NCBI GenBank assembly: GCA_965220745.1
Contig: CBDCQT010000005.1
Span: forward strand, 1 to 64,000
Reading direction: 5' to 3'
DNA from: Alphaproteobacteria bacterium
Lineage (GTDB): Bacteria; Pseudomonadota; Alphaproteobacteria; UBA828
Length of the DNA: 64,000 nt
Position 1 is the first letter of the stretch. Each line of letters opens with the position of its first letter. The notes under the pieces were generated by a model. The model saw nothing but the letters and a program-made list of their open reading frames with translations, did not search any database and was not told where the DNA came from. Below, piece by piece: positions 1 through 64,000 of the stretch. Both the position numbers and the translations under genes were made by a program.

Positions 1-1086
1 ACCTTCTACCGCTGGCGCAAGGAGTATGCCGGGATGAGCGGCGATCAGCTCCGCCGTTTGAAGGAGCTCGAGAAGGAGAACGAGCGGCTGCGCCGTGCGG
101 TCTCCGATCTGACGCTGGACAAGCAGATTCTCAAAGAGGCCGCAGGGGGAAACTTCTAAGCCCCTCGCGCCGGCGCCAGTGCATCGATCATGTCTGTGAC
201 CGGCTCGGGGTCTCGGAACGCCGCGCTTGCCGGGTGCTGGGGCAGCACCGCTCGACCCAGCGCCGCATCCCGCGCGGCCGCGACGACGAGGACCGCCTGG
301 TCGCGTACATGATCGAGCTGGCCCGCCAGTACGGCCGTTACGGCTATCGCCGCATCGCGGCCCTGCTTCGCGATGCCGGCTGGCAGGTCAACGACAAGCG
401 GATCGAGCGCTTGTGGCGGCGCGAGGGGCTGAAGGTGCCCGGCAAGCAACCGAAGCGGGGCCGGCTTTGGCTCAATGACGGCTCCTGCATCCGGCTGCGC
501 GCCGAGAGGGCGGATCACGTCTGGTCCTACGACTTCGTCCATCACCGGACGTATGACGGCAGGGCCTTCCGCATGCTCAACGTCCTGGACGAGTTCACCC
601 GCGAGAGCCTGGTCATCCGGGTGCGCAGGAGGCTTTCCTCGATCGACGTCATCGATGTGCTGACCGACCTGTTCATCCTGCGCGGCATTCCGACCTGGAT
701 CCGTTCCGACAACGGTCCGGAGTTCGTCGCCGAGGCCGTCAGGCGGTGGATCGCTGCGGTCAGCGCCCGCACCGCCTTCATCGAGCCGGGCTCACCCTGG
801 GAGAACGGCTACATCGAGAGCTTCAATGCGCGGCTGCGCGACGAGCTCCTGAACGGGGAGATCTTCTACACCCTGAAGGAAGCCCAGGTTCTCATCGAAT
901 CGTGGCGGTGCCATTACAACGCGATCCGCCCACACGGCAGCCTGGGATACCGGCCGCCGGCCCCGGAGACGATCATCATGCCAAGCTGGCCGCCCGGCTC
1001 CGCTACGCTCCGCCGGCCACCCAGCTTGGCCGAGGAACCCGCGATGCACTAACATTCGACCTGGACCAGTCGACGGGGGCAGGTCA
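1..1086 (+). mobile_element. IS3-family insertion sequence, copy 1 (left end outside window)
   Basis: orfA tail ending AAGGNF* (TAA 157-159), GGGAAAC -1 slippery site at 147-153, orfB DDE integrase core (WSYDF, SDNGPEF, ENGYIESFN); right end ...GGGGGCAGGTCA at 1086; reads as identical to copy at 40513-41775. Confidence 0.95.
234..1052 (+). CDS. IS3 transposase OrfB (probably made as OrfAB by -1 frameshift)
   Basis: HTH_21 region (YGYRRI) plus rve DDE motifs. Confidence 0.93.
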   Translation: MLGQHRSTQRRIPRGRDDEDRLVAYMIELARQYGRYGYRRIAALLRDAGWQVNDKRIERLWRREGLKVPGKQPKRGRLWLNDGSCIRLRAERADHVWSYDFVHHRTYDGRAFRMLNVLDEFTRESLVIRVRRRLSSIDVIDVLTDLFILRGIPTWIRSDNGPEFVAEAVRRWIAAVSARTAFIEPGSPWENGYIESFNARLRDELLNGEIFYTLKEAQVLIESWRCHYNAIRPHGSLGYRPPAPETIIMPSWPPGSATLRRPPSLAEEPAMH

Positions 1087-2794
1087 GATGCGGATGTCGA
1101 CGGTGCGGTCGCACGGCGCGAGCCAGACGAGTTCGCGCCGGACCGCCTCGGCGATCGAGGTCTTGCAGGCCTCGTCGTCCGAGAGCAACAGCCGCGTCGC
1201 CAGGTGCAGCGCGGACTCCTCGAAGCGTTCGCGTTGCGTTTCCCAGCTGTCCGAATCCGCGTCGTCGGACGGCGAGAAGAACGCCGGGCCGAGCAGTTCA
1301 GCCAGTTGGTGGGGCTGAAGCGCGCTGTCTTCCGTCACCAGCGGCATGGCTTCGTCGACCCAGGACCAGGCCTCGCCGGCAAAGACCAGATCGGCGGGCA
1401 CGTCGAGCGTCCGCACGGGACCCGATGCCGGACAGACGGAAAGCTCGAAGCGGATGGCGGCGGGCCGGGAGGGCAGCGGCGCGGTCAGGGAACGCAACGT
1501 CTCCGGCACCGGGTACTGGTCGAGCGCCATCCAATCGTCCCCGGCGGCGACCCGGACGGTTATATCCGTCACCCGGTCGAGTCCGTCGCACCAGCCATAG
1601 CCCTCCAGCCTCCGGTCGGCCTCGAACAGGCGGGCCGCGATGCCCGCCCGCTCAGCGGCGCGCCAGAGCGCCTGCGCCTCGGGCGGCTCGGGGTCGCAAA
1701 CGACGACCAGGGCGTCGCGGCCGGCGTCCGCGAGCCTTGGCGGCCCGCGCCAGTGGTCGCAGTCGGCGACCGAGGGCCGCCAGGGCCGCAGCACGGCCGG
1801 CGGGGGCGCGATGTCGATGCCGGCCTCGCGCGCCCGCGTCCAGTCCTCGAAGGCCGGGCGCGGAGAGGGATCGGCCGCCATGGCGCGGTAGATCGCCAGC
1901 CGCGCGGCCGCGCACATCTCCCTGAGGAAATCGTTCTCGACCGCCTCCTTGCGCGCCGGCAGGACCAGTTCGAGGCCGGGGCAGTTGTACACGTCGGCCA
2001 GCACGCTCCAGGTCGCGCCGTGGACGGTCTCCACGGTCGGCAGGCGCACCGGCAGGGTCCAGACCGAAAAAGTTGAGGTCGGGGTCGTTGTAGCCGCTGC
2101 GGCGGTTCTTGAAGACGGCGAAGGCGAGGCCGCGCCAGGGCTCGGAATGGACCGCGCCGTCGAGGAAGGCGCGGCGCGGCAGTTCCTCCGCGACGGCAGA
2201 TCTACTCTCCGAGCGGTCCTCGAACACGACCGGCAGCGGGTAATGGCGGGCGGCGTTCTCGGCCGCGTTGCGGATCGCGGCGATGGCTTCGGTGGCCTCG
2301 AAGGAAATCGACACCCCATGGGGATAGGGGGCCTTGTCGTCGGCATGAACCACGGCGTCGGCCTCCCCGAGAAAATGCTCGGGTTCCAGCTCGACGCGCC
2401 AGCCGGGCACCATCTCCTGGTCCGGCGAGCGCGGCCTGGATGACACCGTGCAGTTGCGCCGCGCCAGGCTGGCGAAACCGAAGCCGGCGGCGTCCTCGCG
2501 CCGCACCAGCGCGTCGTCCCAGCCGTTCTCGCCGAAGCTGAGCAGCACGGCTGGATCGGCGATGCCAGCGCCGTCGTCGGAAACGGTGACGGTGAGCGGC
2601 GTCTCGCCGGTGTCCGGATTGTCGTCAACGGGACTGCGGGCGGGTGCGGAAACCGAAATTCGCACTTGCGCGGCGCCGGCGCGGCGGCTGTTCTGCAAGG
2701 TCTCGGCGAAGATGTCGGCGAGGGTCGCCGCATAGATGCGGGTGACGCGCTTCACGGCGGTCTCGTGGATGCGGGCGCGGATCGTCCGGTTCAT
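1087..2794 (-). pseudogene. GHKL/HATPase_c-domain protein, frameshifted and IS-truncated
   Basis: ETLQNSRRAGA, VSDDGAGI, GFGFASL motifs; one extra G near 2059 moves FFGL into frame TLPVRLPTVE; 3' end cut by IS3 at 1086. Confidence 0.75.
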
Positions 2795-2908
2795 GGACGG
2801 ACCTCCATCGGTTGCGGAACGGAAATGGAAACGCCCCGCCGGCGCCTGCCCCGGCCCCTGAGCCGGGGGAATGCGCTGGCGGGGCGTTCTGGCGGGGCCT
2901 GCGGTCGC

Positions 2909-5380
2909 CTAGTGGACGCGGCGGAGAAACTCGGGGATCTCCATCGGGTCCGGGTGGACGTCATGCCCGTTGACCGGGTCGGTCGCCGCGATGCCGTCCG
3001 GCCCGCCGGCGACGGCCGGGTCGGGATCGGCCTCCCCGGTAACGCCGGCATCGGCGTCCGGACCGGGGTCGACCGTGTCGGCGGCGCCGTTGCCGGCATT
3101 CGCCGCCGCACCGTCCGACCCTTCCGGTTCGGAAGCGGCCTCCGTCGCATGGCCGTTGACGGCTGGCGCTGCCTCCGCCGGATCGGTCCCGGCGGCGGCG
3201 GTCGGTTCCTCGGACTCCGGCTCGCCGGCCGGCGCGGTTTCGGCGTCGGCGGCGGGTTCCGCGGGCTCAGGTGTGGAGGCGGTGCCGACATCGGCCACCG
3301 CGTCCCCGGCGTCGCCGACCGTCCGGCCGGTGTCGAATGCCGCGAAACCGGGCGGGACCCAGGCGAGCGCCTTGGCGTGCATCGCGGCGCTCACGCCGAC
3401 CGGCGGGTCGCCGACGGCGAAGGCCGCCTCCATCGCTTCGGCCAGCGCGGGCTTCCTGTACTTGGACCGCGCCGACGCCCAGTTGAGGCCGAACACCGTG
3501 CGGGCGATGTCCAGAACACGGCTCTTGTTGATCCGCGACCACAGCATCGCTGCCGTCGGGCGGACATGCTTCGCGAAGTCGATGTCGAGCCGGGCGACGG
3601 TGGCTTCGAGCTCGGGCCGGGCCTGGGGCTCGAAGGCGAGCTGGCCCTTCACCGTGCGCGCGACGCAGGCCGCGAACAGCGCCTCCTTCTCGGCCCGGGG
3701 CAATGCCCTGAGCGCCGCGAAGGATTCGCCGTCGTCCTCGATCGTGAGCCAGTCGAGCGACAGGTGCGAGCGGTCTGCCAGCATCGCCTCGCCCGGCGAC
3801 CAGTCGGCGAAATCGGCGTCGTTCATCCGGGTATTGGGCCGGTCCGGGGTCTCCTTGACCGCGATGTCGAGGGCGTGGTCGTGGTAGCCCGGCGCGAACA
3901 CGGCGCGGCCCATCTGGAACAGCGCGAGGTCGAAGGCGGCCTCGAAGTCGCCGGCGAGCTTGGCCTTGACCAGCGCGGTGCGGATCGAGCGCAGGTCGTC
4001 GGCAAGGCCGATCCCGACGCCCGCCTCCTTGCGCGCCTCGGCCTCGCGGTCCCTCGGCGGCGCCATCGGGGTGGAGACGGACGTGCCAGATGTGTGAACG
4101 GCATGACCGGCGGTGTGGACGCCTTGCGTGGTGGCGTGCGTATCGTGACCGTTCGTGGCCTGGGTGCCGGGCTCGGCCGACTCTTCCGGCTTCGGCACGT
4201 CCTCGGGCTTCACCAGTCCGGCGATGACCTGGAGCGTCCCGTCGCGGCCGATCGTGGCGATGCAGCCCGCCATGGCGAAATCCTCGCGGCGGAAGACGGC
4301 ACCCGCCTCGACGACGCCCCCGATCTCGTCGAGGCGGGTCTCGATGCGCCCGGCTTCCTCGACCAGCTCCTCGGTCCAGTCGTCGTCGTCGAGCCCGCGG
4401 AGCTCGTCGTAGCGGGTCTCCAGCTTCTCGATCTCGGCGCGCTCCTCGTCGGTGGGAACGCCGGGCTGGGGCTCGACGCGGCCGTAGCGGGCGGTGTCGT
4501 CCCACGCGACCTCGATCATGGCGGTGGCCCACTTCCAGCGGGTCGCCAGCTCGTCGGCGGCCACCTGGAGCTTGTCGGTCGCCAGCTTCTCCAGCAGCAC
4601 CGGGTCCTCGAACCAGACGCCGTGCTCGTATTCCTCGGCGAACAGGTCGCGCATGACCTGACCGCCGGCGGCCTCGTAGGCGTACACGCCGACGAAGCGG
4701 GCGATCGAGGTGCCGCCGGGCACCCGCTCCTCGGTCAGCAGGCGTTTCACCTGCGCGGCCGAGGGCCGGTAGGGCTGGGCCGAGAGCTGTTCCCAGACCG
4801 CGATCTGGCGCTCGCGGTCGGCGGTGACGGCGAAGGCCTTCAGCACTTCCAGGTCGATCTCGCCGGCGCGGTAGGCGTCCAGCAGTTCGGGCGCGGCGTT
4901 GCCGAGGCGCAGGCGCTGCTCGACGATGCGCTCGGAGGCGCCGAAGCGCGCCGCGATGGCGGAGACCGACTGGCCGGCGTCGGACAGCTTCGAGAACGCG
5001 ACCACCTGGTCGGCGGGGTGCATCGCGATGCGGATGACGTTCTCGGCGAGCGAGAGCTCGGCGGGGTCGGCGTCGCCTGACCTGACCTGGCAGGGCACCG
5101 GATGGTCGGCTTCGAACACCTTGTCCTCGACCAGCGCCTGCATGGCCTTGAGGCGGCGTCCGCCGGCGACCACGGCGTAGCGTTCGGCGCCATCTTCGTC
5201 GGGTTCGTCCGGGCGGACGACAAGGTTCTCCATCAGGTTGAGGGCGGCGATCGAGGCCTTGAGCGAAGCATCGGCCTCGGGATCGGGCGGGGTCTTGCGG
5301 ACGTTCTCGGGGGCGAGCGCGAGCCGACTCAGCGGGATCTCCCGGATGAGCGGTTCGGCCCTGGGGGCGATGAAGTTCAT
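2909..5380 (-). CDS. ParB/RepB/Spo0J-family protein (long ICE/plasmid type)
   Basis: ENVRKT, VVAGGRRL, SLAEN, MHPADQ motifs and HTH; acidic low-complexity C-tail. Confidence 0.88.
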   Translation of the reverse strand: MNFIAPRAEPLIREIPLSRLALAPENVRKTPPDPEADASLKASIAALNLMENLVVRPDEPDEDGAERYAVVAGGRRLKAMQALVEDKVFEADHPVPCQVRSGDADPAELSLAENVIRIAMHPADQVVAFSKLSDAGQSVSAIAARFGASERIVEQRLRLGNAAPELLDAYRAGEIDLEVLKAFAVTADRERQIAVWEQLSAQPYRPSAAQVKRLLTEERVPGGTSIARFVGVYAYEAAGGQVMRDLFAEEYEHGVWFEDPVLLEKLATDKLQVAADELATRWKWATAMIEVAWDDTARYGRVEPQPGVPTDEERAEIEKLETRYDELRGLDDDDWTEELVEEAGRIETRLDEIGGVVEAGAVFRREDFAMAGCIATIGRDGTLQVIAGLVKPEDVPKPEESAEPGTQATNGHDTHATTQGVHTAGHAVHTSGTSVSTPMAPPRDREAEARKEAGVGIGLADDLRSIRTALVKAKLAGDFEAAFDLALFQMGRAVFAPGYHDHALDIAVKETPDRPNTRMNDADFADWSPGEAMLADRSHLSLDWLTIEDDGESFAALRALPRAEKEALFAACVARTVKGQLAFEPQARPELEATVARLDIDFAKHVRPTAAMLWSRINKSRVLDIARTVFGLNWASARSKYRKPALAEAMEAAFAVGDPPVGVSAAMHAKALAWVPPGFAAFDTGRTVGDAGDAVADVGTASTPEPAEPAADAETAPAGEPESEEPTAAAGTDPAEAAPAVNGHATEAASEPEGSDGAAANAGNGAADTVDPGPDADAGVTGEADPDPAVAGGPDGIAATDPVNGHDVHPDPMEIPEFLRRVH

Positions 5381-5553
5381 GCGAATCTCCCTGGAGGGTT
5401 GCGAACGTGCGGCGCGGGCGGGCCTCTCCGGCCACCCCGCGCCCGCCCGAACCGCCGCCCGGCTCCGCCTCCCGGCGGCGTTGCGGTCGGGGGCCGGAGT
5501 TCGGCGGCGGAGTTCGGGAGGGGTGCGTGAGCCGGCCGGTGCGCGGCCGAAGG

Positions 5554-6213
5554 TCAGTCGTTCTCGACCGGCAACAGGCTGTCGGGATACGGCCGCAGCA
5601 CCGAGCGCCAGCCGTCCGCGCAGGCCTCGATCTCGATGCCCGACAAGGCCGGGGACTCGTCACGCGCGAGGGTGGCGAGCGCGTCCAGTCGATCGCGGTG
5701 GACCGGGATCGCCGCATCGAGCCGATCCGCGACCGCACACCACCACGCGACGATCTCGCTCACCAGGATCGGGGAGTACGGCGGTTTGCCGAAGGCGAGA
5801 GCCCCGTCGCCGGCGAACATCCGCTCGCCGTGGCGGTTGCCCCAGATCTCCGGATGCCGCTCGGCCCAGCCCCTCAGCGCGGGGGCGTTCATGAACCCGA
5901 GGTCGCAGGCGAGCATGTGCGCGCCCTCGTGGTACATGAGATGGGTGACGGTTCCGTCACGTCTCAGCGCCATCATGGTCTCGCCGGGGTCCTTGTAGAA
6001 GGTCTCGTCGTGGCGCCAGCGGATCGCGGGGTGGTCGATCAGGCGGCCGAGCGCGTACCAGCCGCCGTGGCAGGCGGTGGTGCGGCATTCGTGACGGTGG
6101 ACGATCCCCCAGTCCATGAGAACCTCCCGGTCGCCGCCGTGGACTTCCATGGCGCGCTCGATCCGCGACATGGCGAGGCGGATGGCTTCGGGAGACGGGT
6201 GAACGGTCTGCAT
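5554..6213 (-). CDS. hypothetical protein
   Basis: ATG (MQTVHP) with GGAGGAG RBS; in operon orientation; CRTTACHGGW motif. Confidence 0.7.
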   Translation of the reverse strand: MQTVHPSPEAIRLAMSRIERAMEVHGGDREVLMDWGIVHRHECRTTACHGGWYALGRLIDHPAIRWRHDETFYKDPGETMMALRRDGTVTHLMYHEGAHMLACDLGFMNAPALRGWAERHPEIWGNRHGERMFAGDGALAFGKPPYSPILVSEIVAWWCAVADRLDAAIPVHRDRLDALATLARDESPALSGIEIEACADGWRSVLRPYPDSLLPVEND

Positions 6214-6254
6214 GGCGGTCGCTCCTCCAACGGTGCGGCGGTGTCGCCGGGACG

Positions 6255-7646
6255 TCATGCGGCGATGTCGATTCGCTCGCCCCAGGGCTCGCGGTTCCAG
6301 TCCTCCGGCGGGTCGCCCCAATTGACCCAGACGACTCCGAATGCTGGCTCGGCCTCGGGGTAGTCGGAGCACTCCATGTCGGTGAAGTAGAGGCAGACGG
6401 CGGGCCGGATGTCCTGCTCGTCGAGCCACTCGAAGCCCGGCCGGAAGTCGGTGCCGCCCCGCCCCTTCAGCGCGATCTCGTCGGGAAGATCGTCGGGCGC
6501 GTACTCCGCCGCGTCCTGCAGCGCGGCATCGACCTGGAGCACGACGACGCTCTCGGGCCCGATCTCCTCCGCGACCTCGCGCAGCTCCGTCCAAAACTCG
6601 GCCAAGGTGGCCGCGGGAAGCGAGCCGGAGGTATCGATGATGACCGCGATCGTCTCCATCCCCTCCGAATGGATCGAGGGGAGGTAGAGACCGGAGTCGA
6701 TGAAGCGCCGGTTGGGCAGGCTCCAGGAATAGTCGCTCTTCGCGGCGTCGGTCATGTAGCGGCGCAGCAGCGTGCGCCAATCGAGCCTGCTCGTATGGGC
6801 GCCCTTCACCGTTTCCTCGACGCGGCCCGGCACCTTGCCCTCGGCGCGGGCGATGTTGAGCGCCTGGTGCATCGCCTCGTCCCAGGCCTGCTCCTCGGCG
6901 GCGACGTCCACGGGCGTCTCGCCGGACTCATTGCCGTCCTCTCCCGCCCGCGTGCCGGCGTCCATCACCTCCCCGGTGCCGGAGGGATCGTGGCTCGGCG
7001 GGGCATCGGAAGGGCCATCGTCGCCTTGGCCGTCGCCGACCTGGCTCTGGCCGTTCCCGTCGCCTTGGTCCGGGTCGCCATCGGTGCCGTCCTGGTCCTC
7101 GGGGTCCCCACCGCCGGCGGAATCGGACGGATCGCCGGTATCGTCGTCATCACCGTCCGGCGAGGATTGGACGTTGGCCGACGCACCGGCACCGGGAGCG
7201 CCGGAGGATGCGTCGCCTTCGTCCCCGGAATCGTCGTCCCCGGGCTCCGGCAGGCGCTCGTAGGCCTGCTCGACGCTCAGCTCGTCCAAGGCTTCGGCGT
7301 CGGGCGGCAGGGTGAAGCCGGCGTCGCGGATGAGCGCATGGGTGACGAGCTGCGAGGCCATCTGCCAGCGCTCGGGGTCGCGCTCGCCCCGGCGGGTGTG
7401 ATGCTTGAGCGAACACGCCATGACGACCCGCGCCATCGCGGTCTCGATGAGGTGCGCCTCGGTCTCGGCGATCCAGCGGGGCGAGTAGCGGATCTCGTGG
7501 CCGTCCGTCGCCAGCGTCTCGCGGGTGGGGTCGGGCCGCAGCGGCAGCCGCAGCACGAGGCTGCCGAAGAAGGGCTGCTTGCGCAGCAGCTCCGTCACGC
7601 AGTCGCTGACCCGGATCGCGGACTCATTGCGCACGCGGGCGGCCAT
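6255..7646 (-). CDS. DUF2201-type metallopeptidase-like plus vWA domain protein
   Basis: PFFGSL...ATDG N-domain, acidic linker, MIDAS IDTSGS, GRGGTDF, YFTD; start overlaps upstream stop. Confidence 0.85.
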   Translation of the reverse strand: MAARVRNESAIRVSDCVTELLRKQPFFGSLVLRLPLRPDPTRETLATDGHEIRYSPRWIAETEAHLIETAMARVVMACSLKHHTRRGERDPERWQMASQLVTHALIRDAGFTLPPDAEALDELSVEQAYERLPEPGDDDSGDEGDASSGAPGAGASANVQSSPDGDDDDTGDPSDSAGGGDPEDQDGTDGDPDQGDGNGQSQVGDGQGDDGPSDAPPSHDPSGTGEVMDAGTRAGEDGNESGETPVDVAAEEQAWDEAMHQALNIARAEGKVPGRVEETVKGAHTSRLDWRTLLRRYMTDAAKSDYSWSLPNRRFIDSGLYLPSIHSEGMETIAVIIDTSGSLPAATLAEFWTELREVAEEIGPESVVVLQVDAALQDAAEYAPDDLPDEIALKGRGGTDFRPGFEWLDEQDIRPAVCLYFTDMECSDYPEAEPAFGVVWVNWGDPPEDWNREPWGERIDIAA

Positions 7647-8560
7647 CAGGCGGCCTCCCGCACCGGGTCGGCGGCGGGCTCTTCGGTCCGCCCCCCGAAA
7701 TACCCCGCGAACTTCTCTGCGAGCTCGTCTGCGTCGCGCTTGACCTGGGCGCGGGCCACCGGGTCGAAGCTCTTCGACGGCCGAAGCGCGTCCGGCTCGA
7801 CACTGGCGATCTTCTCCTTCACCTGCTCGCAGAGCCGGGCGAGCTCGTCGTCGCCGAAGATGTTGAGGCGTGGCACCACGTCCACCAGGTCGCGAATGTT
7901 CGAGATCATCGTGTCCCGGAACACCAGCGGCTTGCCCTCGTCGTCCTCCCGCAACCGCTCGGAGACGCGCTCGACCGCCTCGCCGAACCGGCGGTAGAGG
8001 TCGCCAACCGCGCCGTGGAGCTGTTCCTCGACGTGGCGCTCGATGTCGCGCTTCACCCGCTCGGTGTCGTCCGAGGCGAGCTGGGCGATGAAGTGGTCCG
8101 CGTCCGGCACCGGCGTGATGCGGTAGCGGATGGCGAACTTGCCCTGGAGCGCCTCCTTCGAGGGGTAGTCCTCGATGCGGAACAGCTTGCCGAGGTCGAG
8201 CCGGGCCTGGTCGATGTACTCGTCGTAGTCCTCGATGAAGCGGGCGCGCTGACGCACTACCCGCTCGCGGAAGCCGTCCATCAGCTCCGTGTAGTGCTCG
8301 TAGTTGGCGACGGTGAGCAGCCGCGCGCCCTTGTCGTCCCAGGGGAGCGAGTTGGCGTAGTGCTTCGTCCTCGCTTCGCTCATGGTGGCGGTGAGCGCGG
8401 CGAAGGCGGCCTTGGGCAGCAGGCGCTTGTTGTAGCGCCCGGCGCCGGTCGAGGCTTCGTGGGCGACGGCGACGTGGTCGCTCGCCTGGCGGTCGTAGAG
8501 CCGGCCGGACCAGGCGGCGATGTGCAGCCCGACCAGCATGGCGTCGCGATTGAGGTCCAT
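7646..8560 (-). CDS. conserved hypothetical protein (DUF3150-like) of AAA/vWA operons
   Basis: GAGGAG RBS, SLPWDDKGARLL and DYPS motifs typical of this family; position between AAA and vWA genes. Confidence 0.65.
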   Translation of the reverse strand: MDLNRDAMLVGLHIAAWSGRLYDRQASDHVAVAHEASTGAGRYNKRLLPKAAFAALTATMSEARTKHYANSLPWDDKGARLLTVANYEHYTELMDGFRERVVRQRARFIEDYDEYIDQARLDLGKLFRIEDYPSKEALQGKFAIRYRITPVPDADHFIAQLASDDTERVKRDIERHVEEQLHGAVGDLYRRFGEAVERVSERLREDDEGKPLVFRDTMISNIRDLVDVVPRLNIFGDDELARLCEQVKEKIASVEPDALRPSKSFDPVARAQVKRDADELAEKFAGYFGGRTEEPAADPVREAA

Positions 8561-8577
8561 GGGGTTCTCCTCTCGGG

Positions 8578-8712
8578 TTAGCGGAGCGTCCACACGGGGA
8601 CGTCGAGGAAGGCGGCGAGCTTCCGCCTGGCCGCGTCGAGGCTCGGCGCCCGCACGGCGTATCTGCGCGAAGGGGCATCCCCCGCCGGGCGGTGCGTGAC
8701 CCACCAGTGCAT
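8578..8712 (-). CDS. small hypothetical protein (44 aa)
   Basis: AAGGAG RBS before MHWWVTH; fills operon gap. Confidence 0.45.
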   Translation of the reverse strand: MHWWVTHRPAGDAPSRRYAVRAPSLDAARRKLAAFLDVPVWTLR

Positions 8713-8723
8713 GGCGTTCTCCT

Positions 8724-9107
8724 TCATTGCGTCTTGGCCGCCGCCCAGCGGATGAAGGCGGGCGAGCGCTGGAGCGCGGGCTCGCGGCGCACGCAGGCAC
8801 CGACCAGAGATTCCCCGACCTCGCGGCGGAGCCGGGTGGCGTAGGTGACGATGGCGTCGAGGTTGACATCGGAGGCCATGCGGTAGAGCGAGCCGCAGAG
8901 CGCCATCAGCGTGCTGGCGTTCTCCGGGATGTCGGCGTTCGTGGGGTCGTCGAGGACGGCCCTCGGATGGGGCAGCTCGCGCCACACCTTCAGGAACGAC
9001 GTGAATTCGACCGCGGCGGCCTCGCCCACCGTGCCCCGGAACAGCGTCCGCTCGACCTCGGCATCGAGGCCGTTGCGGTTCTTGACGATGTTGCTTGCAA
9101 ACTCCCA
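8724..9107 (-). pseudogene. MoxR/CbbQ-like AAA+ ATPase, C-terminal part
   Basis: WEFASNIV...GTVGEAAAVEF continues the N-terminal part at 12813-13460. Confidence 0.85.
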
Positions 9108-9235
9108 ATATCGCGACCTCGCAGATATGGCGAGGACGGGGCGACAGCCCACAGAGCGCCTCCTCTGGCGGCTGGATCGCTCAACATATTTCTGGCCTCC
9201 TCTCTTGGCTTCGCCAAGAAAAGAGGAGAGCCATC

Positions 9236-10792
9236 ATGTCATCAACAACAACGCGCCTGTCCGGGTCTCAGCTCACGCCTGAACCGCATCCCGAGGTATT
9301 CGACGAGTATCGCGATCACTTGAGGGGCCTCGGATTCACGGAAACGAGCGTCCGGGACCACGGTCGTTTCGTACGGCATTTCCTGATCTGGCTGGACGCA
9401 GACGACATTACACTGGATTCGATCGACGGCAATGTTGTGTCGAGCTTCTTTCGTCACGATTGCGGCTGCGATCTACCCTTCTCCAAGGCAATCCCGTCCG
9501 ACTCCGGATATTCGGTAGGGCCAGTCACTCGGTTTGTGCGCTTTCTTGAGGAGACTGGGCGAACCTTCCATCTCGAGGAACTGGACCAAAACCTCGGTCT
9601 ACTGGATCAGTTTCTACAGCAGTCCCGAGAAAACGGATACAGCCACAGGGCACTTAACGTCTTTCGGTCGACAAGCCGCCACTTCATCGTCTGGCTGCAC
9701 CATTTCCGTATCCCGCTCGGGCAGCTGGACAGTTCTACTCTGGAGTGCTTTTTCGAACACGACTGCTATTGCGGTCTCCCGGGAATATACACCGGTTGGC
9801 GCAAGAAGGAACGTGCCGTCTACCAACCGTCAGGCCTCACTCGGTTTATCGAGTTCTTGATTGACCGCGGCGAGGTCTCGGACGTCTTTCCATCGCCCAC
9901 GGTAGCCGACGACGGCCTTGACGAGTTCCGTTCCTGGCTCCGGCAAAACCGCAACATTGGTGAGAAGACCATACGGCACTACACCGGAACAATAACCTCT
10001 CTCCGCCCAGACCTTGCAGAGAATCCCGATCAGTTTGACGTAACACAGATCCGGAACGCTCTAATGGACAAGCTCGAGAGCGCCTCTATCCGCCAAGCGA
10101 AACGAGTAACGTCCACGCTGCGCATGTACCTGCGGTTTATGGCCTCCACAGGTCGCTGCTCCGCGAGACTGGTGGGTGCTGTTCCGACCGTCGCAGAATG
10201 GAGTCAAACCACACTGCCTCGTTACTTGGCGCCTGAGATAATTGAACGGGCGATAGATTCTTGCGACCGAGCAACAGCGAAGGGGGTGCGCAACCGAGCA
10301 ATAGTGCTCTTGCTCGCCAGGCTGGGCCTGCGTGCTGGAGAAGTTTCTCGCTTACGGTTGTGCGATATCGACTGGGAGAACGCACAGCTCCGGATCTGTG
10401 GAAAATCGGACAAGGAAACGGCCATTCCACTTCCGCAGGAGGTTGGAGATGCGTTGCTTGACTATATCACCAATGCCCGACCTCGCGCAGATGAGGAAAG
10501 GGTCTTTCTGTCGGTGCTGGCACCGCACCGGCCGTTCAAGGAATCAAGCGGGATCACCTACGTCGCGCGCGTTGCGCTCGAACGCGCCGGTGTCGATCGC
10601 GCCAAGTTCCGGGGCGCACATGTCTTTCGACACAGCGCGGCTACCAATCTGCTGCGATCCGGCGCATCTCTCCGCTTCGTCGGCTCCTTGCTTCGGCACG
10701 AGTCCCTGAAGACCACCGCGCTATACGCAAAAGTCGATGCGCAGATGCTTCAAGAACTCGCGCAACCATGGATCGGGGGGAATACGAAATGA
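9236..10792 (+). CDS. ritA: RIT tyrosine recombinase A (518 aa, extended N-terminus)
   Basis: GAGGAG RBS; GLRAGE, HVFRHS, LRH...ALY catalytic set. Confidence 0.85.
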   Translation: MSSTTTRLSGSQLTPEPHPEVFDEYRDHLRGLGFTETSVRDHGRFVRHFLIWLDADDITLDSIDGNVVSSFFRHDCGCDLPFSKAIPSDSGYSVGPVTRFVRFLEETGRTFHLEELDQNLGLLDQFLQQSRENGYSHRALNVFRSTSRHFIVWLHHFRIPLGQLDSSTLECFFEHDCYCGLPGIYTGWRKKERAVYQPSGLTRFIEFLIDRGEVSDVFPSPTVADDGLDEFRSWLRQNRNIGEKTIRHYTGTITSLRPDLAENPDQFDVTQIRNALMDKLESASIRQAKRVTSTLRMYLRFMASTGRCSARLVGAVPTVAEWSQTTLPRYLAPEIIERAIDSCDRATAKGVRNRAIVLLLARLGLRAGEVSRLRLCDIDWENAQLRICGKSDKETAIPLPQEVGDALLDYITNARPRADEERVFLSVLAPHRPFKESSGITYVARVALERAGVDRAKFRGAHVFRHSAATNLLRSGASLRFVGSLLRHESLKTTALYAKVDAQMLQELAQPWIGGNTK

Positions 10793-11706
10793 CCCTCAAG
10801 ACGCATGTGGAACGCTACATCGAACTCAAACGGCGCCTTGGCTACAAGTACGACGAAGCGGAAAAGCTGCTGCTCGACTACGCGAACTTTGCAGCGAAAC
10901 GGAACGAGGACCTCATGCGGGTCGGAACAATGGTCGATTGGGCGGCCAAAGCGAGTTCACGCAACAGGTCGTGCACCAAGTTGGACGTCGTTCGCATTTT
11001 TGCGACGTTCCTACACGGAGAAGACCAACGTCATGAGGTTCCGCCGCGCGATGTCTTCGGAAGGAAGACAAAGACAAGACCCCGACCGCATCTGCTGAGT
11101 GAAGGTGAGATTCGGCTCGTGATGGACGCCGCGTTGACACTGCGGCCGTTGGGATCGATCACGCCGCACACTTGGCACTACATGATCGGGCTGATCGCCG
11201 TGACGGGTCTACGGGCGTCGGAGGCCCTAAACCTGCGACTTGCCGATGTTGCTGCGGACAGCCTAACCGTGCAGCAGACAAAGTTCGGGAAGAGCCGGAA
11301 GGTTCCGCTGCATGAGGAGACTCGTGCAGCGCTCGACAACTATCTCGACATGAGAAAACGACTAGGAGGAGTGTACGATCATCTCTTCGTACGGGCGGAC
11401 GGCAAGCCGCCGACGTATGCCGTCGCGCGCTATGTGTTCCTCAAACTTCTTCGTCAAACCGGTCTTCGCGCTGGTGGCAACGTGCCGGGCCCGAGCTTGC
11501 ACAGCTTGCGCCATTCCTTCGCCGTGAGATCGCTCGAAAACATACCTGATGGCGCCGATCATAGCAGGCACATGCTTGCCCTTTCGGTCTCCCTTGGTCA
11601 TGCCCAGGTGACCCACACCTACTGGTACATGGAGGCAACTCCGACCCTGCTCAATCAGATCGCGGAAAAAACAGAAAGTGGATACATAGGGAGGATGAAA
11701 AAATGA
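10789..11706 (+). CDS. ritB: RIT tyrosine recombinase B
   Basis: ATGA overlap; GLRASE, KFGKSR, HSLRHS, LGH...TYWY. Confidence 0.87.
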   Translation: MTLKTHVERYIELKRRLGYKYDEAEKLLLDYANFAAKRNEDLMRVGTMVDWAAKASSRNRSCTKLDVVRIFATFLHGEDQRHEVPPRDVFGRKTKTRPRPHLLSEGEIRLVMDAALTLRPLGSITPHTWHYMIGLIAVTGLRASEALNLRLADVAADSLTVQQTKFGKSRKVPLHEETRAALDNYLDMRKRLGGVYDHLFVRADGKPPTYAVARYVFLKLLRQTGLRAGGNVPGPSLHSLRHSFAVRSLENIPDGADHSRHMLALSVSLGHAQVTHTYWYMEATPTLLNQIAEKTESGYIGRMKK

Positions 11707-12704
11707 CAGCGCTGGCGACACATCTGAGTGAGTTCTTGCACCAGCACTTACCGAGAGACAGGCGGGCAAGCAAACATACAGCATCAAGCTATACCGCCAC
11801 CTTCCGGCTACTAAACAGGTACATTAAGGACCAACTCGACGAGGAAGCCTGCTTAGTAGAAATCGAGCAACTTAGCCCACAAACTATCCTGGAGTTCCTT
11901 GACTTCCTCGAGCAAGAACGGGGAAGTGGAGTACGCACGCGCAATGCAAGGCTCGTCGCTATCAAGTCATTCTTCCGCTACCTGGAATACAAGGCTCCAG
12001 CCTGTCTGGAGCAATGCCGGCAGGTTCGTGCAATCCCCGAAAAGCGCGCTGACGAGAAGCTGATAGATTGGTTGACCGGTGAAGAAATGGAGGTGCTTCT
12101 CGCGGTGCCGGACGTCAATACAATCTCTGGGCTTCGCGATCGAGCGATGTTGCTACTTGCGTATACGGCTGGCCTGCGCGTCTCTGAGCTCGTGTCGCTA
12201 AGGCTCGATGATCTCGATCAGCCTGATCTTGACATCGTGCATGTGATGGGAAAGGGACGTCGTGAGCGGATTCTTCCACTCTGGAAGATTACCAAAGAAG
12301 CCTTGGCCAGCTGGCTCGACGTCCGAGAGACCGGTAAAACCGATCACGTTTTTATCAATGCTCGTGGTCGCCCGATAACCCGCCACGGCTTCGCTCATCG
12401 CCTGGCGGTACATACCAAGACTGCTCAGCAGCGGATGCCGTCGATAGGGAGAAAGAATGTAACTCCGCACTCGCTTCGGCACAGTTGCGCGGTCCTCATA
12501 CTCGAGGAGACGGACAATATCGGCTTTGTGTCGCTCTGGCTGGGTCATGCCAGCGCACAGAGCACAGCTATCTATCTGCGAGTGAATCCCAAGAAGGCGT
12601 TCGATGGGGTGGCAGGAGACTTGCCGTCAGAGATCAGGAAGGGCTCGTTCAAGGGCGCTCGCGATCAACTGGAGCAGATTCTCAAGCACGTACCCTGTCC
12701 CTGA
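11703..12704 (+). CDS. ritC: RIT tyrosine recombinase C
   Basis: ATGA overlap; TRNARL, GLRVSE, GKGRRER, HSLRHS, LGH...IY. Confidence 0.87.
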   Translation: MTALATHLSEFLHQHLPRDRRASKHTASSYTATFRLLNRYIKDQLDEEACLVEIEQLSPQTILEFLDFLEQERGSGVRTRNARLVAIKSFFRYLEYKAPACLEQCRQVRAIPEKRADEKLIDWLTGEEMEVLLAVPDVNTISGLRDRAMLLLAYTAGLRVSELVSLRLDDLDQPDLDIVHVMGKGRRERILPLWKITKEALASWLDVRETGKTDHVFINARGRPITRHGFAHRLAVHTKTAQQRMPSIGRKNVTPHSLRHSCAVLILEETDNIGFVSLWLGHASAQSTAIYLRVNPKKAFDGVAGDLPSEIRKGSFKGARDQLEQILKHVPCP

Positions 12705-12786
12705 ATATGTTGAGCGATTCAGCCTCCGGAGCAGGCGCTCCGGGGGCCGTCGCCCCGTCCTCGCCATATCTGCGAGGTCGCGATAT

Positions 12787-12818
12787 TGGGAGCTATGTTG
12801 AGCTCAACATAGCTCCCA
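12787..12818. repeat. perfect 32-bp palindrome at RIT right junction
   Basis: TGGGAGCTATGTTGAG-CTCAACATAGCTCCCA. Confidence 0.95.
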
Positions 12819-13460
12819 GCTCCGGGAGCTCGGGAAAGCATGCTCCTTGGATTCCGGATGAAACTGGCTCAGCAGCTCCGGTTCCAGTTCGATGAAGAAC
12901 AGCACTTCGGGCGCGATCCCGTTCGCCGCGCCCCAGGCGCACCAGTCCCTGGCGTCGACCCGGATCTCCAGATGGACGAACCGGTTGGCGAGCGGCGTCG
13001 GCATGCGGTGGACGATGCCGCGGTCGTTCTCGCGGTTGCTGCAGGCGATGATCGAGGCGCCCTCGGGCAGCTCGTACTCGCCGCATTTGCGCTCCAGGCT
13101 GAGCTGGTAGAGTGCGGCCTGCACCATCGGCACGCAGGAGGCCAGCTCTTCAAGATTGAGGAGCCACAATGCGGTGCTGGCGGTGGGCGGCAGGAATACC
13201 GGCGGCGCCCATCGCGTGCGGCCGTCCTCGTCGCGCCAGGGGATGCCCCTCAGGTCGACGGGATCGAGCAGCAGCGCGCGGATGTCGACGTAGTTGTAGC
13301 CATGGTCGCTGGCGACCTGCCGGGCGATCATCGACTTGGCCGCGCCGGGCGGTCCCCAGACCAGGGTCGGCTGGCGGGCCTTGACCAGGGTGGCGAGCAC
13401 CTCGGCGAGCTCGCTCGGGCGCAGCGTGTAGTCGGCGGAGATGGTCTCGGGAAGCGTCAT
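12813..13460 (-). pseudogene. MoxR/CbbQ-like AAA+ ATPase, N-terminal part
   Basis: Walker A-like GPPGAAKS, DLRGIP, LNLEEL, ACSNR, LANRF, AFPSSRSWE then RIT. Confidence 0.87.
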
Positions 13461-13739
13461 GGGCATGCTCCGGAATTGCGGGAAAGCGGCGCGGGCCACG
13501 CCCTCCGGGCGCCCGGCCTTCGCCCGGCCGGCAGCGCCGCTCCACTCGTCGTGTCCGGAGGCATGGAGTGGAAGCCCGCTGCAGGGCGGCGGCGGGGTGC
13601 GCGCCGCCGAAATCAGGCGCGGTCAAGGCCGGCCGGATCGTTGTGGCGGGCGGTTGCCGGGGAGACGCCGGTCAGTTCCGGCAGGGGGCGCCCAGAAGGC
13701 GACAGCGTGTGGCCGATGCGGCGCTCAGCCACGAGCCGG

Positions 13740-13882
13740 CAGTGGGGAACGATCCGAGACAGCAGGATCGTCATTGCCTGAGAGTCCTTGCCGCCCGAGT
13801 GATTGATGGCGACGAGGGCGCCGGCCCGTATCAGCTTCCGGCATCGCGGCGGCACGGGAAATTCGGCGATGCGGCAGGACAT
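13740..13882 (-). pseudogene. PAPS-reductase-family N-terminal fragment
   Basis: VAINHSGGKDSQAM PP-loop motif, similarity lost after about 47 codons. Confidence 0.65.
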
Positions 13883-14230
13883 GGGTCGGTCTCCCCGGCG
13901 TTGGCGCGAGAGGTCGCTCCGCGGCCCCGGAAGGTGCCCCGCCGAGGCCGGCCTCTGCCTCCCGCCGGCGCCGTGCGGCGAGACGGCGACGGGGAGACTC
14001 GCGGTCCGGCTGAGTCCGGATTGACCGAAGGGAATTGGAAGGGCGCCGCGCGATCGTTGCGAGGCGCGGCGCGGGAGAAGTATCGTCGTCCGGGCTCGGC
14101 GCGTACCGGAACTAAGGCTGGCCAAAAGATAATCACTGGCGCATGCTGGACCCTTATGAGTCGCGAACGGCAGGCGTCGCACCAACCAAGTCTATCTGCA
14201 CATTTGAACCGCTAACGGAGCTACACAGAA

Positions 14231-15871
14231 ATGAGTTCGACGTTCACCTTTTCGATACCGGTGAAAACACAAAAGGACGTGAGTGTTGCTATACCTTGCG
14301 GCAGTTCTGCGATATTCGTTGGTGCTAACGGAGGCGGAAAGACAAGGCTCTCAGTTTACATTGAACAACAATTGGAACTGAAGGCACACAGGATTTCGGC
14401 ACACCGAGCATTGACGCTGAATCCCGATGTAGCAAAAATTAGTGAAAAGAAGGCATTAATGGGTTTACGTACTGGAAACCCAAGAGAGAGCGCTAACGTT
14501 CACCATAGAGAGGGACATCGATGGGGCTCGCAAAGTGCCGTGAACCTGCTAAATGACTTCGACTATCTTGTCCAGGCACTATTTGCTGAACAGTCAAACA
14601 CCTCTCTTATTGCGTACAATCATTATAAGCCAGGAAGAAGACGACCAAAGAGTAAATTTCAACTTACAATGTTTGATAAGCTAAACAAAATTTGGCGTCG
14701 ACTGCTGCCACGGAGATTGCTCCACATTACGGGTGACGATATCCAAGTTTCGATACCGACGCATAAAGATACGTATAAGGCATCGGAAATGAGTGATGGG
14801 GAAAGAGCCATTTTCTATTTGATTGGCCAAGTCTTGGTCGCTGATAGGGATTCCATGTTAATCATTGATGAACCAGAATTGCACGTTCACCGATCCATAA
14901 TGGCAAGACTGTGGGACGAATTGGAAGCCGCACGGCCCGATTGTGCATTCGTATTCATTACCCATGACCTTGAGTTTGCAGCCACACGAGCGGGCAGAAA
15001 ATACATATTGAGCAACTATAGAGCAGATCCTTATTGGGATATTCAAGAGGTACCTGAAGACTCTGAATTCGATGAAGAAGTTACAACTCTAATACTTGGG
15101 AGTCGAAGACCGATTTTGTTTGTGGAGGGTGACAGTAATAGTTTGGACATCGCCATGTACAGATGTTGCTATCCTAGTTGGACAATTATACCCCGAGGAT
15201 CGTGTGCAGAAGTGGTCCATGCAACCGTCACTATGCGAAGGAATGCTTTTTTGTCGCGCGTGAGGTGTTGTGGGGTCGTGGATGCAGATTACTATGAACA
15301 AGATGACAAGGACTATTTGAACCGTCTTGGAATAACCATTTTACCTGTAGCGGAGATCGAAAATGTTGTGCTCCTCCCAGAAGTTGCTCGGGCTATATTG
15401 AGGGTCGAGGGATATAGCGGATCAGAAGTGGAGGAGATGTTAGAAAGGTTAATCGACGCGATATTAGAAAGGGTGGGCTCGCCAGAAGAGATGGAACGGT
15501 TGAGAGTTCGATATTGTAAAAGGTGCGTTGATAAGGAGTTAAAGAGTAGCGCCTTCAACGAAGCGGTAACCGTTGAAGAGCTCGAAGAAGAAGTAAGATT
15601 AGGGCTAGAACAGCTGGATGTACGGGCAATGGCGGATCGTGTCACAAGAAAGTTACGAAAGGCGATTGATTCCAGGAACCTTGAGGAGGTGTTGGTCTAC
15701 TGCGATGATAAGGCTCTCTTAGCGTTGGCGGCTTCGCATTTGAAGAAATGTCGTAAAGTAGAGTTTGTGGAGTGGCTAACAAGAATCTTGCGAAATGATA
15801 GAGATAACCGTGTGGCCGTTGCAGTTAGGGCACAACTACCTAAGATGCCACCGGCGAAGGAGACTTCATAG
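14231..15871 (+). CDS. ABC-type ATPase fused to DUF4435/TOPRIM-like domain, putative anti-phage protein
   Basis: GANGGGKT, MSDGER, IIDEPELH, ITHD, then LFVEGD and GVVDAD; AT-rich. Confidence 0.8.
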   Translation: MSSTFTFSIPVKTQKDVSVAIPCGSSAIFVGANGGGKTRLSVYIEQQLELKAHRISAHRALTLNPDVAKISEKKALMGLRTGNPRESANVHHREGHRWGSQSAVNLLNDFDYLVQALFAEQSNTSLIAYNHYKPGRRRPKSKFQLTMFDKLNKIWRRLLPRRLLHITGDDIQVSIPTHKDTYKASEMSDGERAIFYLIGQVLVADRDSMLIIDEPELHVHRSIMARLWDELEAARPDCAFVFITHDLEFAATRAGRKYILSNYRADPYWDIQEVPEDSEFDEEVTTLILGSRRPILFVEGDSNSLDIAMYRCCYPSWTIIPRGSCAEVVHATVTMRRNAFLSRVRCCGVVDADYYEQDDKDYLNRLGITILPVAEIENVVLLPEVARAILRVEGYSGSEVEEMLERLIDAILERVGSPEEMERLRVRYCKRCVDKELKSSAFNEAVTVEELEEEVRLGLEQLDVRAMADRVTRKLRKAIDSRNLEEVLVYCDDKALLALAASHLKKCRKVEFVEWLTRILRNDRDNRVAVAVRAQLPKMPPAKETS

Positions 15872-15949
15872 AGTTGCAGACGAGGGCTCAACTCTGGCCG
15901 CGGCGTGGTGCGACGGACGTTAAGTGGCGGACCGGGTGGCTTGATGGGC

Positions 15950-16200
15950 ATATGCAGTCGAAGTAAGTGCGCACCGTTAGGGAAATGCTGGGCTTTGGCA
16001 TAACGGGTCCCGGTGGCGGGGAGCCCAGAAGTCTGTCTTACGCTCGGGTTGACGCCAGCCACGTGGAGGGTGCGCCGCCCGGGGCGCGGGAGCCGCAAGT
16101 CGCGGCTGTTCGACGGCTCCGGCCGTGTGTGGCACGCGCGCCGCAACCATGTGTATAGATTGATCGGCACGCGTCCGACACCGGACCACGGAAACAGTTT
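15950..16200 (-). pseudogene. possible degenerate IS110 transposase remnant
   Basis: VAGVNPSVRQTSG resembles the IS110 GLNPSVRQSG motif; limits approximate. Confidence 0.3.
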
Positions 16201-16381
16201 GCCCGAGCGCGCCCACTGCGGGCACAGCCGGGCCGAACGGGTGGCTGCCGCCGGTCCGCAGCCCGTCTCCGCCAGATCCAAGCTTAGCAGACTGCGACGG
16301 CCGGATGCATCGTCGCAGCACGCGAAACGGCGGGGAAATTTGCTAAGCCCTCTAGTGTCGGTCGCATGGTGAAGACTGAAG

Positions 16382-18355
16382 TCAGCGCCGTGATTTCAGC
16401 AACGCATTGGCTCGACCGAAGAGTGCTTCAAATCTGTCTTTTGTCTCGTCGGATACGCGCGGCCACAATGCATCAATGTTCTCATGGAAGTGCCGGGCTG
16501 GACGGTAATGGCCAAATTTTCCGGATTTGAATGGATTGTTGGAAATGAACTCTTCAAGAACCCGCAAAATCCTCGGCATGTGCGCATTAAGCAGAGGTTT
16601 CGCGATGGGTTCCTCCAATTCTTTCACAAATTCGTCGTTAACAAGAGAGATGTAAAAATCCCTATCAAAAAGATCCTCAATATCAGCCTCATCGGGTTCG
16701 ACAAACTCGGCGTAGGTCATCACGTTCTTTTTTGCCAGGAGTTTCTTCTTGTACAGTTCGGCAATGACCGGGCGATCACTAGCTTGAACGTCCAGCAGAG
16801 TTGCGACGTTCAAGCCGTGCTGGGGCGCCAAGAGCGCCACATAGGTTGGAACCTTGCCGCTACCGCCGACCGGGGTCAGAGTCCACTTTTCGGATAGGCC
16901 GGTGCGGCCCTCCCGTTCGAGTTGGGCGGATATTGCTCGCAGGTATAGCAGGTCTGACGCGCCTTCGAGCACCAGAGAGTTGGGGCCGATAAATAGCGTT
17001 TGGTGAATATCGTATCCAAGAGCACCTTGTAGAGGAAACAGGCTGTCGTCGGTTGCATCGAAGACATTGGTCAGGACCTTGGTGCCATCACGCTCCTTGG
17101 GCAGTTGTTCATTGGAATCAATTCCGAGGTCCTGCACGATGCGAATTCGCTCGAACTTGCGCGGATCTATCATGAAGGGCGAATGTGTCGAATAGATGAG
17201 CTGATGTTGGGCGAGCTCCTCATCGAAATAGTTGAGCAGGTCGCTTTGCGCGCGACCGTGGAGAGAAAGTCCCGGCTCGTCAAGCAAAAGAATGACGTTC
17301 TGTTTCTGCCGCTTGACATCTTCGTACCAAGCAAGAAACGAGAAGAACCATATGAATCCGCGCGAACGTGTTGCTAACGGGGTATGTGCCCAATGAACTG
17401 AATCGTATACCTCTCCCCAGACATTGATACCCGACTGCATGCCCTCCGGATCGTGTTGCTTGGCCTCGCGGACATCGAACTTCATCTGAATGTGCTTGTT
17501 CTGCGACCAGTAAGTGACAATGCGTCGTGTCAGATGATTTCCAGCACCTTCGAGCCTGTTCTTCAATTCAGTGGTATTCTGTGTTTCCACCAACTCACGC
17601 AGGTTGAGTCTTGCAAGATTGATAAGTCCAATAAGCGGGCGATCCGATTCCTCAAGTTGTTTGGTTTCTTGGCGCTGAATCAAAGCATCGAGGTTATCTC
17701 GCCCTTTCATCTGGTAGTATTCGTCAAAGTACAAAAACTTAGGCGCGCTTGGCCACAACAAAGAATTGAAGATGTAGTACGCTAAGTCGTTCTTTGTTAC
17801 TTTCTTGACTAATTCCTTACATGCGTTGATGGCGTCATTCGATTCGGCGTCAACGAGGGCTTGTTCGAAAGCTTGCCAATCAGCAGCAGCTTTCAGGGTT
17901 GTTTGCAACTCATCGGGGAATTCGGAATTACTGGCGAGGTGATTGCGTGCCTCTTGATCGTCGGCGACGGGGTAAAATACGCTCCTTCGTTTACCGTAGT
18001 ATGTCTTTCGGCGGAATGTATCGCTGTTCAGAACCTTGGTGCCGAACACGCCGGCCACGGCGGCCTTATCTTTGGCCTCTAGTTCGTAAAGGCAATCGAC
18101 AACAACCGCCTCAGAACGTTCCTTATTTTCAACCGCGAAGCGATAGTCTTCCACTTCGCGCTTTGGATAGTCATAGGTGGGGTCGAATCCGCTGTCCTCG
18201 GGAATGATGGGATTGGTTCTGTAGAGGGCGGTGAGCAATGCGGTCTTGCCAGATTCGTTCTTGCCGACCAGACAGGTGACTAGATCGTCTACTTCGATGG
18301 GGCCGGAATCCCAGATACTTCTGAATTCCCTGACAGTGAATTCCCTGAGTTTCAT
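16382..18355 (-). CDS. OLD-family ATP-dependent nuclease (ABC ATPase plus TOPRIM)
   Basis: FRSI, GKNESGKT, RSRGF, LLDEPGLSLH, STHSPF, LVLEGASD, DIEDLF. Confidence 0.85.
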   Translation of the reverse strand: MKLREFTVREFRSIWDSGPIEVDDLVTCLVGKNESGKTALLTALYRTNPIIPEDSGFDPTYDYPKREVEDYRFAVENKERSEAVVVDCLYELEAKDKAAVAGVFGTKVLNSDTFRRKTYYGKRRSVFYPVADDQEARNHLASNSEFPDELQTTLKAAADWQAFEQALVDAESNDAINACKELVKKVTKNDLAYYIFNSLLWPSAPKFLYFDEYYQMKGRDNLDALIQRQETKQLEESDRPLIGLINLARLNLRELVETQNTTELKNRLEGAGNHLTRRIVTYWSQNKHIQMKFDVREAKQHDPEGMQSGINVWGEVYDSVHWAHTPLATRSRGFIWFFSFLAWYEDVKRQKQNVILLLDEPGLSLHGRAQSDLLNYFDEELAQHQLIYSTHSPFMIDPRKFERIRIVQDLGIDSNEQLPKERDGTKVLTNVFDATDDSLFPLQGALGYDIHQTLFIGPNSLVLEGASDLLYLRAISAQLEREGRTGLSEKWTLTPVGGSGKVPTYVALLAPQHGLNVATLLDVQASDRPVIAELYKKKLLAKKNVMTYAEFVEPDEADIEDLFDRDFYISLVNDEFVKELEEPIAKPLLNAHMPRILRVLEEFISNNPFKSGKFGHYRPARHFHENIDALWPRVSDETKDRFEALFGRANALLKSRR

Positions 18356-18620
18356 TGTTCGACCCTTTCCTTCAATCCGAGAAATGGCTTACCGGTGCAG
18401 TGAATGAGATGGGCTGGCGCGTCAGCACACCACACTTCCGTGTCCCACGAAATGTCCCGGAGATGATCGGTCATCATGGTTCTGCTCGGAAATTGGATCA
18501 CGTATGCGAGGCGCGGCGTGGCGTTTTGGAAGAATCCAGCAAGCTGGTTGGGCGGCATGCCGGCCGGCGGTGCGTGGCTCGTAACGGATTCGACAATGGG
18601 AAGCCAGTCTTTGGCGGCGA
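18352..18620 (-). pseudogene. BsuBI/PstI-family restriction endonuclease C-terminal remnant
   Basis: VESVTSH...ISWDTEVWCADAPAHLIH...FLG matches the family C-terminus, degenerate. Confidence 0.7.
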
Positions 18621-18814
18621 GCCCGTCGTCGTACTCGGTCAGCCGGTCCGACCGGGCAATCTTGTCGGCGACGTTGGGCGTGGGGTCTTGATGGGGCATC
18701 GGGATCTCCCATTTTGCCCAACAAGCGTCTCGGAGCCGACGAGCTTCTCTGAGAATCGGGCGGGCAGACAGTAACCGATGGCGCTGCGCCGGGTCCATGC
18801 GTCGCAGCGGTATG

Positions 18815-18910
18815 CGAGTCGGCATGTCGCCTCAGGACTCGAGTGATTGCGGTCTGATAGCCCCGGCCATCAGGATGCTGGCGCTTGAACCACGCGTGCG
18901 CATTCACGAC
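18815..18910 (-). pseudogene. BrnA-like antitoxin C-terminal fragment
   Basis: WFKRQ...GRGYQTAITRVLR; 5' part lost at IS5 end. Confidence 0.45.
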
Positions 18911-18913
18911 TTT

Positions 18914-19385
18914 AGAGCCTGTGCGGAAACTATTGAGCGGCCCCGATCCTGGCTCCTACGATGTGGTTAGCAGCTACATCAGGAGGATGCCGTGGCTTGG
19001 ACCAAGACCGCTCGTGCGGAGTATAGGCGTCGGGGGAAGCGCTTCGAGAGCGATCTGACGGACGCGGAATGGGCTCGCCTCGCGCCCCTGCTTCCGCCGC
19101 CGTCGTCGACGGGCCGTCCCCGTCAGGTGGAGTTGCGCGAAGTGGTGAATGCGCTGCTGTACCAGTTGATGACGGGTTGCCAGTGGCGAGCGTTACCGCC
19201 TTGTTTTCCAGCGGCTTCGACGGTCCGGTATTACTTTTATCGGTGGCGTGACCAGGGCCTGTATGGGGACCTTGTGGCGGCGTTGCGGGGTCCGGTGCGG
19301 GAACTGGAGGGCCGGCGTTCAACGGCAACGGCGGGGGCGATCGACAGCCAAAGCGTGAAGAGCACGGAGAGCGGCGGCCCGGCGG
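18914..19385 (+). mobile_element. truncated IS5-family element (DUF4096 transposase N-half, ATG/GTG 18992)
   Basis: SDLTDAEW, TGCQWRALP, AIDSQSVK, ends after ESGGP. Confidence 0.85.
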
Positions 19386-20003
19386 CCTTGGCGGCGGTGC
19401 AGGACGCGCAGTAGGCTGCGCCGCCGTCGGTGGGCGCCCGGCACTTGACGCAGACCCCGGCGGGCGGGAACGATGTCGCCGTCCGCGCGGGCCCGGAAGC
19501 GCTCGACCACATAGCGGTCGTCGGCCAGGCCGGTGCCGAAGAAATGGACCAGAAAGGTCTCCGCCGTGTTGCCGGGCATCGCCATGGCTGCCGTCATGGT
19601 GCCGTCTCCTTCGTGCCGATGAGGGAAAACGGCGGCCGGACGCCCTCCCCCGGACGCCCGACCGCCGCCCCGCTCACGGCCCCTCTCTCACTCTCGGCGG
19701 CGCGACCGCGCGGACGTGGACTGCATCACGGGTCAGGCGGATGGCACGGCAAGGGTTCGAGCCGGTCTGGACGACGGAGAGTTGACCGACTCGGCGGAGT
19801 GGAGCATGCAGGTGGAATGAGCAGGCGGATCGGGGGGGGGCTTGGTTCGTGCCTGGATGCCGGCGTCAGCACTGCCGTCGCTGAGCATCACAGACGCGGC
19901 AGCTCCGGAGGGGAGCACGCTCGCGTTACCCACGGCTATCAGGGGACGCTTCAGCTGCTGTAGCATGGTTGGGGGAAGCAACCCAACAAGAAGGAAATGC
20001 AGA

Positions 20004-20927
20004 ATGGCTCCATCCGTATTCGTCTCTTACTCGCACGACAGTGAAGATCACAAGGCGTGGGTGTTGCAGTTGGCCACGCGGTTGCGTCACAACGGGGTGA
20101 ATACGATATTGGATCGATGGAACCTTGACCTAGGAAAAGACGTGGCTGCATTTATCGAAAGGGGACTATCTGAATCTAATCGTGTGCTGTGCATTTGCAC
20201 AGAGACTTACGTCCGAAAGGCTAACGTGAAGGAAGGTGGCGTGGGATATGAGAAAAGGATAATGACGGCAGAAATAATGGCCGATCTAGATACGGATTGG
20301 GTGATCCCGGTAATTCGCGACAATACAGGGAGTGATCTGGTGCCGACCTTTCTGGGAGGTTGCCTCTATGTGGATTTTCGGGATGATCTAAAGTATGAAG
20401 AAAAATATGAAGAACTGCTTCGCTCTCTATTGGATGAGCCCATTCTACCGGTTCCCCCAATAGGCGATAATCCGTTTGAAACGATCAAACAATTCTCGCG
20501 GCAGAAGTTCATACCAAGTTCAGAAAAATATGTCTCTCCTTCGCCCAAGGGGCGCGTCACGTTTGACTATTCCAACAACAACGGCCGCTATTGCATAGGC
20601 AGCGGTGAACATATGTTTGAAATTGATTTGAGCAAGTCGAGTGACCGGAATATACAGCTTCTTCACGATCCGAGTAGTATTCGCACTGTCGCAATCGTTA
20701 AGGACTGTAGTGAAATTGAAGACGTCGTTGACGCTCGCAAATATGATGGCTCTTCGAGGGTCCGCCGTCCCAACGTTGGACAGGTGGCCGTGTTGCAAAA
20801 TGAGAATGGATATTGGGCAGCAATTAAGGTGCTGGGAATCAAGGACGATACTAGAAATGATGACCATGATGAGGTGACCTTCGACTATGTCATACAGACG
20901 AACGGTTCTCCCAGCTTTGTTCGCTGA
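20004..20927 (+). CDS. TIR/SEFIR-domain protein with C-terminal beta-rich domain
   Basis: VFVSYSHDS, ILDRW, GGVGYE (catalytic Glu position), YVDF; AAGGA RBS; AT-rich. Confidence 0.85.
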   Translation: MAPSVFVSYSHDSEDHKAWVLQLATRLRHNGVNTILDRWNLDLGKDVAAFIERGLSESNRVLCICTETYVRKANVKEGGVGYEKRIMTAEIMADLDTDWVIPVIRDNTGSDLVPTFLGGCLYVDFRDDLKYEEKYEELLRSLLDEPILPVPPIGDNPFETIKQFSRQKFIPSSEKYVSPSPKGRVTFDYSNNNGRYCIGSGEHMFEIDLSKSSDRNIQLLHDPSSIRTVAIVKDCSEIEDVVDARKYDGSSRVRRPNVGQVAVLQNENGYWAAIKVLGIKDDTRNDDHDEVTFDYVIQTNGSPSFVR

Positions 20928-21179
20928 CTGCGGTTCCGTCGTGACTGTAGGGTGTTGTAGGAACATGACTGACCGCCAGAGCGATTATCGAGGTGCAATG
21001 CGATGACTGAGCAATAAAGGAATTGGGCTCTGGCAGCGACGCACGAGGGGACGTTCGGTCTAGCCGGGGCTGGGCCGCTCGGCGCAGGTCGGCGCGGGAT
21101 GCCAGGATGCAGCAGCCACAACTCAGCCTCGACATGCCTGTCAACGGCGGCGGCGTAGCCTCAAGGCGGGGTCTTCGTG

Positions 21180-29106: not shown

Positions 29107-32100
29107 ATGGACCAATTGAGGCAAGGCATGGAACCCTCTGACCTGACCCTCGCGCCAGACGAGATCCGTGCCATCCGGGAAGGGCTTGGGCTCTCCCAGG
29201 TAGAAGCCGGCGAGCTTCTCGGTGGAGGCCCGCGCGCCTTCACAAAGTATGAGGCAGGAACCATCCGGCCCAGAGCCTCTGTGGTCAGGCTGCTACGTGT
29301 GCTTGAAACGAACCCGGATGCTCTGCCGTCCTTGACGGGCAGAGCGCCCCGACCCGCTTCCGCCGGCGAAGCCCTGCCCCTGCAGGTGACGGGTGAGCAC
29401 ATCACGCTCCTGACGGAACGCACATTCCCGGCGCTCCTTCGAAAGCTGCTCAGCGCTGAGGCTCAAGCGCACGGTCTGCCGGAGCATGGAATTCATGTAG
29501 CAGGCAGCATCGCGACTCCCGACGGTGGCGAGGACGGGCGGATCACCTGGAGCGAAGGTCTACCTGGCACTTCGTTTCTGCCGTCTCGGTTCTGCCTGTT
29601 TCAGGTGAAGGCCGGAAAAGTCGCGCCCGCTGCCGCGGCTCTTGAAGTCGTGGGCCGAAACGGGGACGTCAAGCCCATGGTCCGGTCCGCCCTGGAGGCC
29701 GGTGGCCACTACCTCCTGCTCTGTGCTCACCAGTACACCTACCAGCAGATCGACGCCCGGAAGAGCCGCATTCGTGAAGCGATTCGCGATGCCGGGATGC
29801 ACTTCGACGATGCCCAGGTGGAGTTCTGCGATGCCGATTGGGCGGCTTCCTGGGCCAACAGTCATCCCTCCGTTGCGGCCTGGGTGAAGCAACAGACGCA
29901 GCCAGGGACAGTTGGCCCGTTCCGGTCCTGGGCTCACTGGGCAGGGCGCCCCGAGCACGATACCTCTCCCTGGGCCGACGACGATCGTCTCGTTGCGTTA
30001 CGTGAACCGATCCGGGAAGGCGCATCGGGGACCGGCCGTGTCGTCCGTGTCGTCGGGCCGTCCGGGATCGGAAAGTCGCGTCTCGTCCTCGAAGCCCTCG
30101 GGCCGGGCGAAGAAGAGGAACGGCTCGGAGTTTCTCTGGCCGATCTCGTGCTCTATGCGGACGAGTCCGAAACGGTTGATCCCGCCATCAATGATGTCGT
30201 CCAGACGCTTGCCGAGAACGGTCAGCGCGCTGTGGTGGTGGTGGATCGCTGCCCTCCCGAATCCCATCGCATTCTCGTCGGGATGGTGCAGCGCCGGAAG
30301 AGTCGCGTGTCGCTCATCACCATCGATGAGGAGATCCCACCCGATCTTCGGGACCGGACGATCGTCGAGATGAACGAGCATGAGACCCTGGTGAAGGTCC
30401 CTGAAGCGCCCTCGTCTGTCACCGAGGCCATTATCCACTCGGTGTGCCCGGAGCTGCCGTCGGAGGATTTTCGCCGCCTCGCGCATTTCTCCAGGGGCTT
30501 TCCGAAGATTGCCCATCTGGTCGCGCAGGCCTGGACCAGCGCCAGGCCGGTCGCATTCGCGACGGAGGAACATCTCGTCGAGGCCTTTGTTTGCGGGCGG
30601 CGGCTGCCCGACCGCAGGCTCCTCGGGTCCGCGCGTCTTCTTGCCGCTTTTCGGCTGGTAAGGATGGACGGCCCGGAGGCCGATCAGCTCGAAGAGGTAG
30701 CTGTCCGCGGACATGACCTCTCGGCCGCCGACCTCCGTGTCGGCTTCAACCAGCTGATCGACCGCGGGGTCGCGCGGCGCCAAGGTCGCTTCGTCACCTT
30801 GCAACCCCGCCCGATTGCCCTGCATCTGGCCGAGCGCCAGTGGCGGGACTGGAGCCCGGCCTCGTGGGATGCGGTTCTGGGAGGGGACACCAGTCCCGAT
30901 CTCAAGGTGGGTGCCGCAAAGCAGCTTGCTCTCCTCAATACGACTGACGTCGCTCCCAAGGTCGTCGCTCACGTTTGCCGCAACGGGGGGCCGTTCGATG
31001 GCGTCGAAGGCCTCGTGCGGTCTCATCACACGGAGGTCCTCTCGGCCTTGGCGGAGATCGATGCTTGCCTTGTGGCTGAGCGGATTGGGCGTTGTCTTCG
31101 GCACTTCCGGGATCTGGCCGAGGTGCGGGGCGACGTGCGCCGCTACCTGGTCTGGGCTCTGGAGAAAATCGCCTTCGATCCTGACGGCTTCGAGGAAGGG
31201 GCTGACCTCCTCCTGCGGTTGGCTATCGCCGAGAACGAGGCGTATGGCAACAACGCAACGGGGCAGTTCGTGTCGCTCTTCCCGGTCGTGCTCGGAAACA
31301 CGGCTGCGGACGGGTCCACGAGGCTCATGCTTCTGAGCGACGTTGCTCGTTCCGACGATCTGCTACAACGAAAGATCGTCGTCGAGGCCCTGCTCGACGG
31401 GTCGGCGACCGATCACTTCTCCCGTTCGGTGGGCGCGGAGACCCATGGGTCGCGGCCGGCACTTCGCTCGTGGCAGCCAACGAGGGATGAGGCGCTTGAA
31501 TACATCGAGGGTTGTGTGGAACTGCTGATCGAGTTTGCAGCCGGAGGTGATGAGGTGGCGGATGCTGCCCGCGCAGGCCTAGGAAGGAATCTCCGAAGTC
31601 TCGCTGCGGCAGGATTCCTGGACCTGGTGGAAGCGATCGTTCACCGGGTCGGTCCTGCAAGGGATTCCTGGCCGGAAGCCCTGGAAACGCTCGGTGTCAT
31701 TCTGCGGCACCGGTCCTCGAAAGTGGATCCGGAAACCATCAGGCGGGTGCGTGCCCTGACGGACCAGCTTGCGCCTCAGAGCATGGACGCGCGCGTTCGT
31801 TCCCTCGTGACTGAGATGTCGTGGGACTACCTCCGCGAAGAAGAGCAGGACCACGAGCGGCTTTACCGTCGCCAAGTGGGCGCCGTTCGTGAGTTTGCCG
31901 CCGAACTCGTGCGAGAACCCGACATGCTGAGGCGCCAACTGCCCCGCATGAGCCGGCAGTTGGCACCAAGGGAGGGCAGACATCCGCAGCGCATGACTTG
32001 CGCGTTCGGGGAGGCCATTGCCGAGTTCGCCGACGCACCTCTGGACTGGCTCGCTCGCATCACGGAAGCGCTTCATGAGTTGTCCCAGGAAGATCGCGAC

Positions 32101-33237
32101 TTTGACCTGCTGTCTGGCTACCTCGTGGGGATCAACAAAGAGTTTCCCGAGGAGGTCGCGTCGTTCAAGGGAAGGGCCGCGAAGTCGGACGTGCTTGCGC
32201 CCGCGCTTCCACTCGTTTGCTGGCGGCTTGGGATCGTTGCTTCCGACATTCCCTTGGTATTGGCGGCCCTCCACGCGGATCGGTTGCCCCCTTGGCGACT
32301 GATGCAGTGGACACTTGGCGGAGTGCTCGGAGCGGTAGAGGCGCGCGCCGTCGCACCGGCATTCAACACGCTGCTAGACCACAGCGTTGATGGGTACGCG
32401 GTCGCGCTGGACCTGATCGGAATGTATGCCTTTGGTAGGCACGAGGTGCTGGAAGACTTCCGACCTCAACTGCGAAGTATCGCCGAGAATCTCAGGCGGT
32501 GGGAGCCCGCAGGGCGCCATACCAGCGCCGCGCATCACTTCGGGAACCTCATGCAGTGGCTTCTGAAGAAGGGTCGCGACGATCCTGACGCGCGCGTTGC
32601 CGCTCTGGCCCTTTCCCGGGCGCTTGCGGACCGTGAGGACGACTCCACGGAGGGCATGCTCCGTGCGCGCATGATCGAGGAGCGCATGATCGAGCCGGTC
32701 ATCCGGCTTCTCCTCGGAAACTTCCCGGAGATTGCATGGCCCGTCGTCGGCCAGACGATCCTCTCGGACCCTGTTCGGGGTTGGCGTCTGGGCTATCTGC
32801 TGGGGAGCCGCCTGTCCTCTGATGAACGCCACGACGCCGCCATTCTCAGTCTTCCGGAGGACGTTCTGTTCGAGTGGTGCCGAGCCCATCCCGATGGCGC
32901 CCCGGCGTTCACGGCAACGGTAGTTCCCGTACTCACGACCTACGACCGGGATGCGCAAGAGCACACCCTGCACCCGTGCATGGCTCGATTGCTCGAAGAG
33001 TTCGGGGACCGTGAAGACGTGCTGCGCGCCATCGGAAGCAACATCCACTCCTACTGCGGCTGGGGCTCACCGACGGGATACTTCGCGCTCTACGAGGCGC
33101 CTTTGTCGGTGCTGCGTGACGAACATCCCTCCGCAAGGGTACGGCGTTGGGCCAAGGTGACCCTGCGCGGACTTGCCGCCGAGAGCGAGGGGATCCGTGC
33201 CGAGGAAGATGAATGGGCAGCCCGCCATGACGCCTAG
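29107..33237 (+). CDS. MqsA-like HTH fused to PD-(D/E)xK nuclease-like domain, P-loop NTPase and long helical C-terminus; putative defence protein
   Basis: IREGLGLSQVEAGELLGGGPRAFTKYEAG; PDGGEDG...FQVKAG; GPSGIGKSR and VVVVD; GFPKIA. Confidence 0.75.
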   Translation: MDQLRQGMEPSDLTLAPDEIRAIREGLGLSQVEAGELLGGGPRAFTKYEAGTIRPRASVVRLLRVLETNPDALPSLTGRAPRPASAGEALPLQVTGEHITLLTERTFPALLRKLLSAEAQAHGLPEHGIHVAGSIATPDGGEDGRITWSEGLPGTSFLPSRFCLFQVKAGKVAPAAAALEVVGRNGDVKPMVRSALEAGGHYLLLCAHQYTYQQIDARKSRIREAIRDAGMHFDDAQVEFCDADWAASWANSHPSVAAWVKQQTQPGTVGPFRSWAHWAGRPEHDTSPWADDDRLVALREPIREGASGTGRVVRVVGPSGIGKSRLVLEALGPGEEEERLGVSLADLVLYADESETVDPAINDVVQTLAENGQRAVVVVDRCPPESHRILVGMVQRRKSRVSLITIDEEIPPDLRDRTIVEMNEHETLVKVPEAPSSVTEAIIHSVCPELPSEDFRRLAHFSRGFPKIAHLVAQAWTSARPVAFATEEHLVEAFVCGRRLPDRRLLGSARLLAAFRLVRMDGPEADQLEEVAVRGHDLSAADLRVGFNQLIDRGVARRQGRFVTLQPRPIALHLAERQWRDWSPASWDAVLGGDTSPDLKVGAAKQLALLNTTDVAPKVVAHVCRNGGPFDGVEGLVRSHHTEVLSALAEIDACLVAERIGRCLRHFRDLAEVRGDVRRYLVWALEKIAFDPDGFEEGADLLLRLAIAENEAYGNNATGQFVSLFPVVLGNTAADGSTRLMLLSDVARSDDLLQRKIVVEALLDGSATDHFSRSVGAETHGSRPALRSWQPTRDEALEYIEGCVELLIEFAAGGDEVADAARAGLGRNLRSLAAAGFLDLVEAIVHRVGPARDSWPEALETLGVILRHRSSKVDPETIRRVRALTDQLAPQSMDARVRSLVTEMSWDYLREEEQDHERLYRRQVGAVREFAAELVREPDMLRRQLPRMSRQLAPREGRHPQRMTCAFGEAIAEFADAPLDWLARITEALHELSQEDRDFDLLSGYLVGINKEFPEEVASFKGRAAKSDVLAPALPLVCWRLGIVASDIPLVLAALHADRLPPWRLMQWTLGGVLGAVEARAVAPAFNTLLDHSVDGYAVALDLIGMYAFGRHEVLEDFRPQLRSIAENLRRWEPAGRHTSAAHHFGNLMQWLLKKGRDDPDARVAALALSRALADREDDSTEGMLRARMIEERMIEPVIRLLLGNFPEIAWPVVGQTILSDPVRGWRLGYLLGSRLSSDERHDAAILSLPEDVLFEWCRAHPDGAPAFTATVVPVLTTYDRDAQEHTLHPCMARLLEEFGDREDVLRAIGSNIHSYCGWGSPTGYFALYEAPLSVLRDEHPSARVRRWAKVTLRGLAAESEGIRAEEDEWAARHDA

Positions 33238-33323
33238 CACACACCGTATTCGCCTTTCGGACCGTCCGGCATTCGGTGTCTAGCGATCGGCCACCTGGGG
33301 GACGTCAAGAACGCACGGCAGAC

Positions 33324-33542
33324 ATGACCTCTGTGCTCAACAAACTCTTGGTGATTGTGGCCTGCGGGCTCGGCGCGGTTGGCGGCCCCCTCCTTGCTCC
33401 GTGGAGGGCCAGGAGAGAGGCGAAGGCCAGCATCATTGCGGCAAGGGCCGATGCAGCGGTTCTGGAGATCCGGGTCAAAGCGCACGTGAGGGCACGAGCA
33501 CTGGCCGCGACGGGCGAAGCCGCGCTCGAGAGGCGAGCTTGA
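33324..33542 (+). pseudogene. short membrane-anchored ORF, possibly a DUF2806 N-terminal remnant
   Basis: KLL...GLGAVGGPLLAPWRARREAKA. Confidence 0.4.
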
Positions 33543-33606
33543 ACTATCTGGCCTAGCAGGGCGACCAGGGACGGCCGTTGTCCCCTGCCCCGGCTAACAG
33601 GAGCGC

Positions 33607-34080
33607 ATGGTGAAACACGAAGACATCGACGCGGACCTCCAGGAACTCGCGTTCCTCTTTTTCTACAAATACTCAAGGTTCGAGTTCGCGTTGAAGGAGA
33701 ACGGCTTTCTGAGGAACCCCAGCCCCGGCGGTCCAGCGAGCCCCGGCTGGCGCGAGTTTGCCGGTACTCGGTACGCGGCGTATCGCCTCTCGCCCGAGGC
33801 GGAGGACCTCGTTGGCGCTGCTCCGAAGTGCCAGGTCGTCGGAGCCAATGGTCACCTGGAATGGAGGGAGGTCGAATTTGGCGGTTTCCCTGGCGATCTC
33901 GGGAAGGTCGTTCGACTCCTGCAGACGGTTCGAAACAATCTGTTCCATGGAGGCAAGCACGGCGCGGATGGCTGGGACGATCCCGCGAGAACGGCAATGC
34001 TTTTGAGGTTGGGGGCCGACGTGCTCGACCAAATCGCACGGGGGTCTGGCCTCGAAGCAGATTACTTCGAGTGCTACTGA
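33607..34080 (+). CDS. HEPN-like small protein
   Basis: AGGAG RBS; SRFEFALK and RNNLFH (R-x4-H) motifs. Confidence 0.6.
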   Translation: MVKHEDIDADLQELAFLFFYKYSRFEFALKENGFLRNPSPGGPASPGWREFAGTRYAAYRLSPEAEDLVGAAPKCQVVGANGHLEWREVEFGGFPGDLGKVVRLLQTVRNNLFHGGKHGADGWDDPARTAMLLRLGADVLDQIARGSGLEADYFECY

Positions 34081-34143
34081 CGGGCTTGGTTCGGGGTTTC
34101 GGCTAACGCGGTTTTGTCCACAATGTCCCAGGGATTGTCTTCC

Positions 34144-35316
34144 TTATGGCGCGGCGACGAGATCGTTGTCGATGCTGTCGCCGATGCGTGCCGCGGACGC
34201 CTTCACGGTATCACGGGCAAGGTGGGCGTAGCGGGCGGTCGTCTGCACCTGCGTGTGACCCAACAGCTTGCCGATCATCGGGAGCCCTTCGCCAAGCGCC
34301 AGAGCGCGCGAGGCAAAGCTATGACGAAGGTCATGGATGCGGACGTCGTCGAGCTCGGCGCGCGCCCGGATGCGGCGCCAGGGGTGCTGTAGGTCGGTCA
34401 GGTGGCTCCCCGGTTTCTTGCCGGCGATCACCCACGGGTTGTCCTCTTCGCGCGGCAGTGACTCCAGGAGCCGCACCGCCGAGGGCGCGAGCGGCACCGC
34501 GCGCCCGCCAGTCTTGGTGTCCGGCAACCGCAGCTCGCCGGCCTCCAGATCGACATGCTCCCATCGCAGCGTCTGGATTTCCGAAAGGCGGCAGCCGGTA
34601 AGCATCAGCAGCCGGATCGCGGCGACCGCGGAGCGGGTCTCGGAACCGTCCTCAAGGATTTCGTCGAGGACCGCGCCCAGGCGCTGGAACTCCTCGGCGC
34701 TGAGGAAGCGCTCCCGTTTCTCCTCCTTGAACCGCTTGACGTGTAGACAGGGGTTCGAGCCGTCGGGACGCAGGCCCCACATCTCGGCCAGGTTGAACAT
34801 CTTCGAGAGCACGCCGAGCGTCCGGTTGGCCTGGTAGGGTGTCTTGCGCAGGCCGTGGTGCAGCTCGGCGATGTCGCTTCTCTGTATCTCCACCACCTTG
34901 CGGCGGCCGATCCTCGGGTAGATGAAGAGCTCGACCGAACGACGGTACTCATAGGCCGTGCTCGGCTTGCAGTGGGCGGGGACATACTCGTCGAGAAACC
35001 GCTCCCCGAGAGCCTTCACGGTGGCGGCTTTGCGGTCGGCGTCGCGCTGTGCGGCCGGGTCGCCGCCGGCCTTGGCCTCGGAGAGGAGGGCCATGGCACG
35101 CCGGCGCGCGTCTTCCGGCGCGAAGGCCGTGACGGGTCCAAGGGTCATGCGGCGCGACCGGCCCTTGGCGCGGTACTGGGCGACGAAGAACTTGCGGCCG
35201 GAGGCACGCACGCGCACACCGAAGCCCGGCAGCTCCCGGTCCCAGTAGAAGCGATCCGTCCCGTCGGTCTCGAGCTGGTCGATGGCGCGCTTGGTGATCT
35301 TGATCTCTGCCGGCAC
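34144..35316 (-). CDS. tyrosine integrase of the island (arm-binding domain type)
   Basis: WDRELPGFGVRV, TGCRLSEI, HDLRHSFAS, LGH...TARY; next to tRNA fragment. Confidence 0.93.
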   Translation of the reverse strand: MPAEIKITKRAIDQLETDGTDRFYWDRELPGFGVRVRASGRKFFVAQYRAKGRSRRMTLGPVTAFAPEDARRRAMALLSEAKAGGDPAAQRDADRKAATVKALGERFLDEYVPAHCKPSTAYEYRRSVELFIYPRIGRRKVVEIQRSDIAELHHGLRKTPYQANRTLGVLSKMFNLAEMWGLRPDGSNPCLHVKRFKEEKRERFLSAEEFQRLGAVLDEILEDGSETRSAVAAIRLLMLTGCRLSEIQTLRWEHVDLEAGELRLPDTKTGGRAVPLAPSAVRLLESLPREEDNPWVIAGKKPGSHLTDLQHPWRRIRARAELDDVRIHDLRHSFASRALALGEGLPMIGKLLGHTQVQTTARYAHLARDTVKASAARIGDSIDNDLVAAP

Positions 35317-35536
35317 GGTGTCCCTCCGGTTCGCTTGATCGTGGGAAGCACCCTATCAGGCTGGGAAGCGCATGGGAAGCACTGGGAATCAAAAGCGGCG
35401 GTAATGGACGTCTCGGTTTGTCGACGAACTAGGGTCTTGTGTTTCCTGCTAATGCGTTGTAAGTTCGCACTATTGTCGAATGTTGGCGGTCAGGAGCGAA
35501 CCGGCGTCGGGATATGTCGACGGGCACTTAGGCAAA

Positions 35537-35581
35537 CTCATAACCTGAAGGTCTAAGGTTCAAATCCTGCCCCCGCAACCA
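35537..35581 (+). other. att site: displaced 3' half of tRNA-fMet
   Basis: CTCATAACCTGAAGGTCtaAGGTTCAAATCCTGCCCCCGCAACCA; no D arm or 5' acceptor strand upstream. Confidence 0.88.
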
Positions 35582-35584
35582 CTG

Positions 35585-35622
35585 AAAGCCCTTGAAAACA
35601 CTGATGTTTTCAAGGGCTTTTT
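35585..35622 (+). terminator. intrinsic terminator
   Basis: 16-bp stem AAAGCCCTTGAAAACA / TGTTTTCAAGGGCTTT, 4-nt loop, T run. Confidence 0.85.
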
Positions 35623-36352
35623 GATTCGCAGAATTCGGTGGAAACGGGTGCTGTCAACACATAGTCAACACCGCATGCGTCCGTGCGTAGAGCGTTGGTG
35701 GCGACACAGGAATCCGTTCGGGCGAGGCGGCTCGGCAGGCGCGCGCCGAAACATGCTCTCACGGCCGGCCTGCGCCTACACGAACAAGGTCGACCACGCC
35801 GGCTACGGGGACATGCTGACCCTGCTCGGTTGCGGGGACGAGGAACTGCTGGGGAAAGTCGAACGACTGCAACAGGCGAGGCGCGAGCTCGTCCACGAGA
35901 AGGCGCACCTCGAATTCAACGATGCAGGGGAGTTCACGGGGGAGTCGAGGACAGCCCAGGACGAAGCTGAAAATGCGCGGACGGTGGTGCTCGCCGTCGA
36001 GAAGTGGTTCGGTCTGCCTGATTGATGCAACCGACCCGGCGACGGGTCGGGTCTATGGCGCTCGTAGGGATCGGAGGAACGGGCGTCGCGGGGGACGCTG
36101 GAGGAGGTTTGCCCGTCGAGTGGCCGTTGAGACCGCAAGCGGTCGGGATTGGCGTTATCGGTCCGTTCGAGGACCGCGCCAGACTAGCCATGCGTGCGTC
36201 GAAAGCGATCCGGGCCGGCACCGGAGAACAGGCCGTGCGATGGTTCCGTCGACGATGAGCGGGATTACGTGCATCGTGCTCCTGGCGCGGCGCGGGCGCG
36301 ACCGGCGAAGAGCGGGGAGCATGGCGGCGAGCCGAGGCGGCGCGACGGAGAC

Positions 36353-36886
36353 ATGGCGATGGCGACGTCCATTCGTGCCGTCCTGAAGCGATGGGCGACC
36401 CAGCGGGTGGCGGCCGCGGCCCTGGCTGGCGCCGCCGCCTGCGTGGCGGGTCTGGTCTGGCGACAGCACAGGCTGGGCGGCCTCGAGCTTCTGGACAGCC
36501 GGGGCTGGTACACGCCCGGCGAGGCCGCCGCGCTGTTCGACGCCCTCGACCGGCTCGACGCAAACGCCCGGCTCGTCTATGCGGCGACCGGGCTCACGAT
36601 CGACATGGTGTTCCCCGTCGCCTACGGCCTGCTGCTGGCGATCCTGCTGGTCCGCCTGTGGCGAGGCGCCGCGCCACTGTATCTGCTGCCGCTCGCGATG
36701 GCGGCGGCCGACATGCTGGAGAACCTGACCGTGGCCGCGCTGGCTCTGAGTTATGCCGGGGCGCCGACGCCGCTGGCGTGGCCGGCGGCGATCTTCACCC
36801 TGGTCAAGACGGTTCTGATGGCCGCCACGGCGGCAGCGGTGGGCATCGGCGCGATACGCTGGCTGTGGGAGCGCCTGCGGCGGTAG
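36353..36886 (+). CDS. multi-pass membrane protein
   Basis: GGAG RBS; hydrophobic helices; DMVFPVAYG and ADMLEN motifs. Confidence 0.7.
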   Translation: MAMATSIRAVLKRWATQRVAAAALAGAAACVAGLVWRQHRLGGLELLDSRGWYTPGEAAALFDALDRLDANARLVYAATGLTIDMVFPVAYGLLLAILLVRLWRGAAPLYLLPLAMAAADMLENLTVAALALSYAGAPTPLAWPAAIFTLVKTVLMAATAAAVGIGAIRWLWERLRR

Positions 36887-37574
36887 GTCCCTCATGCCTC
36901 GCCGCGCCCTGGCATGCAGCACCCGCGCCGCCGCCCCTGCGAAACATCGCCGGCGCACGGCGGTCGTGCCGCAAGCGGTCGATCACGCGTCGTGATGCGA
37001 GATGAGGCGGGCGATCCCGATATCGCGGCATGCGGAGCGGCCGGAACCCAACGGTCCGCCGGCGTCGCGGGCCGATCCGGTTCGCCCGTCCTGCCTTGTT
37101 TTCCCCCATGCCTCGCGGGCATGAATCCCGCGCGCATCGGCATTTTCTTTTCCCGCGCGGGGCCGCTATCGACGGGAAGCGGAAAGGGGAGAGCGCGGTC
37201 CGGACGGGCCGGCAGCCCGGCAGCCCGGCAGCTTGCGATGCCGGATAAGGGTTTTCAACAGCCGCCGTCGCAAAATCCAACTGGCCCCGGACGGCCGCGT
37301 TCCCACCTGACTGCCGAAGCGCATCCCCTTCGGACGCGCCCCTGCCGAGATACGGGGGAACCGGGCGATGAACGCGCGAAGCCATGAGTGCCGGAAAGCC
37401 GGACACGATCCCGGCCGCGGGACGCGCCGGCCCGCGCCTTTCGCCAGCCGGGCCGGCCAGGCCCGGGTCCGTCCTCGATGACGGCGCTCCGCATCCGGAA
37501 GGCGTCTTCCGACGGCGTGGACGTCCGGTGCAGGGCTGCCCCAGGACAGGGAAGTGGCCCATGACCGGGGCTGC

Positions 37575-37655
37575 CGGCGACGGCGACCGGGAGCGGCTCG
37601 AAGCGCTGGAACGGGAGAACCGGGAATTGCGCCGGGCGAACCAGGCTCTGCTGAC
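37575..37655 (+). pseudogene. IS3-family OrfA remnant
   Basis: RERLEALERENRELRRANQAL leucine-zipper motif. Confidence 0.5.
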
Positions 37656-37707
37656 GATCCTGGCGCTGGTCGTTTGCGCTGCGCCGCCGACGACCGCGCC
37701 GCCCGGT

Positions 37708-38025
37708 TCCGGCACGGACGAGGACGCAGTTCCGTCGACGAATCCCGGCGCTCTGGCGGACGAAGGAGCGCGGTGGGAAGCGGATCTGGAAGGCGAGGCG
37801 CCCTGGGAGACCGTGCTCGTTCCGCGAGGCACGTCGAAGTGGTGATGCCTCCGGCGCCCGGCGTGTCGAAGGTGGCCTGTGGGCGAGGCTGGCCGGCGCG
37901 GGCATTCCGGGCCGAAAAAGCGCGGAACGACAAACATTTGCGCCGGCATCGGGGTCGCCCGAATGGCGGCAAAGATTCTTCCCGATTCTCCCCAAAGTCG
38001 GGGACGCGCAATCCGCGGCCGCGCC
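37708..38025 (+). repeat. 318-bp direct repeat, copy 1
   Basis: near-identical to 39243-39560. Confidence 0.93.
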
Positions 38026-38434
38026 CTAGACTTCGACTTCACGGCATGCCGCCTGCGCATGAATGTTCCGGCGACCGGCATTATCCATGCGGGTCCGGGT
38101 TCGCTAACAAGGAGGAACGGAGCAGGGAGAACGCAGGGTCCGGACCAGCTTTGCTGCGGCGCCCGCCGACAGGCATCGCCATTGGACGGCATTGACAAAG
38201 GCAACTGGACGCAAGCGACCGCGTTCCCACCTGATTCCGTAGCGCATCCTCGGAGGATGCACCCCTGTCAAGACGCGGGGAACCGGGCGATGAGCGTCCC
38301 AGGCGCGGGCAATCGGGCAGCGAAACGGGGCCTCGGCGGCTGGAGGCGCCGAACGGCGTCCGATATGCGTGGAATATCAGTCTCTTGCGCGGGTTTCCAA
38401 GCAGGGCGGAGCCGGTTGCTCCGGCCCGCGACGG

Positions 38435-38460
38435 CGCCCGATAACTGTTGTTATCGGGCG
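38435..38460. promoter_or_regulatory. putative tyrosine-recombinase crossover site
   Basis: CGCCCGATAA-ctgttg-TTATCGGGCG; further half-site at 38652-38669. Confidence 0.5.
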
Positions 38461-38759
38461 TCGGTCAACTGATTCCCTCTACTCCACAGGCGACCGTCGG
38501 GTCGCCCCCACCACGTGCAAGGAATGCTAGGGGACGCCTGGACACAATTCAAGCCGTTGTTGTACCGAGCGGTTCCTGCCTCCCGCCGCACCGGCACCAT
38601 GTCGCGGCCTGCATCCGCACCCGGGAGTCGACGCCGCTCGCTCGCTGAAATCGACGCCCGATAACTGTTTTGGGAAAACCGCGACCCGCCACAATTCTCG
38701 TCGGTCGGAGGCGGCGGACACCCCCCTGTGCGCACGCCCGATGGTACGCCATCGCGCCC

Positions 38760-39233
38760 CTATGCGCGATGTTGAATCCGTGCGAGCTGGGCCGCCCCGC
38801 TTCGCTGCGCGATGAGTTGCTCGCCGTAGCGATGGACCATGACGGTGGTCTTCCACCGTCCCGCGTGCAGGATGGCGGGCATGCCGATCCCCTCCGCGAC
38901 CATGTCCTGCGCCGCTCCCACCCGCGTGCTGTGCCCGGAGATGCGCGCGACCACCTCATCGGGCAGGTCGGCTGCGCAGGCCATTCGCTTGAAGATGCGC
39001 GAGACGTGGCACGCGTCGAGCCCCTCGCCGACGGCGCCCCGGCTGAGCGAGCGGAACAGCCGGCCCTCGCACACCCCACTGCGCTCAAGCCACTCGTGCA
39101 CCAGAACCATGGAGTCCGGCGCGAGGTACGCGGTCGCGCCCCGACCCTCGGGATCGGCCTTGGAGCGGCGCACCAGCACGGTCGCCGCGCCGTCTGAATC
39201 CTCCACGATGTCCGTAACTTGCAGTGCCACCAA
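38760..39233 (-). pseudogene. Cre-like tyrosine recombinase, C-terminal fragment
   Basis: RRSKAD, SGHSTRVGAAQDM, AGRWK...MVHRY; N-half missing. Confidence 0.8.
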
Positions 39234-39242
39234 CCGCCCGTG

Positions 39243-39560
39243 TCCGGCACGGACGAGGGCGCAGTTCCGTCAACAAGCCCTGGCGCTCTGGCGGACGAAG
39301 GAGCGCGGTGGGAAGCGGATCTGGAAGGCGAGGCGCCCTGGGAGACCGTGCTCGTTCCGCGAGGCACGTCGAAGTGGTGATGCCTCCGGCGCCCGGCGTG
39401 TCGAAGGTGGCCTGTGGGCGAGGCCGGCCGGCGCGGGCATTCCGGGCCGAAAAAGCGCGGAACGACAAACATTTGCGCCGGCATCGGGGTCGCCCGAATG
39501 GCGGCAAAGATTCTTCCCGATTCTCCCCAAAGTCGGGGACGCGCAATCCGCGGCCGCGCC
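39243..39560 (+). repeat. 318-bp direct repeat, copy 2
   Basis: near-identical to 37708-38025. Confidence 0.93.
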
Positions 39561-39599
39561 ATACACTCCGCTCTCTCGTCGACGTTGCGGGGACGGCTC

Positions 39600-39981
39600 C
39601 GGGGAACCCACGCGACTTCGACATGATGGCCGCGGCGCTGATCCCGCAGCAGAAGGACACGGTCGATCCCTTCTGGGTGACGGCGGCAAGGCAGTTGTTC
39701 GCCAACGGCGCCGGGGTGCTGCGCGGCAAGGGCGAGACGCGCAACAAGGTCCTGGTCGACCACCTGCTCAAGACGGACCTGACGGCGCTCGCGCAAGCCA
39801 TGGAGGGCACGGTCGCGCAGTCGATCGTGGATCCGGAGAACCCCAAGACTGCGCTCAGCGTGCGCGCGATGCTCACCGCCAACCTGTCGGCGCTGGAGTT
39901 CCTGCCCGACGAGGGCAAGCCGTTCTCGATCCGGGAGTGGATATCGGACGAGGAGCGGGGCGGGTTCCTGTTCCTCACGTC
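39600..39981 (+). pseudogene. traD: TraD-like type IV coupling protein internal fragment
   Basis: DFDMMAAALIP...DPFWVTAAR...FSIREW...FLFLTS. Confidence 0.75.
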
Positions 39982-40512
39982 GGCCGCACAGGGCGCGTCC
40001 TACTACGAGCGCGACGGCTATTACGCGAAGGACGATCCCGAGCACCGGGAAGCGAGCGGCTGGGCCGGCAAGGGGGCGGAAGAGCTGGGACTCACCGGGC
40101 CGGTCGATCGCGGCACGTTTCGCGCGGTGCTCGAAGGCAAGGTGCCGGACGGGTCCGGAACCGAGCTCGGGCGGCGCGGCAAGGACGGGGAAATCCTGCA
40201 CCGCCCCGGCCGCGACCTCACCTTCTCGGCCCCGAAATCGGCCTCCCTCGCCGCCCTGGTCGGCGATGACCGGCGCATCGTCGAGGTCCACGACCGCGCC
40301 GTGGCGGCGGCGCTCGACTGGGTGGAGCGGAACGCGGCGGAAACCCGCATGAAGGACCCGGACACCGGCCGGATGGTGCGCGCCGGCAACCAGAAGATCG
40401 TCGCCGCCACGTTCCGGCACGACACGTCGCGCAATCTCGACCCGCAGCTCCATACCCATGCCGTGCTCGCCAACATGGTCAAGGGAGAGGACGACAAGTG
40501 GCGCTCGATGGC
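39982..40512 (+). pseudogene. MOBF (TrwC/TraI) relaxase fragment truncated by IS3
   Basis: SYYERDGYY, DLTFSAPKS, HDTSRNLDPQLHTH. Confidence 0.88.
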
Positions 40513-41775
40513 TGACCTGCCCCCGTCGACTGGTCCAGGTCGAATGTTAGTGCATCGCGGGTTCCTCGGCCAAGCTGGGTGGCCGGCGGAGCGTAGCGGA
40601 GCCGGGCGGCCAGCTTGGCATGATGATCGTCTCCGGGGCCGGCGGCCGGTATCCCAGGCTGCCGTGTGGGCGGATCGCGTTGTAATGGCACCGCCACGAT
40701 TCGATGAGAACCTGGGCTTCCTTCAGGGTGTAGAAGATCTCCCCGTTCAGGAGCTCGTCGCGCAGCCGCGCATTGAAGCTCTCGATGTAGCCGTTCTCCC
40801 AGGGTGAGCCCGGCTCGATGAAGGCGGTGCGGGCGCTGACCGCAGCGATCCACCGCCTGACGGCCTCGGCGACGAACTCCGGACCGTTGTCGGAACGGAT
40901 CCAGGTCGGAATGCCGCGCAGGATGAACAGGTCGGTCAGCACATCGATGACGTCGATCGAGGAAAGCCTCCTGCGCACCCGGATGACCAGGCTCTCGCGG
41001 GTGAACTCGTCCAGGACGTTGAGCATGCGGAAGGCCCTGCCGTCATACGTCCGGTGATGGACGAAGTCGTAGGACCAGACGTGATCCGCCCTCTCGGCGC
41101 GCAGCCGGATGCAGGAGCCGTCATTGAGCCAAAGCCGGCCCCGCTTCGGTTGCTTGCCGGGCACCTTCAGCCCCTCGCGCCGCCACAAGCGCTCGATCCG
41201 CTTGTCGTTGACCTGCCAGCCGGCATCGCGAAGCAGGGCCGCGATGCGGCGATAGCCGTAACGGCCGTACTGGCGGGCCAGCTCGATCATGTACGCGACC
41301 AGGCGGTCCTCGTCGTCGCGGCCGCGCGGGATGCGGCGCTGGGTCGAGCGGTGCTGCCCCAGCACCCGGCAAGCGCGGCGTTCCGAGACCCCGAGCCGGT
41401 CACAGACATGATCGATGCACTGGCGCCGGCGCGAGGGGCTTAGAAGTTTCCCCCTGCGGCCTCTTTGAGAATCTGCTTGTCCAGCGTCAGATCGGAGACC
41501 GCACGGCGCAGCCGCTCGTTCTCCTTCTCGAGCTCCTTCAAACGGCGGAGCTGATCGCCGCTCATCCCGGCATACTCCTTGCGCCAGCGGTAGAAGGTAA
41601 CCTCGCTGATCCCAAGCTCGCGGATCGCGTCCGCCATCGACATGCCCTGGCCGTTCAGAACCTCAGCCCGCCGCAGCAGGCTCACGATCTCCTCGGGCTT
41701 GTAACGCTTCCTTGCCATCGTCGGTCCTCCTCTTTCCATAACCTAAGGGTGGACCAATCCGATGGGGGAGGATCA
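40513..41775 (-). mobile_element. IS3-family insertion sequence, full copy 2 (1263 bp)
   Basis: ends TGATCCTCCCCC.../TGACCTGCCCCC...; orfA 41440-41718, orfB 40547-41365; no matching TSD. Confidence 0.96.
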
Positions 41776-42095
41776 GACGATCAAATGCACATTCCCGTGC
41801 CAAGTGCTGCGTTTCCAGGGCAGGACTCGGTTGCAGTTCCACCCCGATTGGCTGCCAAGCTTGCACTTTACAGCGGGATGCAGAACCAGGATGCTCCCCC
41901 TGAATGACGGAGTCATGGTCGCAGGACAATCTCTAGAGTTGGCAGAACTGACTTGCTACTCAGTCTCTGGTCCGTCCGATCTGAGCTTGGACACGGAGAT
42001 GCTGCAGTAAGTGGAGGTCAAAATCGGATGCCGCTTGACATGCACGGGCGCGCCGCGATCGCGGCTGTCACGCGTCCATCAAGGACTGACGCGCT

Positions 42096-43370
42096 CTAAT
42101 AGCCGAGACCCTGAGACATCTGGGCATAGCTGGTGAGAGGGACCGCGCACATCCGATTCCAGTCCGCCTTGTCGATGACGGGCCGATTTAACAGATCGAT
42201 CATATCATCGAATTTGCTGAGCGCGGCACAGCCCACCACCTCAGGCGCCGCTGCCTTGCGGTGTTGCGACCAGGCTCGGTCGCGGGCGTGGCGCCAAAAT
42301 GCGCTGTCGTACGTCGAGCCACAGGAATAGTGCCAACCGACGAACAAGCCGTAACAAAGCATGTTGTTGATGAGAAACCGATTGACCACCGGCGCGTCGC
42401 GCTCAAGATGCTCGACCGCGCGGTTCAGACGTATATGGAGAACCATCCCAATTTGCAACTGGGCGGATACGATCGCCGTTGCTTCGAGAGGCTCCATAAA
42501 GGCCGCAGCATTGCCGATGCGCGCCACCGCACCGTCGAAGATCCGACGGTGGACGAAATTGGGGAACGGAATGACGGCGCGCTGCTCGAACTCGGATACG
42601 CCATCGGCCTCAAGAAACGCGTCAAAGTCCGATTCGACGTCGGTTTGGCTGGAGACATTGCGGTTGAAGATGTACCCGTAGGATGTGTGCACGGTTAGCG
42701 GAATGACGAATACCCAACCATGCGGACGGGCAACCGCACGGGTATACGTATGCTGCAGAACCGGCCGGTCCTGTTCTTCCTCGATGATTGCCGGGCAGCG
42801 GCGGATGATGGCCGTATTGGTGGGGACGAAGGAAATGTCGATGTGGCGCTCGGGCTGGAGTTCCTTGGGAAAGCCGCGGGCATCGAAGACCAGGTCATAG
42901 CGTTCCGGCGCCAGGCCCTCGAGTTCCACTTGGGCACCGCCGTCCACCCTGGCGATGTCGAGTACTTTAGCGTCGATGTGGCGCGCGCGCGTGCTTTCGT
43001 GCAGCAGCTCCCCCATCAGGTCGGCGGAGAGGTGGTAGGCGTAGGAGACCTGCTGCGGCGTGAAGTAGTGCGTGAAGTCTCGATTGCGCCGGCCCCATCC
43101 CTCGAACGCGACGCCGTACTTGCGTGTTCCCTTCAGGCGCTGCTGGACGGTTTCGTGAGGCAGGTTCGTCAGTTTCTGCAATTCCTGAACGAGGCTCGGC
43201 CAGCTGCCTTCGCCGACGCCGATAACCGGGATGCGCGAATCATAAATGTGGTGGAGCTCGTGGTCGCCGTCGGGGAGAAGACTCGTCACGCGGGCAGCCG
43301 CCAGTGACCCTGCGGTTCCCCGCCCGATAACCGCGATCTTCCGCAGAGATTTAGTGCCCGGCTGTATCAT
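42096..43370 (-). CDS. srpI: flavin-dependent peptidyl-tryptophan halogenase
   Basis: GRGTAG, IGVGEGS, GWVFVIP, FMEPLEAT; short, lacking the free-Trp binding region; cluster with LCCCW precursor. Confidence 0.85.
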   Translation of the reverse strand: MIQPGTKSLRKIAVIGRGTAGSLAAARVTSLLPDGDHELHHIYDSRIPVIGVGEGSWPSLVQELQKLTNLPHETVQQRLKGTRKYGVAFEGWGRRNRDFTHYFTPQQVSYAYHLSADLMGELLHESTRARHIDAKVLDIARVDGGAQVELEGLAPERYDLVFDARGFPKELQPERHIDISFVPTNTAIIRRCPAIIEEEQDRPVLQHTYTRAVARPHGWVFVIPLTVHTSYGYIFNRNVSSQTDVESDFDAFLEADGVSEFEQRAVIPFPNFVHRRIFDGAVARIGNAAAFMEPLEATAIVSAQLQIGMVLHIRLNRAVEHLERDAPVVNRFLINNMLCYGLFVGWHYSCGSTYDSAFWRHARDRAWSQHRKAAAPEVVGCAALSKFDDMIDLLNRPVIDKADWNRMCAVPLTSYAQMSQGLGY

Positions 43371-43468
43371 CCCGCGTTGCTTTCAGGGCTGCCGGCCGAC
43401 TTGCTCTTCCTGAGATACTCGGATGCGCCTTGCAAACAACCAGCTGCCATGATCGTGGTCTCTCGCCG

Positions 43469-44698
43469 TCAGAAGCTGTAGGTGAAATCCATGCCCAGGT
43501 AACTGTCGCGTCGCCCACCGTAGGTCAAATCCTGCGCGTCGGCGCTCAAGTACGCGATCCCTTCCAGGCGCATCGTCCAGCTGTTCGTGAGGCGCCGTTT
43601 GAATTCCAGGTTTAGCGAACGCGTATCGTGGCGGAGGTCGGCAAGAACGCCCGCCACGAACTCGGTGCCCTGAACGTCGTTGAACGTGAGTGCGCCCGCG
43701 ACAAACAGGTCGTTCGCCCAGGCGCTCGTGGCGCGGCGTTCGCGGCCGTCGTAGCGCCACTCGGCGAGGACGGTCAGGTCCTCGCGGGACTGGAACACCG
43801 CGTAGAACGTGCGTTCCATGCCGAAGATGAAGGCGCCGTAATCCTCCTCCACGCCCAACAGATTGCGCGCGCCGCTACGGTGAATGGCTTCCAGCTTGTA
43901 AAGCCAGGGCTCGGTCGTGAGTTGCGCGTCCAGCCCGAACTGCCGGATTTGCTCGTAGTACGGGATCAAGCGCGTGCCGGTTCCTGCCGACGGCCCGGAT
44001 TGATGGCGGGCAAGAAAGGAAGGTTCGCGGCTCGTGCCGACAAAGGCAGTGAGGCCGAAATCAAGCAGGCCCACGGCATTGCTGTAGCGAAACGCAACAT
44101 CCAGATGGCGCTCTTCGGCACCGCTCTCGTACAGGGCGTCCCCGTCGATCAGGTGCTCCGAACGGTTGCGCCCGGCACGCCCCGGAAAGGTGCGCTTGCG
44201 ATGGTACGGCAGCAGAAAAGATTCGGCGATGCCCCAGTCGCCGGAAAGCGTCAGGTGCGCCATGGGCTGACCCAATTTGGGGCGGTCGCGCGGGTGCTCG
44301 ACGAGGTCCAGTTGGTTGACGATATCGACGAGGTTGTGCAGCTCGGCCACGCCCCAGAATACGCGGTCGACTCCCAGCCGAAGCTCCCAGGAATTCTCGT
44401 CCCAGTCTCCATACGTCAACACGTAGGCCTCGCGCAGGTCCGCATGTGTGCGCTCTGCATCGGCGCTGTCGTAACGATAAAAGGTGGTGAGGGTGAAGCT
44501 GGTTCTTTCGGCGACGTCCCCGTAGAGCGTCGGCTCGAGGACCAGCCCGCCGGTGGCCGAACGCTGACCGGCGAAGGCCGGCGATTGTGGATACCATTGC
44601 GCCTGCGTGCTCAGATCGCCGGAGAAATCAAGCGTCTGCGCCTCGGCACCGGCGGCGGCCAGGAGCACGAGGGCCGCAAGTGCGCCGCCGAATCGCAT
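43469..44698 (-). CDS. outer-membrane beta-barrel-like protein
   Basis: signal peptide, DLREAY, VFWG, C-terminal YSF. Confidence 0.75.
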   Translation of the reverse strand: MRFGGALAALVLLAAAGAEAQTLDFSGDLSTQAQWYPQSPAFAGQRSATGGLVLEPTLYGDVAERTSFTLTTFYRYDSADAERTHADLREAYVLTYGDWDENSWELRLGVDRVFWGVAELHNLVDIVNQLDLVEHPRDRPKLGQPMAHLTLSGDWGIAESFLLPYHRKRTFPGRAGRNRSEHLIDGDALYESGAEERHLDVAFRYSNAVGLLDFGLTAFVGTSREPSFLARHQSGPSAGTGTRLIPYYEQIRQFGLDAQLTTEPWLYKLEAIHRSGARNLLGVEEDYGAFIFGMERTFYAVFQSREDLTVLAEWRYDGRERRATSAWANDLFVAGALTFNDVQGTEFVAGVLADLRHDTRSLNLEFKRRLTNSWTMRLEGIAYLSADAQDLTYGGRRDSYLGMDFTYSF

Positions 44699-45570
44699 CA
44701 GCGCACGCGTCGGAGTGCCGTTTGGGTAAACTCGCTTTCGGCAAGATCAGTGCGGAAGCGAAAATCGGTCCATTCAAGCACCGTGCTCGCACCGGTCAGG
44801 TGGTTCACCATCGTCTGTTCGTCTGCCCGCCAATACCGGTCCAGATATTGCTGATAGTCCGCAAAGGTGAGCGTCTTCAGGTGCGAGTTCTTGCGGTCGT
44901 AAAGCTCCATTTTCCAGGTTCGAAGCTCGACCGAATCCTGCCAAACGACCCTGCGGCTATATCCGGACTCCTCGTCCAGGGGAACCTGCTCGATCACCGT
45001 ACAGGTGAGGTTGCCGCAGGGCTCGTCGCGAAGATACTTGTAGGTGTATTCCCCTACCTCCAGCGAGCTCATGTCCTCGTACGAGAACTCGCTTCCCATG
45101 AAGGACCCCGAACGCCGCGCGGCATTAATTCGCTTCACTCTTTTCAGGGCCGGCAGATAGAGCCACTGGTCGTCCTGGGTGTTGATGTGAGCGTGAGTCA
45201 GGAGGGCAGTACCCTGCACGTCTCGCGGCTGGTCGAACACGAACAGGCTCTTGTCGCCGTCTCCCGGCACTTCCAGCACCTTGAAGCGCATCTGACGGAC
45301 GCTCTCGCGGCCGTGCCGATCGCGCAGCACCATCGTCATTCCGGCGGTGAAATCCTGGAAGCCGTCGTCGCGGGCGCTTGCTTCCTGCGCGATCCTCAGG
45401 CCCTTGTCCTCCGACGTTTCTTCCTGGGCGAGGGCATGTGCGCTCGGCAAGAAGAGGCACGCCAGCGCAAGAGCCAGGATACCGAACGAAGCACCTCGGG
45501 GGCGCCTGGAACTCCCTGTACCGCCTTGACTTCCAAACCGCCCCTTGGCGGTTACGCGGTCAGGCAACAT
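44698..45570 (-). CDS. LolA-like outer-membrane lipoprotein-sorting protein
   Basis: DVQGTALL, DDQWLYLPALKRVKRI, FMGSEFSYED; start uncertain. Confidence 0.85.
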   Translation of the reverse strand: MLPDRVTAKGRFGSQGGTGSSRRPRGASFGILALALACLFLPSAHALAQEETSEDKGLRIAQEASARDDGFQDFTAGMTMVLRDRHGRESVRQMRFKVLEVPGDGDKSLFVFDQPRDVQGTALLTHAHINTQDDQWLYLPALKRVKRINAARRSGSFMGSEFSYEDMSSLEVGEYTYKYLRDEPCGNLTCTVIEQVPLDEESGYSRRVVWQDSVELRTWKMELYDRKNSHLKTLTFADYQQYLDRYWRADEQTMVNHLTGASTVLEWTDFRFRTDLAESEFTQTALRRVR

Positions 45571-46056
45571 CCGCGCAGATTCGGCGATTGACGTGTGGCA
45601 TCGTGCGTTGGTTTCCCGAAAACGTTGATGTCCTGGACGTTCTGGAAATACCAAAAGGAGCCGATTCTCGGCATCCGGTATTGACCGGAGAGGCACCCTG
45701 CGGCGAAGAGATTACCGGCGTCCATGCTCCCGCGCCAGGTCCTTTCGTCTTGATTAGGGGAAGGTCACCTGTGGACCCTTTGAGGCGCGAGCCGGCCGTT
45801 CCCGCACATTTCGGAGGTATCGCTCCGTATTCCACTGGTGTTGGATGCCGATCACGATATGTCGGCATGGTGGGCGGAGATCACTTGGCCGTCCGGACGC
45901 TCGACATCGCTCGGACAAGATGCCGTGCGCACCGCGTTCAAAACTTGAGGACTTGTTCTCTCCTGGTCGAGATTGTATAGGCTCTCCCAAGTTTTGCCGC
46001 ATCGAATCGATTTTCTTTGTCTCTGCTGGATCTCGGTGGGGAGGCGACGCACGGTT

Positions 46057-46596
46057 ATGTTTAATAGTCCGTTTGACTCATTTCATAATACTGTTGCCGA
46101 AGCGAAGGACGAAAGAGAACAACTCGACCGCTTGCTGACGATTTCCACACCACGGGAGCGTCTGCTTGTCGTCGGCATCGCTCTGCTGCTGTGCATCCTC
46201 CTGGCGTGGCTCTTCTTCGGCAGCGTAACCCGCAGCCTCGCGGTAGACGGCGTATTGCTCGAGCCGGGCATCGACTCGCCCGAAGGCCAGCGGTCCGTGC
46301 AAGCACTCGTCTGGATCGAGAGCGACGTTGCAGCGGATATCAAGGCCGGTATGCCGACGGTAATAGAGTTGGCCTTGGCAGGTGGCGACGCAGGCCAACT
46401 TGACGGCGTGATCGAGACGATTTCCCCCGCACCCCTGTCCGAGGAACTGGCGGCGTTTGCGTCTGCCGCGCCTGTGTCCGTGCACCGCGTCCATATCGGG
46501 CTCGACGAACACCTCGATTTTGAGTCGCTTGCGGACAGCAGGTGCCGAATCGTCATCGAACTGGACAGTCAGGCTCCGGTCGCCTTTTTCGAATAA
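46057..46596 (+). CDS. short NHLM-type secretion (HlyD-like) protein
   Basis: EQLDRLL + TM helix + C-terminal PVAF; lacks coiled-coil core. Confidence 0.65.
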   Translation: MFNSPFDSFHNTVAEAKDEREQLDRLLTISTPRERLLVVGIALLLCILLAWLFFGSVTRSLAVDGVLLEPGIDSPEGQRSVQALVWIESDVAADIKAGMPTVIELALAGGDAGQLDGVIETISPAPLSEELAAFASAAPVSVHRVHIGLDEHLDFESLADSRCRIVIELDSQAPVAFFE

Positions 46597-46608
46597 GGCG
46601 GTCAAGAG

Positions 46609-48819
46609 ATGCTGCGACGCGCGTCAAAGAGGGCTGGGGACAAGGCCGACTCGGACTTCGCGAAACGAAGGGTAACCACGCCCATTCTGTTGCAGATGCA
46701 CGCATCGGAATGTGGGGCCGCCTGCCTCGGCAGCATATTGGCCTACTTCGGTCGCTGGGTGCCACTGACCGAACTTCGCGAAAAATGCGAGGTGAGCCGA
46801 GACGGCAGTAGTGCCGCGAGCATCTTGCGCGCATCCAGGCACTACGGTCTCGAGTGCAATGGCCTCAGCTTACGCGCCGAGCAACTGAAGAAGCTGGAAT
46901 TGCCTCTGATCCTGTTCTGGCAATTCAGTCATTTCGTTGTCTTCGAAGGGTTCGATGGCCGCCATTACCATCTCAATGACCCGTCCATGGGGCGGCGCAG
47001 GCTCTCCGCTGAGGAATTCGAGAAGGATTACAGCGGCATCGCGCTGAGGTTCAAGCGCGGCGCCGATTTCAGCCCCGGCGGCAGGCAGCCCAACCTGTTC
47101 AGGCAACTGAGCGCCTCGCTCGTCGACTCATGGAGCATGCTCACCGGCGTGGTCGCCTGCGGATTCATGTTGACGCTGCTGGCACTGATCGTTCCCGCGT
47201 CTCTCGGTGTGTTCGTGGACGAAGTTCTGGAAAATCACGGGAGCTGGGGCGGATTGGTGGCAGCCCTGCTGGGCGGCGGTGCGCTGGTCTACATCCTGTC
47301 CCTTCTCAGGCACCGGTTCCTAAAGCGGCTTGCCGTCCGGATTTCGGTGATCGGCTACAGCCGGAGCCTGTCGCGGCTGCTGCGATTGCCCGTGGAGTTC
47401 TTCGAGCACAGGCTGGTCGGCGACCTGACCGATCGAGTCTCGTCCGTCGACAGAATAGCGAAGAACCTGACGGACCAGTTTCTCGTGCTCATCATAGACA
47501 TGGCAATGAGCGCCGTGCTGCTCATCGCGATGTTCGCCTACGACGTCGTGCTCACGCTGATCGTGCTGTTGCTGGCGATCGTGCACGGATTGCTTGCGCA
47601 TGGTCTCAACGCGCTCCGGGCTGTTCGAAGCCAGGCGATGAGGCGCGAGCAGGGATTGCTGATCGGCGTGGGCATGCAGATGTTGAGTCATGCCGAGAAC
47701 CTGCGCATGACGGGCGCGGACGACCGCTTCTTCTCGCGCTGGAGCGGTCAACAGGCGCGCGAATTGCATGCGCGCCAGCTTTATTCCGAGCTGGGCTCCG
47801 TCAATACCGCGCTGCCGGGCCTCGTTGCCGTGCTGCGCGCAGCGGCCATCCTGGGCCTCGGGGGCAGCATGGTCATGGCCGGAGACATGACCCTGGGAAC
47901 GCTGGTCGGGTTCTATATCCTGGCAGAGATGTTTCTGGCGCCTGTCGGGCGCTTCCTGGAGTTTGCCGACAGACGCAAGGCGCTCGAAACCGACCTGCAA
48001 CGACTGGATGACATATCCAAAGCCGCACAAGATCCAGTCATCAGCCGCCGAAGTGAGGAATCGGAGTCGATCTCCACGTTCAACGGCCGGCTCCAGCTTG
48101 CAGGCCATCTCGAACTGCGAAACGTCACGTTCGGTTTCAACAAGAGCCGGCCGCCTCTGCTCAAGGACTTCAACCTCGTGCTGAAGCCGGGGCAGCGGGT
48201 TGCCATCGTCGGCCCCAGCGGTTCCGGCAAGTCGACGCTCGCGCGTCTCGTTTCGGGCATCTGTCAGCCCTGGTCGGGCGAAGTGCTGTTCGACGGCCAT
48301 CTTCGGGAGGAGATTCCGGAGGACGTGCTGCGGCGGTCCATTTCCATGGTGGATCAGGAGGTCGTGCTCTTTTCCGCGTCACTGCGGGACAACATCACAT
48401 TGTGGAACCCGGCCGTTCCGGACGAAGCCATCGTCGTCGCGACGCGGGATGCCCAGATCCACGACGAGATCCTGCTCAGGCCGCAGGGATACGCGACCCC
48501 CGTCGAGGAAGGCGGGGTGAATTTCAGCGGCGGCCAGCGGCAGCGGCTGGAAATCGCCCGTGCGCTGGTGGGCAACCCGACGGTAATCATTCTGGACGAG
48601 GCGACCAGCGCCCTCGACGCCGCGACGGAGGAACATGTCGACGACGCCTTGCGGCGCCGCGGCGTCACCTGCCTGATCGTGGCGCACCGGCTGAGCACCG
48701 TGCGGGATTGCGACGAGATCATCGTGCTCGACAAGGGCGCAGAGGTGCAGCGCGGAACGCACGACGCGCTGATCGCGGACAGGGACGGCGCGTACTACAA
48801 GCTGATCATGTCAGGCTGA
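46609..48819 (+). CDS. NHLM bacteriocin ABC transporter with C39 peptidase
   Basis: QMHASECGAACL, HFVV, NDP; GPSGSGKS, FSGGQRQ, ILDEATS, AHRL. Confidence 0.93.
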   Translation: MLRRASKRAGDKADSDFAKRRVTTPILLQMHASECGAACLGSILAYFGRWVPLTELREKCEVSRDGSSAASILRASRHYGLECNGLSLRAEQLKKLELPLILFWQFSHFVVFEGFDGRHYHLNDPSMGRRRLSAEEFEKDYSGIALRFKRGADFSPGGRQPNLFRQLSASLVDSWSMLTGVVACGFMLTLLALIVPASLGVFVDEVLENHGSWGGLVAALLGGGALVYILSLLRHRFLKRLAVRISVIGYSRSLSRLLRLPVEFFEHRLVGDLTDRVSSVDRIAKNLTDQFLVLIIDMAMSAVLLIAMFAYDVVLTLIVLLLAIVHGLLAHGLNALRAVRSQAMRREQGLLIGVGMQMLSHAENLRMTGADDRFFSRWSGQQARELHARQLYSELGSVNTALPGLVAVLRAAAILGLGGSMVMAGDMTLGTLVGFYILAEMFLAPVGRFLEFADRRKALETDLQRLDDISKAAQDPVISRRSEESESISTFNGRLQLAGHLELRNVTFGFNKSRPPLLKDFNLVLKPGQRVAIVGPSGSGKSTLARLVSGICQPWSGEVLFDGHLREEIPEDVLRRSISMVDQEVVLFSASLRDNITLWNPAVPDEAIVVATRDAQIHDEILLRPQGYATPVEEGGVNFSGGQRQRLEIARALVGNPTVIILDEATSALDAATEEHVDDALRRRGVTCLIVAHRLSTVRDCDEIIVLDKGAEVQRGTHDALIADRDGAYYKLIMSG

Positions 48820-51182
48820 TGCGGGCCGGGCCGGAACACACAGCGATCGCTGAGCTCGCCGCCCGCTCCGGTACGTCCGTGCCCTGCGCCGGCAACCTGC
48901 CGGTCAAGCTCGACGACCCGGACAGTGTCTGGTTCATCGATCGGGGCGCCGTCGATCTGTTCTACGTCGAATTCAAGGACGGGGTGGAGCAGGCAGCGCC
49001 GCAGCACCTGCTGCGCCGCGAGTCGGGCAATTTGCTGCCGGGTGTCGCGCCGGACGAGCAGGGCGACGGCAAGGACACGCGGCTCAGCCTGATCGCCAAG
49101 GGATTGCCGGGCACCCTACTGAAACGCCTGCCGGCATCCCTGCTGTCCGAGGCCCATCCGGAAGAGCTGGCGGAGCAGGTCGATACGTGGCTGGTCGCCA
49201 TCACCGACGAGCTGTCGCGTTTCGTTGGCTATCTTCCGCGCAAGACCGCGCTGGCCGAGCCCGGCCTGACTCAGACGCTGGCTCCCTGCACGCTATCCGT
49301 GAGACGCGGCGTGGTGTGGATGTCCGAGCCGTCGCGCGGCGCGAGCCTGTTCATGGACATGATCGATCAGGCGGAATTTGCCGGGGTGGGCGGCGCACAC
49401 GAAGCTGCAATACCGCTGACGCGGACGAGTTGGCTCACCCTGCTGGACGAGGCGACGGTATCGGGCAAATCGACCGAGACACTGGTGCGGCAAGGCCTGC
49501 TGCTGCCGACGCTTGCCTCCTTTCACTCGGTCGCCTTCGCCCTGGAACGCCTCAACCGCCGACTGGCCGTGGTCGATGACGCGAATCTCGAGCGCGCCCG
49601 GGTGGCCAGCCGCCGCACGGCCGAAAAATCTGCCCGACAGCGACTCTTCAATATCTATGACCTGCCGACTGACCGGGATGCCGATGTCGAGGACACGGCT
49701 CTGGCGGATGCCCTGAAGATCATCGGCCGCCACCGGGGCATCGATTTCAGGATTCCGGTTCGCTCGGGGCCTTCCGAGCCTCCGGTCAGCCTCGTCGACA
49801 TTCTCAATGCGTCCGGCGTGCGCGCCCGGCGCGTGAGATTCAAGGACGCGGGCAAATGGTGGCACGGCGACAGCAACGCCATGCTGGCATTCCGCGCCGA
49901 GGACGGCCAGCCCGTCGCGCTGCTACCGGGAACGTTCGGGCGCTACCGGGAAATCGACCCGGTCAGCGGGCGCAGCGTGCGGGTCACGGCGGAGCGCGCC
50001 GGCGCGCTGGAGAACGAAGCCTGGATGTTCTATCGCCCCCTGCCGTCGGGGCGCGTGAAGCCGAGCGACCTGCTGCGGCTCGCCCTGCAAGGCTCGGGCC
50101 CGGACCTCGCGCGGCTGGTGCTTGCCGGGCTTCCGGGGGGTCTCATCAAGTTGCTGCCGGCATTCGCACTCGGATTCGTCGCGAACCATATCGTGGCGGG
50201 CGGAAGCGCCGGAGCGATCTATGCCGCGGCCGCCACGCTGGCGGGGTTCGGCCTGCTTGGCGCGATGCTTCACTTGTTTCAAAGCGCGGCGATGATGCGG
50301 CTCGAGGGGCGCTCGGCGTCGCGGGTCGAAGCCGCCTTCTGGGACCGCCTCATGCGCCTTCCGCCGGCCGTTCTGCACCGCCATCCAGCCGGCGACCTGG
50401 CCATGTCGGGGATGACATTCCAGAATCTTCGCGACGGCCTGCAAGGGGTCGTCGCCGACAGCCTGCTGTCGGTCGTATTTCTGCTTCCGGTCTTCGGGGT
50501 CATGTTCTTCTACGATGCCACGCTAGGCGGCATCGCTCTCGTCTTCAGCCTGGGCTCGCTGTTGGTCACCGTCGCCATCGGGTTGCGCCAGATTTCGCCT
50601 TACGGGCGGATGATCAGTGCGGTACGCCGCGTTGCCGGCCGCCTGTTCCAGATCGTGGGCAGCATCGCCAAGCTGCGCGTGGAAAACGCGGAGGGGTCGG
50701 CGTTCGCCATCTGGGCGCGGGATTATCGCGAGCAGAAACGGGCGGAGCTCGAGCTGGGTGCGCTCGAGGGACATTCGCGGGCATTCGGCGCCGCGCTCCC
50801 CTTCCTAGCCGGCGGCGTGCTGCTTTGCGCAGTGGTCACGGTGGGCGAGCGGAACGTCCCGGTCGGCGACTTTCTCGTCGTTTACATCGTCTTCATCGCC
50901 TTCCAGGCCGCCATCGCCCGCTCGCTGATCGGCAGCCCGCGAATCATGCTGCTCGACGAGGCGACCAACTGGCTCGACAACGAAAGCCAGGCCGAGGTCA
51001 TGCAGAACCTGGCCCTCCTCACCTCCACGCGGATCGTCATCGCCCACCGGCTGTCTACGCTGCAGCAGGCCGACCGTATCTACGTGCTGCGGGCCGGACG
51101 AGTCGTGCAAAGCGGCTCGTTCAACGAACTCATGGAGGTCGACGGGGTTTTCAGGGAACTGGTCAGGAGGCAGGTCGCATGA
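48819..51182 (+). CDS. NHLM ABC transporter second subunit with internally deleted NBD
   Basis: cNMP-like N-domain, TMD, then directly IARSL...LLDEAT...AHRL; no Walker A or signature. Confidence 0.82.
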   Translation: MRAGPEHTAIAELAARSGTSVPCAGNLPVKLDDPDSVWFIDRGAVDLFYVEFKDGVEQAAPQHLLRRESGNLLPGVAPDEQGDGKDTRLSLIAKGLPGTLLKRLPASLLSEAHPEELAEQVDTWLVAITDELSRFVGYLPRKTALAEPGLTQTLAPCTLSVRRGVVWMSEPSRGASLFMDMIDQAEFAGVGGAHEAAIPLTRTSWLTLLDEATVSGKSTETLVRQGLLLPTLASFHSVAFALERLNRRLAVVDDANLERARVASRRTAEKSARQRLFNIYDLPTDRDADVEDTALADALKIIGRHRGIDFRIPVRSGPSEPPVSLVDILNASGVRARRVRFKDAGKWWHGDSNAMLAFRAEDGQPVALLPGTFGRYREIDPVSGRSVRVTAERAGALENEAWMFYRPLPSGRVKPSDLLRLALQGSGPDLARLVLAGLPGGLIKLLPAFALGFVANHIVAGGSAGAIYAAAATLAGFGLLGAMLHLFQSAAMMRLEGRSASRVEAAFWDRLMRLPPAVLHRHPAGDLAMSGMTFQNLRDGLQGVVADSLLSVVFLLPVFGVMFFYDATLGGIALVFSLGSLLVTVAIGLRQISPYGRMISAVRRVAGRLFQIVGSIAKLRVENAEGSAFAIWARDYREQKRAELELGALEGHSRAFGAALPFLAGGVLLCAVVTVGERNVPVGDFLVVYIVFIAFQAAIARSLIGSPRIMLLDEATNWLDNESQAEVMQNLALLTSTRIVIAHRLSTLQQADRIYVLRAGRVVQSGSFNELMEVDGVFRELVRRQVA

Positions 51183-51263
51183 TCCGAGCAGTCAGACCGG
51201 GTCGGATTGCTCTCGGCGTAGCGCGCGCCCCGGGCGGCGTCCGCAACTAGGGGCCCCGGTCCC

Positions 51264-53648
51264 GTGGACACGCGCGACATGGCAAGGGAGCCGTTCGCAA
51301 CGCGGTTTGCGAAGCGGGTGCTAGGCGCCCGCTGGATCGTCATCGTGGCGTCGGTGCTGGTAGTTGCGCTCGCGGCGATGGGCGTTACGCAGCTCGAGTT
51401 CTCCGCCAACTACCGGATCTTCTTCGACGAGGACAATCCGCAGCTTCTGGGGCTGGAAGCGCTGGAGAACACCTATGGGAAGAACGAGAACGTCGTCTTT
51501 CTGATCGTTCCCGACGATGGCGACGCCACGTCCGAAGACGCGCTCACGGCCGCCGCCTGGCTCACCAAGGCCGCCTGGAACACGCCGTTTTCGCGGCGCG
51601 TCGATTCGCTCGCCAATTTTCAGTACACGACCGCCGACGGCGACGATCTGTACGTGCGGGACCTGGTCGATCTGCAGGAGCTGTCGGACGCCGAGGCGCG
51701 CGCGCGAATCCGCGACATCGCCCTGTCCGACCCGCGTATCGCCGGCAGCATTCTGGGTCTGAACGGCGATGTCAGCGTCGTCAACGTCACCGTCGAGCTG
51801 CCGGAAGACGGCCTGCTGGAGGCTGTGGCCGAGGTTGCCGAATTCGCCAGATCGCTTGCTGCGGAGGCAGAAGAACGATTTCCCGGCATGGACCTCCGCG
51901 TCGTCGGCACGGCCATGGTCAACCAGACGTTCCTGGAAGCCTCGGTCAGCAGCCAGATGATGTTTCTGCCGGCGAGCCTGCTGCTCATGGCCGTGATCCT
52001 TGGCATCCTCACTCGCAGCTGGACGGGCGTTGTGGGAACCGGGATCGTCATCGTCTTTTCCATTCTCGTCTCGGTCGGCTTGGGCGTATGGCTCGGTCTG
52101 CCCTTTTCTCCGCCCGTAACCCCGGCGCCGACCATCGTGCTGATGATCGTCGTGGCGAACTGCGTGCACCTGCTGGTGGCCTTGCAGCAGCGTCTTCGCG
52201 CCGGGGATTCCAAGCGCGATGCCATTGTCGAAGCCGTGAGGCTCAACCTGCATCCGGTGTTCCTGGCGAGCCTCACGACGACGCTCGGATTCCTGAGCAT
52301 GAACTTTTCCGAAGTGCCGCCCTACCGCGATCTCGGCAACTTCGTGGCTATCGGCATCGCGGCCTCCTTCATTCTCTCCGTTACGTTCATGCCGGCCGTG
52401 CTCTCGCTTCTCCCGCTGCGTGCGCCGAAGGACCGCCGGCTTCTGCCGGCCCTGCTCTCGCTTCTTCCGTTTCCTGCCGCGAAGGAGCGCCGGCTCCGCC
52501 TGCCGCACACGAACGTCCTGGCGGACTCCGTGCTCCGCCACAGGAAGGCGCTGTTCCTGGGGTGGGTGGTGTTCGTGCTGGCAATGGCTGCGGCCATTCC
52601 GCGCAACGAGCTCAACGATGTCCTGGTTCATTTCTTCGACAAAGGCGTCGAGTTTCGCCAGGACACCGATTTCATGGACGAGCACCTGAGCGGCAATACC
52701 CTGCTCGAATACTCGCTGGAAGCGCATGCCGAGGGCGGCGCGACCGATCCGCTTTTCCTCGCCGACGTCTCGAATTTCGCCGAGTGGTACCGTGCGCAGG
52801 CGCCGGTCCGTGACGTGGCGGTCATCACCGATACCTTCCGGCAGCTCAACAAGAGCATGCACGGCGACGACCCGGCGGCCTACCGGCTTCCGGAAAGCCA
52901 GGAGCTGGTGGCGCAATACCTGCTGCTTTACGAGCTTTCGCTTCCGCAGGGTCTGGACGTGAACAACCAGATCGACAGATCCAGGTCCGCCACGCGCGTG
53001 TCGGTGTCGGCGGAGACGCTATCGTCGCAAGAGGTGCTCGACCTGAACGCGCACGCCGAGGCGTGGCTAAAGGAAAACGCGCCGCATGTCGCCAGCGTCA
53101 ACAGCACCGGCCCCGCGGCGCTGTTCGCCTACATCGGGCAGCGCAACATCCGCGCCATGTTGATCGGGACGATGGTGGTGCTCCTGGCCATTTCCGCCAT
53201 TCTCCTCTTCGCCTTCCGATCGCTCCGGCTGGGCCTGATCAGCATCGTTCCCAATCTGGTTCCCGCCGCGCTGGGCTTCGGCGTCTGGGGATTGGCGGTC
53301 GGGCAGGTGGGACTCTCGCTCTCCGTCGTGGTGGCCATGACCGTAGGCATTGTCGTGGACGATACGGTGCACTTTCTCAGCAAGTACCGACGCGCGCGGC
53401 AGGAATTGGGCCAGAGCCCCGAAGAAGCGGTGCGTTACGCCTATGACACGGCCGGCCGGGCCGTGTTCACGACGACGATCGTGCTGGTGGCCGGTTTCCT
53501 GATATTCGCGGTCTCTCCGTTCGTCCCCACCGCGCAGGTCGGGATCCTGACCGCGACAATCATTGCCTTTGCGTTCATCGCCGACCTGACGCTGCTGCCG
53601 GTGCTGTTGACTGCGTTGGACCGGAAATCTGCGAAGCCGCGCGCCTGA
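51264..53648 (+). CDS. MMPL/RND-family transporter
   Basis: two TM repeats, SLTTTLGF, GIVVDDTVHF. Confidence 0.9.
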   Translation: MDTRDMAREPFATRFAKRVLGARWIVIVASVLVVALAAMGVTQLEFSANYRIFFDEDNPQLLGLEALENTYGKNENVVFLIVPDDGDATSEDALTAAAWLTKAAWNTPFSRRVDSLANFQYTTADGDDLYVRDLVDLQELSDAEARARIRDIALSDPRIAGSILGLNGDVSVVNVTVELPEDGLLEAVAEVAEFARSLAAEAEERFPGMDLRVVGTAMVNQTFLEASVSSQMMFLPASLLLMAVILGILTRSWTGVVGTGIVIVFSILVSVGLGVWLGLPFSPPVTPAPTIVLMIVVANCVHLLVALQQRLRAGDSKRDAIVEAVRLNLHPVFLASLTTTLGFLSMNFSEVPPYRDLGNFVAIGIAASFILSVTFMPAVLSLLPLRAPKDRRLLPALLSLLPFPAAKERRLRLPHTNVLADSVLRHRKALFLGWVVFVLAMAAAIPRNELNDVLVHFFDKGVEFRQDTDFMDEHLSGNTLLEYSLEAHAEGGATDPLFLADVSNFAEWYRAQAPVRDVAVITDTFRQLNKSMHGDDPAAYRLPESQELVAQYLLLYELSLPQGLDVNNQIDRSRSATRVSVSAETLSSQEVLDLNAHAEAWLKENAPHVASVNSTGPAALFAYIGQRNIRAMLIGTMVVLLAISAILLFAFRSLRLGLISIVPNLVPAALGFGVWGLAVGQVGLSLSVVVAMTVGIVVDDTVHFLSKYRRARQELGQSPEEAVRYAYDTAGRAVFTTTIVLVAGFLIFAVSPFVPTAQVGILTATIIAFAFIADLTLLPVLLTALDRKSAKPRA

Positions 53649-53938
53649 GGGCGCCGGCCGATTATCGCGGCGCCGTGCGTATCGCCAACATGCCGCAACG
53701 GTTGTTCCCTCAAGAGCGACGACCGACGATTATCCCTGTCACCTTCGGCGAGAAGCCAATCCTCGAACGCAAGCTGCGAGCCGATGTGCATCAAACCAGG
53801 ATTCCCTGAACCCATAACATTTACTTACTGTTGCCATAACCATTTTGTTTAACCCGAATGCTTGATCTTGTGACATACTGGTGATAACGGTGCGCGCTCA
53901 AGGGAGCCGCCCGTCGTCCGGAACAATGGAGGATTGCC

Positions 53939-54190
53939 ATGAGAAGTGGCGATGAAATGCTGCAACACATTATCCAGAAGTCCTCTCTGGATTCGGACTT
54001 CAGGCAACAGCTTCTTGCAGACCCCAAGAGTACCATCAGCGAGGAATTGGGCGTCACGATACCCGAGTCGATGACCATCAAGATCCATGAGAGCGACATG
54101 CAGACGGTGCATCTGGCGTTGCCGCCGGATCCGAACATCACCGAAGAGCAGCTCGAAGCGATCTCAGCGGGACTCTGCTGCTGCTGGTAA
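53939..54190 (+). CDS. srpE: NHLP-leader proteusin precursor, core LCCCW
   Basis: GGAGG RBS; DSDFRQQLLADPK, HLALP, LEAISAG cleavage motif, then LCCCW*. Confidence 0.93.
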   Translation: MRSGDEMLQHIIQKSSLDSDFRQQLLADPKSTISEELGVTIPESMTIKIHESDMQTVHLALPPDPNITEEQLEAISAGLCCCW

Positions 54191-54299
54191 ATCCTGGGGC
54201 GAAATGACCCCAATCTGCAATTGTGCAAAGCTTAATCATGCCTAGCCCGTTCCCGGCCGGAGATGTGCTAAGGCATGGTACGTCCGATTGGGGCTGATT

Positions 54300-55418
54300 T
54301 TAGGGGGAGACCGCTCCGGAAAGCACCATGAACACGTAGGCCTTCGCTTTTCGCAGCCGATCTCCAGATATGACCAGCTTTATGTGGTGAATGCCACGCA
54401 GCAACACATAACGGCCTGACTTCGCAAAGAGCATTGACGGTGTCGAAACCCAATCGGCAAGCGCTGCAAGCTTCTCCGGGACGACGATGTCCTCATGGCT
54501 CAAGGCTTCCAGGAACGGGTCCCAATCGGTCAGGCCGTCGAGCCAATAGCGCGAATCTTTGGTGTATCTCTGCTTGACGATAAGCGTGAGGCCGAGCGTC
54601 GGGCCGACACCCTCTTCGTGCACGTCAATATTCGCCCCGGCCCTGACAATGTTCGCGCGTTCCCTGAAGCGTGCGATCACGGATTCCACGGCCGAGGTCT
54701 CGCCCGGCCAGCCCGCGTCTTCGAGATAGGAACACGTTTCCCGCCCCGACTTGAATCCCATAATCGCGAGCCGGATTGCCCGTGAGCGGGACGGAAACAC
54801 GCCGAACGAATCCATGCGCGTGTCGTCCGGCTGCGCCAGGTAAGCGCGCTTGACGTTCTCCCGCGTGGCGGCGTTCGCCTCCCAGCCCAGGCAGGAAACG
54901 AGCGCGTCAACCACCGTGGCGGCATCGTCCGCCTGACCGCAGCCGCCCATGATCGGGCGCTCGCCGGGCCGCAGGAACAGCCCCGGCAGCGAACGTTCAC
55001 CGCCCTGCGCCGAGCCGATGTCGTATTCCAGCATCAGCTTGCGGCCGACGATGTCGCGCAGCGGCGAGTCTTCGGCATCCATCTGACCGAACAGCCGTGT
55101 GATTGCACCCGCGGTCTCATCCGTCTTGTCGGCGAGGGCGCGCTCCCGGAAGAACGCGGCAGGCCGGGTGCCGCTCGCGAGCGAGACGCCGAAATCCGCC
55201 TGGGGTTCGCGTTCATGCAGCGGAAGCTCGAAGCCGAAGGGAAGGGCCCCCATCGTGATGGGAAGCGTGCCGGCGCAATCGAGCACGCGCTGCCATTCCC
55301 GATCTCCCACGAGAGTCGTCGAAACCCTGTTGCGGAAGTGCCCGAGCAGATCGCCCATGGTGCCGCCCTCTTCGGCGAGACGGTCCTGAGTGAGCGTGAC
55401 TGCCTCGTCAATGTCCAT
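54300..55418 (-). CDS. uncharacterised RiPP tailoring protein, candidate ABBA-like prenyltransferase
   Basis: GFELPL...ADF, LEYD, HHIKL...KAY pattern; cotranscribed after YcaO; function is inference. Confidence 0.55.
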   Translation of the reverse strand: MDIDEAVTLTQDRLAEEGGTMGDLLGHFRNRVSTTLVGDREWQRVLDCAGTLPITMGALPFGFELPLHEREPQADFGVSLASGTRPAAFFRERALADKTDETAGAITRLFGQMDAEDSPLRDIVGRKLMLEYDIGSAQGGERSLPGLFLRPGERPIMGGCGQADDAATVVDALVSCLGWEANAATRENVKRAYLAQPDDTRMDSFGVFPSRSRAIRLAIMGFKSGRETCSYLEDAGWPGETSAVESVIARFRERANIVRAGANIDVHEEGVGPTLGLTLIVKQRYTKDSRYWLDGLTDWDPFLEALSHEDIVVPEKLAALADWVSTPSMLFAKSGRYVLLRGIHHIKLVISGDRLRKAKAYVFMVLSGAVSP

Positions 55419-55427
55419 CGTGTGTCC

Positions 55428-57746
55428 TCACGCAATCACGGGTGCGGGATTCAGGTCGGCTTCGGCGAGAGGACGCGGTTGGCGGCCCATGCCGACGGGC
55501 ACGTCGTAGAGGCGCCCCGGCGCAAATCGCGCCCAGAAGTGGCGCATGCCCGGCACGATGACCCGCGCCACGGGCATGCCGATGTCGGGCCGGGTCTGAT
55601 CCAGCACCAGGAACTCCATGCCCCTGGCTTCGACGAGCGCGCGGCACAGCTCCACATCGTCGCGCGTGTCCGTCGTCTCGATCGCCGGATAGTACGACGC
55701 CGTGCGGAGCGGCGCGTCGTCCGCCGGCGCCAGCCAGGAGCAATCGGCGAGCCGCGCGGTCTTCCACCACCGGAGTGCCAGCGGATCGTCGATCATGGGC
55801 CGGCCGTCTCCTTTGCCGGGGCGTGGCAGCCAGGTGAGGCACTGGTTCAACTCGCAGAGCGCACGGAGCGCCGCGAGCCGCGGGTCGGCGTGGGCGCCGG
55901 CGCCGTAGATGATGTCCTCGGTCCGGGCGTGCGTGCGGCGCGAGAGCGCGACGAACGCGGGAATGCCGATGTCCGACGTGACGTCGAGCAGCCAGAGCGC
56001 GCGCTCGTAGCGGGCGTATTGCTGCAGGGCGGAAGCGAGGTACGCGTCGTCGAAGCTGGCAAGATCGACCGCCGGCACCCGCAGCCGGTTGTACCACCAG
56101 ATGGCGAACGCATCGCGCTCGACCAGTTCGTAGAAGCCCTGGAGGATGGCCTCTTCCAGCGTGTTGCCCGCGGCGCAGCCGTTGGAATCGGCGATCAGGT
56201 CCGCGGGGCCGCGCTGCTCGGCCGCCATGCCGTAGAGCATCGAGGTCGGCAGGTAGCGATGCCGTTGCCGCGTGAGCGACCACACCGGCGTCCAGTCGCG
56301 CGCGGCGTCGGGGTCGAAGCGCGGAGGCACGATGTTGTACGGATGGCCCTTCGCGTTGATGCCCTTCGCGTTGTCGAGCTGAGCGTCGCTGAAGAGCTGC
56401 ACGTCGTTGGGATGGATCGCCTCGTCGCCCCCGCCGAACTCGACGAACCGCCTGCGGATGCAGATCTCGTCGCCATGACGGGCGCCCGAGTAGCGCTCGA
56501 CCGCCTCGCAAAGGGCGCTGACCTTCGACTGCTCCCGCGTGCTGCCCTTGCCCGCGCTCTTGCTGCGCAGGCTCCGCCTGAGCGAACTCAGGCTCCGGCT
56601 TCTCATGCCGAGATTGCTCCCGGCCCAGTAGACGTGCAGCCAGGGGTCGGTCTCATCGGTCGTGCGCGACAGCCAGGTCACGACCCCGCTGACCGGGCTC
56701 ACCAGGTGGCGGTACTTCGCGAGCGTGACCTCCGGCGCCACGGTGCGCGCGCCGCCGCTGTTGCGATGGGTCTTGGGGCTCGCTTTCAGAGCGAGCGGCA
56801 CCGGCGGGCGATCCGGCCGATGCAACGCGTCGTCGCTGCAGGCGAGGCACTGCGGCCGGCGCATCACGGGATGCTGCGCGCTTGCGAACGTGCCGACGTT
56901 CATCGTGATCGCGTGTTCGTGCAGGGGGGCCGCGTCGTCCAGCACCAGCCACTTGACGATCTCCGCCGCGATCAACCCGTAAAGCGCCTCCAGCACCGCG
57001 GGCTGAGCCGCGAACGGCTTGAAGGCAGCCTCCTCGCCGGCAACGCTGCGCAAGAAGCTGTGGACCTCCTGGTGGCCGCGCAGGCGGCTCGCCAGGCAGT
57101 CACAGCAGGGGCCTTGTCCGTCTGCGCGAAAGACGGGGCCGAACAGCACCTCCATGCCGCGCGGCCGCAGCAGTGTCCACGGCGCTTGCGCCTCGAGTTG
57201 GCGCCGGTTCACCTCAGCGAGGCGGGCGTCGAGATAGTCGTCGCAGACGACGACGGTGAGTGTGGGTTTGCCGGCCCCCGTGCTGACGCCGCTCTCTTGC
57301 AGATGCCGGACCAGGCGGCCGTCGTCGCCTTCGACCGCGATGCGCGATTCCGCGAGCCGCCGCTCGACCCAGCGCGGCGATGCGCCGAGCGACGACCAGT
57401 AGGCTGCCCGGCTCCGCTCCATGCCGTGATCGGCGGAGACGACGTAGCCCTTGGCGGCGAGCGCGGCAATGGTCCCAAGAACGTCCGCCGCGGCGTGGGC
57501 GCCCTCCAGTGCTGCGACGATCTCGTCCTGCGGGTGCCGGCCGTCAAGCAAGGGCAGCAGATCGCAGTGGAGCGCGTCGTGCAGCAGGGTATTGAACGAT
57601 TCCGAAACCAGCAGCGTCTGCCGCTCGCCGATGTCGCGGAACTGCAGGTGCGGGGCGAGCGCGGGACGCGTGACGGCGCCCCGGTCCGCAGGCGTCGTTC
57701 TGGTCAGTATCCCGTGCGGGGGCTGCGTGTCCGTCTGCGCTGGCAT
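55428..57746 (-). CDS. srpC: fused E1-like/YcaO TOMM cyclodehydratase
   Basis: GPVF...CCDCL, GKG...SALCEAVERYS, SNGCAAG, ELVERDA, Pro-containing C-terminus. Confidence 0.92.
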   Translation of the reverse strand: MPAQTDTQPPHGILTRTTPADRGAVTRPALAPHLQFRDIGERQTLLVSESFNTLLHDALHCDLLPLLDGRHPQDEIVAALEGAHAAADVLGTIAALAAKGYVVSADHGMERSRAAYWSSLGASPRWVERRLAESRIAVEGDDGRLVRHLQESGVSTGAGKPTLTVVVCDDYLDARLAEVNRRQLEAQAPWTLLRPRGMEVLFGPVFRADGQGPCCDCLASRLRGHQEVHSFLRSVAGEEAAFKPFAAQPAVLEALYGLIAAEIVKWLVLDDAAPLHEHAITMNVGTFASAQHPVMRRPQCLACSDDALHRPDRPPVPLALKASPKTHRNSGGARTVAPEVTLAKYRHLVSPVSGVVTWLSRTTDETDPWLHVYWAGSNLGMRSRSLSSLRRSLRSKSAGKGSTREQSKVSALCEAVERYSGARHGDEICIRRRFVEFGGGDEAIHPNDVQLFSDAQLDNAKGINAKGHPYNIVPPRFDPDAARDWTPVWSLTRQRHRYLPTSMLYGMAAEQRGPADLIADSNGCAAGNTLEEAILQGFYELVERDAFAIWWYNRLRVPAVDLASFDDAYLASALQQYARYERALWLLDVTSDIGIPAFVALSRRTHARTEDIIYGAGAHADPRLAALRALCELNQCLTWLPRPGKGDGRPMIDDPLALRWWKTARLADCSWLAPADDAPLRTASYYPAIETTDTRDDVELCRALVEARGMEFLVLDQTRPDIGMPVARVIVPGMRHFWARFAPGRLYDVPVGMGRQPRPLAEADLNPAPVIA

Positions 57747-57778
57747 TCAGGTCTTCCGCGCCGGATCGGCCGGCACCT

Positions 57779-60175
57779 TCACGCGCACGAACGAAGCGAG
57801 TCGATCCGGGCGGCTGCGCGGGATGCGGTGTCGGTGACCGCCGAGGTCAGCGCGTCGAAATCCTCGTGCCCGCACGCGCTCGCAACGAGAGACCTGACCT
57901 TGGGCCGCGCCTCAGCCGCGTCGAATCCTTCCTCGCCGATGAGGCGCGTGATGCCCTGCAAGTCCCGCCACATGGCCGCAGCCTGCGCCAGGTCCTCGGC
58001 GCCAGCGGCATCGAGCACCGCCGCAGCGCTCGGCGCCGGGTCGTCGAGGGCGGCGTCGGCATTCGTCAACTGCAGGACTCGCGCGGCACGCTCGACATCC
58101 TCCAGCCCGCCACGCATGCGGGCGTAGTTGGAGACGCCCGTTGCGGCCGGGTTTTCGCGCCGCGCACGAAGCTGGGCGATCAGGGACTCGTCCGCAGCGC
58201 ACGCGGCCAGCGCTTCGCCCCGAGCCTCGCCGAAGCGGCGGCCGATATCGGCATCGCCGCACTCGAACACGCAGCGTGCCCTGGTGAGGACGGGAATTCC
58301 GTCGGGAGAACGTTCCCGGCAATGCTCGGCCAGCTCGGACAGCGGCAGCGCAGAAAGGGCCTGCGAGCGGGGCGGAGCCGGGGAGAACAACAGACTGTCG
58401 CGCGCCAGGGCTGTCAGAGACTTTGCGAACTGCCGACACAGACGTTCATTCTCGCCGATCTTCCGGCCGTCGTGGACAAACAGCATGTCAATTGCAACGC
58501 CCGGATAAACGTCCCGGCTTGCGAGATCGCCGAGGAATACGGCAGCGATCCCGCCGTCCTGCAGCGGTCCGGCGAGGTCGACACGGTCCGCAGCCACGGC
58601 GGCCAGCGCGGCGGAAATTGATGCTTCGGCAAGATTAGAGAGCGCGGTCTTCGCCTCGGCCGGGGACAGGTTTCCGCGCACGACGTGCATGCCGATCTGG
58701 AACGCCTTGTCGTTCGACCAGTTCCGCACGATCTCGGCGGCCTCCTTCGCATCGGCCGTTGGCAACTCGGAGACCCGGTCCTTCATCTCCGGAACGCCCA
58801 TTTCGTGCGTCCAATAGAGTCGTGCGAGCCCACGCCGCGCGATCGTTTCGTATTCTTGATCCGGTCCGAATCCTTTCGGCAGGTCGAGATCGGTGAATTC
58901 CCGGTGTTGCAGGTTATCGAGGAGCTCGGAATTGCGTTCGATCCATGTGGCGAGCCGCGGGGCTGCGCCGAAGATTTCTACGATTGCCTCGAAGGCGTCA
59001 GGGCGCGCTGCGGAAAGACGACTGTCGTAGGCGCTCCAGTCATCGATCTGCGGGTAGAAATGCGCGCGCCATTGATCCACCAATGGATCCATCTTCGCGA
59101 ACCACCGCTTCGGCCGCAGAACGATATTCATCATGTCGGCGTAGGTTCCTGGCAAGACCGGGGATTCATCGGAGCCGAGGGCTTGGAGCAGGGGATAGTG
59201 GCGAGACGCTGCCGCGTGATGATCCGCATGGCGCTGCATGTTGAAGAACATCCAGTTGCTGAACTTCCAGTCGGCGCTCCACGAATGGCGCGGCAATACC
59301 TTTTCCCATCGGCCGTTCGGCAGACGGACCCGGCGAAGGCCGTAGTGCTGAAAGTAATTGCTGATCTTCATGGAAAAGACGCAGCAGAGCCCGAGGAAGG
59401 CGAAGACCGGCACCGCCCAGCCGCCGCTCATCCAGAACACCAGTCCGTACCAGCACGCGAGGGCGATGCCGTAGCGCCAGAACGGATTGCTGTAATGCCA
59501 CACGGGCAAACGGCGCCGTGCCAGGCGTTCGCCGACGACTTGCCAGGAATTGGTGAGGTTGCTTACGACTTCCCTGGGGAAATATCTCCAGAAACTTTCC
59601 CCCTTGGGCGCGGACCCAACGTCGTGTGGCGTGCCGACCTTGGCATGGTGAATATAGACATGCTCCGTGGCGTATTGCGGATAGGAGGCAGAGGCGAGGA
59701 GAAACTCCCCGAGCCGTCTTTCCCAGGTCGCGCGCCGATGAACCAGCTCGTGACCGACCACGAATACGGCCTGTGCTTCCATGGTCAACATGATCGCGAG
59801 CAGCACGTCTTCCCATAGGGCGAACTGATCCGCGACAAGGATTTGCCACATGGCGAAGATCAGCGTCGCCGGCCAGAGAAACGCCCAGATCCAGACCGGC
59901 AGATTGTGCCAGAAGAGGCGCCGCTCCGACGTTATCGCCGGGTCCATGTTGCGCCCGTCGACACCGAGCGCCCGGTCAAGCGGGCCCGAAACACCCATGA
60001 AGACGAAGGCCGGCAACAACCACCAGCTGCCATAGATCGCCGCAATAACGATCAGCGGGAATATGCCCAGTGGCAGATAATGCGGCAGGGCGTTGAGAAA
60101 CGACGGCACAATGTGCCGCGTGACGCCAGCCTTGTTCGGGGCCATGTCACCGCCAACGGCCGTGTCTTGCGGCAT
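57779..60175 (-). CDS. AlkB-like membrane di-iron hydroxylase/desaturase fused to GlnE-like nucleotidyltransferase remnant
   Basis: HELVH, EHVYIHH, NYFQHYG, HADHH; C-part LSNLAE, LGDLASRD, IDMLFV, RGGLEDVE. Confidence 0.8.
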   Translation of the reverse strand: MPQDTAVGGDMAPNKAGVTRHIVPSFLNALPHYLPLGIFPLIVIAAIYGSWWLLPAFVFMGVSGPLDRALGVDGRNMDPAITSERRLFWHNLPVWIWAFLWPATLIFAMWQILVADQFALWEDVLLAIMLTMEAQAVFVVGHELVHRRATWERRLGEFLLASASYPQYATEHVYIHHAKVGTPHDVGSAPKGESFWRYFPREVVSNLTNSWQVVGERLARRRLPVWHYSNPFWRYGIALACWYGLVFWMSGGWAVPVFAFLGLCCVFSMKISNYFQHYGLRRVRLPNGRWEKVLPRHSWSADWKFSNWMFFNMQRHADHHAAASRHYPLLQALGSDESPVLPGTYADMMNIVLRPKRWFAKMDPLVDQWRAHFYPQIDDWSAYDSRLSAARPDAFEAIVEIFGAAPRLATWIERNSELLDNLQHREFTDLDLPKGFGPDQEYETIARRGLARLYWTHEMGVPEMKDRVSELPTADAKEAAEIVRNWSNDKAFQIGMHVVRGNLSPAEAKTALSNLAEASISAALAAVAADRVDLAGPLQDGGIAAVFLGDLASRDVYPGVAIDMLFVHDGRKIGENERLCRQFAKSLTALARDSLLFSPAPPRSQALSALPLSELAEHCRERSPDGIPVLTRARCVFECGDADIGRRFGEARGEALAACAADESLIAQLRARRENPAATGVSNYARMRGGLEDVERAARVLQLTNADAALDDPAPSAAAVLDAAGAEDLAQAAAMWRDLQGITRLIGEEGFDAAEARPKVRSLVASACGHEDFDALTSAVTDTASRAAARIDSLRSCA

Positions 60176-60252
60176 GGCAGCTTCTCTAATGGATTAGAGA
60201 TAGATCGTAGTGAAATCCATGTTACCACCGAGTAACGCAGTCTGTAAATCCT

Positions 60253-61554
60253 TCAGGACTCCAATAATTCTACAAGCCGCTCCAGAGCTTCGATACAAAA
60301 GGCAGAGGTCACGGCTTCGGAGCCATGCCCAATTTGTCCTACCGCTCCCCACTTCAATGATTGGTCGCCAAACGCGAGTAGCTCCGGCCAGCTACCGTCC
60401 TCACGTTGCGTACTTGTGAACTCTTCCACCAGGCGTTTCGCGTCGAGCCTTTCAAGGTGTCCGACATTGCATAGCGCCGAGACGGCCTGAGCGGTCTTGA
60501 GGATATTACCATAGCCTCCCTCTTCGTCGCGCAAGTTCAGGATGCGCTCTGCGAGGATCGGGCGCGAGCGTTCGAGGGCGGGCGCCGCGCGGATCATGGC
60601 GCGGGCGATTGCATAACAGATCGCGGCCGTGTCGGGATACCACTTGGAGGAGCCTTCGAGTCTGTCTTCAGCAACCAATTTTTCCAGCCACCGTTGGGCA
60701 TCCCTCGTCTCGGGGCGGTCGCCGAGATAGGCGATGACGTTCGCATTGACGACGGGGTCGGCTTCGATGCGAAAGGGCGCCACGACGTCGGGTTCGCCTG
60801 CCGCCAGCACCCAGGTCGTGAACAGCCCTTTCTCGTCGCGGTTCGCCAATATCGCCGGAACGTTTCGTCCCAGAAGAATCCAGGGATGGGTCCCGATGAC
60901 AAGCGAGCAGAGTGTCGTGCTATCGAGGTCCTGAGGCAGATGGCGGTAGTAGCGCCACAGCCCCGGATACTCGATGGCATCGGCGAGATACGCCCTTGTG
61001 GCGGTGCAAATGGCCTTGGCCCGCGCGTCGCCGCAACGTTCCAGGGCAAGCACGCAGAGGCCGGAAACGAAGGCAGGTCTTTCGAAATGCCGGGGTATAT
61101 CCGGGTCGGCGATGTTGAACCGGATGCAGTGCCAGGCGCCGTTTTCGTCAATTGCGGTTTCCAGGAAATCGAGACCGCGGCGGATGCTCTCTCTGCCCGC
61201 TCTTGCAAGTGCCGCGGAGGTAGCAGCGTCCTCTCGGGTTTCCGCCTGTTCAGGGGCGGGGGGGCGACGCAGCGGCGCGGGGTCGTAGAGCGTCTTGCGA
61301 AGGAACGCGAGCGATGCTGCGCCGGTTCTTGCCGCCTCCCGTTCTTCCTCACTGAGTTTGCTGCGCGGTGGAAGCACCAGATGTATCGCGGTATCGGTTT
61401 CTTCGTGCACGTGAATCTCATGATCCTCGGCCAGAGTTATGCCGAGTTCCCTTTCGATAGTTTCCTTGGGCTTTACGAGAAGACGCGCGCGAAAATCGGC
61501 ATCTTCTCCAGCCCTTGATAGGAGGAGTGCTTCCGCGTCAATAGGTTTCCTCAC
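60253..61554 (-). CDS. NHLP-leader-like domain fused to squalene-cyclase/prenyltransferase alpha-barrel
   Basis: DADFRARLLVKPK...HLVLP N-domain; PQDLDST, DPVVNAN, QREDGSW (QW motif). Confidence 0.78.
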   Translation of the reverse strand: MRKPIDAEALLLSRAGEDADFRARLLVKPKETIERELGITLAEDHEIHVHEETDTAIHLVLPPRSKLSEEEREAARTGAASLAFLRKTLYDPAPLRRPPAPEQAETREDAATSAALARAGRESIRRGLDFLETAIDENGAWHCIRFNIADPDIPRHFERPAFVSGLCVLALERCGDARAKAICTATRAYLADAIEYPGLWRYYRHLPQDLDSTTLCSLVIGTHPWILLGRNVPAILANRDEKGLFTTWVLAAGEPDVVAPFRIEADPVVNANVIAYLGDRPETRDAQRWLEKLVAEDRLEGSSKWYPDTAAICYAIARAMIRAAPALERSRPILAERILNLRDEEGGYGNILKTAQAVSALCNVGHLERLDAKRLVEEFTSTQREDGSWPELLAFGDQSLKWGAVGQIGHGSEAVTSAFCIEALERLVELLES

Positions 61555-61964
61555 TAATCTCCTCCATCTTCACGGGTTCCGGTCGAGCGTGAATTCTCGG
61601 CAGTAAAATCCATGCAAGCGCGCGAATTATAGCGAACCCGCAATTCTCTCTGTCAAGGGGGTGAGATCGTGTGCCGGGCGCTACGGCCGGCGATCGACCC
61701 CCTGAATTGCAGGAGCCCGTGCCACGATATAGGGCCAGATGTGGCCTCTAAGCCGTTGATACTGCGCCGGTTGTCCTCGCGGTGCGCAAGGAACTCGTGC
61801 TGCCCGCAGTCGAAACTCACTCCCGCTAACGCAATCGAGTCCTCGGATTGTTGGGCCCCTCGCGTTGTGGGAGAGCATCCTGTACGACGGGGCGACTACG
61901 ATGAGGACTGTCGGCCGGCGAAGGGCACGGCGTGCTGGTCGGGCGGCTACTGGAGCCAGACTCG

Positions 61965-63146
61965 CTACACGTCCTCGACCTGCAATCGTTCACGACCAGT
62001 TTCCGATCGGTACACATTGTGAAAATGTTGTAGCGCCGCCTCGTTCCGCCCAAATACGACTTCCGACTGAATCCCACACTCAGCGTTTAACTGAACTTCT
62101 TCCAGCATTGCGTAGTCCTGTTTTTCGACAACATCTCTGAATCTAATCAGTCTGTCCTCATACGACATCCCTTGCTCTTCGAAGTGCTTTTGTATCTTGG
62201 GGTCGATGTACCAGGTATGAATCGTTCGAGATTTCGAAGGTGACCCTCCAAGAGGGAAGATGCGCATCAGATCGACCCCAAATGCGTCCATCATCATGAT
62301 GACGTTGGGGTAAAAGAAATAAACCGTGGATGTTATCTGCTTGTACGGCCAACGGCTTTGGATCGGCATGGACAATCGCATGAGATCGATCTTTCGGTTG
62401 GCGAATACCATGCGGAGGTTCCTTTCGAACCTGTCGAATGTCTGCACGTTCGCGTGCACTTCTTTGGCAGCCGTATCCGGGTGGAGGACGTTCAGATGAT
62501 AAATTTCACCGTAGGAATCGATGCCCAACTTCCAGTTTATCCGCGCATCGATGACTTGCTGGCCAGCATGAGGGTGATCCGATAGCTTCCAGTGAACCAG
62601 GTCGTTCTGAAGTCCAGCCAGGCACTCATCCTCGTCCAGGGGATCGCTTTGAGACGGTCGTACCCACAACGTCCCGTGCATTTCCGCCGAAGGCAGTTCG
62701 ATAAGCCGCAAACCCATACTTGAGACATTCCCGAAATGGCGCCTCTTGTTGACCGCCAACAAGCGGCCATCGATTCCGTAGGTCCATGCGTGGAAAGGAC
62801 ACGTAAAGCGAGTCCCGGAGCCGCGTCCCTCGGGCACCACCAGACTCCCGCGATGCCGACAGACGTTTGCGAACGCGCGAAATCGACCCTCACCATCCCG
62901 AACCATGAGTATTGGGGCACCGGTTGCATTGTCTGACCAATAGGTATTGGCCTTCGGCAGTTGGGACGAGAGACCCATCAGCAACGGTACGTTCCGAAAA
63001 AATGTCTCCTGCTCTTGCGCCAGGAGTTGCGGGCACGTGAATTCGGACATCGGTAGACGCATGATGCCGCCCGCATCGGCGGTCGTGCCGTTGTCGATGT
63101 GCTCGACAAGAGCCTTCAAAATGCCTTCTCGTTCAGAATGGTCCAT
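61965..63146 (-). CDS. Rieske non-heme iron oxygenase alpha subunit
   Basis: CRHRG...CPFHAW; NWK...EIYH...LH; QD. Confidence 0.9.
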   Translation of the reverse strand: MDHSEREGILKALVEHIDNGTTADAGGIMRLPMSEFTCPQLLAQEQETFFRNVPLLMGLSSQLPKANTYWSDNATGAPILMVRDGEGRFRAFANVCRHRGSLVVPEGRGSGTRFTCPFHAWTYGIDGRLLAVNKRRHFGNVSSMGLRLIELPSAEMHGTLWVRPSQSDPLDEDECLAGLQNDLVHWKLSDHPHAGQQVIDARINWKLGIDSYGEIYHLNVLHPDTAAKEVHANVQTFDRFERNLRMVFANRKIDLMRLSMPIQSRWPYKQITSTVYFFYPNVIMMMDAFGVDLMRIFPLGGSPSKSRTIHTWYIDPKIQKHFEEQGMSYEDRLIRFRDVVEKQDYAMLEEVQLNAECGIQSEVVFGRNEAALQHFHNVYRSETGRERLQVEDV

Positions 63147-63365
63147 AAATCAAGATTCCGTGTGTAGTTCGGCGCGCGGGCTTGACACCGATCGACATTG
63201 TAACCCATTGAGAAAGCTAGCCTCTGAGAGGTCAAGAGTCGACGCTCAACAACAACCGCGCGGGAGCCGGGACTCGAAACCGGCTCTTGCGCATCCGAAG
63301 GGTCCACGCCATTGAGGATCTTCCTGCAACAGGACGGCGTCAGGACCCGACGGACGACCGTTCGG

Positions 63366-63656
63366 CTATCTGCGCCCCGCCCCCTCAACGATGATCCTCC
63401 CGCGGCCCCGTCTGATCAGATAGCCTCCACGCGGGATTGCCAGAGTGCCCCGCTCAGCCAGCGGCCACAGGGTATCGACGATCGTCGCCGCGTTGCCGTC
63501 CACCTTCACCGCAGCCCCGGGCTGTGACGCAAGCCACTCCGCGAAGGCACGCTCCGCGATCTCTTCACCTACTGATTTTCTCAGCGCGTTGAGCTTCCTC
63601 CGCTGCCCCTTGGTCAGTGCGCTCTCGTCTATCCCGCCCGATCGTGTCCGATCCAT
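63366..63656 (-). CDS. hypothetical protein
   Basis: GAGGA RBS; 96-aa ORF in same orientation as neighbours. Confidence 0.65.
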   Translation of the reverse strand: MDRTRSGGIDESALTKGQRRKLNALRKSVGEEIAERAFAEWLASQPGAAVKVDGNAATIVDTLWPLAERGTLAIPRGGYLIRRGRGRIIVEGAGRR

Positions 63657-63722
63657 TGTCCTCTTCCCGTCAGCCGACTCGAAGCTGCAGGCAATTGCAC
63701 AGCGACGCCCGTGCTGGCCGGC

Positions 63723-64000
63723 CTACGCCTCTTCACCGCTGCCGGCCATCCCAGTGGCGATCCGCTTCCTAAGGAGCTGCGAGGCCCGGAACACCACGAC
63801 CCGCCGTGGCAAGATCGGCGCCGGCTCTCCTGTCTTCGGATTGCGGCCCACACGCAAGCCCTTGTCGCGCAAGGTGAAGCGCCCGAACGACGATACCTTC
63901 ACATCCTCTCCGGCCTCGAGCCGCTCTGCGATCGCCTCGATGACCGTATCCACCAACTCCGCCGCGTCGCGGCGTGAAAGTCCGATCTCCCTGTGAACGG
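63723..64000 (-). CDS. ihfA: integration host factor alpha-like protein (5' end outside window)
   Basis: IGLSRRDA...VKVSSFGRF...GRNPKTGE...RRVVVFRAS. Confidence 0.85.
   Translation of the reverse strand, partial: VHREIGLSRRDAAELVDTVIEAIAERLEAGEDVKVSSFGRFTLRDKGLRVGRNPKTGEPAPILPRRVVVFRASQLLRKRIATGMAGSGEEA

Follow-up and report, generated by a model that had tools for sequence, protein, structure and literature searches.

Sponge-derived RiPP proteusin (srp) clusters (Nguyen et al., J Am Chem Soc 2021; described here after PMC10858898, PMC10286304, PMC12615548 and bioRxiv 10.1101/2023.06.09.544420) combine an NHLP-type precursor, a YcaO enzyme and a Trp halogenase, are spread over the phyla of sponge symbionts, and have the core LCCCW as their hallmark. 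In sponge microbiomes they are reported to be among the RiPP clusters with the widest distribution and the highest transcription, and the ecological role of their compounds has been called elusive. In those parts of the four sources that were accessible, the only chemistry described is cyclodehydration, with thiazoline formation, and bromination, and no function is given there for two genes that, in the cluster reported here, encode proteins of 433 and 372 aa.

According to the accessible part of a review (PMC13290415), NctPC and ChrPC (Hubrich et al., Chem 2024) are fused prenyltransferase-cyclase RiPP maturases. NctPC is composed of an ABBA P-domain and an MstE-like C-domain, by which a Trp residue is geranylgeranylated and then cyclised, and ChrPC is similar. 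An earlier note on the present DNA had pointed to a precedent for prenyltransferase-cyclase pairs acting on RiPPs, and these two enzymes provide it. In another system, the Trp at the C-terminus of an NHLP precursor is the residue that PalQ prenylates. As for terpene cyclases acting on small molecules, the active drimenol synthase AsDMS carries a DXDT acid motif; the motif is described as 'occasionally variable', and only its middle Asp is called strictly conserved.

Here we describe an srp-type cluster in a window of 64,000 nt (the whole stretch of DNA that was analysed), whose ORF coordinates are the basis for the gene order and intergenic distances given below. An LCCCW precursor, a YcaO gene and a Trp halogenase gene are present together (Table 1). 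We propose, with a probability of roughly 0.6, that two further genes of this cluster are the split halves of a prenyltransferase-cyclase maturase, and that the LCCCW core is first prenylated by one product and the attached chain then cyclised by the other.

Table 1. Genes of the srp-type cluster and its surroundings; positions refer to the window.
Feature	Position	Strand	Evidence or remark
Flavin-dependent Trp halogenase (SrpI type)	42096..43370	-	PF04820, 2.1e-42
DUF1302-like gene	43469-44698	-	syntenic in many loci
LolA-like gene	44698-45696	-	syntenic in many loci
Peptidase-C39 ABC transporter (PCAT)	46609..48819	+	
Second ABC-type membrane protein gene	48402..51182	+	ABC_membrane 3.3e-11; start uncertain, overlaps end of PCAT gene
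MMPL/HAE3-type RND transporter	51264..53648	+	sub-threshold similarity to hopanoid transporter HpnN
Precursor peptide (SrpE type)	53939..54190	+	NHLP leader, ...ISAG junction, core LCCCW
Candidate peptide prenyltransferase, 372 aa	54300..55418	-	ABBA/PT-barrel fold in AF2 model
E1-like/leader-binding domain fused to YcaO cyclodehydratase (SrpC type)	55428..57746	-	YcaO 2e-95; TIGR03604 9.5e-80; TIGR03882 1.8e-36
798-aa fusion: membrane FA_desaturase-type di-iron domain (aa 121-345) + GlnE-like nucleotidyltransferase domain (aa 464-594)	57779..60175	-	
Leader-fused class II terpene cyclase candidate, 433 aa	60253..61554	-	NHLP, fold and profile matches
Rieske non-heme iron oxygenase alpha subunit	61965..63146	-	accessory; not conserved with cluster

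The precursor gene is convergent with an enzyme operon in which the genes of the 433-aa protein, the 798-aa protein, the YcaO enzyme and the 372-aa protein follow one another in the direction of transcription, with successive gaps of 77, 32 and 9 nt. Both proteins of interest thus belong to the YcaO operon, as the earlier note had stated; they are encoded by separate ORFs with two genes between them, and no single fused polypeptide is present here. From gene order only, the 433-aa, 798-aa and 372-aa proteins are probably SrpA, SrpB and SrpD, respectively. The PCAT gene, which adjoins in most of the 80 related loci, likely encodes the leader protease and exporter of the cluster, and the LolA-like and DUF1302-like proteins likely handle a lipophilic product. 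For the second ABC-type gene, the frame listed in Table 1 is the conserved one (mean identity 76% over 70 loci, vs 60% for the off-frame ORF 49856-51250). The 798-aa fusion was found in many of the related loci, and the Rieske oxygenase gene within 10 kb in 4 of the 80 only. In our assessment, the lipid-type export genes of the cluster were counted in favour of a terpenoid peptide as its product.

Co-occurrence was followed over 80 loci from many phyla, in which the cyclase gene has the LCCCW precursor and the 372-aa gene as neighbours: 69 of these loci yielded the 372-aa ORF and 68 the precursor, several loci ending at contig edges. All 68 precursor orthologs recovered terminate in SAGLCCCW. 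Both the 433-aa and the 372-aa protein are 63-90% identical across distant phyla, which implies strong purifying selection. Contigs from one RNA-library run covered 28 of 30 bins of the region, but 56 of 100 were only 90-95% alike, and contigs of this kind cannot prove transcription; two other RNA runs gave no contigs on the region.

The earlier note had read the 372-aa protein as a series of alpha/beta repeats ending in KAY. The repeats are borne out by the AF2 model (pLDDT 87.8), which contains five beta-beta-alpha-alpha repeats and has the architecture of the PT barrel, i.e. a ten-stranded antiparallel barrel made of five alpha-beta-beta-alpha repeats, while KAY (residues 359-361) is part of the final predicted strand, with 11 residues still to follow, and is not the end of the protein. 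A Foldseek search with this model returned 85 matches at E<=1e-3, and among the matches listed all are aromatic prenyltransferases; the VIA search gave MpnD with Z 17.1 over 309 aligned residues, and the best 50 entries listed are all ABBA enzymes. The ABBA fold that the note had asked structure prediction to look for was therefore found. Indole prenyltransferases rank top among the fold matches, and the Atlas lead for the protein is the Trp_DMAT cluster (0.90).

Sequence searches with the same protein were negative. Against Pfam and NCBIfam, including Trp_DMAT, PTase_Orf2 and the cyanobactin prenyltransferase family, no family was matched at E<=0.01, and a profile of the 372-aa family found 0 matches among PDB sequences at E<=10. 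A link is provided by seven proteins of 648-698 aa, whose C-domain belongs to the same cyclase family as the 433-aa protein: their N-domain aligned to the 372-aa family in hhalign with 95.5% probability (E 1.6e-8, 265 columns). One of these seven fused relatives matches Trp_DMAT (1.9e-4, below cut-off), and pairwise BLASTP of the 372-aa protein against three of them gave no match (E at least 0.4). In an alignment of 24 sequences of the family, K127, R150, R216, K282, R284, Y285, K347 and Y361 are invariant and located on or beside predicted strands, and K359 is at least 90% conserved. In ABBA prenyltransferases the diphosphate is held by Lys, Arg and Tyr side chains that line the barrel, and the invariant residues may be candidates for such a role. 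Taken together, structure prediction, fold search, profile searches and the fusion link support the assignment of the 372-aa protein as a putative ABBA-type prenyltransferase.

Class II terpene cyclases are marked by DxDD and QW motifs. The earlier note had recognized, in the main part of the 433-aa protein, an alpha-barrel with a DLDS motif and a QW motif, and both observations were confirmed. The gene opens with a GTG start 5 nt after GGAGGAG, and the AF2 model of its product (pLDDT 86.4) contains the (alpha/alpha)6 beta-domain barrel of class II cyclases. Its best Foldseek match is drimenol synthase AsDMS (4.1e-12). In the VIA search, drimenol synthase (Z 31.3, rmsd 2.3 A, 283 residues aligned) was accompanied by MstE (Z 27.5) and squalene-hopene cyclase (SHC, Z 26.2), the fold that the note had proposed to look for; class II cyclases occupy all of the first 33 entries listed, before unrelated (alpha/alpha)6 hydrolases set in at Z <=18.3. 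A profile of the cyclase family found AsDMS (1.5e-26) and SHC (5.3e-22) in the PDB.

In the profile alignment, D209 and D211 stand opposite D374 and D376 of SHC (DVDD) and opposite the D-L-D of the AsDMS DLDT, and D211 aligns with the Asp by which the wild-type and D333N entries of AsDMS are distinguished. Counts at the acid motif and in the leader region were taken by pairwise alignment of all 80 orthologs: D209-L-D211-S212 is invariant (80/80), so that a Ser replaces the fourth residue of a complete DxDD throughout, while more distant stand-alone and fused cyclase relatives carry DLDD. The note had feared that this D-to-S change might inactivate the enzyme. This concern is weakened by the activity of AsDMS with its DXDT motif, a parallel to DLDS, and the substitution need not inactivate the 433-aa protein. 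Q383-x3-G387-x-W389, the QW-type motif, is situated within the region of a weak SQHop_cyclase_C match (aa 353-392), which at E 1.7e-5 stays below cut-off; 76 of the 80 orthologs show the Q..DGSW pattern, and in a 60-sequence alignment hardly any variation is seen at the QW residues. These model-based and profile data support the 433-aa protein as a candidate class II terpene cyclase of the MstE/AsDMS-like monodomain type, preceded by a leader-like N-domain. The CCCW end of the precursor also suggested a protein-prenyltransferase beta-subunit or a LanC-like barrel; both were rejected, because class II cyclases top both fold searches and the acid motif aligns. A role of the product as hopanoid replacement was discarded as well, two SQHop_cyclase_C loci being present elsewhere in the genome.

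The same protein begins, as the note had seen, with a copy of the NHLP leader. Residues 7-74 match TIGR03793 (leader_NHLP) with E 2.1e-13 and 49.9 bits, against a cut-off of 50.9, and in a six-frame genome search the same domain reached 53.9 bits, above the cut-off; to the precursor of the cluster itself it is 41% identical over 68 residues (E 6e-18). The copy is colinear with the precursor up to the invariant G78, which falls at the cleavage-site Gly of the precursor, and leads not into a short core but into linker and enzyme domain, about 355 residues in all. S81, aligned to C81 of the precursor (the middle Cys of LCCCW), is invariant in all 80 orthologs. In place of the LxxxxL recognition motif the copy has LxxxxR, with Arg at position 72 in 79 of the 80 orthologs, and position 75 (-4) is Ala in all of them, whereas precursors have L/M at -7 and I/V at -4. 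The alpha-1 helix also has a consensus of its own. In one studied case, both LxxxxL and the alpha-1 helix were required for engagement of the YcaO enzyme by an NHLP leader. The note had let the copy, as a leader mimic, dock the cyclase on the precursor or on YcaO; R72, A75 and the distinct alpha-1 helix argue against simple mimicry of the precursor leader. On sequence grounds, the N-domain appears to be a non-cleaved paralogue of the precursor leader that has lost the LxxxxL hot spot; its role is probably that of a docking module for protein-protein contacts among the srp enzymes rather than that of a straight leader mimic at the YcaO RRE.

A pathway can be proposed on this basis. The 372-aa protein would transfer an isoprenoid chain from a housekeeping prenyl diphosphate onto the LCCCW core, most likely onto its invariant C-terminal Trp. 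The chain is likely C15 or longer, because a cyclase follows. No prenyl diphosphate synthase is present in the cluster, and the two synthases of the genome are on other contigs; donor and chain length are therefore not fixed by the cluster. Class II cyclases protonate the distal double bond of a chain and then cyclise it, and in the 433-aa protein D211 would be the proton donor. These steps would be joined by the known ones, in which the YcaO enzyme forms three thiazolines and the halogenase brominates Trp at position 6. The product would be a small peptide, highly lipophilic and with a cyclic terpene attached; the C39-ABC transporter would release it, and the RND, LolA-like and DUF1302-like proteins would handle it. 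From homology and the precedent of NctPC and ChrPC, which support it well, we infer that prenylation of the core would precede cyclisation; the product of the cluster is then probably a peptide bearing a cyclised terpene. Counted against a terpenoid peptide in the same assessment were the Ser at the fourth motif position, the distance of two genes between the two ORFs, the lack of a sequence family for the 372-aa protein, the lack of a prenyl diphosphate synthase gene in the cluster, and the accessible srp literature, in which cyclodehydration and bromination are the only modifications named.

Other explanations must be considered. The product of the ABBA protein and the cyclase might be a meroterpenoid without a peptide part, or a modified membrane isoprenoid; the two would then only travel with the srp genes and never touch the LCCCW peptide. 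The structural neighbours (MstE, drimenol synthase, DMATS/Orf2-type enzymes) do use small molecules, and the cluster includes a hopanoid-transporter-like RND gene, but the cyclase bears a paralogue of the cluster's own precursor leader and is syntenic with the precursor across phyla. Moreover, fused relatives of both domains are RiPP maturases according to the accessible part of PMC13290415, even if the fusions found here may be other enzymes. We consider this explanation distinctly unlikely. It is also quite improbable that one or both proteins are catalytically inert and act as scaffolds or as lipid- or peptide-binding modules. There are cases of inactive ABBA homologues encoded in clusters, DLDS is not a complete DxDD, and sequence-family membership was not detected for the 372-aa protein; against this stand the invariance of D209, D211 and S212, the retained QW motif, the DXDT of an active enzyme, the many charged residues that are invariant in the 372-aa family and fall on predicted strands, and the conservation of both proteins across distant phyla.

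The leader copy suggests two further alternatives. It could be an export and cleavage signal, the C39-ABC transporter cutting after G78 and the barrel working in the periplasm on an exported lipopeptide. Colinearity with the precursor up to a Gly at the cleavage-site position would fit, as would the neighbouring PCAT gene and the fact that class II cyclases have no cofactor requirement. Yet the residues at -7 and -4 differ from those of the precursor, recognition by C39 domains is placed on the LxxxxL motif in the papers cited for it, and the cargo would be a folded barrel of some 355 aa, so that we give this explanation little credence, about as little as the inert one. Far less probable still is that the 433-aa protein is itself a leader-bearing substrate whose Ser81 is modified by the YcaO enzyme: the invariance of this residue, and its alignment with a Cys of the precursor core, speak for it, but the LxxxxL region and alpha-1 helix differ from those of the precursor, and a Cys-rich core is lacking.

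Returning to the prenyltransferase-cyclase reading, it leads one to expect, from two conserved srp genes, a lipophilic terpenoid peptide and defined mass shifts, and under it the missing chemistry of the srp cluster becomes directly testable. If true, a tailoring enzyme that naturally bears the structured leader of its substrate in a diverged form would add a new case of NHLP leaders organizing RiPP enzymes. Engineered leader-enzyme fusions exist, and a leader-bearing cyclase would be their natural counterpart. A more speculative extension, which we regard as unlikely, takes the N-domain as a domesticated, non-cleavable leader that makes the cyclase a natural 'leader-in-cis' enzyme, and the product not as a secreted antibiotic but as an outer-membrane lipid of the symbiont, in which a polycyclic terpene is annelated to a brominated tris-thiazoline peptide. 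The leader copy might then pre-activate the cyclase or assemble it with other leader-binding srp enzymes, or might pair with the folded leader of the precursor, and the cyclase could thereby act on a five-residue core otherwise too short to reach; the HpnN-like RND, LolA-like and DUF1302-like genes would place the product in the outer membrane.

Compared with the published srp clusters, as far as the accessible parts of the sources go, the cluster of the window has the same LCCCW precursor, YcaO enzyme, Trp halogenase and multi-phylum spread, and does not differ. The 372-aa protein shares the PT barrel of five alpha-beta-beta-alpha repeats with indole (DMATS-type) and Orf2/CloQ-type ABBA prenyltransferases, but is only 6-14% identical to them and has no Pfam, NCBIfam or PDB sequence match. 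Likewise, the class II domain of AsDMS and MstE are the best structural and profile matches of the 433-aa protein, with the catalytic middle Asp aligned and, in AsDMS, a DXDT resembling DLDS; identity is only 18-19%, however, those enzymes take FPP or prenylated benzoates and not peptides, and AsDMS bears a HAD phosphatase domain where the 433-aa protein has its leader-like domain. With the PalQ/PalX system the NHLP-type precursor is in common, and there too it is the C-terminal Trp that is prenylated, but that system involves no cyclase, and the fold of PalQ is trans-IDS-like instead of ABBA. The closest counterparts are NctPC and ChrPC, which, as described in the accessible part of the review, likewise associate an ABBA-type module and an MstE-like monodomain class II module with a ribosomal precursor, Trp being the acceptor in the known cases. 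In the window the two modules are separate genes and not fused, the cyclase has gained its own copy of the leader found in the precursor, and DLDS stands in place of the DLDD of stand-alone and fused relatives; the core is a tris-Cys-Trp peptide of five residues on which, as in the srp clusters, cyclodehydration and bromination would act as well.

The cluster in the window is of the known srp type. The defining features of such clusters in sponge symbionts are an LCCCW core behind an NHLP leader, a YcaO enzyme and a Trp brominase (bioRxiv 10.1101/2023.06.09.544420; same definition in PMC10858898, PMC10286304 and PMC12615548), and the accessible parts of these papers describe SrpE as the precursor, SrpC as the YcaO enzyme (three thiazolines) and SrpI as the Trp-6 brominase, and give no function for other srp proteins. 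We infer the names SrpA (433 aa), SrpB and SrpD (372 aa) from gene order alone.

Features of the cluster, with position, strand or placement, and basis of annotation
Feature	Position	Strand or placement	Basis
Rieske oxygenase	61965-63146	-	Pfam/NCBIfam
433-aa ORF	60253-61554	-	NHLP leader, sub-threshold SQHop_cyclase_C
FA_desaturase-type domain + GlnE-like nucleotidyltransferase fusion	57779-60175	-	Pfam/NCBIfam
Leader-binding domain fused to YcaO cyclodehydratase	55428-57746	-	Pfam/NCBIfam
372-aa ORF	54300-55418	-	no Pfam/NCBIfam match
NHLP precursor, 83 aa	53939-54190	+	genome-wide NHLP model search
Trp halogenase	42096-43370	upstream	
DUF1302-like gene + LolA-like gene		upstream	
C39-peptidase ABC transporter (PCAT)		upstream	
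Second ABC-type gene		upstream	
MMPL/HAE3 RND transporter		upstream	HpnN-like, below cut-off

The five minus-strand ORFs form a tight array, with gaps of 77, 32 and 9 nt among the last four; the 433-aa and 372-aa genes lie in it with the YcaO gene, a grouping that the earlier note called the YcaO operon. The precursor gene, ending in EAISAG-LCCCW, is convergent with the array. The desaturase/GlnE-like fusion (798 aa; the desaturase-type part is a membrane di-iron domain) is kept in many srp-type loci and has no obvious part in a thiazoline/bromo-Trp pathway; oxidation of an isoprenoid chain could conceivably be its job. Upstream, two long plus-strand ORFs overlap in different frames (49856-51250 and 48402-51182); only the latter has an ABC_membrane match, and its mean identity is 76%, versus 60% for the former. 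As listed, it begins about 418 nt inside the PCAT gene, a start that is provisional.

The 433-aa protein is predicted to have the class II (SHC-type) terpene cyclase fold that had been proposed for it. Its SQHop_cyclase_C match (aa 353-392) is sub-threshold. With the AlphaFold2 model (60 sequences including distant stand-alone relatives; pLDDT 86.4), Foldseek against the PDB placed the drimenol synthase AsDMS on top (4.1e-12), followed by MstE, monodomain SHC-like proteins, SsDMS, SHC, OSC and copalyl diphosphate synthases. VIA-align gave Z 31.3 for AsDMS (rmsd 2.3 A, 283 residues), 27.5 for MstE and 26.2 for SHC; class II cyclases filled the top 33 places, and unrelated (alpha/alpha)6 hydrolases came next (Z <=18.3). 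By sequence alone, the family profile also found AsDMS (1.5e-26) and SHC (5.3e-22), aligning the family D-L-D-D/S opposite SHC D374-V-D376-D377 and AsDMS D-L-D-T; the AsDMS wild-type and D333N entries differ exactly at the residue aligned to D211. In the orthologs from the 80 loci kept, D209, L210, D211 and S212 are invariant (80/80), while most stand-alone (~320 aa) and fused (~650-700 aa) relatives have DLDD. The concern that the D-to-S change inactivates the enzyme is weakened, since, in the accessible part of the AsDMS paper, the DXDD motif is "occasionally variable", only the "middle" Asp is strictly conserved, and AsDMS itself has DXDT; the change is thus no ground for expecting inactivity.

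The 372-aa protein was not recognized by the sequence models searched (Pfam, NCBIfam, PDB sequences). Its AlphaFold2 model (24 orthologs; pLDDT 87.8) shows the strand/helix order bb-aa five times over, and the listed structural matches argue for the ABBA fold that had been suggested. Foldseek returned 85 matches at E<=1e-3, aromatic prenyltransferases throughout among those listed (EpzP, 6-DMATS, NphB/Orf2, CloQ, FamD1, AmbP1/3, IptA, CymD, TleC). In VIA-align, ABBA enzymes accounted for 50 of the 50 entries among the matches listed, indole prenyltransferases ranking highest (MpnD, Z 17.1, 309 residues aligned). The ESM Atlas returned a Trp_DMAT-annotated cluster (0.90), a lead only.

An exhaustive search with the barrel domain gave 813 relatives, including proteins of 648-698 aa with the barrel as their C-terminal half. 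The 372-aa family profile matched the N-terminal domain of seven of these (95.5%, E 1.6e-8, 265 columns), one with a sub-threshold Trp_DMAT match; pairwise BLAST of the 372-aa protein against three fused relatives found no match. At the profile level, the fused proteins tie the two families together.

Relatives of the 433-aa protein number more than 1000; the top 120 share 73-100% identity with it and nearly all have its length of 433 aa. The 372-aa protein shows the same conservation pattern. Scanning a genome collection with the 433-aa protein gave 178 stretches encoding a relative; the 80 best of these (64-86% identity) were kept as loci, and their MAG labels span Alpha- and Gammaproteobacteria, Gemmatimonadota, Nitrospirota, Nitrospinota, Acidobacteriota, Binatia, Latescibacterota and Opitutales. 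A gene order seen repeatedly in them is cyclase-(desaturase fusion)-YcaO-372 aa-precursor, the 372-aa ORF being recovered in 69/80 and the precursor in 68/80. Contig ends truncate several of the loci. Every recovered precursor (68/68) ends in SAGLCCCW. A Rieske gene lies within 10 kb in only 4/80 and is therefore accessory. In the closest related locus (cyclase 86% identical), the 372-aa gene's ORF (L049:16577-17218) was recovered at only 204 aa, which may reflect a frameshift or assembly error. The cyclase and 372-aa genes need not adjoin: in a Gemmatimonadota-type arrangement (L008, L019, L026, L029, L083) the latter, only 64-65% identical, is a neighbour of the halogenase gene and precedes the cyclase by about 9 kb on its upstream side. 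Just beyond the halogenase end of the window's cluster, an rve-type integrase/transposase ORF (40547-41365, minus strand; HTH_21, rve, rve_3) fits the spread of the cluster across phyla.

The N-terminus of the cyclase is, as the earlier note stated, a copy of the NHLP leader (aa 7-74, E 2.1e-13), colinear with the precursor from helix alpha-1 through the precursor's cleavage-site Gly, where the enzymes have G78, invariant in the 80 orthologs. Ser81, opposite the middle Cys of LCCCW, is likewise invariant (80/80). The pattern I/L/M-x4-L/M with I/V next at -4 is present in each of the 68 precursors, whereas the enzymes have F/L at 67, Arg72 (79/80) and Ala75 (80/80), and the alpha-1 consensus also differs. 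In published studies, LxxxxL is relied on by the brominase and by C39 domains, and one YcaO enzyme needs it together with one face of alpha-1. Two recognition determinants are thus changed: the folded nucleus is kept, the known hot spots are not. We favour for the copy a role as a docking or assembly module for a partner other than the leader-binding part (RRE) of the YcaO enzyme, or as a cis-activator; export of the cyclase by the PCAT and self-modification are less likely.

All functional statements are based on homology and predicted structures. The ABBA protein would prenylate the core, with Trp83 as the best guess for the acceptor because the characterised relatives reviewed all target Trp and this Trp is invariant; D211 of the cyclase would then protonate the distal double bond. 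Oxidosqualene cyclases retain the central Asp only and protonate an epoxide, a precedent that makes an oxidised substrate a possibility, as a lead only. Since the cluster holds no prenyl diphosphate synthase and the genome has two elsewhere, a housekeeping diphosphate probably serves as donor. The genes for lipid-type export (HpnN-like RND, below cut-off; LolA-like; DUF1302-like) fit a lipophilic product. Elsewhere in the genome (G000) there are two SQHop_cyclase_C loci, C12:725597-726550 (444 bits) and C13:21793-22767 (184 bits, in a 1191-aa open frame). Hopanoid synthesis in this organism probably does not depend on the cluster. Paired sub-threshold NHLP-model matches in 210- and 238-aa frames (C10:210936-211292, C5:423004-423399) may be nitrile-hydratase-alpha-like proteins, not precursors.

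The literature searched, which lacked most subscription papers, contained no link of srp to terpene or prenyl chemistry. The abstract of Hubrich et al. 2024 reportedly predicts that several RiPP families, proteusins among them, carry cyclic isoprenoid units; should it name srp clusters, the terpene reading is not new. PalQ prenylates an NHLP precursor at its C-terminal Trp. The prenyltransferase-cyclase precedent acting on RiPPs that the earlier note mentioned does exist: according to the accessible part of a review (PMC13290415), NctPC joins an MstE-like cyclase to an alpha-beta-beta-alpha prenyltransferase domain that has little similarity to cyanobactin enzymes, geranylgeranylates Trp and then cyclises the chain, and ChrPC resembles it with a different prenyltransferase fold. 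The architecture of the fused relatives found here matches that review's description of NctPC.
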